Shown here piece by piece: positions 1-64,000 of a DNA stretch of 64,000 nt; the first letter of the stretch is position 1, and every line of letters starts with the position of its first letter. The position numbers were made by a program, and so were the translations under genes. The stretch lies in IMG/VR virus record IMGVR_UViG_3300008110_000249. One strand, 5' to 3'. The DNA is from an uncultured virus (IMG/VR IMGVR_UViG_3300008110_000249) (taxonomy: Duplodnaviria > Heunggongvirae > Uroviricota > Caudoviricetes). The notes beneath the pieces were generated by a model, which saw only the letters and a list, made by a program, of their open reading frames with translations, was not told where the DNA came from and did not search any database.

Positions 1-2153
1 GTTTCTGTTTGATTTAATAATGCTAAAAATATAGATATATCTATATTATCATTAGTTATATCATTTACATAAAGCACAGTAGCCGATGGTTGTGTAACAT
101 TATTCCATATAATGTATCCATTACTAGGAGGCGCGCTAGTAGTGCTAGTATTAGCAAAGTATTCAAAAATAGTACTAGAAATACCAGGGGAGCCGCTAAA
201 TCCGCTTACACCGGTGTAACCGCTTACACCAGTAAATCCACTTACACCAGTGAAGCCACTTACACCTGTATATCCACTAACTCCAGTAAAGCCACTTATA
301 CCTGAATAGCCACTTACACCACTAAATCCACTGACACCAGTAAAGCCGCTAACACCAGTAAAGCCACTTATACCTGAGCCACTAAAGCCACTAACTCCGG
401 TATATCCGCTAACACCAGTAAAGCCACTTATACCTGATCCACTAAAGCCACTAACTCCTGTGAATCCACTAACTCCTGTGAATCCACTAATACCAGTAAA
501 GCCACTAACTCCGCTAAATCCACTAATACCTGAACCACTAAATCCACTAACTCCAGTAAAGCCACTTACACCAGTAAAGCCACTTGCACCGGTGTAACCA
601 CTAACACCTGAAAAACCTGATACACCTGTAAATCCACTAATTCCGGTATATCCGCTAACACCAGTAAAGCCACTTATGCCCGTAGTTCCACTAAATCCTG
701 AATAACCACTTATACCTGTAGTTCCACTAAATCCTGAATAACCACTTATACCTGAGCCACTGAAACCACTTACGCCTGATCCACTGAAGCCACTTACACC
801 ACTAAATCCACTGACACCAGTAGTTCCACTAAATCCACTGACACCAGTAAATCCAGACCTTCCGCTATATCCACTGATCCCAGATCCTGAGTATCCTGAA
901 ATGCCAGATCCTGAGTATCCTGAAATGCCACTAAATCCACTAGCACCGTCAGTAACAGTAGGATCTGCAAATAATACCCATTGCGAACTTACGCCGTCAT
1001 CGTAATAGAAGTATGATTTTCCTGTAGTAGTATCATACCATATTAGTCCAGCAACAGGAGAGCCAGGTGGAGTAGTTCCTGTATATATAGTATATTCAGG
1101 TCCGCTATATCCACTTGTACCTGAAAAACCACTAACTCCGCTATAGCCACTTATTCCTGAGAAGCCACTTATGCCTGAATAACCACTTAAACCTAAACCA
1201 CTAAATCCAGAACGTCCAGAAAAGCCACTGATTCCTGAACCACTAAATCCACTTACTCCACTGAAGCCCGAACGTCCTGAAAAACCACTAATGCCACTAG
1301 GTCCTTGAATAGGACCTACATTAGTCCAAGTATTGTCTCCGTTACTAACTGCGCCATCGCCTGCATTATAACCCCCGCCAGCACCTAATACTACATATAA
1401 TGTACCAGCTGGAGTTCCATTTGGTAATAAGGTATAATTTGCTACACTGCCTGTTAAGGAAATAGATTTACCTGAATAGCCACTAACTCCTGAACCGCTG
1501 TATCCTGATTTACCACTAATACCAGTTTGACCACTAAACCCTGATCTACCACTAAAGCCACTGTAACTTGAATATCCGCTATAGCCCGAGATACCAATTT
1601 GTCCACTAAACCCTGAAATGCCTCGCTGACCACTATATCCTGATTTGCCCGAATAACCACTAGTACCAGAAAGACCTACTATACCTGTAATATTACTGCC
1701 GTCTCCATACAAATAATTTGCAGAAACTATGTTAGCACTAATATTACCACTAGACTGTATCGTATCTACAGTTAGTATATTTGTGTTTTTATCGTAAGTA
1801 AAACCTGCGTCACCTCCAAATGTACCAGCGTCATTAAACTGAACTTGGGTATTAGTACCACCGGGTGATCCATTACCGCCACCACCATTGCCGCCTGCTG
1901 CCCAAGTTAAATTACCTGTACCGTCAGTTTGTAAGAAATATCCATTATTGCCACCATATATAGTGACATTACTAACATCTCCTAAAATTACATTACCTGA
2001 TGCAGAAAAGTTGTTAGATGAAATATTGTTTGCAACAACATTTCCGTTAGGAGACATAACATTAGTAACTATGTTACCGTTAGAATCTGCTACATTAGTA
2101 GCAGGTATACCTACACTAAATCCACCTACTGAATTAAACGGATTTGCCGCCAT
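1..2153 (-). CDS. Ser-Gly triplet-repeat (collagen-like/polyglycine-II) virion fibre or decoration protein, 3'-truncated by the window edge (>717 aa)
   Basis: Translated by hand from ATG at 2153 (MAANPFNSVGGFSVGIP...). The frame is open to position 1, which is why it is missing from the ORF track. It has long (S-G-X)n tracts such as SGFSGISGYSG, fibre-type motifs PGGTNTQVQFNDAGTFGGD and PPGSPVAGLIWYDT, an AGGA RBS and a TAAATA box at 2183-2188. Confidence 0.85.
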   Translation of the reverse strand, partial: MAANPFNSVGGFSVGIPATNVADSNGNIVTNVMSPNGNVVANNISSNNFSASGNVILGDVSNVTIYGGNNGYFLQTDGTGNLTWAAGGNGGGGNGSPGGTNTQVQFNDAGTFGGDAGFTYDKNTNILTVDTIQSSGNISANIVSANYLYGDGSNITGIVGLSGTSGYSGKSGYSGQRGISGFSGQIGISGYSGYSSYSGFSGRSGFSGQTGISGKSGYSGSGVSGYSGKSISLTGSVANYTLLPNGTPAGTLYVVLGAGGGYNAGDGAVSNGDNTWTNVGPIQGPSGISGFSGRSGFSGVSGFSGSGISGFSGRSGFSGLGLSGYSGISGFSGISGYSGVSGFSGTSGYSGPEYTIYTGTTPPGSPVAGLIWYDTTTGKSYFYYDDGVSSQWVLFADPTVTDGASGFSGISGYSGSGISGYSGSGISGYSGRSGFTGVSGFSGTTGVSGFSGVSGFSGSGVSGFSGSGISGYSGFSGTTGISGYSGFSGTTGISGFTGVSGYTGISGFTGVSGFSGVSGYTGASGFTGVSGFTGVSGFSGSGISGFSGVSGFTGISGFTGVSGFTGVSGFSGSGISGFTGVSGYTGVSGFSGSGISGFTGVSGFTGVSGFSGVSGYSGISGFTGVSGYTGVSGFTGVSGFTGVSGYTGVSGFSGSPGISSTIFEYFANTSTTSAPPSNGYIIWNNVTQPSATVLYVNDITNDNIDISIFLALLNQTE
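682..753. repeat. Perfect 2 x 36-bp tandem duplication inside the Ser-Gly repeat tract
   Basis: gtagttccactaaatcctgaataaccacttatacct occurs at 682-717 and 718-753. Confidence 0.9.
880..927. repeat. Perfect 2 x 24-bp tandem duplication inside the Ser-Gly repeat tract
   Basis: ccagatcctgagtatcctgaaatg occurs at 880-903 and 904-927. Confidence 0.9.
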
Positions 2154-2239
2154 GTATAATCCTAAAAATTTTTGTTATTATATATTTATCTGTGGTAAAT
2201 AAATAATTCAGTGAATAAAAGTTCTATGGATATCTTTTT

Positions 2240-2605
2240 ATGCTTACAAAACAACCACATCGAACACTGTGTATCAATTGTAAAATATCATTAGCCAAAC
2301 CAAATGGTATGAGTAAGCACGGCTTCATCAAGTGGCATAAATATTGCGCTAGTTGCGCGAAGGCAGCATATAATTCAAAATTTGGTTATCTGTTACATAA
2401 AAAAAATAGTTGTGAAGAGTGTAATTTTATACCACAAGATAAATGTCAATTAGATATTATCTATAAAGATGGTAACAAAAAGAATAAAGAAAAAAGCAAT
2501 CTAAAAACTTTGTGTGCAAACTGTAATAGAATACATCAAAAGAACTTAAGATCAAAGAAAAAATCTATACTAGATATCACGGTAGACAGCGATATTATCC
2601 TATAA
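2240..2605 (+). CDS. Zinc-finger protein with a degenerate HNH fold
   Basis: Four CxxC pairs. The C-terminal CEEC...LDIIYKDGNKKN...NLKTLCANCNR follows the HNH pattern but lacks the His residues. Confidence 0.7.
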   Translation: MLTKQPHRTLCINCKISLAKPNGMSKHGFIKWHKYCASCAKAAYNSKFGYLLHKKNSCEECNFIPQDKCQLDIIYKDGNKKNKEKSNLKTLCANCNRIHQKNLRSKKKSILDITVDSDIIL

Positions 2606-2630
2606 ACAAAAAGGGAGACCGAAGTCTCCC
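2604..2630 (-). terminator. Rho-independent terminator for minus-strand transcription downstream of the head genes
   Basis: Minus strand reads GGGAGAC-TTCG-GTCTCCC-TTTTTGTTT: a 7-bp GC stem, UUCG loop and U-tract. Confidence 0.9.
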
Positions 2631-2667
2631 AGTTTGTCTTCCCATCCCGAAGGGTTGATATTATTAT

Positions 2668-3087
2668 TTAGTCAGTACGGTGAAAAAGATTTAATAATGA
2701 CTGGTTATTTTTAAATTCAATCACAATTACATCACTTGCCGTCTCATCATTCCAATCAAAACCATAATCATCTGCTAATTCTTCATATTCAAAATCAGTA
2801 GGATCTAGCATTCCCCAAGACTCTATTTCATCAAATGTTTTTGGTTTAGCATCGGCATCCCAGTAATCTCCGTTATATAAAACTGCTACGTGACCTAATG
2901 GATGTTTACCGTAATCAAGCATTGCACGATTAAAAACTCCTACTATTTTACCTGTATTTTGAAATACATTTTTATTGATAGATATAGCAGATTCTGGACA
3001 ATCACCACTAAAACCGTTAAGGTTTAGTTTTCGAATTTTATCTGAGATTGTTCTTGTATTTTCGCCGGTGACTTCATTTATACGCAT
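2668..3087 (-). CDS. Putative papain/transglutaminase-fold (Cys-His-Asp) protein, probably head-packaged; likely start is MRINEV at 3087
   Basis: Motifs GDC...GHVAV...WDAD. A perfect TATAAATA at 3093-3100 lies 5 nt before the ATG at 3087. Confidence 0.6.
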   Translation of the reverse strand: MRINEVTGENTRTISDKIRKLNLNGFSGDCPESAISINKNVFQNTGKIVGVFNRAMLDYGKHPLGHVAVLYNGDYWDADAKPKTFDEIESWGMLDPTDFEYEELADDYGFDWNDETASDVIVIEFKNNQSLLNLFHRTD

Positions 3088-3092
3088 TATTG

Positions 3093-3100
3093 TATTTATA
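3093..3100 (-). promoter_or_regulatory. T4-type late promoter TATAAATA (representative of the TAAATA boxes across the window)
   Basis: The core also appears upstream of genes at 2183(-), 2196(+), 7116(-), 8067(-), 9829(-), 27681(+), 28171(+), 51298(+), 52077(+) and 54307(+), with a TAAGTA variant at 15197(-). gp55 is encoded in the window. Confidence 0.8.
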
Positions 3101-3170
3101 GTTTTCTTTTCTTTCCACGTAGTTGCCAACCTTCGTCTAGGTATTGTTGTAACGTGTCTTGTTTAACTTT
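3096..3170 (-). pseudogene. Start-less C-terminal remnant resembling the tail of a phage homing endonuclease
   Basis: Reads KVKQDTLQQYLDEGWQLRGKKRKL*, preceded by in-frame TAG TAG and no start codon. YLxxGWxxG-like tails are recalled from phage GIY-YIG/NUMOD endonucleases. Confidence 0.45.
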
Positions 3171-3186
3171 CTACTAATTAAGCCAC

Positions 3187-3213
3187 AAAAAAGCGCACTG
3201 AAGTGCGCTTTTT
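3187..3213. terminator. Bidirectional intrinsic terminator downstream of gp23
   Basis: AAAAAA-GCGCAC-TGAA-GTGCGC-TTTTT. Confidence 0.85.
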
Positions 3214-3214
3214 G

Positions 3215-3242
3215 TTAACACGGCGACTAGTCGCCGTGTTAA
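3215..3242. repeat. Perfect 28-bp spacer-less palindrome
   Basis: TTAACACGGCGACTAGTCGCCGTGTTAA equals its own reverse complement. Confidence 0.95.
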
Positions 3243-3252
3243 ATCTAACATT

Positions 3253-4455
3253 TCACTGAAAGGTTAGGTTCGAAACTGCTATTTCCCCAACATAGTCAGC
3301 AGCATTACCGAATGATGATGCTGTGTTTGTTAATTCGATGTAACCATAACGAGTCATAAATGACACGACTGGTTCGAATGTTGATGGATCTAGAACAACA
3401 CCACTGCTCATCAATGGAATGTATGGGCAATAGAATGCTGCTGCATCTGTCTCGCTAGAACCTTTATAACCAACTAGTACTGGTTGTGTATCAGGTGCAT
3501 AACTGTTTACGAATACACGCATTGCGCCATTCAATGTTCCAACGAACTTAGTGTTTGTTGGGGCTTCGAATGTACCTTCTGTTGTACGAGCAAATGCACT
3601 AGTTGTTGCACTCTGAAGAACAGTCAATGATGCTGGGCTAACAACTGCCCAGTTACCTGCACCACGACGTGTGCGCTGTGCAATTAAGTTAGCAACACGG
3701 TTGATTAGAACGGCTAACGCAGCATGTTCGTCACCAACGTATGTAGCAGTACCACTAACAGTAGCTTGATTGAATGTATATTCAGTAGATGCTAATGTTG
3801 CTAAAGATAGCAGTATTTCTTGGTCAATTTCAGCAGTGATTTCTTGTGCTAGAGCAGCCATAATTTCTGCTTCGACATCAATGCCATGCTGACTTTGTGC
3901 GTCTTGAGCGGCTTCAAATGTCCAACGTGCCTGTAACTTACGGCTCTTGGCTTCAACTGCCTGACGTAGAATCTGAACACTGATCTGACGACCACCATTG
4001 CCCTCTAGGCTTGCTGTAGGTGCTGCTGTGTACTCAGTTGCTGTATCGCCAGCTACACCACTAGGCTGACGCGAATAGGCCTGAGCAATCTTGAATGGGC
4101 TTAATGCCTCTTCACCGGCTGTTACACTGGTTGATGCTGCACTGCTGTCAGTTAACTTGTTAGCATAACGAACACGTAGTGTGTGAATCTGACCAACTGG
4201 TCCTGTCATTGGCTGAACACCAACTAATTCGTTAGCGATAACGGTTGGCATTACACGACGGATAACTGGTAGAATAACACGATTTAGTGTTGCAATGTTA
4301 CCTGCAGTTGTTGTACCTGCTGAACTCTCAGCAAGTAGTTGCTTGCGAGTATTCTCTAAGAGAACACCCATTGTTGAGCGGCGAGTGCCTTTTAAGCCTT
4401 CTAACAGGGCATCTTTAGTCTCGTCCCAACGGCTTTCTAATAAAACTTTAGACAT
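3253..4455 (-). CDS. gp23: Major capsid protein (T4 gp23 family)
   Basis: Motifs GVQPMTGPVGQIHTLR, AKSRKLQARWTFEAAQD, AAFYCPYIPL and FMTRYG; AGGAG RBS. Confidence 0.97.
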   Translation of the reverse strand: MSKVLLESRWDETKDALLEGLKGTRRSTMGVLLENTRKQLLAESSAGTTTAGNIATLNRVILPVIRRVMPTVIANELVGVQPMTGPVGQIHTLRVRYANKLTDSSAASTSVTAGEEALSPFKIAQAYSRQPSGVAGDTATEYTAAPTASLEGNGGRQISVQILRQAVEAKSRKLQARWTFEAAQDAQSQHGIDVEAEIMAALAQEITAEIDQEILLSLATLASTEYTFNQATVSGTATYVGDEHAALAVLINRVANLIAQRTRRGAGNWAVVSPASLTVLQSATTSAFARTTEGTFEAPTNTKFVGTLNGAMRVFVNSYAPDTQPVLVGYKGSSETDAAAFYCPYIPLMSSGVVLDPSTFEPVVSFMTRYGYIELTNTASSFGNAADYVGEIAVSNLTFQ

Positions 4456-4483
4456 ATTAATTTTCTCCTAATAGATGTCGTTT

Positions 4484-5596
4484 TTATAGCCCTGCCAAAC
4501 GCTTAAAGTCGATTAGATTATCTACACCTTCATCCACTTCAACTTGTTTTTTGGCAGATTTATCACCAGTTACTTCAGTAACAACTTTAGATTCTGCAAG
4601 ATTTTGTTTTTCAACTACTTTCTTTTCAGAAACACCTTTGTTAAGAACGGCTGGTAAATACTTATCGAAAGCAACTTTCAATTTTGTTGTCTGTACGCTT
4701 TCTAGTAAGTTCATCATCAATGATGCTTTTTCTTCGTTCAATGGTGAAAGTAGTTCAGCCATTGTTTTTTCACGAATATTAGACTCTTTAATGATACGAA
4801 CTTCACGTTCTTTACTCTCAATCAATGTCTTAGCATTATCCATAATTTTCTTGGCTTCGGCTAATTTTTGATCTTTTTCTTTTAATTGTGATATTAAATT
4901 ACGTGTTTCTGCTTTCTCATTTAAATGAGTTACAGAGAATTCACTCGCAAATGCTTCAAATAACTTGCGACCAAAATTGTTTTCACGTGCAACTTGTATA
5001 TCTTCTTTTAATTGTGACAACTCACCTTTAAGATGTGATGTAACAGAATTGTTGATTTTTTTAGCACTTTCAGAAATAAATTTTTCTTTAAGTAGTTCAA
5101 GTTGTTTGCGACCTTCTGCAACTAACTTTACTTTTGCTTCAACGACTGCTTTCTTATCTTGTGAGAACTCTTTAATTTCACGTGCAAGAGCGTGTACTAT
5201 GAATTGAGACAATTTTTCTTGACTTTCTTTCATTGCTTTACGATCATTACGTAATTCTTTGATTTCTTCTGCTAATTTTGTTATCATAAAATCATTGAAT
5301 TTGCCGGCACTTTCACGAAGTTTTTGTTGTGCTTTTACACGATCTTCATTTAAAGACTGGCGTTCTACATGAAACTCAGAAATCTCACTTTCAAGACCTT
5401 CTGTTATCATTTTATCTAGGGCTTCTACCATCACAGTTCTATCATGCTCATAACGGCGTGCAAACTCTTCTCTGAGTTCCGCACGAACTTGATCACGTGC
5501 CTCATCTAACTTGGTTTTCCATGCTTCATTTAATTGAGCACTTATATCCTCATTAATAAGACCGCTGTCAAGTAATGGTTTTATAGCATCCAACAT
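4484..5596 (-). CDS. gp22: Prohead core scaffolding protein (gp22-like)
   Basis: Coiled-coil, E/K-rich protein with an FGRKLFEAF motif and several L/I-x-E cleavage-type sites, located between protease and capsid genes. Confidence 0.85.
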   Translation of the reverse strand: MLDAIKPLLDSGLINEDISAQLNEAWKTKLDEARDQVRAELREEFARRYEHDRTVMVEALDKMITEGLESEISEFHVERQSLNEDRVKAQQKLRESAGKFNDFMITKLAEEIKELRNDRKAMKESQEKLSQFIVHALAREIKEFSQDKKAVVEAKVKLVAEGRKQLELLKEKFISESAKKINNSVTSHLKGELSQLKEDIQVARENNFGRKLFEAFASEFSVTHLNEKAETRNLISQLKEKDQKLAEAKKIMDNAKTLIESKEREVRIIKESNIREKTMAELLSPLNEEKASLMMNLLESVQTTKLKVAFDKYLPAVLNKGVSEKKVVEKQNLAESKVVTEVTGDKSAKKQVEVDEGVDNLIDFKRLAGL

Positions 5597-5608
5597 GCTT
5601 ATTCCCCT

Positions 5609-6244
5609 TTATTTAATTTTCAGATCCTTGATGAGGCGTTTTACTTCCTCAGCCAAGTATTTCTGTACTGTTTTATCACCTTGTACATCTTTTGCTATAT
5701 CTAGTAACTTATGTCCATGCTTCATGTTGTAAAGCCCTTCATAAATTGCCTTTGGATAAGCATTAGGTGCGCTTGGTTGAGCGACAATATCCACAGTGAC
5801 TATTTCAAAGTCACTAACACGGCCGTCTAAATCGTTTACGTTTCCGCTACCTCGACTAGACACCCCAAGTTTTACACCACTCTCCAACATGGTTTTTACT
5901 AATTGACCCATTGGAGTTGGTAAAATCTTAAGTTTGCCGAAACCATTTGGACCGTCCATCCACATACTAGTAATCATATGAGATACACGATCTAGATTAA
6001 TCTTTAGATCGTCAGGGTGATCTACTTCCCCGAGTACCGAGTACCCTTCTTGTATTTGTTTGTTTAAAGTATCAACGGCGGTTTCTATTTCAGAAACGGG
6101 GTAAACACGCTCATTTGCGTTTTTTACCCCTCCCTGAATGAAAATGCCTTTCATATAAAGGCTTTTCAAACTCCCCTCACCGTCACTTTCGACCACCATA
6201 TTAGCGCGGTCAAAAGTTAGGTGTTCCTTAAGATACAAAGCCAT
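5609..6244 (-). CDS. gp21: Prohead protease (T4 gp21 family)
   Basis: Motifs GIFIQ..VKNANERVYP, GEVDHP, VSH, LGVSSRGSG and DIVAQPSAPNAY. Confidence 0.96.
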   Translation of the reverse strand: MALYLKEHLTFDRANMVVESDGEGSLKSLYMKGIFIQGGVKNANERVYPVSEIETAVDTLNKQIQEGYSVLGEVDHPDDLKINLDRVSHMITSMWMDGPNGFGKLKILPTPMGQLVKTMLESGVKLGVSSRGSGNVNDLDGRVSDFEIVTVDIVAQPSAPNAYPKAIYEGLYNMKHGHKLLDIAKDVQGDKTVQKYLAEEVKRLIKDLKIK

Positions 6245-6258
6245 TTGATCTTATTTCC

Positions 6259-7077
6259 TTATCTAACTACTTTTTTTACAGATTTTTTAGATTCTGCAAC
6301 TGGACTTTTTGTATTAGATCCGTCATCACCTTGCTTAGGGGCAGGAGCCTTTTCTAAATCTTGACTTGACTGTGCCGGTGCATTTTTAAATTGTCCAGCA
6401 TGTTTAACTTGTGTTTCACCTTTAGTGTATGCATTCCCTGGAGCCTTAGGACTTGTAGGAACTGATTCTGCTTGTCCACTGAATCTTACAGGATTAACTC
6501 CGGCTGCTTTAACTTTAGGTTGATTTAATGCTACTGATTTGGTGTTGTCACCGTTATCACCGTGTATTGCGGAAACTTTCTTCAGGGTGATAGATTCCAT
6601 AACTTCTTCGTCTACTGTATCTTCAGCATCAAATTCATCTTCTTCATCGTCAAACTCTTCTTCATCAGACTCATCATCGCCGAAATCTTCTTCCTCTTCA
6701 TCGCCGAAATCTTCTTCATCATTACCCATGATTTGTTCAAATTCAGCCATTAATTGATCCAACTTATCTTCAATACGGATAACTGCATCTTCAACTTCAT
6801 CTGAACCTTCTTGATCATCCATTTCGTCTGCATCAAGATCTACCATTTCTTCATCTTCACCTTCCACCATGCCGCCGGCCTCTTCAGCAGTAATTTCATC
6901 CATAAGATCACCGACTTCACCTACCATTTCTTGTGAATCCATCATTTCTTCATCCATGATAGATTCATAAATTTCTCTTGATTTTTCTACAACAATTTCA
7001 TGAAATAGTTCACGAGCCTGTTCTTCATTTTCATTGATAATTAAATCAATTAGTTGTTCGAATTTTTTGTTATCCAT
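6259..7077 (-). CDS. Highly acidic prohead core/internal head protein
   Basis: Likely start MDNKKFEQ at 7077 with AGGAG RBS and TAAATA at 7116-7121. D/E-rich tract with DFGD repeats. Lies in the head operon. Confidence 0.75.
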   Translation of the reverse strand: MDNKKFEQLIDLIINENEEQARELFHEIVVEKSREIYESIMDEEMMDSQEMVGEVGDLMDEITAEEAGGMVEGEDEEMVDLDADEMDDQEGSDEVEDAVIRIEDKLDQLMAEFEQIMGNDEEDFGDEEEEDFGDDESDEEEFDDEEDEFDAEDTVDEEVMESITLKKVSAIHGDNGDNTKSVALNQPKVKAAGVNPVRFSGQAESVPTSPKAPGNAYTKGETQVKHAGQFKNAPAQSSQDLEKAPAPKQGDDGSNTKSPVAESKKSVKKVVR

Positions 7078-7196
7078 TATAATTTTCTCCTGAATATGAA
7101 TGGCTTTGTAATAAGTATTTATTGAGTATCTTAAAAAACAGCGCAATAACTACTATTTTTTTACGGTTTTATGTGAAATTGCATATATATTCTATT

Positions 7197-7832
7197 ATGC
7201 ATACATTAATTATAGGCGACAGTTGGGCAACTGTTTCACCATGGGGCCATAAAGAATATAACCAAGAACCAAATTATAGTGTTAATATTTCTATAATGGG
7301 GCAAGGTAATATGAATAGTTTAAAATCCGCGTATTTTTATCTGATGGCCAATGAGAGAAAAGTAGATTTAATCGTTTGGTATTTCACTTCTTTGTTGCGC
7401 GATGCCTACCTTACTGATCATTCTTTATCATTCAAAGAATACCTTGATCTCAGTTCTAATTCCATAATAGAATTTTACAATAAAATTCGTAAAGAATTTC
7501 CCGGTCCCAAATGGGCTATAATTGGAGGCCATGCACCTATATATGACATAGAAAAATACACATGGGCAGACTTCATAGTAGAAGATTGGCGTTCAGAAAT
7601 GGTGGGGAAAAAACTTGCAACAAATCAAAGTTTAGGCATGTATAATGCACTAGATATTATCAAAAATATTTCACCTAAATGCACTGATGACATAATAAAA
7701 GAACTTGATGCAGAAAAAACAATTTTAGATATAGGAAAAAAGAATCCTAATATTTTTCCTGATGGCATTCATCCGTCACATGATGAATCAGTAAAGATGT
7801 GCGAAAGAATAATAAATTTTTTTAAACAGTAG
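7197..7832 (+). CDS. SGNH/GDSL hydrolase-family protein
   Basis: Block I IIGDSW, GQGN, and block V DGIHP. Likely start MHTLIIGDS at 7197. Confidence 0.8.
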   Translation: MHTLIIGDSWATVSPWGHKEYNQEPNYSVNISIMGQGNMNSLKSAYFYLMANERKVDLIVWYFTSLLRDAYLTDHSLSFKEYLDLSSNSIIEFYNKIRKEFPGPKWAIIGGHAPIYDIEKYTWADFIVEDWRSEMVGKKLATNQSLGMYNALDIIKNISPKCTDDIIKELDAEKTILDIGKKNPNIFPDGIHPSHDESVKMCERIINFFKQ

Positions 7833-8049
7833 GACTTGGTGCCTCTGCAGTAGGTCCATACTGAGTATGAATTTTTTTCAGATTTTGTTTCTTTTCGTAA
7901 TTACGAACATCTAGCATTTTACGTAGTTTTCTTATTTGTTTTAGTGTTAACTTAGTCTTTCTAGATTGTTTCCAAACTGGCTTACTATTATCTTGTGCAA
8001 CATCTTGATAACCTTCTATAGCTGGATTAAACATTTCAAATAATTTCAT
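7822..8049 (-). CDS. Small basic head-module protein (gp67/68-position analogue)
   Basis: Lies directly after the portal, has an MKLFE N-terminus, TAAATA at 8067-8072 and an AGGA RBS. Confidence 0.7.
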   Translation of the reverse strand: MKLFEMFNPAIEGYQDVAQDNSKPVWKQSRKTKLTLKQIRKLRKMLDVRNYEKKQNLKKIHTQYGPTAEAPSPTV

Positions 8050-8088
8050 TTGGTATTCCTATAAAGTATTTATTGCTATAGATTATAT

Positions 8089-9805
8089 TTAGGCTGGTGC
8101 ACTAGGACCAGCTGGCGGTAAAGTAGAAGGTTCTGATTGTACCGGACCAGTTGTTTCTGTTTCGTTGGGTGTTTCTTCGGATGTTTCAGGTTGATTCATT
8201 TCTTCACCTGTTTGCTCGTCAGATTCTATATCACCTACACTTACCCCAACATTACGTAAATCTTGACCTGCGGGAGCAACATCATCAGTTTTATTATTTT
8301 CTTCTCTCCATAATTGCTCATTTTTAGATATTTCTTCCTCAGACAAACCTAAGAATCTTTCTAAACAAAATCTTTTACTCATATAAGGTAGTTGTTCAAT
8401 AGAAGAAAAGGTATTAACTCTAGCAGTATCTAACTCGCTTTGTCTATATGCTGCAAAATTTTGTGGTGGATTAAATTTTATGTTAAACAACCCACTATCG
8501 ATATTAAATCCTCTCCAACGTAAGAACAATTTAAATTCTTCATCTAACTTCATTGCAATATAATTTTGCAATCTTTCACAATATTGGTTGAATCTAAATT
8601 CTTGTATCATTGCTGTTCCTACCCTACCGTCACTAAGTGGAGTAGTATTATCATCTGGGCCGGTGGGTAGGTACGAACTAGGCACTCTTAATCCCCTTGC
8701 TAATCTGTTGTTAAAATATCTCAAATCATCAATTTCACCTAAGTTTTGTCCTCCAGGTAAAACTTCTACACTTGATCCCCTTCCATCAGCAGTCACGTCC
8801 ACCATATACACTAGGAATTCGTCGTTGATGTATTTCATTTTTTATTCTTTCTACAAATGCCATAGCCATATGACTAGGCATGTTACCAACATCAATTTTA
8901 AACATCCTACGTTCAGGTGCGCGTTGTACCCTGTATATTAGTACCGCATCTTCAAGTAGTTCTTTTTGTTTATATACTTTAAAAACGTTTTCTAATATAG
9001 ATTGACCAAACGGCCAAAACCTATCTAATCCTTCAGTTAAACTCAAATGTACCACATGTTTTGCATCTACTGCGCTTTCACTCTGACCTAAAGTAAATCT
9101 ACTACCTGTAGTATTGTACGGCATCGCAGGAACTGTATAAGGAGTGTTAGTGCCACCACCGGTTCCTCCTAACCCAGTAGCCGGATTAGCAGCAAAATCA
9201 GTATTTGTTTTCTGTGCTACTGATAAATTTTGAAGATTTATATTTAAATCTTTTAACACATATTGTTCGGGATTTTTACCTTCACTTTCATTTACAATAA
9301 CTTTGATAACTTTAACCATATCTACCCAATATAGTTTAAAATTTTCCGGATCTCTTACAAAAACCTGATCACCATATTTAATTACATTTCGAAAAATTTT
9401 AAATATACGGACATCAAATTCATTGATTTTACACCATTGCTGCAATTGAGTTTTTAGTAATTCTACTTCATGGGGAGTAGGCTCGTCTTTGAATTCTAGC
9501 ATAAATGGCGTTTTATTTTGGTCATTACGCATAGTACTGAATTCTGAAATTATATCTAAACATGCATTTATTTCAGCATCTACATCCATCATTTCATATT
9601 GATTGTATCTTTCTATACGATTAGGATGCCCTGTATAAACTTCGGGTAATCGACTCATATAGTTTCGATATCCCCAATCAAAATTATTCATCCCAGCATT
9701 TGATGAATTTGATTGAGTATTATTCCATGCACCATTATTGCTATTAGCACCTGAAATGGGACTAGATACACCACTTTTATTTAAAAAACGTTTTTTATAT
9801 GTCAT
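8089..9805 (-). CDS. gp20: Portal protein (T4 gp20 family), broken by a frameshifting apparent deletion at ~8797
   Basis: The 5' part has QKELLEDAVLIYRVQRAPERRMFKIDVGNMP. The 3' part has GRGSSVEVLPGGQNLGEIDDLRYFNNRLARGLRVPSSYL. The frames differ by one base at 8797 and the EDY(F/W) motif is absent. Confidence 0.92.
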
Positions 9806-9835
9806 GAGTTTATACTAAGGTTATATACTATTTAA

Positions 9836-12800
9836 TCAAATTTTAGTATATTGCAATATACTAGATTGAGTATCGTTGCCAATTGAAAGTTTATCAATCA
9901 TGGTATCTAGTTTACTCAACATCATTCCATTAAATGATTCATTCATCCTATAGATTTCTCGAAGTGCAGTATTCATGTCTGTGCTAGTACTATCATTTGA
10001 AATTTTAGAAGATTGATCAAACCCAGCAGATGCTGTTGTATTTGAAAGCAATTCCAATAATGATCCGGCTTTTAAAGGAGATATAATTTCTCTGCCATGA
10101 GCAGTCAAATCAACAGGATAACCAGAATTAGGTCCTTCTATAACAGAACCAAAGGCAGCTTTAACTGATAACGGAGGCTTTGTCGAAGATGCTGTAGTAG
10201 AGACTTTTGGGTCTTGCGTTGCTGTATTGTCTAACCCAGAAACCACTGATCTTAACTTGTTACCATATCTTGGATCTGTTGCATATCCGGTTTTACTTTG
10301 AGCAGTAATTGCATCGTCAATTGTTTTTGCTGCCAAAACATCTTTATATCTGCTATTTTCTTTTAAAAATCTAACATAATCAGCCGCAGATTCTGACATA
10401 TTAGCATAGCTTCTAAATGCTGATTTAATAGTGACATAAGAGTTAGTTTTTGGATCCCATTCCTTAGTAGATTGTGTATTACTAGTATCGCCTGGCCGAG
10501 CCTTAATTCCAAAATAATTATTGCCGCCGGCGAGATATTTGCCCCAGCCTGTTTCTATTGCAGATTGTGCTACTCCTAATTTTGCTATAGCTTCCGGATT
10601 TTGAACCCCTTGTTTTTTTGCCTCCTTAATCAAGTTAGCATACATTTCATCTGCAAATTGCTTACCGGTTACTGTGGGTTTTATAGGTTGTATTGCTGCT
10701 GATATATCGGCTGCACTAGGACCACTGCCACCACTAATTGCTCCTGTAGATTTGACGCTTCCAAAAGATCCTAAACCAATTCTTTTAAGAATCTCTTCTT
10801 TTAGATTAGATTTTTCTTCATCAGTACCTCCTTGCTCACTAAATGTGTCAAGAAACAACTTGTCATTAAATAATTGAGTCAACTCCTCTAATGCTTTTAT
10901 GTTTAACAACATTGTTTCATTTAATGCTGTGGTCTGTTTATTAGAATCTTTTCTAAGTGTTATATCTTCAGCTTTTGCTAGTTTTTTAATATCGGGCTCT
11001 GGTTGCTTGGCAACACCTTCACCTATCTTTTCACCCAGTAATTTGCCACCTTGACTTCCTAGCCAGCCGCCTATTATACCTCCTATTATTGTCCCGAATA
11101 CAGGAACAACAGATCCAATTGCTGCGCCTGCGGCCGCGCCAGCAGCAGCACCTGCCGCACCACCTACTGCTCCGCCTTTTTGTTTAGTGCCTTCGGCTTC
11201 TGTTATATCACCGCTTTTGACTTGTTTACTAATATCGCTCAAGTCACTGGCCAACATCACTCCGCCTATTACAGCGCCGGCAACACCTGCACCTCCTGCT
11301 ATTTTTCCTATAGGTAGTTTTCCACCTGCACTAGGAGTAGTATCAGTTATCTTTTGCAATAATTTAGATCCTGCCATAGCAGTAAGGTAACCGGTTACAC
11401 CTACTACCGCTGCCCCAAATGCAGTTAATGCTATAGTTTGGGCATCAAATCCACCGGTTAATATGTTGGCTTTTCCTATAAGTCCATCTAATGCAGTTGT
11501 AGCTTGAATTTCTAGCGTGGTTAATTTTGCTCTAGCATCTTGCGCGGGATCGGTACCGGATTTTTGAGCACCTTTTATCTTGTCTTTTTCTACACCTAAT
11601 TGTTTTGCGTATGTTTTGTCGAGATCAGTTACATATCTAGTTAAGGTTTCTTTGTTTATACCGAATGCCTCAGCGACTTCTTCACTTAGACTAGCAGCAA
11701 ACCCTACCTCATTAACCATTTTACCAAATTTTTGATTAAATGAGTCCTGTAGTGCGCCGGCCGCTTGTTGCGAATTGCCCCCTTTTTTAATTGTTGACAC
11801 AAACTTAGACAATTCATCAGAGAGGCCCAATCTAGCAACTGCTTGTGCATTTTTACCGGTTATTGTTCCGGTAGTCATCATTTCTCTTGCAGCCTCCGAT
11901 AATACTTTATTGTTCAATCCTGCTAATTGCGTCATACCTTCACGCATATTTTTTGCTTGATCAAAGTATTTTTGGGCTTCTTTTTCTCTTCCTGATTGTT
12001 CTAATTCCCTAGCTTTATTAATTAATTGTACTTGTTTTACTTGAAAATTTACTTGATTTAATTGTTCTTGTTGTGCTTGTTTAACTTTTTCAACATCTTG
12101 TCCAGTAACAGATGCCAATACTAATAAATTTTCAGTGTATTCTAACGATGCTTTTTGTAATGCATTTCTATCAGTCATCTCTCTTTTTAAACTACCACCC
12201 GACATTGCCTGCAATTTCAAATAGTCGGCTTGATTCTGCACTAATTGTTCTTGACTTACACCTAAGCGTTGAAATTGCTCTCGCTGCTGAGTAGATATTG
12301 TTGTTAGACTAGCAAATGCTTTTACACCTTCACCGGTATTAGTGCTTAAATTAACTAACGTGGGGCCTAAACTTTTTAATGGCTTTATCAAAACGTCCAT
12401 ATTCTTAGACGTAATTCCTGCTGCATTAGCCATTTCTCTTAATTGGTTTATAGTAAAACTACCAGCAGTACCCAGTTGCGCTAATTGATCATTTGCTTTA
12501 TGTAAATTATCTGCTTGTTCTGCATATAATTTTATTACAGTAGTACCACCTTTTACTACATGTCCTAATATATCGCCGGTCTTACCAAAATTCTTAAGGA
12601 CACTAGCTGATGCATCACCAAAAGCACCTAGGCTTGAATTGTATTTTTCAAAAGAACCTTTAGTACCTGAAATTAATGATTCGAACGCTTTAGATATTCC
12701 TGATATTGAACTTTCTAATGCTGCATGATAATTTCTAAATACCTGTTGATATTCTTTTACTGCTTTGGCATGTGCCTCTTCAGCACGGGTACGTTCATTA

Positions 12801-12985
12801 ACTACCCTAGTACTCTCTTGGTTGGCTGAACTGTTTTGTCTCAAGCTTTCTGTATTCTGCAATCTTTCACGTTGTTCGTCTGTAAGTGCAGCCCTACGAA
12901 CCATGGTATTTTGGTTAATACTATCACTTAAGAAAGACATTGCTTCCTTAAGTTCATTTAACACTTGCTGAGAATTTTCATCCAT
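9836..12985 (-). CDS. Tape-measure-like tail protein with a C-terminal GH73 (FlgJ-type) peptidoglycan hydrolase domain
   Basis: Helical A/Q/K-rich body, hydrophobic glycine-zipper segments, and AQSAIETGWG..NNYFGIKA..GYATDPRY. Likely start MDENSQQ at 12985. Confidence 0.8.
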   Translation of the reverse strand: MDENSQQVLNELKEAMSFLSDSINQNTMVRRAALTDEQRERLQNTESLRQNSSANQESTRVVNERTRAEEAHAKAVKEYQQVFRNYHAALESSISGISKAFESLISGTKGSFEKYNSSLGAFGDASASVLKNFGKTGDILGHVVKGGTTVIKLYAEQADNLHKANDQLAQLGTAGSFTINQLREMANAAGITSKNMDVLIKPLKSLGPTLVNLSTNTGEGVKAFASLTTISTQQREQFQRLGVSQEQLVQNQADYLKLQAMSGGSLKREMTDRNALQKASLEYTENLLVLASVTGQDVEKVKQAQQEQLNQVNFQVKQVQLINKARELEQSGREKEAQKYFDQAKNMREGMTQLAGLNNKVLSEAAREMMTTGTITGKNAQAVARLGLSDELSKFVSTIKKGGNSQQAAGALQDSFNQKFGKMVNEVGFAASLSEEVAEAFGINKETLTRYVTDLDKTYAKQLGVEKDKIKGAQKSGTDPAQDARAKLTTLEIQATTALDGLIGKANILTGGFDAQTIALTAFGAAVVGVTGYLTAMAGSKLLQKITDTTPSAGGKLPIGKIAGGAGVAGAVIGGVMLASDLSDISKQVKSGDITEAEGTKQKGGAVGGAAGAAAGAAAGAAIGSVVPVFGTIIGGIIGGWLGSQGGKLLGEKIGEGVAKQPEPDIKKLAKAEDITLRKDSNKQTTALNETMLLNIKALEELTQLFNDKLFLDTFSEQGGTDEEKSNLKEEILKRIGLGSFGSVKSTGAISGGSGPSAADISAAIQPIKPTVTGKQFADEMYANLIKEAKKQGVQNPEAIAKLGVAQSAIETGWGKYLAGGNNYFGIKARPGDTSNTQSTKEWDPKTNSYVTIKSAFRSYANMSESAADYVRFLKENSRYKDVLAAKTIDDAITAQSKTGYATDPRYGNKLRSVVSGLDNTATQDPKVSTTASSTKPPLSVKAAFGSVIEGPNSGYPVDLTAHGREIISPLKAGSLLELLSNTTASAGFDQSSKISNDSTSTDMNTALREIYRMNESFNGMMLSKLDTMIDKLSIGNDTQSSILQYTKI

Positions 12986-12999
12986 ATTTTTTTCACTAA

Positions 13000-13016
13000 T
13001 AAATATAATGTATTTA
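13000..13016. promoter_or_regulatory. Overlapping opposite-strand late promoters for the gp26-like (+) and tape-measure (-) genes
   Basis: TAAATA at 13000-13005 (+) and 13011-13016 (-). Confidence 0.6.
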
Positions 13017-13054
13017 TTATTGGGCAAATACCCATTATCTATAAAGGAATTTAA

Positions 13055-13885
13055 ATGGCATTAGAAAACAATCCACTAAAGCAATATTTTCGTAGACCAG
13101 CAGTATATGTCAGGCTACCTAGCCAAGGAAAATATTACAGTCCTGCTGTATTAGACATGCCGGAAAATCAAGAGTTGCCTATATTTCCAATGACTGCAAT
13201 AGACGAAATTACTACTAAAACACCTGATGCGTTGTTTAATGGTAGTGCAATGGTTGAATTAATTAAAAGTTGTGTACCTAATATAAAAGAACCTTGGTCT
13301 ATAAACAGTATGGACGTTGATGCAATATTGATAGGTATCAGAGCAGCATCAAACGGTGCTGAAATGGAAATAGAATCATCATGTCCAGCTTGTGATACTA
13401 TAGGTAAATATGGGTTAAATTTAGTAGCCATGCTAGCACAAATGAAACCTGGAAACTATGATGAGAGTTTTGAGATTACTGATTTAAAAATAAAATTTCG
13501 CCCATTAACATACCGTGAAATGAATGAGGCTAGCATAGGACAGTTGGAAATTCAGCGCATGTTTATGATGCTAGAGCAAGAACCCAACGAAGAACTACGT
13601 ACTGAAAAAAGCAAAGATACCCTAAAAAAAGTTACTGAACTAACCATGAGGCTCTTAACCGGAGCAATTGAATATATCGAAACGCCCAATGCTAGAGTCG
13701 ATGATAAAACTTTTATTGCTGACTTTTTAAGAAATTGTGATAAAAATTTATTCGTAAGCATACGAGACCATAATGCAGATTTACGATCACAAACTGAAAT
13801 TAAACCATTTAAAATCAAATGTGTAAATTGCACTCATGAATATGATCAACCTTTTACATTGAACTCATCTGATTTTTTCGAATAA
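13055..13885 (+). CDS. Baseplate hub assembly protein (gp26-like)
   Basis: NPLKQYFRRP..LPSQGKYY, PMTAIDEI, and two CxxC pairs; lies next to the tape-measure gene. Confidence 0.75.
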   Translation: MALENNPLKQYFRRPAVYVRLPSQGKYYSPAVLDMPENQELPIFPMTAIDEITTKTPDALFNGSAMVELIKSCVPNIKEPWSINSMDVDAILIGIRAASNGAEMEIESSCPACDTIGKYGLNLVAMLAQMKPGNYDESFEITDLKIKFRPLTYREMNEASIGQLEIQRMFMMLEQEPNEELRTEKSKDTLKKVTELTMRLLTGAIEYIETPNARVDDKTFIADFLRNCDKNLFVSIRDHNADLRSQTEIKPFKIKCVNCTHEYDQPFTLNSSDFFE

Positions 13886-14109
13886 TGCTTCTAAAACTAG
13901 ACCCCGATAGTTTCCAGAAGCTGCTTGACGACTACGAAAAAATAGTAATAGATATTAAAAAAAGTGCCATGACAATGGCATGGTATATGAGGGGTGGTGC
14001 GACATATGAAGATATTTTAAATATGTCCACTACCGAACGCGAGGCGTTAAAAGAACTCATCGATAATAATTTAGAAACAACAAAAAAATCTGGACTCCCG
14101 TTCTTCTAA
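13885..14109 (+). CDS. Small baseplate hub assembly/chaperone protein (gp51-like position)
   Basis: TAATG-coupled to the upstream gene; motif WYMRGG.TYEDILNMS..ER. Confidence 0.6.
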   Translation: MLLKLDPDSFQKLLDDYEKIVIDIKKSAMTMAWYMRGGATYEDILNMSTTEREALKELIDNNLETTKKSGLPFF

Positions 14110-14612
14110 AGATAAAAATAATATCCGTAGTTATTCATATACTAAGATTTATTTTTAATATTATCTTTACAAGATGTCCTTACGGACATCTACGAACTAT
14201 ACTCACTTCGTTCGTATAAGATTCGTTATTCTAAAAGATTCTTTTTGTCATGTATCATACGGCTAATATTTGCCGCTTTAGAGTCCATGGTAGTGCTATT
14301 CAGCACTACCTTTGGTAATTTGCCATGCTTCATCACCCTAGCCGCTTGTACCCGTAATATCATCCTATTTTTGATATATTACGCTACCGGTTGCCCTATA
14401 AAGTTTATGGTCTGTAGTGAAGATAATGTTTTTATATAACACCTCTTCGGCAACGCACATCCTATAACATCAAAGCAGAGTAGTTATAGGCTTGTTGAGT
14501 GTTCGCTTTGTCGATTGCACTCTCGGTATTCCAAGGATACTAATCCTTGCTACTCCAGATCCGTCGGCGATATTTCACGCTTCCTCAAGGAGGGTCGAGC
14601 AACCCCGACCAA
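14107..14612 (-). ncRNA. Candidate large structured non-coding RNA of unknown family
   Basis: The only long intergenic region in the window. It holds at least 10 helices, some nested into multi-way junctions. Plus-strand A-C mismatches become G-U pairs on the minus strand, and there is a GUAA (GNRA) tetraloop on the minus strand. Confidence 0.7.
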
Positions 14613-14618
14613 ACAAAT

Positions 14619-15191
14619 TTAAAGACTTAAAATGTTTTTGATTTCTAAATTTTGAATAGGCGACGGGGTGTCTGCTTTGTTTTTAATAGAAGAATATGTT
14701 TTAAAAATATCTTTGTTATATTTCCAAAAGTGATCAAATTCTATTATTAGCCAATCATTATGTTTTTCTGATGTATAATATAAAAATTGATCAGTGATCC
14801 AAGTTAATTTTGATTCTACGCAGATGAATTTACCTTTTCTATTAAATTTCATGAAAAGAACATTTAGATCCATTGGCTCTGAAACAGCCATAACTTGATC
14901 TATCCATCCGTCTAATACTTTACAATTGCCTGCTAGTACTAAATGAAATGGAAAATCTGCATAACTCTTGCATTCAATATTAAGTCTTGAAAAACTTTGA
15001 CCGGGTACAATATCACCCTTAAAACTACGTATTTGACCTTCATGTAAAAAGTCTTTACGTTGTTGATTTTTGCCCCCAACATATGCACCAGATCCCGGTG
15101 CACGGATAAATGATTCACCGTATGTTTTGGTGAGAAATTGAGCGATTTCTCGCTCAAAACTTGATCCTTTTTGTTTCTGTGGGCTAGTCAT
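14619..15191 (-). CDS. Holliday junction resolvase-like PD-(D/E)xK nuclease (Hjc type)
   Basis: KGSSFEREIA...GD...IECK motif. Confidence 0.8.
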   Translation of the reverse strand: MTSPQKQKGSSFEREIAQFLTKTYGESFIRAPGSGAYVGGKNQQRKDFLHEGQIRSFKGDIVPGQSFSRLNIECKSYADFPFHLVLAGNCKVLDGWIDQVMAVSEPMDLNVLFMKFNRKGKFICVESKLTWITDQFLYYTSEKHNDWLIIEFDHFWKYNKDIFKTYSSIKNKADTPSPIQNLEIKNILSL

Positions 15192-15226
15192 ACAATTACT
15201 TATCTTTATCGTGGTGCTCTGTAAAT

Positions 15227-16981
15227 TTATCCTATCTCAGTGCTAGATTCATAAGTCGAGAATCCATTTTCTTTGATAACTTTTAGTACACTATTTACTC
15301 GCATGGCTAGTTCATCTTTGTGACTAACTAACCAAATTGATTTTTGTCTACGCCGGGTCATGTCTTTCAAGATGCTTATTGAATTTTCCATTCCTACTGC
15401 ATCAGTGCCGTTATCAAGCAATTCATCAATAAATAAAACATTAATAGGGCTATATAAATTCTCCCATACATCCCTAAAAGCCCATGACAATGATAGAATT
15501 AACCGATTCATTTCACCTCTAGAAAGATTATAGAAATCCATTTCTCTTCCTAGTTCTGTAATTTGAACCTGTAAATCGTTTTGAAAAACCACCTGATGTG
15601 GTAAACCTATTTTGTCTAAATAATAAGTTAGTCTAGCATTTAAATAACTTAAATTCTGATCAATAATTTTCTTGCGAACAAAACTGTCTTTACTAGTCAA
15701 CAGGTCTAGCAAGAATTTTTGATGCTCCATAGTCTTTGTTATTCTATTAATAGAGTCAAAACTAATTTCTTGCAGAGCTTGGCTCTCCATTTCATGAATC
15801 TGCTCATCATATGGGTCACAATCATTAGTTTTTGATTCTATTTGTTTTATTAAATTTTCTAATTCTGAACTATGCTTGATTGCTTCGACTTCAGTATCAT
15901 AATGAGTAATTGGTTTTTCAGAAACGAGGATAGGATTGTCGGCTAATTCATTTAACTGATGGCTCAACTCTTTTAAGATAGTCTCACTTTCAGTGAGTAA
16001 ATTAAACTTACTATTAAGAACTGATGTATGTTGGTCATCATGAAATTCTTGACCACAAGCATAACATTTGTGGTCATTTAATGTTTTTACTTCAGTTTCT
16101 AATTTAGTTTTATTTTTGTTTTCTTTGGTAATTTCTTTTCGTAAACTGTCGATTTTACTAATATATGCATTTTTTAATTGCACTTGCTGATTATAAATTG
16201 ACAAGTTTTTGTGTGCCTGTACTTCTTTTTCTATGTCTACTTTACTTAACCTGTCATATTGTAATGCAAGTTTTTCTAAATCTTCTTGATGTTTAGTTTG
16301 CCAAAGTTTTTGTCTGCGTTTTAGGCTTTCAATCTGTTCTTTAACTCTCTTGTTTGCCTCTTCTACTGCTTTAATACGAAATTCTTCTCGTTGAATATCA
16401 TCTTTACTTTGACGCAATAAATCTTTTACTACTTCTGCCTTTTCAGAAAGTAAAGTAATACCTAATAATTGTTCGATTATGTCTCTTTGTTCGTTAGATT
16501 TAAGTGCTAAGAACGGTTCACTGTATGTATTTAATGCAATGATATGTTTGAACATGTCGGGTGTCATATTAAGAACACGCTGGATATTAGCCTGTGTTTC
16601 TTTGTTTTCACCTTGGGCATCATCAATATTTTTTTGTAACGTGTCGTTCACATAGAATTTCAATACATTAGGTTTTCTGCCGCGTTCAATTTTGTAATCA
16701 ATACCGTTGACATTAAATTCTAGTGTTACTAGCATTCCCTTGGTATTAGTTCTATTAACTAAATTATCTTTTCTAATATTGTTAATAGGTTGTCCAAATA
16801 AGGCATAAGATAATGCTTGAACCATAGTTGTTTTGCCAACCCCGTTTCTAGCACCATCCCCACCTAAATCTAGGTTTTCTCCTAAGATTAAGGTTAGTTC
16901 ACCTTTGTCAATTTGTATGGCTTGGGTCACGTTCCCTACACTGAGGAAATTACGCATTGTTAAATTTTTAAGATTTATCAT
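15227..16981 (-). CDS. gp46: Rad50/SbcC-like recombination ATPase (T4 gp46)
   Basis: Walker A GARNGVGKTT, Zn-hook CYAC, signature LSRGE and Walker B LFIDE. Confidence 0.95.
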   Translation of the reverse strand: MINLKNLTMRNFLSVGNVTQAIQIDKGELTLILGENLDLGGDGARNGVGKTTMVQALSYALFGQPINNIRKDNLVNRTNTKGMLVTLEFNVNGIDYKIERGRKPNVLKFYVNDTLQKNIDDAQGENKETQANIQRVLNMTPDMFKHIIALNTYSEPFLALKSNEQRDIIEQLLGITLLSEKAEVVKDLLRQSKDDIQREEFRIKAVEEANKRVKEQIESLKRRQKLWQTKHQEDLEKLALQYDRLSKVDIEKEVQAHKNLSIYNQQVQLKNAYISKIDSLRKEITKENKNKTKLETEVKTLNDHKCYACGQEFHDDQHTSVLNSKFNLLTESETILKELSHQLNELADNPILVSEKPITHYDTEVEAIKHSSELENLIKQIESKTNDCDPYDEQIHEMESQALQEISFDSINRITKTMEHQKFLLDLLTSKDSFVRKKIIDQNLSYLNARLTYYLDKIGLPHQVVFQNDLQVQITELGREMDFYNLSRGEMNRLILSLSWAFRDVWENLYSPINVLFIDELLDNGTDAVGMENSISILKDMTRRRQKSIWLVSHKDELAMRVNSVLKVIKENGFSTYESSTEIG

Positions 16982-17675
16982 ATATTGCTTTTAGTTCATG
17001 ATCCCACTTATACACATCTTCTATGTTGTTAAACATGGCTTTTTTGTAGTTGATCGGCAGTTGATCCGTGTAACCTAATATTTTCTTGTTTAATTGCATC
17101 GATGGTATATTTATATTTTCTTTCATCATTTGTTCATACGATATCGTGTAGTGTTCGTAATTTTTTGACTCGATATATGTTCTCCAAAGATACTCATTTT
17201 CCTTTTTTATTTTTAAAAAATTTATATATGAATTTTTGTTTAGTGTTATTTTTTGTTTTATAAATTCTTGAAATAATATATTTTTATTAGGATCTTCATT
17301 GAATGTTAAGTTTCTAAATGGAGTTTTTAGTGCAGATACACTTAGAAATTGCTCAACTCTGTTTTCTCTTATACATCTAATTACTATTGGATTTTTATAT
17401 CTATGTATTATTTGTAAAATATTAAAACAATGTGTATTGTAAAGATATTCATTATCATCGATTTTAGGATGAAACAATTCTAGATTGAATTGTGGAATAT
17501 CTTTATTGTTATTTTTGTTATTCCCAAGATAAGATTGAAGTAAAAATCTATTTTCGGAATCATATTCTAGAAAATAGTATTTTCTATTAACATGTATAGT
17601 TAAGAATGACGCTAATTGCGAACTACCAGATCTAGGCTCTCTAACTAACCAAATTGTTCTATTTTTTATGTCCAT
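16968..17675 (-). CDS. Sulfotransferase-like protein (Stf0-type, P-loop fold)
   Basis: 5'-PSB-like EPRSGS, RENRVEQFLS (3'-PB-like) and ISYEQM. Confidence 0.65.
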   Translation of the reverse strand: MDIKNRTIWLVREPRSGSSQLASFLTIHVNRKYYFLEYDSENRFLLQSYLGNNKNNNKDIPQFNLELFHPKIDDNEYLYNTHCFNILQIIHRYKNPIVIRCIRENRVEQFLSVSALKTPFRNLTFNEDPNKNILFQEFIKQKITLNKNSYINFLKIKKENEYLWRTYIESKNYEHYTISYEQMMKENINIPSMQLNKKILGYTDQLPINYKKAMFNNIEDVYKWDHELKAIYDKS

Positions 17676-17685
17676 GTGTAATTTA

Positions 17686-18702
17686 TTATAAGGTGTTGTA
17701 AATTTCTAATAGAATTTTTTTGTCAAAAGATTTACTTTCTATAGAATTAATTTGATCAAGTATGATCTTATCCACACTTTCAAACTTTAAATTATCTATA
17801 CTTGCTTGTTCTATTTGATCTAATTTCATTGGAATCAATGTCATTTCACGAAGTTTGTGCTCTGGAATCCAAGTTTCACGTAAAAAGTTTGCCTCTTCAT
17901 AACTAATTTCGATATCCAAATGAACTCTTACATGGCTATCAATGAGAAGAAATGCTTCTGGTTGCTCAAGAATCTCACTCAATTTATGAACTCTAAACAC
18001 GGGTTGTCTTGGCCAACTATAGAATACAGGATCATTGCCCCATTCTAATACCATCATACCTCTGGCATCGTCTCCTGCATCTGCATAGTTATGCGGGAAA
18101 GCATTACCTATATATAATATATTTTTTCTAGCCTGTCTTTTATGGAAATGTCCACTGAATACTTTTTCAGCATTCAAAAAATCATCTATTTTTAGTGATC
18201 CTTCATGGTCAGGCATTAATACTTGTGCATTCATGTAAAAGTTACCTAATTCAAAATGACCAAATATATATTTAGATTTTACTTTTTTAATTTTTTTGGA
18301 CTCATCACCTATTAACCATGGTGATAATGTAACGTCACCTTCGGTATATATATCATTAATTACATGAACGTTAGGCAGATAATCAGCCCAAGCTACGCTA
18401 TGTATATCTCTCTTTTCTCTATAATATAGATCATGATTTCCGGTTATAAAATATACATTAGTAAATGATTGGTTAAGTAATTCCAAACATTTCATAGAAT
18501 AATGCAAACTATGAATGTTGATGCTCGCTCTATGGTTGTGCCAATCGCCGCATACTATAGCAGTTTCACAATTTTCTTTTTTTGCAGTGTCGATAAACCA
18601 TTTAACAAAGTTAAGACAATCTTCATTGTGAACAATACTATTGCTTTTTAAGCCTATGTGCAAATCAGTAAATACCGCTGCTTTTTTGAAAAGATTACTC
18701 AT
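17686..18702 (-). CDS. gp47: Mre11/SbcD-like metallophosphoesterase nuclease (T4 gp47)
   Basis: Motifs DLH, GD, GNHD, GHFE and SGHFH. Confidence 0.95.
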   Translation of the reverse strand: MSNLFKKAAVFTDLHIGLKSNSIVHNEDCLNFVKWFIDTAKKENCETAIVCGDWHNHRASINIHSLHYSMKCLELLNQSFTNVYFITGNHDLYYREKRDIHSVAWADYLPNVHVINDIYTEGDVTLSPWLIGDESKKIKKVKSKYIFGHFELGNFYMNAQVLMPDHEGSLKIDDFLNAEKVFSGHFHKRQARKNILYIGNAFPHNYADAGDDARGMMVLEWGNDPVFYSWPRQPVFRVHKLSEILEQPEAFLLIDSHVRVHLDIEISYEEANFLRETWIPEHKLREMTLIPMKLDQIEQASIDNLKFESVDKIILDQINSIESKSFDKKILLEIYNTL

Positions 18703-18708
18703 TTTATA

Positions 18709-18737
18709 ATGATATTACTATTCGTTGCCGAATACAA
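18709..18737 (-). promoter_or_regulatory. Sigma70-like promoter upstream of gp47 (probably leaderless transcript)
   Basis: TTGTAT-N17-TATCAT, then 6 nt to the ATG; no Shine-Dalgarno. Confidence 0.5.
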
Positions 18738-18773
18738 ATCGATTGGGAGAATATAGAATTATACCAAAAATAT

Positions 18774-19667
18774 TCACTCTTCGTATGTCGTACTTGAAGA
18801 ATTCTGTCTGCTCCAAGAAGGAGCCAATCCATTTATTTCTAGTATGTCATCTCTTATATTTTGGTTTCTTTTTTCTGTGTTTAGTACCCTACAAAAACTA
18901 TTAGTAATAGCAGCGGTATAGTACGCAAAAGGATTAGCACTTTTAGCCTCGTTGAAACGTAATCCCACATATGTTAGTTGCAAAATAGCACTTGCTTGCA
19001 TTTCATCTCGATAGGTATAGCCCCGCCAGTTGAATTTCATCGCATATTTTTCACACATCATGATATACATACGTGCTAATTTATTAGTTATTTTTCCGTG
19101 TTCTTTACTAAACGTACCATTATCAATGCCACCAACCCAGTGACTCTTACCTACACAATACAAACTTCCATTTTCATCTATTTTATAATGCTGGAATGGT
19201 GGGAAGTTTACTTTAACGTGAACCATATCATCAATTTCATTTGTAGTTGCTTGATCTTCTAAATCGGAAAAAAGATCGTCTATGTCAGCATCTTCAAAAT
19301 CAAATATATCTTTTGCTGTTTTCTTTTTAACAGTCTTTCTTGGCTGTTTTGGTGAAACGGGTATATGGTCCCATGTCATAACTCTAAAAACTAACTCAGT
19401 GATAGGTATAGATTCAGCAGTGACTGCCGTACCTAACTCATTAGACAATCTTACTGCTCTAGTATTTTTTGCTTCTTCTATTATTTCTGTATTAAAGATA
19501 TGTTCAAATGATTTTTCTAATGACTCTTGTGGCATATCAATGATAAAATCATATCGATGATATTCTGGTTTAGTAAAATAGCAATAACTTGATTTACTTT
19601 CGTGTATTTCTTTTAAAATATCTTTATTATTTAAGTAGTTGACTGGTTTTTTATTGATCATGGTCAT
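18774..19667 (-). CDS. gp55: Late-transcription sigma factor (T4 gp55 family)
   Basis: NYLNNKD at the N-terminus, NWRGYTYRDEM, and FNEAKSANPFAYYT. Confidence 0.9.
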   Translation of the reverse strand: MTMINKKPVNYLNNKDILKEIHESKSSYCYFTKPEYHRYDFIIDMPQESLEKSFEHIFNTEIIEEAKNTRAVRLSNELGTAVTAESIPITELVFRVMTWDHIPVSPKQPRKTVKKKTAKDIFDFEDADIDDLFSDLEDQATTNEIDDMVHVKVNFPPFQHYKIDENGSLYCVGKSHWVGGIDNGTFSKEHGKITNKLARMYIMMCEKYAMKFNWRGYTYRDEMQASAILQLTYVGLRFNEAKSANPFAYYTAAITNSFCRVLNTEKRNQNIRDDILEINGLAPSWSRQNSSSTTYEE

Positions 19668-19683
19668 AGATGCCTTTTTTAGA

Positions 19684-19712
19684 AATATATCATATTAGTT
19701 GCTAAATTGCAA
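19684..19712 (-). promoter_or_regulatory. Sigma70-like promoter for gp55
   Basis: TTGCAA-N17-TATATT with an extended -10 TG. Confidence 0.55.
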
Positions 19713-19740
19713 CAGATTTTAAAGAAAAAGGTAAAAGTAG

Positions 19741-19768
19741 TACTATTATTTATGAATAAATAGTAGTA
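19741..19768. promoter_or_regulatory. Back-to-back T4-type late promoters forming a near-perfect inverted repeat
   Basis: TACTATTATTTAT-GA-ATAAATAGTAGTA, with TAAATA on minus (19747-19752) and plus (19757-19762). Confidence 0.65.
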
Positions 19769-19782
19769 AGGAATAAACGGAC

Positions 19783-21264
19783 ATGTCTACACCCACAACA
19801 GTCGAAGAATGGAGAGCGTCTTTAGCAGCCCTAGAACAGCAAATGGATGCACTGCAGGGTCAACTTGACGCCAACCGAGATGAATTCATTGCGACCGGTC
19901 GAGAAACTACAAGGCTTAAAAATCAATTAAACGAACTTCAAAGGTCCGGAGTTGATCGCACGAGTGATCAGTATGTTGCTGTTCAAAAAGCATATAATGC
20001 ATCATTCAGGAAAGAAGCACGAATAGAAGAAGCAAAAGATGCTATTGCTAGAAAAATGGTTGATCTACAAGCAAGCATTAACACTGCATCGATAAGAATA
20101 GCAAAAGCAGAAGGAGGTATACCTGATACTAATACTACCCCACGTCCAGCGTCTGAACAACCGGGCGGTAATACTTCACCCGATCCTATTCCTGAGACAG
20201 TTCTACCTGAGCCCAAGGCGGATATAACTGAAGAACCAGAGCCACCTCAGAGTCAAACTGATGCTTTAATAGCGGCACAAAAAATAATCGATGATTCAGA
20301 TGCCACTATCGCTCAATACGACCAATCTAAATCAAATTTAGATGAAATTCTAAGAAGAAATGGAATAGCGGTTCCGAGTATTCCTGATGAGCCTACATCG
20401 GAAGATAGCGATATAACTTCATCATTCTCTAGTAATCCTGAATTTACTGCTCCTACAAATCGAAGGGCTACTCCAGGGCAAACCATAGAGGCTAGAAAAC
20501 AAGCAACTGCTCAAGATCAATATAATTATTCTGCATTAAAAGATTGGAGAGTAAAATTAAGACTGGCACCAAATTCAAATTATCTATATAATGCTTCACC
20601 CCCAGGAATTTTAGCACCATTGAAAGCATCAGAGGGCGTAATTTTCCCCTATACTCCGTCGATTCAGATAGGATATAGTGCAAGTTATCAAATGAGCGAT
20701 ATAATACATAGTAATTTTAAAATGTATAATTATACCCTAAGTTCAGTTGATAATATAGGTATTACTTGTGATTTTACAGCACAAGATACGTTTGAAGCGA
20801 ACTATTTACTAGCAGTAATACATTTTTTCAAATCAGTAACCAAAATGTTTTATGGAAAAGATCAAGATCCAGTTAATGGTACTCCTCCTCCGGTATGCTA
20901 TTTAGATGGGTATGGTGATTATCAATTCGCAGGCTCTCCGTTAGTAATTACTAATTTTACTTATTCATTACCTTCTGATGTAGATTATATAAGAGCCACT
21001 TCAACGGAAAAAGATACTTTTAGTAACAATTCATCTACTAGCGGACAGTCACAAGGAATACGACTAAATGCATCTAAAATAAGTCCTGGAGGCACTGCAC
21101 CCCCTACACAATGGAATAGTCTAAGTGCAGATACTAAAATAACATATGTACCTACTAAGATGCAAATTCAAATACAGGCTATACCCATGATAAGTAGAGG
21201 TGACGTAAGCAAACGATTCAGTCTAAAAGACTATGCTACAGGAAAATTGGGAGGATTTTGGTGA
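19783..21264 (+). CDS. Baseplate/tail-tube initiator-like protein (gp48/gp54-type) with N-terminal coiled coil and Pro-rich linker
   Basis: C-terminal DWRVKL..GVIFPYTPSI..FTAQ..GTPPPVCYLDGYG..VITNFTYSLP; first gene of the baseplate operon. Confidence 0.6.
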   Translation: MSTPTTVEEWRASLAALEQQMDALQGQLDANRDEFIATGRETTRLKNQLNELQRSGVDRTSDQYVAVQKAYNASFRKEARIEEAKDAIARKMVDLQASINTASIRIAKAEGGIPDTNTTPRPASEQPGGNTSPDPIPETVLPEPKADITEEPEPPQSQTDALIAAQKIIDDSDATIAQYDQSKSNLDEILRRNGIAVPSIPDEPTSEDSDITSSFSSNPEFTAPTNRRATPGQTIEARKQATAQDQYNYSALKDWRVKLRLAPNSNYLYNASPPGILAPLKASEGVIFPYTPSIQIGYSASYQMSDIIHSNFKMYNYTLSSVDNIGITCDFTAQDTFEANYLLAVIHFFKSVTKMFYGKDQDPVNGTPPPVCYLDGYGDYQFAGSPLVITNFTYSLPSDVDYIRATSTEKDTFSNNSSTSGQSQGIRLNASKISPGGTAPPTQWNSLSADTKITYVPTKMQIQIQAIPMISRGDVSKRFSLKDYATGKLGGFW

Positions 21265-21581
21265 TGGCTACAAATAACAATAACATATATCAATCATCTA
21301 GTCCTTATTATCTATCTTCAATCGCACAAAACAAGTTTTTAGATGTAATGATTAACCGACCTATCCCTTCATTGGCAAGTGATATACTTTGGACCATAAC
21401 TACCGTGTATGAATATAGACCTGATTTGTTAGCATATGATTTATACAATGATTCTAGACTTTGGTGGGTGTTTGCACAAAGAAATCCTAATAGATTAAAG
21501 GATCCTTACTTTGATTTTATAACAGGCAAAGAAATTTATATACCGGTTATGAGTACATTAAAATCTGCGTTGGGAATATAA
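21264..21581 (+). CDS. gp53: Baseplate wedge protein, gp53/LysM-like
   Basis: YEYRPDLLAYDLYNDSRLWWVF motif; TGATG coupling to the upstream gene. Confidence 0.8.
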   Translation: MATNNNNIYQSSSPYYLSSIAQNKFLDVMINRPIPSLASDILWTITTVYEYRPDLLAYDLYNDSRLWWVFAQRNPNRLKDPYFDFITGKEIYIPVMSTLKSALGI

Positions 21582-21583
21582 TA

Positions 21584-24043
21584 ATGGCGATTTTGGGTGA
21601 TTTAGAGGGATATAATACTAATTCTGCAATAGTAACAAATAATGATGAGACTCCTCCTATAGAACAGAGCGCCGCAGAAACGGCTAGATTAACCTCGCTT
21701 AATTCTGTGTTGGCTCAGGCAGCAAGACCCAATGGTCAACCCAATCCACCTTCAACCACTTCTCCTTCTCCGATAAAAAATGCCGGAAATGAATATGGTG
21801 TAGGGACCCGATTAGGTAATCCATTGAGCATATATTCTAGTTACACCTATCAATTATCGTTGTATATGATCTCTCCGGATGCATACGATGCATTTAATCA
21901 AAGTGGAAGAAAAAATATTTTTGCTAAAAACGGAACCAATGAAACAGAATCTGGTGTAGGTGGTGCATATTTAATTGCACAAAGTGGCGGTATCAACGAT
22001 GACGCCACTAGGGCTCCGGGATTTGAGTTTGATTACTACATAGATAATTTAGAAATAAAGGCAGCAGTATCAGGATCAAATTCTGCTAATGGCACTACGG
22101 TAAGTTATGATCTTAGTTTCAACATTGTTGAACCATATGGATTTTCTTTTATAACCAATATGAAAAGAGCGAAAATAGCACTATCAAAATATTCGCAAAC
22201 AATAAATTACTCAGAAAGTGAAAACCCTACTAGACAACTTTTTATATTAGGTATTAAATTTTTGGGCTATGATTCTGAAGGTAATTTACTTAAATCACTC
22301 CCTGAAGTTTCAGATCCTAGTTTTCAACGTTACTACGATATAGTTTTTAAAGATGTTGGATTTAGTATAGACGGAAAAAGCACAGTATATAATATAAAAG
22401 CAGCGGTCACTTCTATTCAAGCTGCCTATAGTACAAAGAGAGGACTGATTGATAAAGGTGCTGGACAGTTATCAGGTTCAACCGTTGGTCAATTATTAGA
22501 CGAGTTGATGGAAAAACTAACTAAAGACCAAACTATAGAAGGACGAGAATTCCCTAATACATATGCTATAGAATATGTAGATGATGCGGATGAAATAGCA
22601 AAATCAAGTATAGTTGCAACTGGTGATTATAATAAAATCAAATGGCCTATGGCTGCTCCCAAAGATAAAACTACAGTAAACGCAAACCTAGAAATAAAGG
22701 CTCAACCAAATAATAAAGAACGTGTTATTGCTTTCAACCCCGGAACACCTATAATACAGGCAATAACTAGTGTAATTACACAGAGTGATTATTTAGTTAA
22801 TGGTTTAAAATCAGTATATTCATCTGAAGAAACACCTAGTGAAACAAATGACGGTGATGAATCGATACCTATAAACAGTAACAAACGTTTAAAATGGTTT
22901 ACTGTAACCCCTTTTGTTTCTAATGCCAAATTTGATCGAAAAATTAAAGATTGGGTTTATGATATAACTTATCAAGTAAGAACCTATGAAATACCAGTAA
23001 TTAAGTCAGTAGTAGCAGACAAAACTGCACCGTACTACGGCCCAGTGAAAAGGTATGAGTATTGGTATACTGGAAAAAATTCAGAAATTATCAAGTATAG
23101 TCAAACTTTAAACAATAATTATTTTGTAGTTGCTTTAGCAGGATCTTCTGAGGAAGCATCGAGTGATGCCTCAGGTGGATCCGCTAATATACCTATAGGA
23201 ACTGGAAAAAGAACGTATACTGATAGGTTAGGTAAGTTAAATGTAGGTAAAGAGGCACAAAATTCTATTCAAACAGATTTGGCAGACGGTGGATCTTGGG
23301 CTACTGCTAAAATAGAAATCTTGGGAGATCCTGATTATCTATCTAATCCTACCCCTCCACCATCAAATGATCTTAACGGCTTTTACAATGAAGATGATAC
23401 TATAAATTATAGTGCAGGACAAGTGTTTATTGAAATAAAATTTGTAGAGGCGGTCGATTATGATAATAATCAAGGTACTATGACATTAAATCATGATATA
23501 TTATTTTGGAATTATCCAAAAAATATAGCAGAAAAGTTACAAGGGGCAGTTAGTTATAGGCTTGCCACAATAACACATACTTTTAAATCTGGTAGATTCA
23601 CTCAACGATTAGATTTAACTTTCAATACATTTGGTGATGTAGAGGGACCTAAATTAGTTGAAGAAGGTAGGGAAAATAATAACGGTTCTAATACTTCTTC
23701 ATTAGGAGAATTGGGAATTAATACTGCGATACCAAGTACAACTTCGCAGAGTTCTACTTCAGTAAGCTCGGCACCTGTAGTAGGTTTAGTAAAAAATACT
23801 ACAGTGAGTAGAGGTACTACAGGAGCCTCAGTAGCCAACACAGTTGCCTCGACAACATCTACACAGTCAACCTCAGCAAAAGGTGTGGCAGATGATGATG
23901 CAAAACTAGATGTAAATTCTAGAATTAAAATTGGATTGGGACTAGAAGAAGGTAGAGAGAGTAGTTCATTAATTAACAGGGTAAGAAATAAGTTAGGCAT
24001 TCCGATAGGTGGTACCAATCCTACTGTAGGAAGAGAAAGATAA
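21584..24043 (+). CDS. Baseplate hub protein (gp27-like)
   Basis: NPLSIYSSYTYQLSLY, IEILGDPDYL and HTFKSGRFTQRL; lies between gp53 and gp5. Confidence 0.6.
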   Translation: MAILGDLEGYNTNSAIVTNNDETPPIEQSAAETARLTSLNSVLAQAARPNGQPNPPSTTSPSPIKNAGNEYGVGTRLGNPLSIYSSYTYQLSLYMISPDAYDAFNQSGRKNIFAKNGTNETESGVGGAYLIAQSGGINDDATRAPGFEFDYYIDNLEIKAAVSGSNSANGTTVSYDLSFNIVEPYGFSFITNMKRAKIALSKYSQTINYSESENPTRQLFILGIKFLGYDSEGNLLKSLPEVSDPSFQRYYDIVFKDVGFSIDGKSTVYNIKAAVTSIQAAYSTKRGLIDKGAGQLSGSTVGQLLDELMEKLTKDQTIEGREFPNTYAIEYVDDADEIAKSSIVATGDYNKIKWPMAAPKDKTTVNANLEIKAQPNNKERVIAFNPGTPIIQAITSVITQSDYLVNGLKSVYSSEETPSETNDGDESIPINSNKRLKWFTVTPFVSNAKFDRKIKDWVYDITYQVRTYEIPVIKSVVADKTAPYYGPVKRYEYWYTGKNSEIIKYSQTLNNNYFVVALAGSSEEASSDASGGSANIPIGTGKRTYTDRLGKLNVGKEAQNSIQTDLADGGSWATAKIEILGDPDYLSNPTPPPSNDLNGFYNEDDTINYSAGQVFIEIKFVEAVDYDNNQGTMTLNHDILFWNYPKNIAEKLQGAVSYRLATITHTFKSGRFTQRLDLTFNTFGDVEGPKLVEEGRENNNGSNTSSLGELGINTAIPSTTSQSSTSVSSAPVVGLVKNTTVSRGTTGASVANTVASTTSTQSTSAKGVADDDAKLDVNSRIKIGLGLEEGRESSSLINRVRNKLGIPIGGTNPTVGRER

Positions 24044-24044
24044 A

Positions 24045-27000
24045 ATGGAAGATATTTTTAAAACAGCCGGATCTACTCAGTCAACTAAGCCTGACGCCGG
24101 CGGCGCGGTAATACGCAATGTTCCTGTATTTGGCGTGGTTAAAAATAATATAGATCCTACCAGAGCAGGAAGAATTCAGGTTTATATATCTGACATAGGT
24201 GGAGATGATCCGGATGATCCTAACAATTGGGCAACAGTATCATATATGAGTCCTTTTTATGGATTAGTAGAGGCAACCGCCGGCGAAGATTCTGAAGGAA
24301 GTTATGTTGGAAATTCTGTAAGTTACGGTGTTTGGAATAGCCCTCCTGATTTAAACTCTACTGTTATCTGTATCTTTATTAATGGGGATCCAAATTTTGG
24401 ATTCTATATAGGATGTGCTCCTAAACCAGAATCATTGCATATGGTTCCGGCTATAGGTGCTGCTAAAATGGATGAGGTTACTTTTACTAATTCAGAAGAT
24501 CAAAGTTATGGTGGAGCCGAACAAGTTCCCGTAACTAACATAAACACTAACAATGAATCTTTGGCAAATAGTGATGGATTTTTAACTGCAAAGAAACCTA
24601 TTCATTCTTACCTTGCAGCAATAATGTTTAAGCAAGGTATTTTACGAGATTCTATAAGAGGACCAATTACTACCGGAGCCCAACGTGAAAGTCCATCCAG
24701 GGTTGGATGGGGCGTAAGTAGCCCCGGAAGACCTATATATGCAGGCGGTTATACAGATGCAACTATTGCTAAGGCTGCAAAAGAAGGCAAAGATGATAAC
24801 GGACTCGCAATTGTATCTAGGCGTGCCGGCCATTCAATAGTAATGGATGACGGTGACTTAATTGGACGTGACCAGTTAGTAAGAATTCGATCAGCAGCCG
24901 GCCATCAAATTTTAATGAGTGATGATGGTCAAACTATTTTTATAATACATAGCAATGGTCAGTCTTGGGTTGAGTTAGGAAAAGAAGGTACCATTGATAT
25001 GTTCTGCACTAATAGTTTTAATGTAAGAACACAGGGTGATATTAATTTACATGCCGACAATAATATAAACATTCATGCTAAAAAGAAGTTAAATTTAAAA
25101 GCAGAAGATATATATCTTGAATCTGAAAAAAGCACTAGTTGTAAGATAGGAACTGATTACAAGGTACAAACTACAGGTAAATATCATTTAAAAGTAGGAG
25201 ATGTAATGTCTCTAGCGTCTGGCGGTGCCGCATCATTTCTTAGTACGAACACAACCTTTATTAATGGTAGTAGAATCAATTTAAATACCGGTGAAGGTCC
25301 AGTACCAGATGAAGTAGCACCTATACCAGAAATCGTTCATACAGATACCTTATTTGATAGTGTTAAAGGATTTTTAGCAGCTCCCGGAGCATTACAAAGT
25401 ATAACTACTAGAACTCCTGCTCATGCACCGTGGATAAACGCGAATCAAGGTGTCAATATTCAAACTAATTCTAATTCAGATAGTGCATTAGCATCAGCAC
25501 CTTCTTCCGAAGTAGCAAAGGTTAATAATGTATCGGCATCTACTCCGCCCGTATCAACTTTATCTTCGGCCGCATTATCAACTGTGCCGGCTATGCCTTC
25601 AGTAAGTAGTAGCATAACCCCACAAACTACCGGTGCAATAGTAGGTGCTATGGCAACTAATGTAGCGACTGGTCCGGCAGCGGCCGCTGCCGCGGCTGGA
25701 ATAGGATCAATACCCACAACAAATGGAATACAAGCAGTAGTGGGTAAATTTGCACAAACACCTGCACAATTAGAATCAGCCGGCATTCTTAAGCCAGGCT
25801 CATCTTCAATGGTTAATGCTTTAGTAGAAAAGGGTACCTCTTTAACTCAAGCGTTCCCTCAAAATATATTTACTGGACAAGCAGGCATAACGAATATCAC
25901 TGGATTCATGAACAGTGCTTCTGCACAAATTGAAAGTGTGACTACTAATTTACAAAAAGCACAAACTAGTCTTACTAATGTAGGTGTATTAACAGGCAAA
26001 GAATCTCCTACTGCAATTGCAGGATTAGTAATGGCAGGAGTAACGTCAGGTATTAATGATACTGTCAATGCTGTAAAAAATGTAGGGTCTAATATAGCAA
26101 AAGGATTAGGTTTAAGTTCCGTGGGGTCTCAGAACCCTACGTTAACTGCAATGAACGCAGGAAATTTTGCTGCGAATGCAGCACAAAGTAGTATAGGTGG
26201 TCTGGCCCCAATAATTAATACTATTCTACCTGTTGCAGGCTTAATAGGAGGTGTTAAGTTACAACAAAAAGGCGCAGTAGCAGCAGCATTTGCTACAGTA
26301 GCAGCATCATTAGGAACATTAAGCAAACCTAATACAACTGATCCTTTAAAGGCAGCGGCAGGATTAATTAGTAAAACTGGTCAAATATTAGGTGGAAAAG
26401 TAGGTGCTACAACTAATGCACTAACAGGAGGATTAAATTCTTTATCTCAATTAGCAAGCGGAAAAGGCTCCTTCACTCAACAATTGTCTAGTGTTAGCAA
26501 TATAGTAGGTAGTATAGGTAAAATAGGTGCCATTACTGGAAATAGTTCTCTTGCAAAAACAGCAAGTTCACTAACTAAGTCGATATCAAAAGCAGGTGCA
26601 ATAACTAATAATTTGTCTACAATAAACAAAGGGTTATCTGCCATCTCACTAGCCTCTGATCCTAGACAAACATTAGGTGGCATAACAAGTATTTTAGGTG
26701 CAGCAGGCCGAACAGGTTCAATATTGGGAAATACCGGCATTGCTAAAACAGCACTATCTCTAAGTAAAGTCACTACAAACTCATCAAAAATACTTTCGGC
26801 AGTAAATGCTCTGTCATCTAGTAAAGATATAAATCAAACACTAGGAGCGGCTGGAAGCATACTTAGTTCGGTGAATAATATATCTAAGGCTGTGAGTGGT
26901 AATAGTAAAAGCACCGGACTGTTTAAAATACCCGGCGGATCACTTAGTGTAGGATCATTAGTAAATGCTTCATTAGGTTCTATAGGAATACCAAAAAATC

Positions 27001-27683
27001 CTGCACTAGGAAGTGTGATTTCCGGTGCAGTAACGTCTGCTATCAATCAAGTGGCTTTTCCAAAAGTTATGAAAAATACTTTAGGTGGCATTACAAGCGG
27101 TACTACTCCTTCTACTCCGATGATTGCGGGATTGGCGACAGGCGTCAATAATTTAGCAGGTGGATTTGCGTCAGCTGCCAGCGGAGTATCATCATCAATA
27201 CAGTCAGGAATTCAAGGCTTAGCAGGTATGACTTTGGGAGGTCTATCTTCTGCTGCATCCGGGGCATTAAGTTCTACTTTATCTTCAATTGGTTTTGGCG
27301 GTGCAAATGCTCTTAAAATTGCGACAGCCGCAATAGATACTAATGATGTACTAGCAATAAATTCACAAGTAAATGCGGTGATAGAGGATAGTAGGGTACC
27401 AAAACCGGTATTTGGTGATTTAGATAAAGACTCGGCTGCTGAGTTAGAATCAATATTACAAAAAAATGAAGAGGTTGGTAATTTGTTATCGGAACTGGAT
27501 AGTTTGCAGACAGATATAGATGAGTTACGAGAAAACTATTATAACTTAGAACAATCTTTGCCACCGGGCGATCCTTCGATAAACGAAGCAAAAACACAAT
27601 GGACAGAATCAGTAGATCAATACTTACAAGCATTGGATGCAATTAGTAATTTGATCAATGATGATACTAATGGAACAGAATAA
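24045..27683 (+). CDS. gp5: Baseplate central spike (gp5/VgrG-like) with a long C-terminal extension
   Basis: OB-fold GVVKNNIDPTRAGRIQVYI..W..PPD, GHSIVMDD/GHQILMSD, a beta-helix segment, then ~700 aa of A/G/S-rich extension. Confidence 0.85.
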   Translation: MEDIFKTAGSTQSTKPDAGGAVIRNVPVFGVVKNNIDPTRAGRIQVYISDIGGDDPDDPNNWATVSYMSPFYGLVEATAGEDSEGSYVGNSVSYGVWNSPPDLNSTVICIFINGDPNFGFYIGCAPKPESLHMVPAIGAAKMDEVTFTNSEDQSYGGAEQVPVTNINTNNESLANSDGFLTAKKPIHSYLAAIMFKQGILRDSIRGPITTGAQRESPSRVGWGVSSPGRPIYAGGYTDATIAKAAKEGKDDNGLAIVSRRAGHSIVMDDGDLIGRDQLVRIRSAAGHQILMSDDGQTIFIIHSNGQSWVELGKEGTIDMFCTNSFNVRTQGDINLHADNNINIHAKKKLNLKAEDIYLESEKSTSCKIGTDYKVQTTGKYHLKVGDVMSLASGGAASFLSTNTTFINGSRINLNTGEGPVPDEVAPIPEIVHTDTLFDSVKGFLAAPGALQSITTRTPAHAPWINANQGVNIQTNSNSDSALASAPSSEVAKVNNVSASTPPVSTLSSAALSTVPAMPSVSSSITPQTTGAIVGAMATNVATGPAAAAAAAGIGSIPTTNGIQAVVGKFAQTPAQLESAGILKPGSSSMVNALVEKGTSLTQAFPQNIFTGQAGITNITGFMNSASAQIESVTTNLQKAQTSLTNVGVLTGKESPTAIAGLVMAGVTSGINDTVNAVKNVGSNIAKGLGLSSVGSQNPTLTAMNAGNFAANAAQSSIGGLAPIINTILPVAGLIGGVKLQQKGAVAAAFATVAASLGTLSKPNTTDPLKAAAGLISKTGQILGGKVGATTNALTGGLNSLSQLASGKGSFTQQLSSVSNIVGSIGKIGAITGNSSLAKTASSLTKSISKAGAITNNLSTINKGLSAISLASDPRQTLGGITSILGAAGRTGSILGNTGIAKTALSLSKVTTNSSKILSAVNALSSSKDINQTLGAAGSILSSVNNISKAVSGNSKSTGLFKIPGGSLSVGSLVNASLGSIGIPKNPALGSVISGAVTSAINQVAFPKVMKNTLGGITSGTTPSTPMIAGLATGVNNLAGGFASAASGVSSSIQSGIQGLAGMTLGGLSSAASGALSSTLSSIGFGGANALKIATAAIDTNDVLAINSQVNAVIEDSRVPKPVFGDLDKDSAAELESILQKNEEVGNLLSELDSLQTDIDELRENYYNLEQSLPPGDPSINEAKTQWTESVDQYLQALDAISNLINDDTNGTE

Positions 27684-27691
27684 ATAAATAT

Positions 27692-28141
27692 ATGCCACAA
27701 TATATAGGATTTAGCACTATAAATGCATGTCAACCCAAGACAACTAATCTACCTACCGGCAATAACGGTGGCGTGGGCTCATTACTACAAGGTGTGAATC
27801 CTGGCAAAAAATTCAGACTTACTGATGAAGCCGTGGTAATACGCGATTTCATTAATGCCTTAAATATCCCTCAAGGGCAAAAAGTAGGTCAACCGTCTTA
27901 TGGCACAACACTGTATTCATTTGTTTTTGAGCCTAATACTGCTGATAATCAATTTAAATTAGAAACCGAAATAAAACGAGTAGCAAGTTTAGATTCTAGA
28001 TTGAATGTGAATGAATTAAAAGCATTTACCTTAGAGAATGGTATCCTATTAGAAATAGAGATATCAGTATCACCATTCAATCAAGCAAGATTATTAAATT
28101 TATTCGTTGATCAGCGCACAAATAGCGCGTATATACAATAA
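27692..28141 (+). CDS. gp25: Baseplate wedge subunit gp25-like
   Basis: IPQGQKVGQPSYGT.L...VFEP and DSRL motifs. Confidence 0.85.
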   Translation: MPQYIGFSTINACQPKTTNLPTGNNGGVGSLLQGVNPGKKFRLTDEAVVIRDFINALNIPQGQKVGQPSYGTTLYSFVFEPNTADNQFKLETEIKRVASLDSRLNVNELKAFTLENGILLEIEISVSPFNQARLLNLFVDQRTNSAYIQ

Positions 28142-28196
28142 TTCTAAAAAAGTACCATTTTTAAGTATGATAAATACTTAAAAGAGATATAAACCT

Positions 28197-31100
28197 ATGG
28201 CGACAAGTTCACGACAATCAGCATTATTTGGAGTAAACGATTGGCAGGCTATATACCAAACGTTTAGAGAAGCCGATTTTAGAAGTTATGATTATGAGAC
28301 TTTACGTAAAAGTTTCATAGATTACTTACGATCTTACTATCCTGAAACATATAATGATTATATAGAATCCAGCGAATTTATTGCTTTGTTGGATGTTATA
28401 GCATTCATGGGGCAAGGTTTGGCTTTTAGAAACGACCTCAATGCTAGAGAAAACTTTATCGATACACAAAATATTACAGATTTGAATGGTATCAATTTAA
28501 GTAATCTTCCTATATTATGGAATGATCCTGCAAATCCAAATTGGCAAGAACAATTTAATACTATTATTAATGCTGCATTAATTGACGCACAAAAAATAGG
28601 AAGACCTGCCAATGTCTCAGAAATTTTAGGAGTTACTACTAGTGAATATTCACTCAGGATTCCTTCTAGTGCATTACCTATAATACCATTTAATACCTCA
28701 GTTGACAATATTAATATGGGATTTGAATTGGTTAGTGTTAGTAGTGTCGATTCAGATAGCATTTACGAATTACCACCTGCACCAAGTGGAAGATTCAATA
28801 TATTATATAGAAATGATAAATTAGGTTTTGGAAGTCCAAATACAGGATTCTTTTTATATTTCAAACAAGGTTCATTGCAAAATGTTGATTTTACATTAGA
28901 ACAACAGATATCTAATCAGGTTATTAATATAGATATAGAGGGGGTGAACAATGAAGATACATGGTTGTATCAATTAAATCAGAATAATGGTCTTAGAACT
29001 TTATGGACTAAAGTAGAAAATATATATGCAAATGCATATCTACAAACAGAAACATCTAATAAAACTATATTCTCTGTAAACTCTAGATTTAATGATCAAG
29101 TTAGTTACATTTTTGGCGATGGAGTATTCAGTCAAATACCAGTAGGTACCTTTAGAGCATATGTAAGAGCCGGCAATGCACTTACATATACTATTGATCC
29201 TTCTGAAATGCAAGGTGTTAATGTTGTCTTTACTTATCTCAATAGACTAGGTAAAACTGAAACATTAACATTAGGTTTAAGTTTACAATTACCTGTATCT
29301 AATGCTCAATCTAGAGAGCCTTTAGCACAAATAAAACAGCGAGCACCCACTAGATATTATACTCAAAATAGAATGGTTAACGGTGAAGATTATAATAATT
29401 TTCCATATACATTGTACAGTTCTATAATAAAATCTAAAGCAATCAATAGATCAAGTATAGGTGTTAGTAAAAATTTAGATATACTTGATCCTACTGGAAA
29501 GTATTCTAGTTTAGATAGCCTAGCAACAGATGGAGCATTATGGCAAAACACCGATAACGGGTATTTGGCATTAACCATCAATACGATCGGAAATATAATA
29601 ACATTTTTGACAGATACTGTGGGTAGTGCATTATCTAGTACTAGAGTAGTTCAATATTATACACAAAATTTCTCTTCGTATAATATAAACTCTGCATCAG
29701 GAGATGGAACTGTGTACTGGAGAACCAGTACTGTAGATACAAATTCAATAACTGGATACTTCTATAATATTATAGATAATACCGAGTACCCCATCCCAAT
29801 TGGTTCGTATTCTTCTTTGAATGCCAAATATATAACTAATGGGTCTCTTATAAAAATAATCGCCCCGGTCGGTTATTATTTTGATGAAAATAATAGACTA
29901 GTGGCAGGAATACCCGGACCTAGTAATCAAACATATATATGGACTACTGCATTATCTATAATAGGCGATGGCTATAATAATGGTGAAGGTAACTTTACTA
30001 ACGGAACAGGCCCGGTAACTCTAAATGGCTATGTACCAAATGGATGTATCATCACTACTGTATTACCTAGTTTTGATAATTCATTGTCAAATGAAATTGT
30101 GCAAGAATGTATAATCAGAATGGAATTGCAGCAAGACTTTAGTCTAGTGTTTAACAATTCATTGTCTATTTTACAAGATAGATGGAGTATTCAATCATTT
30201 GATGATAATAATTGGTTTATAAAATTTGAGAGTTTATCAAATAGTAGATATACTATAACCTATAGGTCATTACGTTACTATTTTGGTAGTGTAAAAGATA
30301 CTAGGTTTAGTTTTGATAGAAATCAATTAGTATACGACCCACTTAGTGGGAAAATATTACAGGATTTTGTTAAGATTTTATCTACCAATACACAGCCCAA
30401 TAGCAATTATCCTTTATCTAAAAATATTACAGTAAATGTAGTAGGGCAAACTGTTGAAAGTGATGGATATATAAATGATTTTGAAATAGAAGTGGCTAGT
30501 AATGACATCAATAATAGAGGATTAACGGTAAATCCAAATTTCTTTTCAGAAGTTACTGGATACAACATCACAGGGTCTAATACAGGTATATATGTATTTT
30601 TTGAAATAGTAGAAGATGCAATAAGTTTGTCAAGGGCACAAATTGTACCTTCAGCGGATATTACTCAGTATCAAACTAAAACAGACATTGAAGTAGTGAA
30701 ATATGATTATCCATTAGGAAGATTATTTTATGCATACGGCGACAATAAATTTTACAAAACAGTACAAGATCAAACAGTAAATACGCCCTTTTATGTACTA
30801 GTAGAACAACCACAATATTATATTAGATCAGGAAGACAAGGATTACAGTATCAATATAGACATAATAGTGGCAATACTACCAGAATCGATCCTGCTACAA
30901 CTAATATTATTGATTTGTATGTAGTCACTCAAAGTTATTATACTGCATATCAAAATTATATTCAAGACAGTACTAATACTATACCTATGCCAAGTAGACC
31001 CACAATTAATGAATTAACCGATTCATACAGTAAACTAAATAATTATAAGATGTTAAGTGATAGCGTTGTATTAAACAGTGTAATATTCAAACCTTTGTTT

Positions 31101-31457
31101 GGACCCAAAGCAAGTCCCAACCTTAGAGCAACTATAAAAGTAATTAAAAATGCTAATACTAAAGCAAGCGATAGTGAAATCAGAACATCAGTGTTAACTA
31201 CCATGAATAATTATTTTAATATTAATAATTGGAGTTTTGGAGACACTTTCTATTTTTCAGAACTAAGTGCTTTTTTACATGAGCAATTGGGTGAATTAAT
31301 AAGTTCAGTAGTATTAGTTCCAAACGATCCTACTATGAGATTTGGAGACTTGTATGAAATAAAATCTGCTCCCTATGAAATTTTTGCCAATGCAGCAACG
31401 GCTAATGATATATTAGTGATAGCAGCACTAACTCCAACTGAATTACAAATTGCATAA
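28197..31457 (+). CDS. gp6: Baseplate wedge subunit gp6-like (with an apparent in-frame internal deletion near 28466)
   Basis: SYDYETLR, ENFIDT, FGDGVF..IP and TQNRMVNGEDY motifs. Confidence 0.85.
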   Translation: MATSSRQSALFGVNDWQAIYQTFREADFRSYDYETLRKSFIDYLRSYYPETYNDYIESSEFIALLDVIAFMGQGLAFRNDLNARENFIDTQNITDLNGINLSNLPILWNDPANPNWQEQFNTIINAALIDAQKIGRPANVSEILGVTTSEYSLRIPSSALPIIPFNTSVDNINMGFELVSVSSVDSDSIYELPPAPSGRFNILYRNDKLGFGSPNTGFFLYFKQGSLQNVDFTLEQQISNQVINIDIEGVNNEDTWLYQLNQNNGLRTLWTKVENIYANAYLQTETSNKTIFSVNSRFNDQVSYIFGDGVFSQIPVGTFRAYVRAGNALTYTIDPSEMQGVNVVFTYLNRLGKTETLTLGLSLQLPVSNAQSREPLAQIKQRAPTRYYTQNRMVNGEDYNNFPYTLYSSIIKSKAINRSSIGVSKNLDILDPTGKYSSLDSLATDGALWQNTDNGYLALTINTIGNIITFLTDTVGSALSSTRVVQYYTQNFSSYNINSASGDGTVYWRTSTVDTNSITGYFYNIIDNTEYPIPIGSYSSLNAKYITNGSLIKIIAPVGYYFDENNRLVAGIPGPSNQTYIWTTALSIIGDGYNNGEGNFTNGTGPVTLNGYVPNGCIITTVLPSFDNSLSNEIVQECIIRMELQQDFSLVFNNSLSILQDRWSIQSFDDNNWFIKFESLSNSRYTITYRSLRYYFGSVKDTRFSFDRNQLVYDPLSGKILQDFVKILSTNTQPNSNYPLSKNITVNVVGQTVESDGYINDFEIEVASNDINNRGLTVNPNFFSEVTGYNITGSNTGIYVFFEIVEDAISLSRAQIVPSADITQYQTKTDIEVVKYDYPLGRLFYAYGDNKFYKTVQDQTVNTPFYVLVEQPQYYIRSGRQGLQYQYRHNSGNTTRIDPATTNIIDLYVVTQSYYTAYQNYIQDSTNTIPMPSRPTINELTDSYSKLNNYKMLSDSVVLNSVIFKPLFGPKASPNLRATIKVIKNANTKASDSEIRTSVLTTMNNYFNINNWSFGDTFYFSELSAFLHEQLGELISSVVLVPNDPTMRFGDLYEIKSAPYEIFANAATANDILVIAALTPTELQIA

Positions 31458-31467
31458 GTGAGATAAT

Positions 31468-34400
31468 ATGTCCGCAAGAATAAGAACTTTAGATTTTTTA
31501 CCAGAAGTATTCAAAACAAAAACTAACGCTCAATTTTTGGCTGCTACGTTAGATCAAGTGGTAGCGCAACCTGAAATAAAGAAAATTCAAGGTTATATAG
31601 GTAGCAAAGTTGGTTATGGAATAAATGCTAAGGATTATTATGTCACTGAGCCTACTAAAACTAGGACAGAATATCAATTAGACCCAAGTATAATATTTAA
31701 AAAATCAAATGAAAATACCGCAAAAGATTTCATTACATATCCTGGCGTATTGGATGCACTGAAATTAGAAGGTGGTATCGTTGAGAATAATAATAGGTTA
31801 TTTAATAGTCAATTTTATTCATGGGATAGTTTCACTAATTTAGATAAGGTAATAAACTATAATCAATATTATTGGCTTCCAGAAGGTCCGGCTAGTGTAG
31901 TGGTCACTAACGATATCGTTTATTATTCCAATGATTATACTATAACTGACAATCCCACTACATATACTGTCACTTCAGTAGATGAATCTGTAGGGTCGGT
32001 CAATCCTACTTTAACTTTCCTTCGTGGCGGAACATATACTTTTCACGTAAATCAATCTACTGCATTTTGGATACAAGGGGAACCTGGTACAACTGGATTT
32101 AGCGTTGCACAACCCAATATGCAGACTAGAGACATTCTAGGAGTAACTAACAATGGAATTGACCAAGGGATAGTAACATTCACTGTTCCGCAAAAAGATG
32201 CTCAGTCAGAATATGATTTTCCAGGAAATAATTTAGTTGACGTTATTAGCAATATACCATTTAATCAATTAAATGGTTCTAGAGTCTCTGATTTAATTAA
32301 TGGAGTAGACAACGTAACTCTATTGAATGGGCTTACTGTAATGTTTTATAATACAGGTGTGCCTTCAGAAATAGGATATATATCTAACTTTTTTGATTAC
32401 ACTTCATATGATTATAATAACGATATAACAAATCTTTTAACAGTTTCAATTACTGACACCAATGCAGTAACCAATGAAATTACGTGTAATAGTACTGCAA
32501 ACTTATCAGTAAATAATACAATTATTTTTACAGGTGCTCCTGTTGGAAACTTAACCATATATTCAGGTGGATCCCCATACACTATATTTTACATCAAAGA
32601 AATAACAGGACCTACAACATTTATTATATCATCTGAATTAGATTTTTATAATCCTGTTGTTTCTTCAGAAATTGAATCAGGAAGACAATACAAAATTGTT
32701 TCTTTGGGGACAACTGATTTTACTTTAATAGGTGCTGCTAGCAATACAGTAGGTTTAATTTTTACTGCAACTGGCTCAGGCATTGGCACTGGCACTGCTA
32801 CATTAGATAGCACATATCAGTTAATAACTGATACTGGTTTGACAACCGGCGTCATAAATCAAGGTGAATACGAACAAGGATACTATACTAATGTAAACGA
32901 TTACTTTTATAAAATAACATACGTCGGTGATCCTTCTGATCCAGTTATACGATTGACTGAACATTCTACCATACCAACAAGTCAAAAAATAACAGCGGTA
33001 TATGGTTTAGAGTACATTTCAAGAAGTTTTTATAGAAACAGTTTAGGTTATATTAATATAATACCTTATTTAAGTGCTCAACTAGACACATTATATTATC
33101 AAGATGGATCTAGTGCATCTAAGGTTGGTAAAATAAGACTAATAGAAAACAATCTAACCAATTCACTAGATGTTGATTTAGATATATTAGGTAAAGATCA
33201 GTTTACTTCTACCAATGGGGTTGTATTTACTAATGGCCTTAAAGTCAATTTTCAAGGTGATGTTGTACCTAGTAGTTATCTAAATGGAGAATACTATGTA
33301 GAAGGGGTAGGAACAGCAATAGAATTGATTCCTACTACTGATTTTGTTACTCCAGAAAAATATACATCTACTAGTTATGTAGCATGGGATACTATGCCAT
33401 GGGACAGTACAGCATGGGAAGGTAATTCATATATACCTACAATTCCTGAGTACATTACTATTGCTAGAAATTCAATTGATAAAAATGCATGGTCTAGAGG
33501 AAATAGATGGTTCCATATTGATGTTATTAATGCGACTGCACTATATAACAATAATCCTCAACTAGTCACCGTATACACTGGTTTAGATAATAAAGCAAAA
33601 AGACCTATTATTGAATTTTATCCAAATTTAAAATTGTTCGATAATGGAGTGCAAGGTAAATCATCAGTAGATTTTGTTGATATACGGACTACTGATGCAT
33701 TTACTTACGTATCCGGTCAGCAAAATTATTATCCAGATATAGAGGTATATTCTGAATATACCGGAACTATTTCTAGTGTTAATTACATTGCATATAGACA
33801 AATAATATCAGGAAATAATACTACTGGTATATTTGACACGGATACCGGGTATGACACGACTGGATTTAGACTTAATGATCTAATAGTTTTTGATGATATA
33901 ACTCCCACATCCGGCATCACAGCAGGTGCACCGTATTATATCTCAGAAATTGTATCTAGTACTGAATTTAAGATATCTTCTTCTAAAAACGGAAATAGTG
34001 TAATCCCTAATATTTTAATAACAGGTCCTTATGCATTTACATGGTACCCACAGAGTACTACTTTGTCTATCGATGCAGATGCTATCGTGGGAAATCTATC
34101 AGTAGGGCAATACATAACAGATTCTACTAATGTATTACCTAGAAATTCTCAAGTTTTAGAAATCTCAGGAACAAGTACACTTACAGTAACAATAGGGTGG
34201 GATATATTATCTACCTATTTTACGACCCAAACTAATTCATCAATTGTTGCTAGTGACACTACTGTAGATAATTATGCACTATTTGATGGTGCAAGAATAG
34301 TTTTTTCAGCTGACATGAATACTAAAAATAAGATTTATGTGAGCAGAATTTCTAAAGTTTCATCATCATCCCCTGCATTAATCACCTTATACGAAGCAGA

Positions 34401-37400
34401 AGATGGCGATGTATTACCTGACCAACAAGTAGTTGTTTTACGGGGGTATCAAAATGCCGGACTTAATTTATGGTATGATGGAATAGATTGGGTAAATGGT
34501 CAGCAGAAAACAGATGTGAATCAGGCACCTTTATTCGATGTGTTTGACGAAAACAATATAAGTTTTGGTGATAAAACTGTATACTTTGGTACATCCTTTA
34601 TAGGTAATAAGTTATTTTCATATGGATTAGGAACTGGCCTAGATGACAAGATTTTGGGATTCCCTATTAGGTATAGTTCTGTAGATAATATCGGCGACAT
34701 TAGTTTTGATGTGTCTATAAATTCTAGCACTTTTGATTATGTTCAGGGTATTAAACCTATCACACAAAAAGTTAATACAGGGTATGTTTTTGAATATAAA
34801 AACAGAACAGAATATATCAGACAATTAGGGTGGCAAACAGCAGTTTCTCCCTCTATACAATATCAAATATTTTCTTTTAACTATGACCCGTTGATTCCAA
34901 ATGTTACATTTGTATGTGATATATCTAAACTTAGTAGTACAGAAACTAATTGGCCTACCATAAAAGTATTCAATAATAATCAAATATTATCGACTACTGA
35001 GTATACTGTAACAGTAGGACCAACTACGACGGAAGTTACATTATCGAATACACCTCTAACAGAAACAGTTATACAAATTTTTATTTTAAGTAATCAAGTA
35101 AGTAATACAGGATATTATGAAATACCTATTAACTTAAATAACAATCCGTTAAATGATGACTTAACTATAGTAGATATAGGGGATATTAGAGGACAATATC
35201 AAAGTATGTTTTTTAATAATCCAAACTCCACCGGAAATGTATTTGGATCCAATAATTTCAGAGATTTAGGTAACATGGTACCATGGGGTGATAAGATCAT
35301 TCAAAATAGCGCGTCGTTTCCGTTGATGGGCGCCTTTTTGAGAGAACCAAAATTTAATATTTTCAATGCATTGCAATTCAATAGTAAAGAGTATATTAAA
35401 TTTAAGAATTTATTAACCTTCACTGTACAAAACACTGATTATGAACGTAGATATTCAGCAAGTGAAATGCTAGATGATGCATTAGATCAGATTACTTCTA
35501 CTAAAACAGAAAACCAATCATTCTTTTGGTCAGATATGCTACCTAGCAAATCTCCTTATAGTGTAAATTCCTACAGTTTTGCCAACAGTTTAGCAGTATC
35601 AATATACCCATTAACACGTGTGTATGATTTTACTAGTGCTAATTATTATGGAGTTTTAGTTTATTTGACTAGAACTACTAATAATATAACTACGGTTACT
35701 CAACTTATAAAGAATGTAGATTATAATATAAGCGCAGACTCGCCGTCATTGACAGTAACTATATCATTATTACCAAATGATATAATAACTATTAAAGAAT
35801 ATAATCAAACATATGGTTCATATGTGCCCAATACTCCTTCAAAATTGGGTTTATATCCTTCATATGAACCTGAAGTAATATTAGATATCAATTACAATAC
35901 TCCTACATATTTTATTAGAGGCCATGATGGATCATATAACAAATTGTACGGTGAGTATAATTCATTAACTCAACAATTAGAAGATTTTAGAGATCAAGTA
36001 TTACTAGAATTTGAACTCAGGATATTTAATAACTTAAAAATTTCTGCCGAGATTCCTATATCAGAATATGAATTAATTCCGGGGTATTTTAGACAGACTG
36101 AATATTCTTCAGAGGAATGGATTAATATATATTCACCACAATTTTTAAATTGGATAGGTCAAAATAGGTTAAATTATAAAACTCAATTTTATAACGTAGC
36201 GAATTCTTTTACATATAATTACAACCAAAGTGGAAATTCAATAGACAAGTCTGTTATTAATCAAGGTTATTGGAGAGGAGTATATCAGTATTACTTTGAC
36301 ACTACTACACCTAACACTACTCCGTGGGAAATGTTAGGATTTACTTCAATCCCTACTTGGTGGACTGATAGATATGGACCTGCACCATATACTAGTGATA
36401 ACTTAGTGTTATGGTCGGATTTACAAGACGGATTAATTTGGAATAACGGAGATGCCTACGTAGATCCGTTATTTGCAAGACCTGGATTATTAGATATAAT
36501 ACCAGTGGATGACGGCGGTAATTTATTGTCTCCTATAGATTCCGTAGTTGGAAACTATAATTCAAAATTATTTCAAAAAGACTGGAAAGTAGGAGATAAT
36601 AGTCCAGTAGAATTTAGTTATAGAAGAAGTAGTACGTTCCCCTTCGATTTAATTAGAATACTTGCACTTACCAAACCTGCTAAGTTTTTTAATCTAGCGT
36701 CAAATTTAGATGATTACAAATATAATGAAGAGTTTAATCAATATCTTGTTAATAATAGAAGTCATTTAAAACTATCAGATATATCAATTTACGGTAATGG
36801 TGTTCCGTCAACTAGTTTTATTAACTGGGTAGTTGACTATCAAAAACAAGTAGGCATCGATGCTACAGTACAACTTACTGAATATTTAAATAATATCGAT
36901 GTAAGATTAGTTTACAGACTTGCAGGGTTCAGCGATAAGACTCGTTTAAAATTTTACGTAGAGAAAGGTTCACCTAATAGTAACAATGCCAGTTTGTTAA
37001 TACCTGACGAAAGTTTTGGTGTATTATTATATGACAATCAACCTTTTAATAGAATAATATATTCTGGATTAGTTGTTCAAAAAGCAGAAAAAGGATTTAC
37101 AGTATACGGCAACTCACAAAATTTTGCGTATTTTAAAACATTGAAGCCAAAGTTTTCAGGTAATTATGAAAACATTACAATTGAAAAGGCATCTGTAAAA
37201 ATAACTAATGAGCATTTTGCAATAGAGCAAAACATCCCGTATAATACAACTTTTTACACTATTCAAGAAGTAGCGCAATTTATATCTGATTACGGTGCAT
37301 ATTTAGAATATCTAGGCATGGAATTTTTATCTCAAGAGCAAGATGTTACTATTAATTGGGATCAAATGATTGCAGAATTCTTATATTGGAGTCAACAAGG

Positions 37401-40400
37401 TTGGACAGTAGGAAGTCTGATCACTCTTAATCCGGCTGCAAAAAATCTCACAATTAATAAAGATAGCAATATAGTCCAACCTCTTACTATACAACAACAA
37501 AATTTTGTTTTAAATCAAAACTTATATCCTATACAAATTAAAGATTTGTGTATTGATAGACAAGATACTAGATTTAATATAGAAGCATTAAATCAAGGTG
37601 ATGTAATTTCTTATGGTCAATTTAATTTAAGTAATTTTGAACACGGAATAGTATTTGATAATGTAACTTTATTCGGTGATGTAATATATAATTTAGTTAC
37701 AGGATTGAGACAGAATCGTATTTTACTAAAGGGAGTTAAAAGTGCAAGTTGGAACGGAACCATAAACGCAGCCGGGTTTATCTATAATCAAAATAATATA
37801 GAAGAATGGAATGGTAATCGTACATATACCAAAGGTGAAATAGTATTATATAAAAATAAGTATTGGATTTCTGAAAAAATAGTACAACCTAACTCAATTT
37901 TTAATGAGAATGAATGGAAAATAACAGATTATGATGAAATTCAAAAAGGATTATTACCTAATTCAAGCACTAGCAGTTATGAAAGCACTCTTTATTATGA
38001 TGTGAATCAAGCAAACTTGGAACTTGACGCAGATCTTTTATCATTTAGTTTGATAGGATATCGTCCCAGAGATTACATGGCATTAGCAGACTTGTCAGAT
38101 ATAACACAGGTTAATGTCTATAAAAATATCATAAAAGATAAAGGAACATTAAACTCTACTAGTGCTTTTAAAGGAGCACAACTTCCGCAAGGTGGTATTA
38201 ATTATGATGTTTTTGAAAATTGGTCAATAAAATCAGGTGAATTTGGCGGGGTCCTCAATGATAATTTTGTAGAGTTTAAAGTAAATCAAAAGTACATGAC
38301 AGGTAATCCTTCAATCGTAGGACTTACCGACGGAGTACATTATGTAGGCGTACAACAAGAAGTACCATTATATTCATTGTTTAATTACGGTAGACCAATA
38401 TCTACACCAAACATTTTACCTACTATTCCCAATGAGCAGCCATCTGTACTATTCCCTACTGCAGGATATGTAAATTACAATGACGTAAAAATGTCTGCTT
38501 TTTATTATGCACAACTGTCTACTGCAATTAATAAAAACGGAACTGTTATACCCATTCAACAATTTTATGTTAGAGATTATGCTTGGTTAGCAAATTATTT
38601 AGAAAACTGGGATATCTTTACTCCCAATTCAATTGGGCAAGTGATATCTATCATTAATAATTTAAATGATAGTTTAACTATTATTTTCAATAAGCCACAT
38701 ACTCTTTCAGAATTTGAACCTTTTGCTATAGTAAATTTTGATCCAGTTATTGATGATTACTACCTAGTTGCAGTAGTGATAGATCAATACAGAGTGCTGG
38801 TTACAAAAGCTTTAGATCCCTCTATCAAAACAATAACCGGTCAAGGAATTGGTTTAAGATTTCAATCACAAAGAGTATCTACTGTGTCTGACATAGAAAC
38901 TCTGCCTTTATTAGATGCTGAATTTAGAAAAAATACAGTATGGGTAGACACAGCATCTTCAGGTAGTTGGGCGGTTTATAGAAAAGATATAAATTATAAA
39001 TTACAAAATCAAATTGTAAAAAACACTACACAGTCTTTAGGTAGCGCAGTTGCAGTGGGAGAACAATTAGGTTATTTAATAGGTGATGCCGATGATGGTA
39101 AAGTATACAGGTACACATACAATAGTTTAGCAAAAGAATACCAACTAGTACAAATAATAAGTGGTAATGTGGGTTTTGGTAGTACGATTGCATACTCAGG
39201 TAATATATATGCAATAGCCCAACCAACTGGAGTTGGTAGGACTGTAAAACTATATCAACTACAAAATACACCAGTATCTGATGATTTCATTTTAGTGCAA
39301 ACTATAAGTTTTCCAACCGGTGCTACTACTTGGGGAACATCTATAGCAATATCAGGTGATCAAAATTGGATATATATATCAGATATTGATAACAATATAA
39401 TACATGTTTACCTGAGATCAACTGTCATAACCTCTGCAGGATATTTAACTATAGGTGATACTTATATTATCACTGAAGTAGGAACTACTGATTTTACTTC
39501 AATCGGTTCTACTTCTAATGTAGTAGGAACTATTTTCATTGCTACTGGAATAGGATCAGGCACCGGAGTGTGTATTAACTATACCTATAGAAATGTAACA
39601 TCAATTGATGGTGATGCATTAGGCTTAACTACAGCAGGTGATAATTTCGGTTACTCATTGTCTACAGATTATGACGGAGATTGTATAGTAATTGGTGCAC
39701 CAAACAAAGATATTAACGGAATATCAAATTGGGGATCTGCTTATATATTCAGTCGCATAGAGCAAAATATAGAAGTACAAAATAGTATTGTACCTGCAAC
39801 ATATCCTCTAATTTGGACTCCTACTAGTTTATCCGGTGCGGTGACCGATACTAACTCAGTGGGAAATGTAATTACTATTACTGTTGCACTAGATGCAGTA
39901 GAAGATATAAATAAACCCATAATGTTTTCGGGCTCAGGCTTTACTGGAACTGACATAATCACGAACAACATTTACTATGTTTCTAGCATATCGGGATATG
40001 ATATTACTATTAAAGAAACTAGGGAAAGTATCGTAGATGTTTCAATTATTACTGCTAGTGGTATATCAAACGCCAATGCTTATATACAAACTGAGCAATT
40101 GAACGTATTTAAAAACGGTACACTGGTTCAAGATAATAATTACGCGGCGGTTAGTAATACGTTAGTATATTTAGGTAGTGTTATACCCGGCGACATTATC
40201 ACTGTAAGCGGATATGAAATTGTAAGAACTCAAACATTAACTACCGCTGAATCTCCGCAGATAGGGGCACAGTTTGGATTAAGTTTAGATACAAATACAC
40301 ATGCTAGCGAGATATTAGTAGGGGCCCCATTTCAGCTGAATTCTCAAGTACAAGAAGGAGTAGTTTATAGATTTACTAATGTTGGTGCAAAATTTGGTAC

Positions 40401-43400
40401 AATAACCGGAACTACCGATTGTACCATAACTACAACTAGAAAAATTTTAATAAATGGGTATCTAGTTACACTTGACTCTGGTAATGCAGAATCCGTAGCG
40501 ACAACTATCAGAAATGCAAATATAACAAACATAACCGCATCAAGTGATGCAGGAAAACTAACAATATCATTAATTAATAATGATCTTGCTCCAATAAATC
40601 AAAAACTATTTTTAAATTTTGATTCTATCACTACAATACAAGAATTAGGATTGACTTTATATGTAAACACCCAAGATATTATGTGCCCACATAAGTATGG
40701 ACCAACACAATTTGGTACAGTAGTTAAATTTAATCAATATGATAGTTTTGTTGCAAGTGCTCCTGTAGGTACTAGATATTCTGCTACTACTTTTGATTTT
40801 ATAGATGATGAAAATCAAGATAATGATACTATATTTGACAACAATGCTACATGTTGGGTAGATGAATCTGAGAATTTTGGTGCAGTTTATATGTTTGATT
40901 ATTTGGCAGAATTTAATGCAAATATAAATAATCCTGGTAAATTCATATATGCACAAAGTGTAAACTCTCCGAATTTAGCATACACACCATTTAACACATA
41001 TGATCAAACTTCAGATATAACAACATCCAATCAGCCTAGATACGGCACAGCATTAGATTTTAATGGATATTCAGTTATAGTGGGTACTCCGAATGACATA
41101 GGATCTACATCGGGAACAAATTATGCAGGATCCGCTACTATATATTTTAATTCGTTGAATGTAAGAGATTGGTCTATATATCGCTATTCAAGTGATGTAG
41201 TGGATATAGACAAAATTTTTAATATACAATTGTTTAATGCAGAGACAAATGTAACTATGGTTTCTTTAGATTATATTGATCCTTTGCAAGGAAAAATATT
41301 AGGTGCTGCTAGAGAAAATATAGATTTTATTTCAAATGTAGATCCGGCGCAATATAATAATTCAGAGAGTTTACCTAAAGGAATTATTTGGACTGAAAAC
41401 AATTTAGGTCAAATTTGGTTAAACACTAAAAATATGAGATATGTAAACTATCATCAAAACAATGATGTTAATTATAATTCTCAATATTGGGGAACTCTAT
41501 TTCCAGGTAGCGATGTTGCAGTTTACAGCTGGATTTCTAGTACCGTGGCACCTAGTCAGTATACTGGTCCAGGCATACCATATGATGTTAATTTGTACTC
41601 TATTCAACTAGTTTTAGATTCTTCAGATGCATTAGTTCCTGTTTATTATTTTTGGGCAAGAAATACTAATATTATTTTTTCGAATAGAAACAAAACACTA
41701 GCTGATTCTGTAATTTCAGATTATATACTTTCTCCTAAGGCGTCTGGAATAAGTTATTTCGCACCATTAATGTCTAGTGTTTATGGACTGTATAATTGTG
41801 ATAGTTATTTTGATGCAAACAATACTGTCTTGCACATTGGTTATAAAACAGGAGACACTAATACTCCCTCTCATTCTGAATTTAATTTAATTAGAGACGG
41901 AAATCCTGATGACTTTTTACCAGGAATACCATTACTAAATAACAGTATTCCCGAGAATCTTTACAGTAAGTTATTAGATAGTTTATCAGGAGTTACTGTC
42001 AGCGGATCCGTAGTACCGAACCCCTATTTACCCAAAGTAGTTCAATCAGGAGTGTTATCTAGACCTAGACAAAGTTTTTTCTACAATAGATTCACTGCAT
42101 TAAAAAATTATTTACAGTACGCTAATAATATACTAAGCAAATACCCTATAACTGAAATAAGACAAGCATCTTTTTTAAATTCTACAGGAGTATTTTTTAA
42201 CACTTCAAGTTATTGGGAATATGTAAATTGGTGGGCTTTTGGTTACAATAATACAACAAAGGCATCTTTACAAGTTCCTATATATGCATCACTCTCTACA
42301 TTAAATGTGCCAATAGGTACTATAGTTAGTGTTTCTGCTAATGACAATGGAAATCAAGAAACATATATTTTCGAAGGTGATGGAATTTGGACTAGGATAG
42401 GATTAACAAACGGAACAATAAATTTCAAATCATCATTGTGGGATTATGAATCCAGTAGATTAGGGTATGGTGACAACTTTTTTGATACTGACTTATATGA
42501 TACTTATCCAAGTGAAGAGACTCGTAATATAATAAGAGCACTAAATGAAGAAATTTATACTAATGAACTATTGATATATAGAAATCAGAGTTTAATATTA
42601 TTATTTAAATATATTCAAAGTGAAACGTCTGAGAATCAAAATTATCTTCCGTGGTTGAATAAAACTTCATTCATTGACGTTTCTCATACCATTAGAGAAC
42701 TTAGACCTATTGAGGTATATCAAGAAGATAATCAAAACTTTCTTTTTGGATATATAAATGAAGTAAAACCATATCATGTATTGATTAAAGAGTTTTTACT
42801 TAAATACACAAAAACTGAAATGTTTAGTGGTAATTTAACAGATTTTGATTTACCAGCAAAGTATAATTCTTCTTTAGGAAAGTTCGTAACTCCTGAAATA
42901 GTATACAGTAATGCTAATGATGACGGTCAGTATTTACCAAATGATCCTATATGGGAAGAACCTGAGTATAGAGAATGGAAACAAAATTATGGATTATCGT
43001 TAACCGGCGAAATAGATGTACTACTTACTACACTAGCATCTTATATTGCACTGAATTCAACAAGTTTTATTGTTGATAATGCACAAGGATTTCCAGTTAC
43101 TGGTATTATAAAAATAGATGACGAATTGATTGCCTACGCCTCAGTTGACCGTGCGTTAAATATTATTTCTGAAATTACAAGGGGGGTAAATCAAACATCA
43201 GTGGCTACCCATATACCAAATACACCTATATATACTGATTTGCCTCCCGTAATTGTATTAGACAGCGGAAGAGCGTACATAGAACCTCCTAAAGTTACGG
43301 CATATATTGATACATCAATGTATCCTATTCCTAGTAGACCGGCTCAATTAGAAGCAGTAATGAGTTCGGATTCTATGATAAGTGTAAATGTAATTGATGC

Positions 43401-45615
43401 AGGTGCAGGATATGCGGTGTTGCCCCAAATTATAATCGAACCATCAATTGTACTTACTTTTGCTAGTTCAAGTGTCAATTTATCTTCTAGTACAGTAGAG
43501 TTATTTGCACCCGTATTACAAACAGGAGACTTAATTCAATATAGTGTAGGATCAAATTCTACTAACATTATTGGTCTTAAAGAAGGACAATGGTATTATA
43601 TAAATGTATTAGAAACTGTACCGTCAGTTGTGATAGGATTTTATACTAATTATTTTAATGCGATTAATGATCATGATCGTGTTGTTTTATACACTGCCGG
43701 TACAGGATCACTTCATTATATAAGTTTAGGCGCTAAAGCAACAGCAATATCTACTTCTACTCCTGTACGTGAAAATAATATTTCTTTAAAATTTGATAGA
43801 ACCACATACGATTCGCAGATAATAGATTGGAAAACTGGTTTATACTATGGTTCTTATTATGCAGGAGAATTAAACAATAGGGAATCTGTGGCAAGTTCAT
43901 CAATAACATTATTTGCTACTCAACCTCCTATATCAGAAATATTAGCAAGTGCTCAGGGAATATCTTTTGAAATTAATAATGCTCAAAATGAAAGATTAAT
44001 ATCATACAGTTCATTTATTAGAAATGTGGATAGCACGATATCTAGTAATGACAGTATAAGGTTTACACTACAAGATGATGGAAGTGGAAATCCTAATGCG
44101 TCCGGCGGTACTAATGGCTTTTATATAGGTATGCCTATAAAATTTAACGGTGCAGTGGGAGCAAGTGGACTGTTAGAAGAACAGGTTTATTATGTTAATA
44201 GTATTATTAATCAAACTGATTTTACTATATCTCAAAATTCCACTGGCTCACCTATATTTACTCTTTCTAATTGGACTGTTGTAGCACCTGGATTAAATTG
44301 TTATGTTGGTCAAATAACTGATACCGCAGTTCTTACAGTTAATTATCCGGGAATCAGAAATATATCATCTACTCAAAGTGTTACAAATAAAATAACTGTA
44401 CCTTTAAATCCTAGTGGTACTGGAGGTACTGAAGGATTTTATATAGATATTCCTATATTTTTTACTGGAACAAATAATACTTTACCTGAAAACGGTGTAT
44501 TTGGTGGAATAGTAGAAAATGATGTATATTATGTTACTACTATAATAGACAGTGAAACATTCACTATGTCTAAAACAAAAAATCCACAACAATTTAATGT
44601 GGTGTCAACTACTTCCGGTAGTAATGTAATAACTATAGACACTGATGAAGGTACTACGAGTTTATTATCAATAAATGAACCAATTATCTTCAATAATATG
44701 ATAAATGCAGGAGTTTCGGTAACTAATTTCGGTGGATTGGTTTCCGGCACGGTATATTACGTTTCGGCTATTATCAATACTAGTTCTTTCAAGGTTTCTA
44801 CTCTAATCAATGGCTCTGTATTATCATTGTCTACCGTATCGGCTGCATCGAATACTTCCGTATTGTTGACGAGTCAAAAGGATGTATTTCAGTTAGTTAC
44901 TGAGACAGCCGATACTATGGTAGTAAATGTTAATCTTCCAGTAAGTCCGGGACAAGTTAATGGACAACAATTTACTTTCTATCAAACTTCCTCATTATAT
45001 ACAGACATTAGTGGAACTGATACTCAATTAATTGATAGGGGGATAGCAGCATTAATAGGTGATAGAGTGGTTCCTGCAACTCAATTAATTACAGGACAAG
45101 AATATACTATTCTAACAGTAGGTACTACAGACTTCACACTAGTTGGAGCATCTAGTAATACTATTGGTGTAGTATTTACTGCTACTGAATCTGCATTGGG
45201 TACAGGAACAGTTACTATTTCAGTGAATATTGTGGCTATGGATAACTATAATCCGGGTGATGTAGTGGCACAATTATTGAGTGGTATATATAATAATCTA
45301 CCATTAGAAGTATCAGTAACGTTGGGAGTAGACTTTTTACAATCAGGTACAACATATTATGTTGTAGATAGTGATATAATTCAAGTTACAATAACAAGTA
45401 CATCATCTACTGGAAATACATTAACATGCGAATCTACTAGTCAATTATTTATTGATATGCCCATAACATTTTCAGGATCTGGTATGGGAGGAGTAGAGAT
45501 TGACGTAGAATATTGGATAAAAACTATAGTAGATAATCAAAGATTTGTTATATTAAACTGTCTACCACAGCAGGCGGAACCGTTATTGATCCAGGTGATA
45601 CGCAGCAAACTGTAA
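31468..45615 (+). CDS. Giant baseplate/virion structural protein, N-terminal part (4715 aa)
   Basis: Follows gp6 (gp7 position). Has FG-GAP-like propeller repeats, YINEVKPYH, and many beta-rich YYV repeats. Confidence 0.8.
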   Translation: MSARIRTLDFLPEVFKTKTNAQFLAATLDQVVAQPEIKKIQGYIGSKVGYGINAKDYYVTEPTKTRTEYQLDPSIIFKKSNENTAKDFITYPGVLDALKLEGGIVENNNRLFNSQFYSWDSFTNLDKVINYNQYYWLPEGPASVVVTNDIVYYSNDYTITDNPTTYTVTSVDESVGSVNPTLTFLRGGTYTFHVNQSTAFWIQGEPGTTGFSVAQPNMQTRDILGVTNNGIDQGIVTFTVPQKDAQSEYDFPGNNLVDVISNIPFNQLNGSRVSDLINGVDNVTLLNGLTVMFYNTGVPSEIGYISNFFDYTSYDYNNDITNLLTVSITDTNAVTNEITCNSTANLSVNNTIIFTGAPVGNLTIYSGGSPYTIFYIKEITGPTTFIISSELDFYNPVVSSEIESGRQYKIVSLGTTDFTLIGAASNTVGLIFTATGSGIGTGTATLDSTYQLITDTGLTTGVINQGEYEQGYYTNVNDYFYKITYVGDPSDPVIRLTEHSTIPTSQKITAVYGLEYISRSFYRNSLGYINIIPYLSAQLDTLYYQDGSSASKVGKIRLIENNLTNSLDVDLDILGKDQFTSTNGVVFTNGLKVNFQGDVVPSSYLNGEYYVEGVGTAIELIPTTDFVTPEKYTSTSYVAWDTMPWDSTAWEGNSYIPTIPEYITIARNSIDKNAWSRGNRWFHIDVINATALYNNNPQLVTVYTGLDNKAKRPIIEFYPNLKLFDNGVQGKSSVDFVDIRTTDAFTYVSGQQNYYPDIEVYSEYTGTISSVNYIAYRQIISGNNTTGIFDTDTGYDTTGFRLNDLIVFDDITPTSGITAGAPYYISEIVSSTEFKISSSKNGNSVIPNILITGPYAFTWYPQSTTLSIDADAIVGNLSVGQYITDSTNVLPRNSQVLEISGTSTLTVTIGWDILSTYFTTQTNSSIVASDTTVDNYALFDGARIVFSADMNTKNKIYVSRISKVSSSSPALITLYEAEDGDVLPDQQVVVLRGYQNAGLNLWYDGIDWVNGQQKTDVNQAPLFDVFDENNISFGDKTVYFGTSFIGNKLFSYGLGTGLDDKILGFPIRYSSVDNIGDISFDVSINSSTFDYVQGIKPITQKVNTGYVFEYKNRTEYIRQLGWQTAVSPSIQYQIFSFNYDPLIPNVTFVCDISKLSSTETNWPTIKVFNNNQILSTTEYTVTVGPTTTEVTLSNTPLTETVIQIFILSNQVSNTGYYEIPINLNNNPLNDDLTIVDIGDIRGQYQSMFFNNPNSTGNVFGSNNFRDLGNMVPWGDKIIQNSASFPLMGAFLREPKFNIFNALQFNSKEYIKFKNLLTFTVQNTDYERRYSASEMLDDALDQITSTKTENQSFFWSDMLPSKSPYSVNSYSFANSLAVSIYPLTRVYDFTSANYYGVLVYLTRTTNNITTVTQLIKNVDYNISADSPSLTVTISLLPNDIITIKEYNQTYGSYVPNTPSKLGLYPSYEPEVILDINYNTPTYFIRGHDGSYNKLYGEYNSLTQQLEDFRDQVLLEFELRIFNNLKISAEIPISEYELIPGYFRQTEYSSEEWINIYSPQFLNWIGQNRLNYKTQFYNVANSFTYNYNQSGNSIDKSVINQGYWRGVYQYYFDTTTPNTTPWEMLGFTSIPTWWTDRYGPAPYTSDNLVLWSDLQDGLIWNNGDAYVDPLFARPGLLDIIPVDDGGNLLSPIDSVVGNYNSKLFQKDWKVGDNSPVEFSYRRSSTFPFDLIRILALTKPAKFFNLASNLDDYKYNEEFNQYLVNNRSHLKLSDISIYGNGVPSTSFINWVVDYQKQVGIDATVQLTEYLNNIDVRLVYRLAGFSDKTRLKFYVEKGSPNSNNASLLIPDESFGVLLYDNQPFNRIIYSGLVVQKAEKGFTVYGNSQNFAYFKTLKPKFSGNYENITIEKASVKITNEHFAIEQNIPYNTTFYTIQEVAQFISDYGAYLEYLGMEFLSQEQDVTINWDQMIAEFLYWSQQGWTVGSLITLNPAAKNLTINKDSNIVQPLTIQQQNFVLNQNLYPIQIKDLCIDRQDTRFNIEALNQGDVISYGQFNLSNFEHGIVFDNVTLFGDVIYNLVTGLRQNRILLKGVKSASWNGTINAAGFIYNQNNIEEWNGNRTYTKGEIVLYKNKYWISEKIVQPNSIFNENEWKITDYDEIQKGLLPNSSTSSYESTLYYDVNQANLELDADLLSFSLIGYRPRDYMALADLSDITQVNVYKNIIKDKGTLNSTSAFKGAQLPQGGINYDVFENWSIKSGEFGGVLNDNFVEFKVNQKYMTGNPSIVGLTDGVHYVGVQQEVPLYSLFNYGRPISTPNILPTIPNEQPSVLFPTAGYVNYNDVKMSAFYYAQLSTAINKNGTVIPIQQFYVRDYAWLANYLENWDIFTPNSIGQVISIINNLNDSLTIIFNKPHTLSEFEPFAIVNFDPVIDDYYLVAVVIDQYRVLVTKALDPSIKTITGQGIGLRFQSQRVSTVSDIETLPLLDAEFRKNTVWVDTASSGSWAVYRKDINYKLQNQIVKNTTQSLGSAVAVGEQLGYLIGDADDGKVYRYTYNSLAKEYQLVQIISGNVGFGSTIAYSGNIYAIAQPTGVGRTVKLYQLQNTPVSDDFILVQTISFPTGATTWGTSIAISGDQNWIYISDIDNNIIHVYLRSTVITSAGYLTIGDTYIITEVGTTDFTSIGSTSNVVGTIFIATGIGSGTGVCINYTYRNVTSIDGDALGLTTAGDNFGYSLSTDYDGDCIVIGAPNKDINGISNWGSAYIFSRIEQNIEVQNSIVPATYPLIWTPTSLSGAVTDTNSVGNVITITVALDAVEDINKPIMFSGSGFTGTDIITNNIYYVSSISGYDITIKETRESIVDVSIITASGISNANAYIQTEQLNVFKNGTLVQDNNYAAVSNTLVYLGSVIPGDIITVSGYEIVRTQTLTTAESPQIGAQFGLSLDTNTHASEILVGAPFQLNSQVQEGVVYRFTNVGAKFGTITGTTDCTITTTRKILINGYLVTLDSGNAESVATTIRNANITNITASSDAGKLTISLINNDLAPINQKLFLNFDSITTIQELGLTLYVNTQDIMCPHKYGPTQFGTVVKFNQYDSFVASAPVGTRYSATTFDFIDDENQDNDTIFDNNATCWVDESENFGAVYMFDYLAEFNANINNPGKFIYAQSVNSPNLAYTPFNTYDQTSDITTSNQPRYGTALDFNGYSVIVGTPNDIGSTSGTNYAGSATIYFNSLNVRDWSIYRYSSDVVDIDKIFNIQLFNAETNVTMVSLDYIDPLQGKILGAARENIDFISNVDPAQYNNSESLPKGIIWTENNLGQIWLNTKNMRYVNYHQNNDVNYNSQYWGTLFPGSDVAVYSWISSTVAPSQYTGPGIPYDVNLYSIQLVLDSSDALVPVYYFWARNTNIIFSNRNKTLADSVISDYILSPKASGISYFAPLMSSVYGLYNCDSYFDANNTVLHIGYKTGDTNTPSHSEFNLIRDGNPDDFLPGIPLLNNSIPENLYSKLLDSLSGVTVSGSVVPNPYLPKVVQSGVLSRPRQSFFYNRFTALKNYLQYANNILSKYPITEIRQASFLNSTGVFFNTSSYWEYVNWWAFGYNNTTKASLQVPIYASLSTLNVPIGTIVSVSANDNGNQETYIFEGDGIWTRIGLTNGTINFKSSLWDYESSRLGYGDNFFDTDLYDTYPSEETRNIIRALNEEIYTNELLIYRNQSLILLFKYIQSETSENQNYLPWLNKTSFIDVSHTIRELRPIEVYQEDNQNFLFGYINEVKPYHVLIKEFLLKYTKTEMFSGNLTDFDLPAKYNSSLGKFVTPEIVYSNANDDGQYLPNDPIWEEPEYREWKQNYGLSLTGEIDVLLTTLASYIALNSTSFIVDNAQGFPVTGIIKIDDELIAYASVDRALNIISEITRGVNQTSVATHIPNTPIYTDLPPVIVLDSGRAYIEPPKVTAYIDTSMYPIPSRPAQLEAVMSSDSMISVNVIDAGAGYAVLPQIIIEPSIVLTFASSSVNLSSSTVELFAPVLQTGDLIQYSVGSNSTNIIGLKEGQWYYINVLETVPSVVIGFYTNYFNAINDHDRVVLYTAGTGSLHYISLGAKATAISTSTPVRENNISLKFDRTTYDSQIIDWKTGLYYGSYYAGELNNRESVASSSITLFATQPPISEILASAQGISFEINNAQNERLISYSSFIRNVDSTISSNDSIRFTLQDDGSGNPNASGGTNGFYIGMPIKFNGAVGASGLLEEQVYYVNSIINQTDFTISQNSTGSPIFTLSNWTVVAPGLNCYVGQITDTAVLTVNYPGIRNISSTQSVTNKITVPLNPSGTGGTEGFYIDIPIFFTGTNNTLPENGVFGGIVENDVYYVTTIIDSETFTMSKTKNPQQFNVVSTTSGSNVITIDTDEGTTSLLSINEPIIFNNMINAGVSVTNFGGLVSGTVYYVSAIINTSSFKVSTLINGSVLSLSTVSAASNTSVLLTSQKDVFQLVTETADTMVVNVNLPVSPGQVNGQQFTFYQTSSLYTDISGTDTQLIDRGIAALIGDRVVPATQLITGQEYTILTVGTTDFTLVGASSNTIGVVFTATESALGTGTVTISVNIVAMDNYNPGDVVAQLLSGIYNNLPLEVSVTLGVDFLQSGTTYYVVDSDIIQVTITSTSSTGNTLTCESTSQLFIDMPITFSGSGMGGVEIDVEYWIKTIVDNQRFVILNCLPQQAEPLLIQVIRSKL

Positions 45616-48600
45616 CTATCAGCATAGCAGGCCCAGCCGTAATTACTACAAACGAAGTTCCGGCAGTAAACACTTCCATAATCTTTAGAACTACCGGGGC
45701 TCTTCCTAGTGGCATGGCACAAAATACGATATATTATGTACAACCACTAACACCAACTACATTTAACATTTCATCCACGTTAGGCGGAGCATTAATTACT
45801 ACTACAGGAACACAGTCAGGTATACATACAATGATTGTAGTAGAAGATTGTAGATGGTATCAAACCCCAACAATAACTCCGATATTTGATATATCATATA
45901 TGTTAGGTGGGTACAGAGTATTAATCAAAGATCCTGGAGAAGGATATGCAATCGATAATGTTATAACTATACCAGGTAATTTAATAGGTGGCACAACGCC
46001 ATTGAATGATTTGACGTTGACAATACTTACTGTTGATAGTAATGGTGAGATTATAGAACTTATTAGAAACGGAACGCCGGCCGGCGACATAAACAAATAT
46101 TATGTAAAAGTAATATCATCTACTCAATTCGCATTGTATCAAGATGCATTATTGACTGTTCCTGTAAGCGGATTGGGTTTACCTTATGTTGGGCTAACAG
46201 AAACTACAGTTACAGGCTTAGATTCATCAACTGATGAATTAACTTTTGCGGATGCTTCTAATTTTATAGTAAATGATCCTATTGTTTTCACTGGCGATCT
46301 TACTCCTACAGTAGGTGCATTAACTCAAGGGCAAACATATTATATTACATCTATCGTTGGAAATGACGTAACAGTATCTGATATTCCAGGTGGAACGAAC
46401 ATTAATGTAGTTACTACTATTAGTTCTGATTTCACTGTTGCTAAATTAGGTTCATTTATGTTATTGCCAGAACCCTTTATTTTCAATCAAAGCATAGTAA
46501 AATATAATAATAGAGTGTATGTTTGTATCATTTCTAATAATGATGATGAATTTGTTTTTGGTAAATGGGAGTTACTAACTAGCGGAGACAATAGATTAAA
46601 CGCTATGGATAGAGTCGTTGGGTACTATGCTCCTACCATAAACATGCCTGGCCAAGACTTAACTCAATTGTTTGAAGGAGTGACTTACCCCAATAGCACA
46701 TATTTGGGTAATCCCTTTCAACCATCTCTACAATATCCCATTGATACTTATTTGCAAGATCAAGAATTTTATCCAACTAATATCGACATAAACTCAATTA
46801 TTTGGAACGGAGAAATTTATCTTGCAGGTGCAGACTCTCCTGAGTACTCAAGCATAATATCTAGTATTGATGGAGTAGAATGGTCAATAAGTAAATTGAC
46901 TAATACTCCTATAGGAATAACGGATTTAATTTACACAGGTGAATATTATTTAGCAACTTCTAGCAATTCTGCAACTCCTATATTCAGAAGTAACGACGGA
47001 ATTACTTGGACTACGAATGGATATTTTACTCCATGGGGGAGTGGTTCATACGATAGCGAAAACTATGATTCAACTGCTCTTACTGTTTCATCATTGTATC
47101 TTAATTCGGTAGCCTACAGAAATAATTTGTATGTTGCGGTGGGCAATAATATAGTATCCAGTGATGATACGTATGTATGGAGAGAACGATTAGCATTCAC
47201 TGATCCTAGACTAGAAAATAAATTATTTGGTGTTGATGGAGTAACAGTGAGTTCTTTTGTTGGGTTCGTCGCAGTCGGCAAGGGACAAACATATAATTAT
47301 TCTAGTGGACTTACTGAGATAATTGACATTAACTTAATTTACACCAGTACCGACGGAATAATATGGAATACTATTCCATATGTATCTAACTTAGGTTTAT
47401 ATTCAGTAACTGATAATGGCTCTGATATAGTAGCAGTAGGGGAAGAAGGAATAATCTACATCTCAAATAATGGAACACAATGGTTAGGTATTAACGAAGT
47501 TGAGGTACTAAGTGTCAATCAAACACTAAATCAAATAATTGTAACCAATACCTCAGGTTTTAGTGTTAATAGTGAAATAAAATTTAGCCAAAGTTTCAAT
47601 GTATTCACTGCAGGTACATCTTACTATGTAAAAACAATAGTAACATCTACTCAAATTACATTAAGTGCTACTATAGGTGGTGCAACGATATCTATAACTG
47701 ATATTAATCCAATAACAACTACTTTCATGTTTTCGCCTAGAACTTCTACATTACGAGATGTTTATTTTGACAATGGCGTGTATATTGCTGTAGGCGATTT
47801 AGGTTTAATAAAATCTTCATCAGATGGATATACTTGGACAGTCAGAAATTCAGGTACTATTGAGAATTTGAATGGGGTAAATTATACATTTGCAACAATA
47901 ACTGCTGGTAGTTTTGTTATTGGCAAATCATATACTATATTGACAATAGGAAACACAGATTTTACTTTAATAGGTGCATCTTCAAATACTGTAGGAATCA
48001 CATTTTTGGCTACAGGAATAGGAATAGGTAATGGTACAGCAACGACCACAGATAATTTATGGATAGTTTGTGGTGATAATAATATTATTTTAAGTAGTAT
48101 TGATAATGGAATTACATGGCTAAGTTCATCAGTGTTTTCACAGGAACCTACGTTGTATGATGTTCAAGGAAATGAATTTACATTTGGATATGGACCGGAA
48201 GAATTAGTACCAGGTAACGTAACTGATAATACTACTATCACAGTTATTACTAGACCCGGAACTAATTGGGACGAGACAGTGTATCAACATGTAGGTTACA
48301 ATGTAGTTTCATTAGAATTGGTCCCTGAATCCGGGACACAAACTGTGTATAGTTTTGCTGTAGGTAATTTATATAATGTACAGAGTCCTGCAAAAATATC
48401 AGTTTTTGTGATTGACGGATCATCAGGCTTAAGTTATTCGTTGTATAGTACCGATTATACTACAGATTGGATAAACAATACAATTACACTAAATAATCCA
48501 CTTCAATATTCCCCGATAACCGATCGTCTGAGAATAGATGTTTATGAAGTGGGCAATGGTAATCAATTAGTTAAAGCAAGTACAAAAACGGATCCTATTA

Positions 48601-51293
48601 GAACAAACGATACGACCGGGTGGAATGAAATTTATGTCAACTGTAACTATACGGGTGAAATTTATTCTGGCTCAGGTATAATTAGACCTACAACATATGC
48701 AGTAGATGTCTTAGCAACAGAAACAGATAGCGTTTCTAATTCAATAACATGTGAAAATGTTAATGATTTTATACTAAATGATCCAATAAGATTCCAAGGT
48801 TCTACATTTGGGGGAGTGTTAGAAGATACCACGTATTATGTAAAAACTATAAGTTATATTACTAATAGAATTACAATATCTACCACTATAAATCTAGGCA
48901 CAGGAACTGCAGGTCCTACCTTAGCATTAACAAATGGCTCAGGTAACATGAATGTAATCATTAAAATAGGATACGGAGCAACTTGGTCTACACCTATAAT
49001 ATATCATAACGGTAATAAGTTGTTGTTAGGAACTACTAGCACTGTAACTAGAACTAAAACTTCTAGTAATTCAATAGTCACTAACACAACTTCAGGTATG
49101 ATATTAAATGAACCAGTGACATTCAGTAATACTATGTTTGGGGGAGTTTTATTACCGCAGACTACCTATTACATTAAATCAATTGTTGATGATAATGAAT
49201 TCACCGTATCTGCTACTCCTGGAGGCGCTGTAATTACATTAACGAATGCTACCGGAGGTGCAGAGTTCATAACAAATGATTATGCATTTGGAATTTCACC
49301 CAACGGCATTACTGCAAAGATTATTTTTTCAAGAACCGATTATAATAGTGATACCGATTATATAGTATACAGTTTGTTCGGAGAAACAACTCCGTTCCAA
49401 TATGAATATAGTATCCCGGAGATTCAAACAATAGTCGGTGACGGCACAATAGGTCCATTCAGTTTAGATAATTTTGTAGGGGATGCTAATCCTATAAATG
49501 CAGTAGTAGAATTAAATGGACTACGTTTGGATCAAAGTCAGTATTCTATAAGTTCAGTATTTAATGAAATAACTTTCACTTCGGCTCCTGCTATTAATGA
49601 TACTATTGCTGTTACAACGTATAATTCGACAGATAGGCAATATTTTAATACTCAATACGGTATAACCGGTAAAACAGTATCGTCTATCGTAGGTATAGAT
49701 AATTCAATATCCCCGTATTCTACTATAGTATTAGTGACTAACACTACTACAGGAACCAATTATGTGACCTGTAGTAGTACTACAGGAATGGCTTCTGGGC
49801 AAACTATAATATTTAAGGGTGCATCGGCATTAGGTAACATACAAGTAAATGGAACCGTTTATTATATACGACAGGTTATTAACTCTACCCAATTTACTAT
49901 ATCAGCAACTCCGGCCGGATCTGAATTTGCATTAACAACTGCGGCAGGCTCATTGGTTGCATATGCGGGCGGGTTACCGGCAGTTAGAATAACTACTGCT
50001 AACCCTCATAATCTGACTACTAACGATTTAGTTAGAATTGACGGGGTAGAAGGATCTATTCAGTTAAATAATAATACATATTACGTTCATGTATTAAACA
50101 CTACACAAGTAGATTTATATAGTGCTTCGTATAATCCTGCATTAAATGCAGTAAACTATCCAATAACGTTAATATCATCCTATATAGGTAATGGATATAT
50201 TTGGGAATCTGATTCCTACGTGTTAGTGACTACCATAGTCACACAGACCACAACTGATCCAATATTAGGAAATTATTTAACTGTTGCAGACACCGATGTA
50301 TTAGTTCCCGGAACTCCGGTAATCTTTACCGGAACGTCTTTGGGCGGAGTAGTATTAAATTCGCAATATTATATAAAAGAAATTATAAGTGCTACTACTT
50401 TTAGTATTTCAGAAACAAGATACGGTGATGCATTTGTATTATCAAACGACACGGGCTCTATGAATATTACACAATGGGAACAAGATTACACTGATAGGCT
50501 TTGGGTAACAGTACAAGGTTATAGAGTACCTTCAAGTTCATTAAGAATTAACAATAATAATGAAATAAGTATTCTAGTGGAAATCGGCACAACTGATGAA
50601 GTAATAATAACCAGTATGATGCCATCAGCAACCCCGAACGAAGAAATTTATTTGTTGAACATCAATAAATATGATCAAAGTGTGGTATATAGAGCAAATA
50701 CTCAGACAAGAACTTGGGTAACTCAACCAGTGTTAAGCACAGATTCTACGATTTTTGTTTCTGATGTTACTAGAGTAACTAATGTAAAAGTACAAAATAA
50801 TACTGTTCCTGTAGTCGTAGATGGTTATTATTATATAGGACTTACCGCAGATAAAAGAATTATATCTGACGTAAAAGTCTATAATAATACCACTGGTCAA
50901 TATATTTCTTCATCTCAATATCAGATAGTAATACAAAGTATTGCTCCTGTATTAAAACTACTAGCAGGAGGAAGTTTAACCACAGGAGATGTGTTAACTA
51001 TAACTGTTCTAGAAGGTAACCTAGTATATATTAACGGTGAACAGATCAAATTTAATACTGTTGATTTAACAAACAATACGATATCAGGGTTGACTCGAGG
51101 TGTAAATGGTACTGGAGAAAATTCGTATATACCGTTGTATACTGAGATATTTGGGTTATTATCCGATAATGAAATGCCTCCTGCTGATTATTATAAAACA
51201 TGGAATTCAAATACATATAATACAGCAGAAGGAGATCCATTACAAATAAGTACTACTGCTTCTGCGATTTTCTTACGAGGCGATATAAATTAA
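45555..51293 (+). CDS. Giant virion structural protein, C-terminal part; probably the same gene as 31468-45615, in the -1 frame
   Basis: This frame is open from 45537. It reads KLSTTAGGTVIDPGDTQQTVTISIAGPAVIT... upstream of the called ATG 45714, which has no RBS. It shares repeat families with the upstream ORF and has Asp-box SxDGxxW repeats. Confidence 0.75.
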   Translation, partial: KLSTTAGGTVIDPGDTQQTVTISIAGPAVITTNEVPAVNTSIIFRTTGALPSGMAQNTIYYVQPLTPTTFNISSTLGGALITTTGTQSGIHTMIVVEDCRWYQTPTITPIFDISYMLGGYRVLIKDPGEGYAIDNVITIPGNLIGGTTPLNDLTLTILTVDSNGEIIELIRNGTPAGDINKYYVKVISSTQFALYQDALLTVPVSGLGLPYVGLTETTVTGLDSSTDELTFADASNFIVNDPIVFTGDLTPTVGALTQGQTYYITSIVGNDVTVSDIPGGTNINVVTTISSDFTVAKLGSFMLLPEPFIFNQSIVKYNNRVYVCIISNNDDEFVFGKWELLTSGDNRLNAMDRVVGYYAPTINMPGQDLTQLFEGVTYPNSTYLGNPFQPSLQYPIDTYLQDQEFYPTNIDINSIIWNGEIYLAGADSPEYSSIISSIDGVEWSISKLTNTPIGITDLIYTGEYYLATSSNSATPIFRSNDGITWTTNGYFTPWGSGSYDSENYDSTALTVSSLYLNSVAYRNNLYVAVGNNIVSSDDTYVWRERLAFTDPRLENKLFGVDGVTVSSFVGFVAVGKGQTYNYSSGLTEIIDINLIYTSTDGIIWNTIPYVSNLGLYSVTDNGSDIVAVGEEGIIYISNNGTQWLGINEVEVLSVNQTLNQIIVTNTSGFSVNSEIKFSQSFNVFTAGTSYYVKTIVTSTQITLSATIGGATISITDINPITTTFMFSPRTSTLRDVYFDNGVYIAVGDLGLIKSSSDGYTWTVRNSGTIENLNGVNYTFATITAGSFVIGKSYTILTIGNTDFTLIGASSNTVGITFLATGIGIGNGTATTTDNLWIVCGDNNIILSSIDNGITWLSSSVFSQEPTLYDVQGNEFTFGYGPEELVPGNVTDNTTITVITRPGTNWDETVYQHVGYNVVSLELVPESGTQTVYSFAVGNLYNVQSPAKISVFVIDGSSGLSYSLYSTDYTTDWINNTITLNNPLQYSPITDRLRIDVYEVGNGNQLVKASTKTDPIRTNDTTGWNEIYVNCNYTGEIYSGSGIIRPTTYAVDVLATETDSVSNSITCENVNDFILNDPIRFQGSTFGGVLEDTTYYVKTISYITNRITISTTINLGTGTAGPTLALTNGSGNMNVIIKIGYGATWSTPIIYHNGNKLLLGTTSTVTRTKTSSNSIVTNTTSGMILNEPVTFSNTMFGGVLLPQTTYYIKSIVDDNEFTVSATPGGAVITLTNATGGAEFITNDYAFGISPNGITAKIIFSRTDYNSDTDYIVYSLFGETTPFQYEYSIPEIQTIVGDGTIGPFSLDNFVGDANPINAVVELNGLRLDQSQYSISSVFNEITFTSAPAINDTIAVTTYNSTDRQYFNTQYGITGKTVSSIVGIDNSISPYSTIVLVTNTTTGTNYVTCSSTTGMASGQTIIFKGASALGNIQVNGTVYYIRQVINSTQFTISATPAGSEFALTTAAGSLVAYAGGLPAVRITTANPHNLTTNDLVRIDGVEGSIQLNNNTYYVHVLNTTQVDLYSASYNPALNAVNYPITLISSYIGNGYIWESDSYVLVTTIVTQTTTDPILGNYLTVADTDVLVPGTPVIFTGTSLGGVVLNSQYYIKEIISATTFSISETRYGDAFVLSNDTGSMNITQWEQDYTDRLWVTVQGYRVPSSSLRINNNNEISILVEIGTTDEVIITSMMPSATPNEEIYLLNINKYDQSVVYRANTQTRTWVTQPVLSTDSTIFVSDVTRVTNVKVQNNTVPVVVDGYYYIGLTADKRIISDVKVYNNTTGQYISSSQYQIVIQSIAPVLKLLAGGSLTTGDVLTITVLEGNLVYINGEQIKFNTVDLTNNTISGLTRGVNGTGENSYIPLYTEIFGLLSDNEMPPADYYKTWNSNTYNTAEGDPLQISTTASAIFLRGDIN

Positions 51294-51309
51294 AAGATAA
51301 ATAAATATT

Positions 51310-51453
51310 ATGAGTAATAAAGTACATGATAATAAATCTGAAGATGAAAACAAGTCACCTAACGAAAACGGCGGGTTCTATTTTTCTTCCAGTATAAAGA
51401 TTTATGACCCCAATACTAAAGAAATTTTAGTTCAAAAAAGAGGTGATAATTAA
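51310..51453 (+). CDS. Small 47-aa protein not in the ORF track
   Basis: MSNKVHDNKSEDENKSPNENGGFYFSSSIKIYDPNTKEILVQKRGDN*. TAAATA at 51298-51303; its stop abuts the next ATG. Confidence 0.75.
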   Translation: MSNKVHDNKSEDENKSPNENGGFYFSSSIKIYDPNTKEILVQKRGDN

Positions 51454-52074
51454 ATGTCGGGCATCACTATAACATATAAAATTGAAGGCTTTTTGAAAGT
51501 CTACGACCCTAATAATGGGGAAATTTTCGTGGACAAACATAATGCTATCAACTATGAAAATATGTCGGAAGCAATTGCTGACACTTTGAGCAGTCGCGGT
51601 TACGGGGAAATTTATCAAATGGCTTTTGGTAACGGAGGTGCAAGTGTAGATGCTACTGGAGTTATAACATACCTTCCTCCTAACACAACCGGACAAAATG
51701 CAGCATTGTATAATCAAACATATGCTAAAATAGTCGATGATACCAGTGTATTTAATTTAGACCCAACACGCAATAAAATGACAGTTTCTCATACTACTGG
51801 TAAAGTGTATACTGATATATTAGTTCAATGTTTGTTGGATTACGGTGAGCCTGCAGGTCAAGGAGCATTTGATAACAGTACACAAACTGATGGTTCCTAT
51901 GTTTTTGATGAATTGGGATTATTGGCAAACTATGGCACTGATAATAACGGCGATGTAATAACTAGACTTTTAACACATGTGATCTTTCACCCAGTTCAAA
52001 AGTCACTTAACAGACAAATTCAAATTGACTACACTGTGAGAATACAGGCGTTGACTAATTTGGTAACTATATAA
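51454..52074 (+). CDS. Virion structural protein (baseplate/fibre attachment)
   Basis: MAFGNGG, FDELGL and LLTHVIFHPVQKSLNRQIQIDYTVRI motifs; GAGG RBS. Confidence 0.7.
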   Translation: MSGITITYKIEGFLKVYDPNNGEIFVDKHNAINYENMSEAIADTLSSRGYGEIYQMAFGNGGASVDATGVITYLPPNTTGQNAALYNQTYAKIVDDTSVFNLDPTRNKMTVSHTTGKVYTDILVQCLLDYGEPAGQGAFDNSTQTDGSYVFDELGLLANYGTDNNGDVITRLLTHVIFHPVQKSLNRQIQIDYTVRIQALTNLVTI

Positions 52075-52105
52075 GATAAATATAAAATAGCGGAGTAATT
52101 TAAAA

Positions 52106-53317
52106 ATGGCGTATACTATTGTTAAAAGTAATGGAACAGTATTAACTACAGTCCCAGACGGAACAATCAACACAACAGCAACATCAATTGGGTTACCGGG
52201 TAGAAATTACGCTGGTTATGGTCAAGCACTAGACACTAATTTTGTTCATCAGTTAGAAAATTTTGCTGATACTACTCCTCCACCAAATCCGTTAGCAGGT
52301 CAACTTTGGTTCGACACTAACTCTAGTACTATAAAGGTTTGTCCAGTAGATGGGGAAACTAATGCAGCAGCTTGGCTAACACTAACCTCTACTGCTTCAG
52401 GCGGAACTACTACGTTCGGTGCGGTAACTGTTACTGGCAATGTGCAAGCAAATAATCTTTCTGCGGTTAACAATATTACTGCGAATGCAGCAAGTTTTAG
52501 TTACCTAACTATATCTGCAAATGCAAACATAGCAGATGCTAATATTACTACTGCTAATATAGGAACATTAAGAACTACCGTAATAACAACTGGTGCTGCT
52601 ACAACTGCAGGCACATTAACAGGGGGATGGACTGCGAATGGTGACGTAAGTGGAAATGCTATTGTTTATAATCAAGGAAATATCTATATTAACAACTCAG
52701 GAAACACATATGGCATTAAAACGGACAAATACATGTATGCTAATGGAGATCCTATAAGTTTTGCAGGAACATACAGTAATAGTAATGTTGCCAGTTATCT
52801 TCCGGTGTATAGTGGAAATATACTAACTGTCAGGACTCAGGCTACCACTCTTACAACCGGTGCCAATACTACTCCAGGAACAATTACTGGAAATTGGACA
52901 TTATCAGCAGGATCTAAATTAAACGCCACATACGCTGACTTAGCAGAAAGATTCGCAGCAGATGATACATATGATCCTGGTACCGTAGTTGAGTTGGGAG
53001 GGGACAAAGAAATAACAGCAGTAAAATATGAATTAAGTGAAGATGTATTTGGGGTCATATCAAATACAGCGGGCTATGTTATGAATGCCGGAGCAGGATC
53101 AGACACTACACATCCAGCTGTGGCAGTATCAGGTAGAGTACAGGTAAAAGTTATAGGAAAGGTAGTTAAAGGTCAGCGTTTAGTGAGTGCTGGTAATGGA
53201 ATAGCACGTGCGGCAAAAAGTAATGAGGCTAATGCATTTAATACTATAGGCAGATCTCTTGAAAATAAAACTTCGACAGGAGAAGGTACAGTTGAAGCAA
53301 TCGTGATAATACGATAA
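52106..53317 (+). CDS. Tail fibre/spike protein with a C-terminal intramolecular-chaperone/peptidase G2-like domain
   Basis: N-terminal GRNYAGYG..NF...LENFA..PP.NPL.GQLWFD; C-terminal YADLAERF..YDPGTVV..GRVQVKV. Confidence 0.75.
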   Translation: MAYTIVKSNGTVLTTVPDGTINTTATSIGLPGRNYAGYGQALDTNFVHQLENFADTTPPPNPLAGQLWFDTNSSTIKVCPVDGETNAAAWLTLTSTASGGTTTFGAVTVTGNVQANNLSAVNNITANAASFSYLTISANANIADANITTANIGTLRTTVITTGAATTAGTLTGGWTANGDVSGNAIVYNQGNIYINNSGNTYGIKTDKYMYANGDPISFAGTYSNSNVASYLPVYSGNILTVRTQATTLTTGANTTPGTITGNWTLSAGSKLNATYADLAERFAADDTYDPGTVVELGGDKEITAVKYELSEDVFGVISNTAGYVMNAGAGSDTTHPAVAVSGRVQVKVIGKVVKGQRLVSAGNGIARAAKSNEANAFNTIGRSLENKTSTGEGTVEAIVIIR

Positions 53318-53326
53318 GGAAAAAAA

Positions 53327-54277
53327 ATGAGTTATGCACAATATGGTCTAATAGAAGCTACTGATTTCAACAATTACGTTGGTACTAGTCCAAACACATC
53401 CAGTGGTGTTTTAAACACTGTTTGGTCTGTAGGTGGAACTACTGCAGGTTATGGACAAACAGCAGTACCAACCGTCACTGTTGGTACTACTGTAACTGCC
53501 AGTGATTGGGCAAATTTAGTTACATCAACCTCAAATTCTGCATCTCATCAAGGAACTAGTATTTCAAGTGTAAGTACTCCTACTGCCGGAAACATAGTAA
53601 CATATGTATCTTCTATTTCTACAAATCTTACATCAATTTATAATAGTAGACTTAATGCAATAGCACAAGGTTCTACAACATCTAATACTGCGACGTATGC
53701 TACTACTTGGAGTTCAGCAATCACTTTCACTCATACCGCAACATTTGCTAATGGTGATGCAGCCAGATATTTCTTCAATTCTGGTGGGCAATTGGCAATA
53801 ACTTGCTCTCATCCTGGTGGCACCGGGATCAATCTATTATTAAATAATTTGGCTTCAAACATAGGCACCGTAGTACTTAGTGCTCCTAGTTCAGGTACTG
53901 CTACTATTGCTAGCACTTCATATAATGGAGTAACCAAGATAGGTGGCGGTGGAAATGCACCTACTATATCTCAAAATACAGGATATTATGCACTTACTAC
54001 TGCAAATGCTACAGTGTTTACTCAAACTGCAAGTACAGGTCCGGCAGGATACTTAAGTACGTTCATAAGAGTTATAGTAAAATCTAACGGAACTCAAGGT
54101 AGCAATGGGGATACTGGATCAGTAATAACAGTGTATACTATTTGGGATGAAGTCCCGGATGGACTAGTAGCAGCTGCCAACTCAGCAACTACATTAACCG
54201 TAAGACCTCCTGCTACTACCTATATAAGTAACACTTGGGGTGCAATAACTTTATCCGGAACCGCATCAGGTTCATAA
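53327..54277 (+). CDS. S/T/G-rich virion structural protein
   Basis: GYGQT and ARYFFNSGG motifs; AAGGA RBS; lies in the fibre cluster. Confidence 0.7.
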   Translation: MSYAQYGLIEATDFNNYVGTSPNTSSGVLNTVWSVGGTTAGYGQTAVPTVTVGTTVTASDWANLVTSTSNSASHQGTSISSVSTPTAGNIVTYVSSISTNLTSIYNSRLNAIAQGSTTSNTATYATTWSSAITFTHTATFANGDAARYFFNSGGQLAITCSHPGGTGINLLLNNLASNIGTVVLSAPSSGTATIASTSYNGVTKIGGGGNAPTISQNTGYYALTTANATVFTQTASTGPAGYLSTFIRVIVKSNGTQGSNGDTGSVITVYTIWDEVPDGLVAAANSATTLTVRPPATTYISNTWGAITLSGTASGS

Positions 54278-54325
54278 TTTTTTTTAATTAACTAACTATA
54301 TCCATCTAAATACTCGCAAGGAGTA

Positions 54326-54634
54326 ATGATGGATACAAAAATATTAATTAATGAGGCACGGGCCAGATTTAATCATAATGCAGCAAGAGCCTATCTTAAA
54401 GAAAAATACGAAATTCGTCTTATTTTAGCAGATCAGGGCGGCCTTTGGAAGGTAAACCTTGAAACAATTAATTTTTTAAATAGTATAACAACAGATGATG
54501 CAATTCTTTTAGATACTTTTGAAAATCCTATAAAAGTGGATAGAAAAGATCTATTAACTAAATTAATAGAAATATATGATAAAGTCATGCAAGAGTGGCA
54601 TGAAGAATGGACTGAGTTAGAGAAAAAAAGATGA
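54326..54634 (+). CDS. Hypothetical protein, first gene of the late glycosyltransferase/radical-SAM operon
   Basis: TAAATA at 54307-54312, AAGGAG RBS, and ATGA overlap with the next gene. Confidence 0.75.
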   Translation: MMDTKILINEARARFNHNAARAYLKEKYEIRLILADQGGLWKVNLETINFLNSITTDDAILLDTFENPIKVDRKDLLTKLIEIYDKVMQEWHEEWTELEKKR

Positions 54635-55434
54635 GCAAAGGCGCATTACTTTTTGCATTTAATTCTGAAAGTTTCAATTATTATAATATGGCAGAATTTG
54701 CTGCTAAAAGAATAAATCACTATTTAGATTTACCTGTTACTATAGTTACTGATGAAAATAGTATACCAAATAAAATAATATATAATTTTGATAAAATCAT
54801 ATTAGTTGAACCCGATAAAAGTAATATAAGAGAAAACAAAATATGGATTAATAAGGGAAGATATCAAGCATTTGACTTGACTCCTTATGATGAAACTATA
54901 GTATTAGATACTGATTATGTAGTAAACAGTAATTCCTTATTAAAAACTTTTGACACATATATTGATTTTTGTTGCCATGATACTACATCATTTTTTATGT
55001 ATCCAAAAGCTCCTCAGGAAATATTAAGTTCGTATAGTTTTAAAACATTATGGGCTACCGTGATGACTTTTAAAAAAACTAAAAGAACTAAACATATTTT
55101 TGAATGTTTAGAAATGGTTCAAAAAAATTATTCTCATTACGCTAATATTCATAGTTTCATAACTAATGTGTATAGAAATGACTATGCACTGACACTTGCA
55201 TTACGAATTGCCAATGGTCATATTTTATCTGCTACCGATATAATTCCGTGGAATTTATTACATGTAGGAAAAAATACTAAGGTATATGCAAATAGTGGCA
55301 CAGAATTCAATAACGAATATACAGTGTTATTTGATAATTGGCAACGAGGAAAAATTAAGAAAGAATATATAACAATCAAAGATATAGATTTTCACGTAAT
55401 GTCTAAAGAAAACTTTGTGGAGTTGATAAATTGA
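54631..55434 (+). CDS. GT-A fold glycosyltransferase-like protein
   Basis: TPYDETIVLDTD (DxD), WATV and RND motifs. Confidence 0.7.
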   Translation: MSKGALLFAFNSESFNYYNMAEFAAKRINHYLDLPVTIVTDENSIPNKIIYNFDKIILVEPDKSNIRENKIWINKGRYQAFDLTPYDETIVLDTDYVVNSNSLLKTFDTYIDFCCHDTTSFFMYPKAPQEILSSYSFKTLWATVMTFKKTKRTKHIFECLEMVQKNYSHYANIHSFITNVYRNDYALTLALRIANGHILSATDIIPWNLLHVGKNTKVYANSGTEFNNEYTVLFDNWQRGKIKKEYITIKDIDFHVMSKENFVELIN

Positions 55435-56237
55435 ATAAAGGATTTGTCATAATTGCACAAGATGTGCATAATTCTACTGTATATCAGGATTGTGCATATG
55501 CGTTAGCACTAAGTATTAGAAAATCTATGCCCGAAGCAAAAATTTCTATAATTACTGATAACGAAATAAAAAACAATGAAATATATGATAGTATTATTTC
55601 TCTACCATATGGTGATCAAGACTTAAATGGAAATTGGAAACTAATCAATGATTGGCAAGTATATGATGCTAGTCCTTATGAATATACTATAAAGTTAGAA
55701 GCGGATCTATATATTCCTAGATCAATAGAACATTGGTGGGAAGTGTTAAAATACAGAGATTTAGTTATATCTACTACAATACGCGACTTTAAACAAGAAA
55801 TTTCGTATAGTAGAGCCTATCGTAAATTTATTGATGATAATAAATTACCCAATACATATAATGCAATCACTTATTTCAGAAAATCAACTACGGCAAAAAA
55901 GTTTTTTGATATAGTAAAAAATATATTTGAAAATTGGTCTGAATTTAGAGCGTTACTAAAGTGTAATCCATATGAAGAGGTCACTACTGATTGGGTGTAC
56001 GCAATTGCTGCTCATATTATAGGTAAAGAGAATTGTACATTACCTAATTTTACAGAAATGAGTATGGTTCATATGAAGAGATTAATTAATCATTTACCTA
56101 CTGAAGATTGGACTGACACTCTGATTTATGAAATTCTACCGCATACGTTGAGGATAAATTCATGTCCACAACATTATCCATTTCATTATCATATAAAACA
56201 TTTTTCTAATAAAATAACGAATTCATATGGACAATAA
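55431..56237 (+). CDS. GT-A fold glycosyltransferase-like protein, paralogue of the upstream gene
   Basis: SPYEYTIKLEAD (ExD variant), YFRKS, VHMK and PFHYH; TTG start overlapping the upstream stop. Confidence 0.7.
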   Translation: MNKGFVIIAQDVHNSTVYQDCAYALALSIRKSMPEAKISIITDNEIKNNEIYDSIISLPYGDQDLNGNWKLINDWQVYDASPYEYTIKLEADLYIPRSIEHWWEVLKYRDLVISTTIRDFKQEISYSRAYRKFIDDNKLPNTYNAITYFRKSTTAKKFFDIVKNIFENWSEFRALLKCNPYEEVTTDWVYAIAAHIIGKENCTLPNFTEMSMVHMKRLINHLPTEDWTDTLIYEILPHTLRINSCPQHYPFHYHIKHFSNKITNSYGQ

Positions 56238-56574
56238 AGAAGATAATTTTATTGCTTGGGAAGCACCTGAGATAATCGCTCCTGAGTTTCGATTATACTA
56301 TGAAAAGGATACTGGAAAAGTTATTTGTTATACATGTGAAAAACCTGAAGGTTCTTACATCATAATTGATGCTAATACGTATGCTCAAGCCAGACCCGAT
56401 GTTCGCATAATAGACGGAAAAATTTCTACAGTGCAAACACATTTTGTGGTTTCTAAACTGATGCCTACTGCTTCACTAGAAGGTCAACTATGCGAAGATG
56501 CTGATGTAAGTGTGATCAGCACAGATGACGAAGGTACCATCAAATGGAAATTGAATACATATGAACTCAAGTGA
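56227..56574 (+). CDS. Hypothetical protein
   Basis: ORF overlapping both neighbours in the operon. Confidence 0.7.
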   Translation: MDNKEDNFIAWEAPEIIAPEFRLYYEKDTGKVICYTCEKPEGSYIIIDANTYAQARPDVRIIDGKISTVQTHFVVSKLMPTASLEGQLCEDADVSVISTDDEGTIKWKLNTYELK

Positions 56575-57514
56575 TATTATTGATATTGCTGATTTGGATA
56601 TCGTATATCTGAGTTATGACGAACCACAGAAAGAAGAATTTTGGCTTAAGATCAAGAATATGGTACCATGGGCTAAAAGAGTTGACGGTGTAAAGGGCAG
56701 TGATGCTGCACATAAAGCGGCCGGCGAAATAAGCGATACAGAAAGATTTATTCTTATTGACGGCGATAATATGCCAACCGAAAGTTTCTTTAACCTGCAA
56801 CTAGATTTTAGCAATAAGGACCCTAAATATAAACTAGCGCAATTTCGTTGGAAAGCGGTCAATGCAGTTAATGGATTGCGTTATGGAAATGGTGGAATGA
56901 GCAGTTGGACAAAAACATATGTTGCTAATATGAAAACTCACGAGGCACAAAAAGACGGAGATGCAACTAGGATTGCTGATTTTTGTCTAGATAGTGCTGA
57001 TAATTTATATTGGGCAATGCATGATTGCTATTCAACGACATATCCAAACTTTACTCCTTTTCAAGCATGGCGTGCAGGATTCCGTGAAGGTGTTAAAATG
57101 TGTTTGAATAGCGGTGAAGTCCCTAGTGTAGAAGAATTTAAACAAACAGTAGCAAGTAGAAACCTCAATAATTTGACCATATGGCATAATGTGGGCAGCG
57201 ATGTAGATCAAGGTTTGTGGGCAATATATGGAGCAAGACTGGGGACATATATGACATTATTAACTGATTGGAATGCACATAATGTTCAATGGTTTGATAA
57301 TTATATAAGTATGTGGGAAGAGCATAAATTTAGAGACCCATTAGATCAAATAGATCAATTAGGTGAGTGCCTATCTGATAAATTAAGTTTGCCTATGTGT
57401 ATGTTAAATCCTGAGCAAAGTAAATTTTTTAAACGTCACTACGGTTCTAATTTTCATAATTTGGGACCATTAATTACAGAGATGGAAATTATTCGAGGCC
57501 TTGAAGGTTGGTAA
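56561..57514 (+). CDS. GT-A (family-2-like) glycosyltransferase
   Basis: LSYDEP, RVDGVKGSDAAHKAA, ILIDGDN (DxD) and QAWRAGFREGVK. Confidence 0.7.
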   Translation: MNSSDIIDIADLDIVYLSYDEPQKEEFWLKIKNMVPWAKRVDGVKGSDAAHKAAGEISDTERFILIDGDNMPTESFFNLQLDFSNKDPKYKLAQFRWKAVNAVNGLRYGNGGMSSWTKTYVANMKTHEAQKDGDATRIADFCLDSADNLYWAMHDCYSTTYPNFTPFQAWRAGFREGVKMCLNSGEVPSVEEFKQTVASRNLNNLTIWHNVGSDVDQGLWAIYGARLGTYMTLLTDWNAHNVQWFDNYISMWEEHKFRDPLDQIDQLGECLSDKLSLPMCMLNPEQSKFFKRHYGSNFHNLGPLITEMEIIRGLEGW

Positions 57515-58920
57515 TGAGTGAGAATCACGAACAAAAAAGAATCAAAGAAATAAAAATCAGGATTGAAAATGAAGTAGGTCCTACTTTTTGTTTAGCCAAA
57601 TGGCACCATGTAACAATGTACTTGCAAAGTGGTGAGACACACAGTTGCTATCACCCACAACCTCATAAAATCCCACTAGAAGAACTTTATGATAATCCTA
57701 GTGCATTGCACAACACGCAGCAGAAAAAAGAAGAACGAAAACTAATGCTAGATGGTGGTAAACCTACTGGCTGTCAATATTGCTGGAACATTGAAGCAAT
57801 GGGTCCTGATTATATCAGTGATAGACATATTCGTAACGGTAGTATCTTTACAGAAGAAAGATACGAACAGACTGCCATGGGCGCATGGAATCAAAACATC
57901 AATCCAGAGTATATAGAAATTAACTTCGGTAATGAATGTAATTTCAAATGTGGCTATTGCCACCCAAAATATTCAACTAGTTTTTATAAAGAAATTAAAG
58001 ACAATGGTCCTGTAACTACAGTTAAGAATCATCGTTGCGATATTGATTGGATGAGATTGTATCAGCGGGAGGATGAGAATCCGTATGTTGATGCATTTTG
58101 GGAGTGGTGGCCTGAAATGCGTAAGACACTGAACATCATACGCATCACCGGCGGAGAGCCTACATTACATCGTAGTACTTGGCGTTTCTTAGATCAAGTT
58201 GAACAGGATCCTATGCCATGGTTAGAAATTAACATTAATAGTAATCTAGGAACAAAGAATGTATTAATTGAAAGACTTGCTAATAAAGTTAAAAAGTTAA
58301 CAGATGAAAATAAGATCAGAACTTTTAAACTTTTTACTAGTTTGGATACATGGGGTCCTAAAGCAGAATATATTCGCACTGGACTTGATTTAGAAGTATG
58401 GGAAAAGAATTTTCACACATACTTGCAAAATACAAACAGTCCTATTACTTTCATGATTACATTCAATATTTTCAGTGTAACTACATTTAAGAGTTTCTTA
58501 GAAAAATTTATAGAATGGCGTAAAATATATGGCTGGTATGATGATCCAGTTAACCCCCAGCACCGCATACGATTTGATACTCCTTATTTGCGAGATCCAA
58601 TCCAATATGATATGAATATTCTTCCTAAAGAAGAATTCATGCCTTACATGTACGAAGCATTAACCTTCATGAGAGAAAATGTTAATGATAAAAGATCAGA
58701 CGCATTTTCTTCAATTGAGTATGAAAAATTTAAGCGTGTAGTTGATTACATGGCAGAAACAGTTTATCCTGAAGAAAAACTTATAGAAGGTCGTAGAGAT
58801 TTTTACAATTGGTTTAATGAATTGGATGAGCGCCGTGAAACAGATATGTTATCTGTGTTTCCAGAAATGTTAGGATTTTATAGATTATGTCAAGAAACGA
58901 ATCATCTAAACCCGTTCTAA
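57514..58920 (+). CDS. Radical SAM enzyme 1 with an N-terminal SPASM/twitch-like Cys domain
   Basis: CNFKCGYC and GGEP; N-terminal FCLAKW..SCYH..CQYC. Start at the TAATG overlap, 57514. Confidence 0.9.
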   Translation: MSENHEQKRIKEIKIRIENEVGPTFCLAKWHHVTMYLQSGETHSCYHPQPHKIPLEELYDNPSALHNTQQKKEERKLMLDGGKPTGCQYCWNIEAMGPDYISDRHIRNGSIFTEERYEQTAMGAWNQNINPEYIEINFGNECNFKCGYCHPKYSTSFYKEIKDNGPVTTVKNHRCDIDWMRLYQREDENPYVDAFWEWWPEMRKTLNIIRITGGEPTLHRSTWRFLDQVEQDPMPWLEININSNLGTKNVLIERLANKVKKLTDENKIRTFKLFTSLDTWGPKAEYIRTGLDLEVWEKNFHTYLQNTNSPITFMITFNIFSVTTFKSFLEKFIEWRKIYGWYDDPVNPQHRIRFDTPYLRDPIQYDMNILPKEEFMPYMYEALTFMRENVNDKRSDAFSSIEYEKFKRVVDYMAETVYPEEKLIEGRRDFYNWFNELDERRETDMLSVFPEMLGFYRLCQETNHLNPF

Positions 58921-60158
58921 ATTTAGACAAAGAATTTAATTTAACAGAAAGTAAATCTTTTTGCATTCTGCCATGGATCCATGTACATTCTTCTCCTCGT
59001 GGAAATAGTGGGCCATGCTGTATTTCAAAATCATGTGCCTCTGAAAACGGTATGGGAAATACTAAAACTAAATCTATATATGAAATAGTAAATTCTCCTG
59101 AAATGAACAAACTTAGATTGGATATGTTGTCTAATGTTTTGAATGAAGAATGTATGGTTTGTCATATGCATGAACAACAACTAGCAAGAAGTTCTAGACA
59201 ACAAAAAAATAAAATATTATCAGAATTTTATGATGAGTCTATTAGAAATACAAATTCAGATGGATCCTTGCAAGAATTCAAAATGAGATATTTTGATATA
59301 CGTATCAGTAATATTTGTAATTTTAAGTGTAGGACTTGCAATTCAGTGTTTAGCAGTCAATGGGAACAAGAAGATTTAAAAAATATTGATAATGCAGTAG
59401 TTTTTACAAAAAATAATAATAGATTATTAAATGAAATTCTACATCAAGTGCCTAATATAAAAGAGGCATATTTTGCAGGCGGAGAACCTCTCATTACTGA
59501 TGAACACTATATAATATTAGAAGAAATGATAAGGTTAGATGTGGCTAAAGAAATTACTCTAAGTTACAACACTAACGCTAGTGCTTTAAAATATAAAAAT
59601 AAAGATTTAATTTCACTATGGAAGTATTTTAGTAAAGGAGTAAAGGTTTCTGCTAGTATAGATCATTATGGAGAAAGAGCAGAATACATTAGACATGGTA
59701 CGGACTGGGGAAAAGTAGAAAGCAATATAAAAATATTACGTAGCATTCCTAATATAGAATTTAATATGAATACTGTTCTTAGTGTATTCAATTGCCTTAC
59801 CCTAAGTGATTTTTATGAATATTTAATTAAAAATAATCTCTATAATTCTAAGAATAGAATTTATTCAATTTATAATATGATTTCTCCTGATTATCTGTCC
59901 TGTCATATTTTACCTAAAGAATACAAAACAAAAAGCCTTAATGATTTAAATAAAACTAAATTTTTATTAATGAAAAATGGCTTCACTGGCGAAAAATTAT
60001 CCCCTATAGAAAATTCGATAAATTGGGTAAACTTATATGATACATGGGATAGTCAAAAAGAACTATTTAAAAAAGAGATTAATCGAATCGACGCCATACG
60101 TAATGAAGATTTTAAAAAAACTTTTCCAGAACTAGAAAAACTATTGGACATCGAATGA
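58887..60158 (+). CDS. Radical SAM enzyme 2 with an N-terminal SPASM/twitch-like domain
   Basis: CNFKCRTC, FAGGEP and FCILPW..PCC..CMVC. Confidence 0.9.
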   Translation: MSRNESSKPVLNLDKEFNLTESKSFCILPWIHVHSSPRGNSGPCCISKSCASENGMGNTKTKSIYEIVNSPEMNKLRLDMLSNVLNEECMVCHMHEQQLARSSRQQKNKILSEFYDESIRNTNSDGSLQEFKMRYFDIRISNICNFKCRTCNSVFSSQWEQEDLKNIDNAVVFTKNNNRLLNEILHQVPNIKEAYFAGGEPLITDEHYIILEEMIRLDVAKEITLSYNTNASALKYKNKDLISLWKYFSKGVKVSASIDHYGERAEYIRHGTDWGKVESNIKILRSIPNIEFNMNTVLSVFNCLTLSDFYEYLIKNNLYNSKNRIYSIYNMISPDYLSCHILPKEYKTKSLNDLNKTKFLLMKNGFTGEKLSPIENSINWVNLYDTWDSQKELFKKEINRIDAIRNEDFKKTFPELEKLLDIE

Positions 60159-61384
60159 ATAAAGAATATTTACTGAAAGATAGTAAAACTTTTTGTATGT
60201 TTCCATGGATACATTTAAATGTAACACCCAAAGGAGATATATATCCTTGTTGCAGTAATGACTATACAAATCCATATGGTAATACAAAAGAAGTTACATT
60301 AGAACAAGCATTTAATAGTCCTAAGATGAAACAATTAAGATTAGATATGCTTAGTGAAAAGAAAAATGAAATGTGTAATTTTTGCTATAAACATGAAGAA
60401 GCAGGTCCGCACAGTTTTAGAAATTATAGCAAGGAGCATTTTAGCAAACATTTTGACGAAATAGTTCCTACTACACAATCGGATGGTACAGTAGAAGAAT
60501 TCCGCATGCGCTACTTTGATATAAGATTTAGTAATATTTGTAATTTCAAATGTAGAACCTGTGGGAGTGAATTTAGTAGTCAATGGGGTCTAGAAATGAA
60601 CAAAAATTATGACCCAAAGCATCCTATATTAATCCATGCTGATAGTAATACCGGAAAATTATTAGAAGAAGTATTAGAACATATAGAGTATATAGATTTG
60701 GCATACTTTGCCGGTGGAGAACCGTTAATTACAGAAGAGCATTATTTAATATTAGAAGAAATGATTCGCAAAGGACGAACTGATATTACATTGCGATATA
60801 ATACGAATGCAAGTAATATAAAATATAAGAATCATGATGTACTTGACTTATGGAAGCATTTTAAAAGAATTGAATTAAGTTGCAGTGTAGATCACTATGG
60901 CGAACGAGCAGAAATGTTGCGTAGTGGAACAGACTGGGGAAAAGTAGAAAGTAATCTACTAACATTTCGAGATTTAGATTATGTTATCTTTCAAATGAAC
61001 ACTGTATTTTCTATATTCAATTATCTTACTATTGGTGAGTTTTATCAATATCTACAAGATAAAAACATAGTTCGCAGAGAAGATTGGTATCATAGTTTAT
61101 ATCTCGCTGTGCATCCAATGTATTATAGTGCTAAAAGTTTACCCAAATCATTAAAGCCATTAGCACAAGAAAAGGCCTTGGCTTGGGCAGATAAGAATGA
61201 TAGCAATGGAACTTGTTTATCTAGGTTAGTACGTGATGCTGTTAACTTTGCAAATGACGGTGATACTTGGAGTGAAGTTAAAACTAAGTTTTTAGGACAT
61301 ACCAAATCATTAGACAGGATACGAAATGAAAGTTTTTGGAAAGTGTTTCCTGAATTAAATAGTTTATCTGAATTGATGGAGTAA
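60155..61384 (+). CDS. Radical SAM enzyme 3 with an N-terminal SPASM/twitch-like domain
   Basis: CNFKCRTC, FAGGEP and FCMFPW..PCC..CNFC. Confidence 0.9.
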   Translation: MNKEYLLKDSKTFCMFPWIHLNVTPKGDIYPCCSNDYTNPYGNTKEVTLEQAFNSPKMKQLRLDMLSEKKNEMCNFCYKHEEAGPHSFRNYSKEHFSKHFDEIVPTTQSDGTVEEFRMRYFDIRFSNICNFKCRTCGSEFSSQWGLEMNKNYDPKHPILIHADSNTGKLLEEVLEHIEYIDLAYFAGGEPLITEEHYLILEEMIRKGRTDITLRYNTNASNIKYKNHDVLDLWKHFKRIELSCSVDHYGERAEMLRSGTDWGKVESNLLTFRDLDYVIFQMNTVFSIFNYLTIGEFYQYLQDKNIVRREDWYHSLYLAVHPMYYSAKSLPKSLKPLAQEKALAWADKNDSNGTCLSRLVRDAVNFANDGDTWSEVKTKFLGHTKSLDRIRNESFWKVFPELNSLSELME

Positions 61385-61387
61385 TTA

Positions 61388-62659
61388 ATGGACACGATAA
61401 CAGTAGAAAGTTTAGTTAAACATGGTAAACATTTTTGTGTTTTGCCATGGGTCCATTTTCATAGTTGGCCTGACGGAAGAGTTCTTCCTTGCTGTGTGGC
61501 AGATAGCAATATGCCGGTAGCCAGTCTTAAAGATAATGAGTCAATTATTAATATGATGAACTCTGCCGATTATAAAAAGTTACGCAAAGCAATGATCAAC
61601 GATGAACCAGTTGAAGCATGTAAGCGTTGTTATGACCTTGAACTTATGGGTACATGGACAATGCGTCAATCTCATAATAAGCGGAAAGGTCTTGAGTATG
61701 TAAAATATATTAGCGAAAATACTCTAGATGACGGGAGCCTTATTGATTTTGAAATGAAATACATGGATTTGCGCTTCAGTAGCATTTGTAATATGAAATG
61801 CCGAAGTTGTGGTCCAGGATGCTCAAGTCAATGGGCACAAGAATTTGTTGATCGTGTGGGTATAGATAACTATGAAAAATACTTTCACACAAAAAAGATA
61901 GTGGTTAATGCATCAGAAGAAATGAGTTTTATGAACAAACTAAAACCCTATCTGAATGATGTAACTGAAGTTTATTTTGCCGGTGGAGAAATTGTAATTA
62001 CTCCTGAGCATTATGAATGTCTAGACTATTGGATTGAAAACGGAATAAATGAGACAATCGAATTAACATATACAACTAACTTTAGTACCCTAAAAGGGTA
62101 TAAAGATAAAGACTTGATTGAATATTGGAAAAAATTTCCTAAATTAAAAATTTGGGCTAGTCTTGATGCTCATGGTAAAGTAGCAGAATGTATCAGAAAA
62201 GGCACCGATTGGGATCGTATTGTTAATAACATTAAATTGTTAAAAGAACAAGTTCCCCATGCTGAATTTCAAATCACTCCTACTATTAGCATATGGAATG
62301 TATTTACTTTTCCTGATTTTTTTGACTATATGGTTAAAGAAGGCTTTATTGATACTAAAAGTAGTCCGCGTTTCAATTTAGCAACTAATCCATGGTATGC
62401 TAACATTATGATACTGCCTGTCAGTATAAAACGCAGACTGGCAGAACTATATCGAGTATATCAAAATCGTTATAAAGATAACATAGAAATACATAATGGT
62501 TTTAAAATGATAATTTATAATCTAACAGTTGGTGATGAAAACAAAAACGGTATCAAAGAGTTCATTAAATTTAACGAAGAATTAGATGACTTTAGAAAAG
62601 AAAAATTAGAAGATATTATACCCGAACTTAAAGAGGTGTTTGATTGGGCAAGAAACTAA
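61388..62659 (+). CDS. Radical SAM enzyme 4 with an N-terminal SPASM/twitch-like domain
   Basis: CNMKCRSC, FAGGE and FCVLPW..PCC..CKRC. Confidence 0.9.
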   Translation: MDTITVESLVKHGKHFCVLPWVHFHSWPDGRVLPCCVADSNMPVASLKDNESIINMMNSADYKKLRKAMINDEPVEACKRCYDLELMGTWTMRQSHNKRKGLEYVKYISENTLDDGSLIDFEMKYMDLRFSSICNMKCRSCGPGCSSQWAQEFVDRVGIDNYEKYFHTKKIVVNASEEMSFMNKLKPYLNDVTEVYFAGGEIVITPEHYECLDYWIENGINETIELTYTTNFSTLKGYKDKDLIEYWKKFPKLKIWASLDAHGKVAECIRKGTDWDRIVNNIKLLKEQVPHAEFQITPTISIWNVFTFPDFFDYMVKEGFIDTKSSPRFNLATNPWYANIMILPVSIKRRLAELYRVYQNRYKDNIEIHNGFKMIIYNLTVGDENKNGIKEFIKFNEELDDFRKEKLEDIIPELKEVFDWARN

Positions 62660-63624
62660 TTGCTATTGAAGCACCAGAGCGTTATGTTGCCATCACGTGG
62701 CAAGTAAATAACTTCTGCAATTTTAAATGTAGTTACTGCAACCCTGGCAATTGGGGAGGCAGTAACCGCAATGAAGGTAACTTAGACAAATACTTAGAAA
62801 ACTTGGGTATAATTGTAAATCGTTATCGTAGTGCAGGTTATAAGAATTTTAAGTTCTTTTTTAGCGGTGGCGAACCTACAGCATGGGAAAACTTTATTCC
62901 TATATGTGAGTGGATACATGAAACATTGCCTAAGTCTACACTAGCAGTCAATACAAATCTAAGCCGCCCTACTGCATGGTGGGAAAAGAACTATCATTTG
63001 TTCGATGACATTGTTGCTAGTTTTCACATTGAATTTGCAGACAAAAAAAGATATGAAGATAACTCAATACTACTTTGTGACAAAGTAAATTACCTTTCAT
63101 CTAAAATACTCATGCATGAAGAAAGATTTTGGGAAGTGGTGGAATTCGCTGAACATTTAAAAACAATAATGCCAAATTATTTTATTGAATGGACTCCTTT
63201 ATATGATGAACTAAGCCATATTACTGGACCATGGCAATATAAAGATCCTGCTAAAACAGAATTTTTTAAAACACACAATATTGAAATGAAATTCACACTA
63301 CCTAAACCGAATAAAAGAACTGAAAATACTGTTAGTTACAACAAATATTCTGATAATTCTACTCAGTTTTGTAATGCGAATGAATTAATTGTTAATGGAG
63401 AAAACTTTTTTAATGGCTGGAATTGTGATGTAGGTGACTGTGTTTTTATTAACCCAGTAGGTGATGTTAGTTTGGCTAGTTGTGGATTGGGGGGTTATGT
63501 AGGACATATTTTAGATGATATATCTAGAGTAATGCCTAAACAAATTGTATGTAGCAAAGATATGTGTATGTGTGGAACTGATATCAACATACCTAAATTT
63601 TATAACACAAAGGCAATGAAATAA
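62644..63624 (+). CDS. Radical SAM enzyme 5 with a C-terminal twitch-like Cys cluster
   Basis: CNFKCSYC and SGGEPT; C-terminal WNCDVG..SCG..CSKDMCMCGTD. Confidence 0.9.
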   Translation: MGKKLIAIEAPERYVAITWQVNNFCNFKCSYCNPGNWGGSNRNEGNLDKYLENLGIIVNRYRSAGYKNFKFFFSGGEPTAWENFIPICEWIHETLPKSTLAVNTNLSRPTAWWEKNYHLFDDIVASFHIEFADKKRYEDNSILLCDKVNYLSSKILMHEERFWEVVEFAEHLKTIMPNYFIEWTPLYDELSHITGPWQYKDPAKTEFFKTHNIEMKFTLPKPNKRTENTVSYNKYSDNSTQFCNANELIVNGENFFNGWNCDVGDCVFINPVGDVSLASCGLGGYVGHILDDISRVMPKQIVCSKDMCMCGTDINIPKFYNTKAMK

Positions 63625-63625
63625 G

Positions 63626-64000
63626 ATGAGTACCAATTATAGTCCTATAAAAATAGTGTATAATTGGATAGGTCCTAAAGGACCTATCCCTAATACAGAA
63701 ATTCCTAATTTATTAAATTTGGGCAGTACTATGGATGATGTAACTGTTTTTGGCAACAAATTTTGGGCAGACAATATATGGAGTGGTATATTTTGTAATC
63801 AATCAGGATACGACCTTAGTCCGGCTACTTATTTAGACCAAAATACCGCATTTGTGTACCCCTTCACATTAACATGGAGAATACCTTTTCTTACCTATTT
63901 TTATAATGATTGCGGTTTATTAGAATACGGATATACTTCTAACCAGATAAAACATTTAGTAAGATTACATAAAGGATATTTCTTATTGGATGCATCGGCC
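63626..64000 (+). CDS. Hypothetical protein, truncated by the window end
   Basis: ATG 1 nt after the upstream stop; open for 125 codons (MSTNYSPIKIVYNWIGPKGPIPNTE...). Confidence 0.75.
   Translation, partial: MSTNYSPIKIVYNWIGPKGPIPNTEIPNLLNLGSTMDDVTVFGNKFWADNIWSGIFCNQSGYDLSPATYLDQNTAFVYPFTLTWRIPFLTYFYNDCGLLEYGYTSNQIKHLVRLHKGYFLLDASA

Follow-up and report, generated by a model that had tools for sequence, protein, structure and literature searches.

A probable new family of large pseudoknotted RNAs between the nuclease and baseplate genes of giant T4-like phages

The stretch of uncultured viral DNA analysed here in full (64,000 nt; hereafter the window) spans the region of structural and recombination genes in a T4-like phage, as judged from PHROG and Pfam scans. 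These scans identified genes for the major head protein, the prohead protease, the portal and the baseplate, together with genes for a gp55-like late sigma factor, a gp47/SbcD-like protein and a gp46/SbcC-like protein. When ORFs of at least 70 aa are counted, the window contains a single gap of more than 250 nt, at 14110-14618 (509 nt), with no plausible ORF inside. An earlier note, made from the sequence alone, had likewise singled out this region as the only long gene-free stretch. An apparent second gap at 306-1887 was discarded, being covered by an open-ended 717-aa ORF on the minus strand. The genes that border the gap are the following:

13055-13885, plus strand: T4 baseplate-hub-like gene, convergent (PF12322, E 3.5e-16; phrog_150)
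13885-14109, plus strand: 74-aa ORF, convergent (ORF call)
14619-15191, minus strand: PD-(D/E)XK nuclease gene (190 aa), the upstream neighbour (PF24608 PDDEXK_15, E 7.6e-26; phrog_244, E 8.2e-20)

In PHROGs, phrog_244 is labelled 'RusA-like Holliday junction resolvase'. The GC content reaches 0.39-0.43 in 200-nt windows within 14200-14699, compared with 0.255-0.30 immediately outside, which agrees with the GC enrichment described in the earlier note. The gap also folds more stably than expected: none of 100 dinucleotide shuffles was as stable as the native sequence, and the minimum free energy z-scores were -4.77 for the minus strand and -4.91 for the plus strand.

Comparison with related phages indicates that the gap very probably holds a genuine, new structured RNA gene. 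The conserved core of ~345 nt comprises 11 helices (P1-P11) arranged about a multi-way junction, and two pseudoknots (PK1 and PK2). An A/U-rich spacer of poor conservation, together with a 3' module of two hairpins, extends the locus to ~440 nt; the earlier note had proposed ~450-500 nt. The features of the core, from 5' to 3' on the minus strand, are as follows:

14268-14612, minus strand: conserved RNA core with helices P1-P11 and the two pseudoknots, delimited by conservation and covariation; 5' end near 14612, 3' end near 14268
14593-14610, minus strand: hairpin P1 (14593-99/14604-10), 7/7 pairs changed on both sides; begins 9 nt past the nuclease stop codon
14589-92 with 14553-56, minus strand: helix P2 (CUCC/GGAG), 100% paired, 3/4 pairs invariant; encloses P2a/b
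within 14553-14592, minus strand: hairpin P2a/b, 4/4 pairs covary
14532-14548, minus strand: hairpin P3, 6/6 pairs covary; of variable length, some relatives having large insertions
14386-14527, minus strand: central multi-helix domain, closed by the invariant P4 (ACCG/CGGU) and containing P5, P5a, P6, P6a, P7 and the variable P8
14385-89/14524-28, minus strand: P4, an enclosing stem whose sequence does not vary
14497-501/14518-22, minus strand: P5, part of the covariation-tested structure
14461-68/14483-90, minus strand: P6a, part of the covariation-tested structure
14473-14478, minus strand: 5' strand of PK1, in the P6a loop, pairing with 14342-14347
14390-95/14449-54, minus strand: P7, an enclosing stem, part of the covariation-tested structure
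~14419-14448, minus strand: hairpin P8, a length-variable part, seen in the alignments and outside the formal count
14409-14411, minus strand: 5' strand of PK2 (NCC), in the P7 internal loop, pairing with 14350-14352
14354-14383, minus strand: hairpin P9, 9/11 pairs with changes on both sides
14350-14352, minus strand: 3' strand of PK2, directly after P9, indicated by covariation
14342-14347, minus strand: 3' strand of PK1, after P9; 6 pairs, 5 of them compensatory, 100% of cells paired
14288-14311, minus strand: hairpin P11, GGUAGUGCU-GAAU-AGCACUACC, near-invariant and followed by an invariant AUGG

The consensus fold obtained with RNAalifold from 55 sequences contains 70 pairs, 45 of which show compensatory changes. 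In the combined 81-pair structure, which includes both pseudoknots, 96.9% of the cells are paired (alignment A2, 53 distinct rows), as opposed to 33-42% in slid controls in which the partners were moved by 1-3 columns. Compensatory double changes occur at 51 of the 81 pairs, and the covariation score is 0.416; sliding the partners lowers these values to 17-24 pairs and 0.047-0.081, respectively. None of 500 shuffles reached any of the five measures for this structure; since the shuffles ignore the relatedness of the sequences, most weight rests on the slid controls and on how many pair types occur. A separate covariation and mutual-information scan, employing 108 sequences less than 97% identical to each other, recovered the same helices and both pseudoknots. 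The proposal in the earlier note of a large multi-helix minus-strand RNA just downstream of the nuclease gene is therefore borne out, as is its expectation of conservation and covariation in related phages. The covariation support is about as good as sequence analysis permits.

At the level of individual helices, seven of the local stems drawn in the earlier note coincide with P1, P3, P5, P6a, P9, P11 and the distal hairpin of the 3' module, H-B. P1, P3, P9 and H-B covary, whereas P11 contains just one compensatory pair among its 10 pairs, with 98.1% of the cells paired; one relative, L077, has a doubly compensated P11 stem. P11, P2 and P4 are all near-invariant, and are supported mainly by pairing rather than by covariation. 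The 5' strand of P2 belongs to the near-invariant CYCCUUGAG. The proposed hairpin at 14419-448 is seen in the alignments as P8, albeit as a length-variable part that was not formally counted. Two of the enclosing stems correspond to P7 and to the invariant P4, while the third, 14279-84/14335-40, keeps a 3-bp core in the relatives and loses the remainder.

The two pseudoknots bring the loops of the central domain to the strand that follows P9. In PK1, three pairs illustrate the exchange among the 108 sequences: UA 77, CG 27 and AU 4 in the first, GC 66 and AU 41 in the second, and CG 75 and UA 31 in the third. The variable pair of PK2 shows a wider range in the same sequences (UA 66, CG 24, AU 7, GC 6 and UG 4); the PK2 register was read by eye, as MAFFT partly misregisters the 3-nt variant of the window. 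A covariance model built on the central domain alone (R1) matched the window at 14383-14529 on the minus strand with 144.9 bits (E 4.8e-41), and this was its sole match at E<=0.01 in the 64 kb. Neither pseudoknot was present in the structure of the earlier note, which also lacked the other 3' hairpin, H-A, and the co-variation of two repeated segments described below.

Over the 81 pairs, read on the minus strand, 177 cells are G-U and 25 are A-C. This excess of G-U over A-C indicates that the folded strand is the minus strand of the window, in line with the minus-strand selection that the earlier note had deduced from the same mismatch pattern. In silico the plus strand folds just as well, and the strand call rests on the G-U asymmetry together with synteny. 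Period 3 did not stand out in the alignment (rank 85 of 187 frequencies), its gap runs left a remainder of 1 in 2461 cases, 2 in 816 and 0 in 434 upon division of their lengths by 3, and we found no open frame common to the relatives of the RNA. By these measures, the region is without coding signal.

Beyond the A/U-rich spacer lies the 3' module, and on either side of P11 lie two short segments, A and B, with related sequences:

14318-14328, minus strand: segment A, GCAUGGCAAAU in the window, first copy of a co-varying direct repeat
14268-14276, minus strand: segment B, GCGGCAAAU in the window, second copy, in the 3' tail of the core
14198-14218, minus strand: hairpin H-A, a variable stem about a conserved GA-ACGAAGU-GA interior
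14172-14191, minus strand: hairpin H-B, 8 bp closing a GUAA loop, for which relatives have a GAA or a GNRA-type loop

The module of H-A and H-B was found in 84 distinct sequences out of 108. The H-A stem variants, read by eye, include AAGAAC/GUUCUU, AGACC/GGUCU, GUCU/AGAC and UAUAC/GUAUA. In H-B, all six predicted pairs are compensated in 53 sequences, and the GUAA loop noticed earlier in the window recurs in the relatives as the GAA or GNRA-type loops listed above. H-B is a possible 3' end or terminator; the U-tract behind it is short, and the terminator scan made no call at this position. The two hairpins may mark or protect the 3' end of the RNA.

Segments A and B co-vary as identical words rather than as complements. 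Alignment columns 306 and 362, one in each segment, are identical in 89 of the 108 sequences, compared with 46.8 on average and at most 62 in shuffles, and rare variants such as GGUAAU, CUGCAUGU, GUUGAA and GGCAUG change together in both copies. No column within the RNA pairs with both covarying A/B positions, and no consistent complementary site was detected in the RNA or its flanks. Complements of the A/B words did not cluster within ~3 kb in the 28 loci where A and B have 6 nt or more in common as one word. As identical words on either side of P11, the segments look like twin recognition sites for a single external partner. A 5'-3' closing helix between the leader and segment B was considered and rejected: the fixed-column counts were weak, and the mean duplex energies of cognate and non-cognate leader-tail combinations were -3.74 and -3.69 kcal/mol, respectively (Wilcoxon p = 0.52, 93 sequences). 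One relative, L055, can form nine perfect pairs between the leader and segment B, and the helix looks good in only a few sequences. The H-A loop word, the 3' strand of P11 and CCUCCUUGAG are not repeated in the window beyond chance.

The distribution of the RNA was traced through its neighbours and through its own sequence. An IMG/VR search with the nuclease protein yielded 234 confirmed relatives, from which 80 loci were kept; over ~350 nt, the noncoding DNA directly behind the nuclease stop codon shares 67-88% identity with the window (blastn). A 21-nt pattern taken from the most conserved stretch led to at least 120 further viral loci, and all of the pattern-matched viral loci among the matches listed (120) are family members. 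An HMM of the alignment (nhmmer) found exactly one copy of the RNA in 201 of 205 viral loci, among the matches listed. The four loci devoid of the RNA (L082-L085) belong to distant relatives of the baseplate gene; in L085, the baseplate gene and the 74-aa ORF are directly followed by another gene. Of 120 pattern matches in metagenome contigs, 105 proved to belong to the family; 89 of these are near full length, and some are from marine records. When the same pattern was searched in one representative genome per species (185,579 species of bacteria and archaea), none of the 29 matches was a family member; an nhmmer match of at most 53 nt surrounds the pattern in 8 of these sites, and the other 21 have none. 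A blastn search of 13000-16000 against phage records matched the SbcC-like gene only. Since the carrier contigs reach 190-525 kb, the carriers are jumbo phages. As far as sequence records tell, hundreds of uncultured giant T4-like phages carry the predicted RNA; they come from lakes and, in some cases, from marine samples. The RNA is not known from any phage in culture.

Within these phages the RNA core is better conserved than the flanking proteins (67-88% versus 39-81% identity). The individual ranges are 55-79% for the nuclease, 39-74% for the baseplate protein and 48-81% for the 74-aa ORF. Among 55 sequences, 78 alignment columns are invariant; the invariant bases amount to about a quarter of the RNA, and are mostly located in junctions and loops. 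In nearly all loci, the gene order is gp46, nuclease, RNA, convergent 74-aa ORF and baseplate gene. Among the 80 loci with flanks, 78 have the 74-aa ORF and the baseplate gene on the downstream side of the RNA (the other two have too little sequence there). The RNA forms the tail of a minus-strand string consisting of the gp55-like sigma factor, gp47, gp46 and nuclease genes.

The earlier note proposed that the RNA is transcribed together with the nuclease gene, from a TAAGTA promoter of the late type belonging to that gene. Our analysis does not support this proposal: three sigma-70-like sites occur in 13800-15400, against 7.5 expected by chance, none of them convincing, and one relative retains the RNA even though its nuclease gene has been replaced. 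The T4 late motif TATAAATA occurs 4 times in the window, versus 17.6 expected; by eye, several late genes appear to carry a TAAATA(C/G)T-like motif. The clearest promoter-like element of the minus-strand string, identified by consensus match only, is TGGTATAAT, upstream of the gp47-like gene, which we take to be a host-type extended -10 element. Terminators were not enriched in 13800-15400, where neither a canonical nor a U-rich terminator was detected. Just upstream of P1, a leader of 10-20 nt is conserved in two variants, which would fit a nearby transcription start or processing site. The RNA may be made by read-through from the promoters of the gene string, or from its own promoter close to P1.

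The RNA matches none of the families with which we compared it, just as the earlier note could not match it to any family. Rfam 15 gave no match above the gathering score in the 64-kb window, neither to GOLLD, ROOL, HEARO, OLE or raiA nor to group I and II introns, RNase P, tmRNA or 6S RNA. At E<=10, six weak matches in 13900-14800 scored at most 21.1 bits, compared with gathering scores of 50-90, and 20 relatives gave three unrelated weak matches. ARAGORN found 0 genes in the window, neither tRNA nor tmRNA, which sets the RNA apart from tmRNA and tRNA-like RNAs. Our literature searches turned up no description of the RNA. The catalogue of Fremin, Bhatt and Kyrpides (2023; PMC10690425) resembles our work in its IMG/VR intergenic source and its covariation evidence. 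The structured-RNA candidates from IMG/VR reported there are 29-151 nt long, and the whole RNA is therefore not described there as a single unit. Neither three short motifs of the RNA nor four sample numbers turned up in the searchable supplement files of PMC10690425, and fragments or single hairpins of the RNA may be listed in that catalogue. Judged by comparative evidence, the RNA is a previously uncatalogued family, non-coding, predicted to fold autonomously and to be read from the minus strand.

The closest parallels in character are GOLLD and ROOL, which are also large, heavily structured, pseudoknotted and phage-associated RNAs without an adjacent regulated gene. They too emerged from the comparative analysis of environmental sequence, and had no known function at discovery. 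However, the present RNA has no match to either in Rfam 15, in sequence or in structure, and it is smaller, with its core of ~345 nt. The likeness in size drawn in the earlier note does not hold, as GOLLD and ROOL are larger than the ~440-nt locus. GOLLD and ROOL often lie beside tRNA genes in phage or prophage DNA, whereas the window contains no tRNA genes and the neighbours of the RNA are the nuclease and baseplate genes. GOLLD and ROOL are described as RNA-only multimeric cages in a recent report (10.1101/2024.12.08.627333).

The position of the RNA raises the possibility that it serves the adjacent PD-(D/E)XK nuclease as a guide or regulator, with segments A and B recognizing the target. 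In favour of such a partnership, the RNA begins 9 nt past the nuclease stop codon, the nuclease gene is directly upstream in 71 of the 80 viral loci with flanks (8 of the remaining 9 have less than 110 nt of upstream sequence), and A and B vary together with no internal complement. It would also recall HEARO and the omega RNAs, the latter being nuclease guide RNAs that serve IscB and TnpB, as these are large structured RNAs beside a nuclease gene, with short variable segments lacking an internal partner. However, the neighbour here is a PDDEXK_15 nuclease rather than a RuvC/HNH protein, and Rfam reports no match to such RNAs. The whole block from gp46 to the baseplate gene is syntenic, and the adjacency of RNA and nuclease by itself therefore says little. 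Moreover, the linkage is broken in both directions. In the locus L132, the RNA follows a gene for a SegE-like homing endonuclease of the GIY-YIG type (PF19835, E 9.3e-36), which has replaced the nuclease gene; no nuclease match occurs in the contig of 12,084 nt, which contains only a duplicated remnant resembling the conserved 3' end of the relatives' nuclease gene. Conversely, the closest cultured homologues of the nuclease (41-45% identity), in the jumbo phages PA5oct and SCTP-2, are followed directly by the next gene with no such gap; R1 had no match at E<=1 in either complete genome, and nhmmer found nothing significant at either locus. An obligate pairing of nuclease and RNA is thus unlikely, as L132, PA5oct and SCTP-2 all argue against it. 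With no complement of the A/B words within ~3 kb in 28 loci, we regard the RNA as very unlikely to be a partner of this nuclease.

Another possibility would be a cis element in the 3' untranslated region, which would terminate, process or stabilize the mRNA of the upstream recombination genes and shield it from the convergent baseplate transcripts. The location at the end of a tightly packed minus-strand string facing convergent genes, and the conservation of hairpins H-A and H-B, are in favour of such an element. Nevertheless, a core of ~345 nt that has two pseudoknots and as many as 78 invariant positions goes far beyond the need of known stabilizers or terminators, the invariant bases are concentrated in junctions rather than in stems, no U-rich terminator was detected, and the RNA is kept in L132, where the upstream gene has been swapped. 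Such a role therefore seems improbable to us. It is harder still to credit a DNA-level element, such as a replication origin or a packaging or recombination site that folds as single-stranded DNA. Recombination genes adjoin the region and both strands fold better than their shuffles, but the 177 G-U against 25 A-C cells reveal a strand asymmetry, the two covarying pseudoknots and the many non-helical invariant bases are traits of structured RNA, and the element is present once per locus with no repeats or iterons seen. We give similarly little credence to a diverged group I intron, RNase P RNA or tmRNA beyond the reach of the Rfam models, despite a size and a pseudoknotted core within the range of those RNAs. 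The weak matches at E<=10 were the only ones in the region of the window and in 20 relatives, and ARAGORN detected no tmRNA. The RNA starts beyond the stop codon of the nuclease gene, opposite a convergent gene, with no insertion in a host gene and no exons to splice. Group I introns are characterized by a P3-P7 knot and a P4-P6 domain order, and RNase P RNA by a P4 knot; here, in contrast, the P6a loop and the P7 internal loop both pair with the strand beyond P9, as the covariation of the two knots indicates.

We tentatively favour an RNA that would act in trans as a folded machine, whether as a protein scaffold, an RNA-only assembly scaffold or a ribozyme. The reading of the RNA as a trans-acting scaffold or ribozyme is suggested by the invariant junctions and loops, by the absence of a downstream gene to regulate and by the survival of the RNA upon loss of the nuclease gene, and we consider it possible, at somewhat short of even chances. 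A cis-regulatory element or a nuclease guide role is less likely. In the leaders that act in cis, such as riboswitches, T-boxes and attenuators, a regulated gene would follow; the next gene downstream is convergent here, and also in the relatives. A bolder version of the trans-acting reading, a new class of phage RNA that would be catalytic or self-assembling, with a double-pseudoknot machine as its core and with the A/B words about P11 engaging two copies of an external partner (nucleic acid or protein), is doubtful.

To our knowledge, only a handful of large bacterial and phage RNAs with complex folds exist in the literature, and each one solved so far has given unexpected biology, as in the guide RNAs of IscB and the RNA-only cages of GOLLD and ROOL. 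The RNA described here is a ready target for in vitro folding, cryo-EM and ribozyme assays. The co-variation of the A/B direct repeat is an unusual signal, which could point to the partner of the RNA. If the bolder reading is true, the RNA would represent a trans-acting phage device without a known counterpart.

Downstream of H-B, the 8-bp hairpin of the RNA's 3' module (window 14172-14191, minus strand), the locus carries a third conserved motif, located in the stretch that separates this hairpin from the stop codon of the 74-aa convergent gene. The motif reads GAUAAAUGAAUAGUUACGG in relatives and UAUAUGAAUAACUACGG in the window, and in several loci it is flanked by complementary CCCG/CGGG arms. 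This motif and the other features of the window and its relatives are as follows.

Window 14125-14141, written as the minus strand: third conserved motif, also in many related loci
L132 (related viral contig) 1124-1226: spacer upstream of the RNA, with a duplicated word
L235 (PA5oct, cultured jumbo phage) 979-2490: interval separating the nuclease homologue from the baseplate-hub gene
Window 13873-13887, plus strand: junction of the baseplate-hub-like ORF and the 74-aa ORF, with a heptamer reading T TTT TTC
Window 8089-9805, minus strand: portal gene in two parts, with phrog_213 matches
Window 3-2153, minus strand: open-ended collagen-like ORF of at least 717 aa, largely G-x-S/T triplets
Window 31468-45615, plus strand: giant ORF of 4,715 aa
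Window 57508-63624, plus strand: five radical-SAM-like genes in a row, at the right end of the window
Window about 18703-18775, minus strand: TGGTATAAT, extended -10-like, upstream of the gp47/SbcD-like gene (17686-18702)

In one relative, L132, a SegE-like GIY-YIG endonuclease gene stands in place of the nuclease gene. In the spacer preceding the RNA there, the word AAACAGACACCAAGTCA occurs twice. This word matches the 3' end that is conserved among the nuclease genes of relatives, and the duplication looks like the scar or the target of a homing event. The PA5oct interval, about 1.5 kb long and carrying no annotation beyond four very short ORFs (117-153 nt), gave no match to the structured RNA family of the window; it may harbor other non-coding elements.

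The portal gene of the window consists of two ORFs that overlap but differ in frame: 8786-9805 matches phrog_213 in its N-terminal part, 8089-8838 in its C-terminal part. Either the gene is genuinely split, or a frameshift or assembly error accounts for the arrangement. The heptamer lies just before the end of the baseplate-hub-like ORF (13055-13885). Relative to this ORF, the -1 frame is open from 13873 and contains the 74-aa ORF, which starts at 13885; therefore, a -1 frameshift would fuse the two.

Finally, TGGTATAAT could be an early promoter of the gene string (gp55-like sigma factor, gp47, gp46 and nuclease genes) at whose end the RNA lies.
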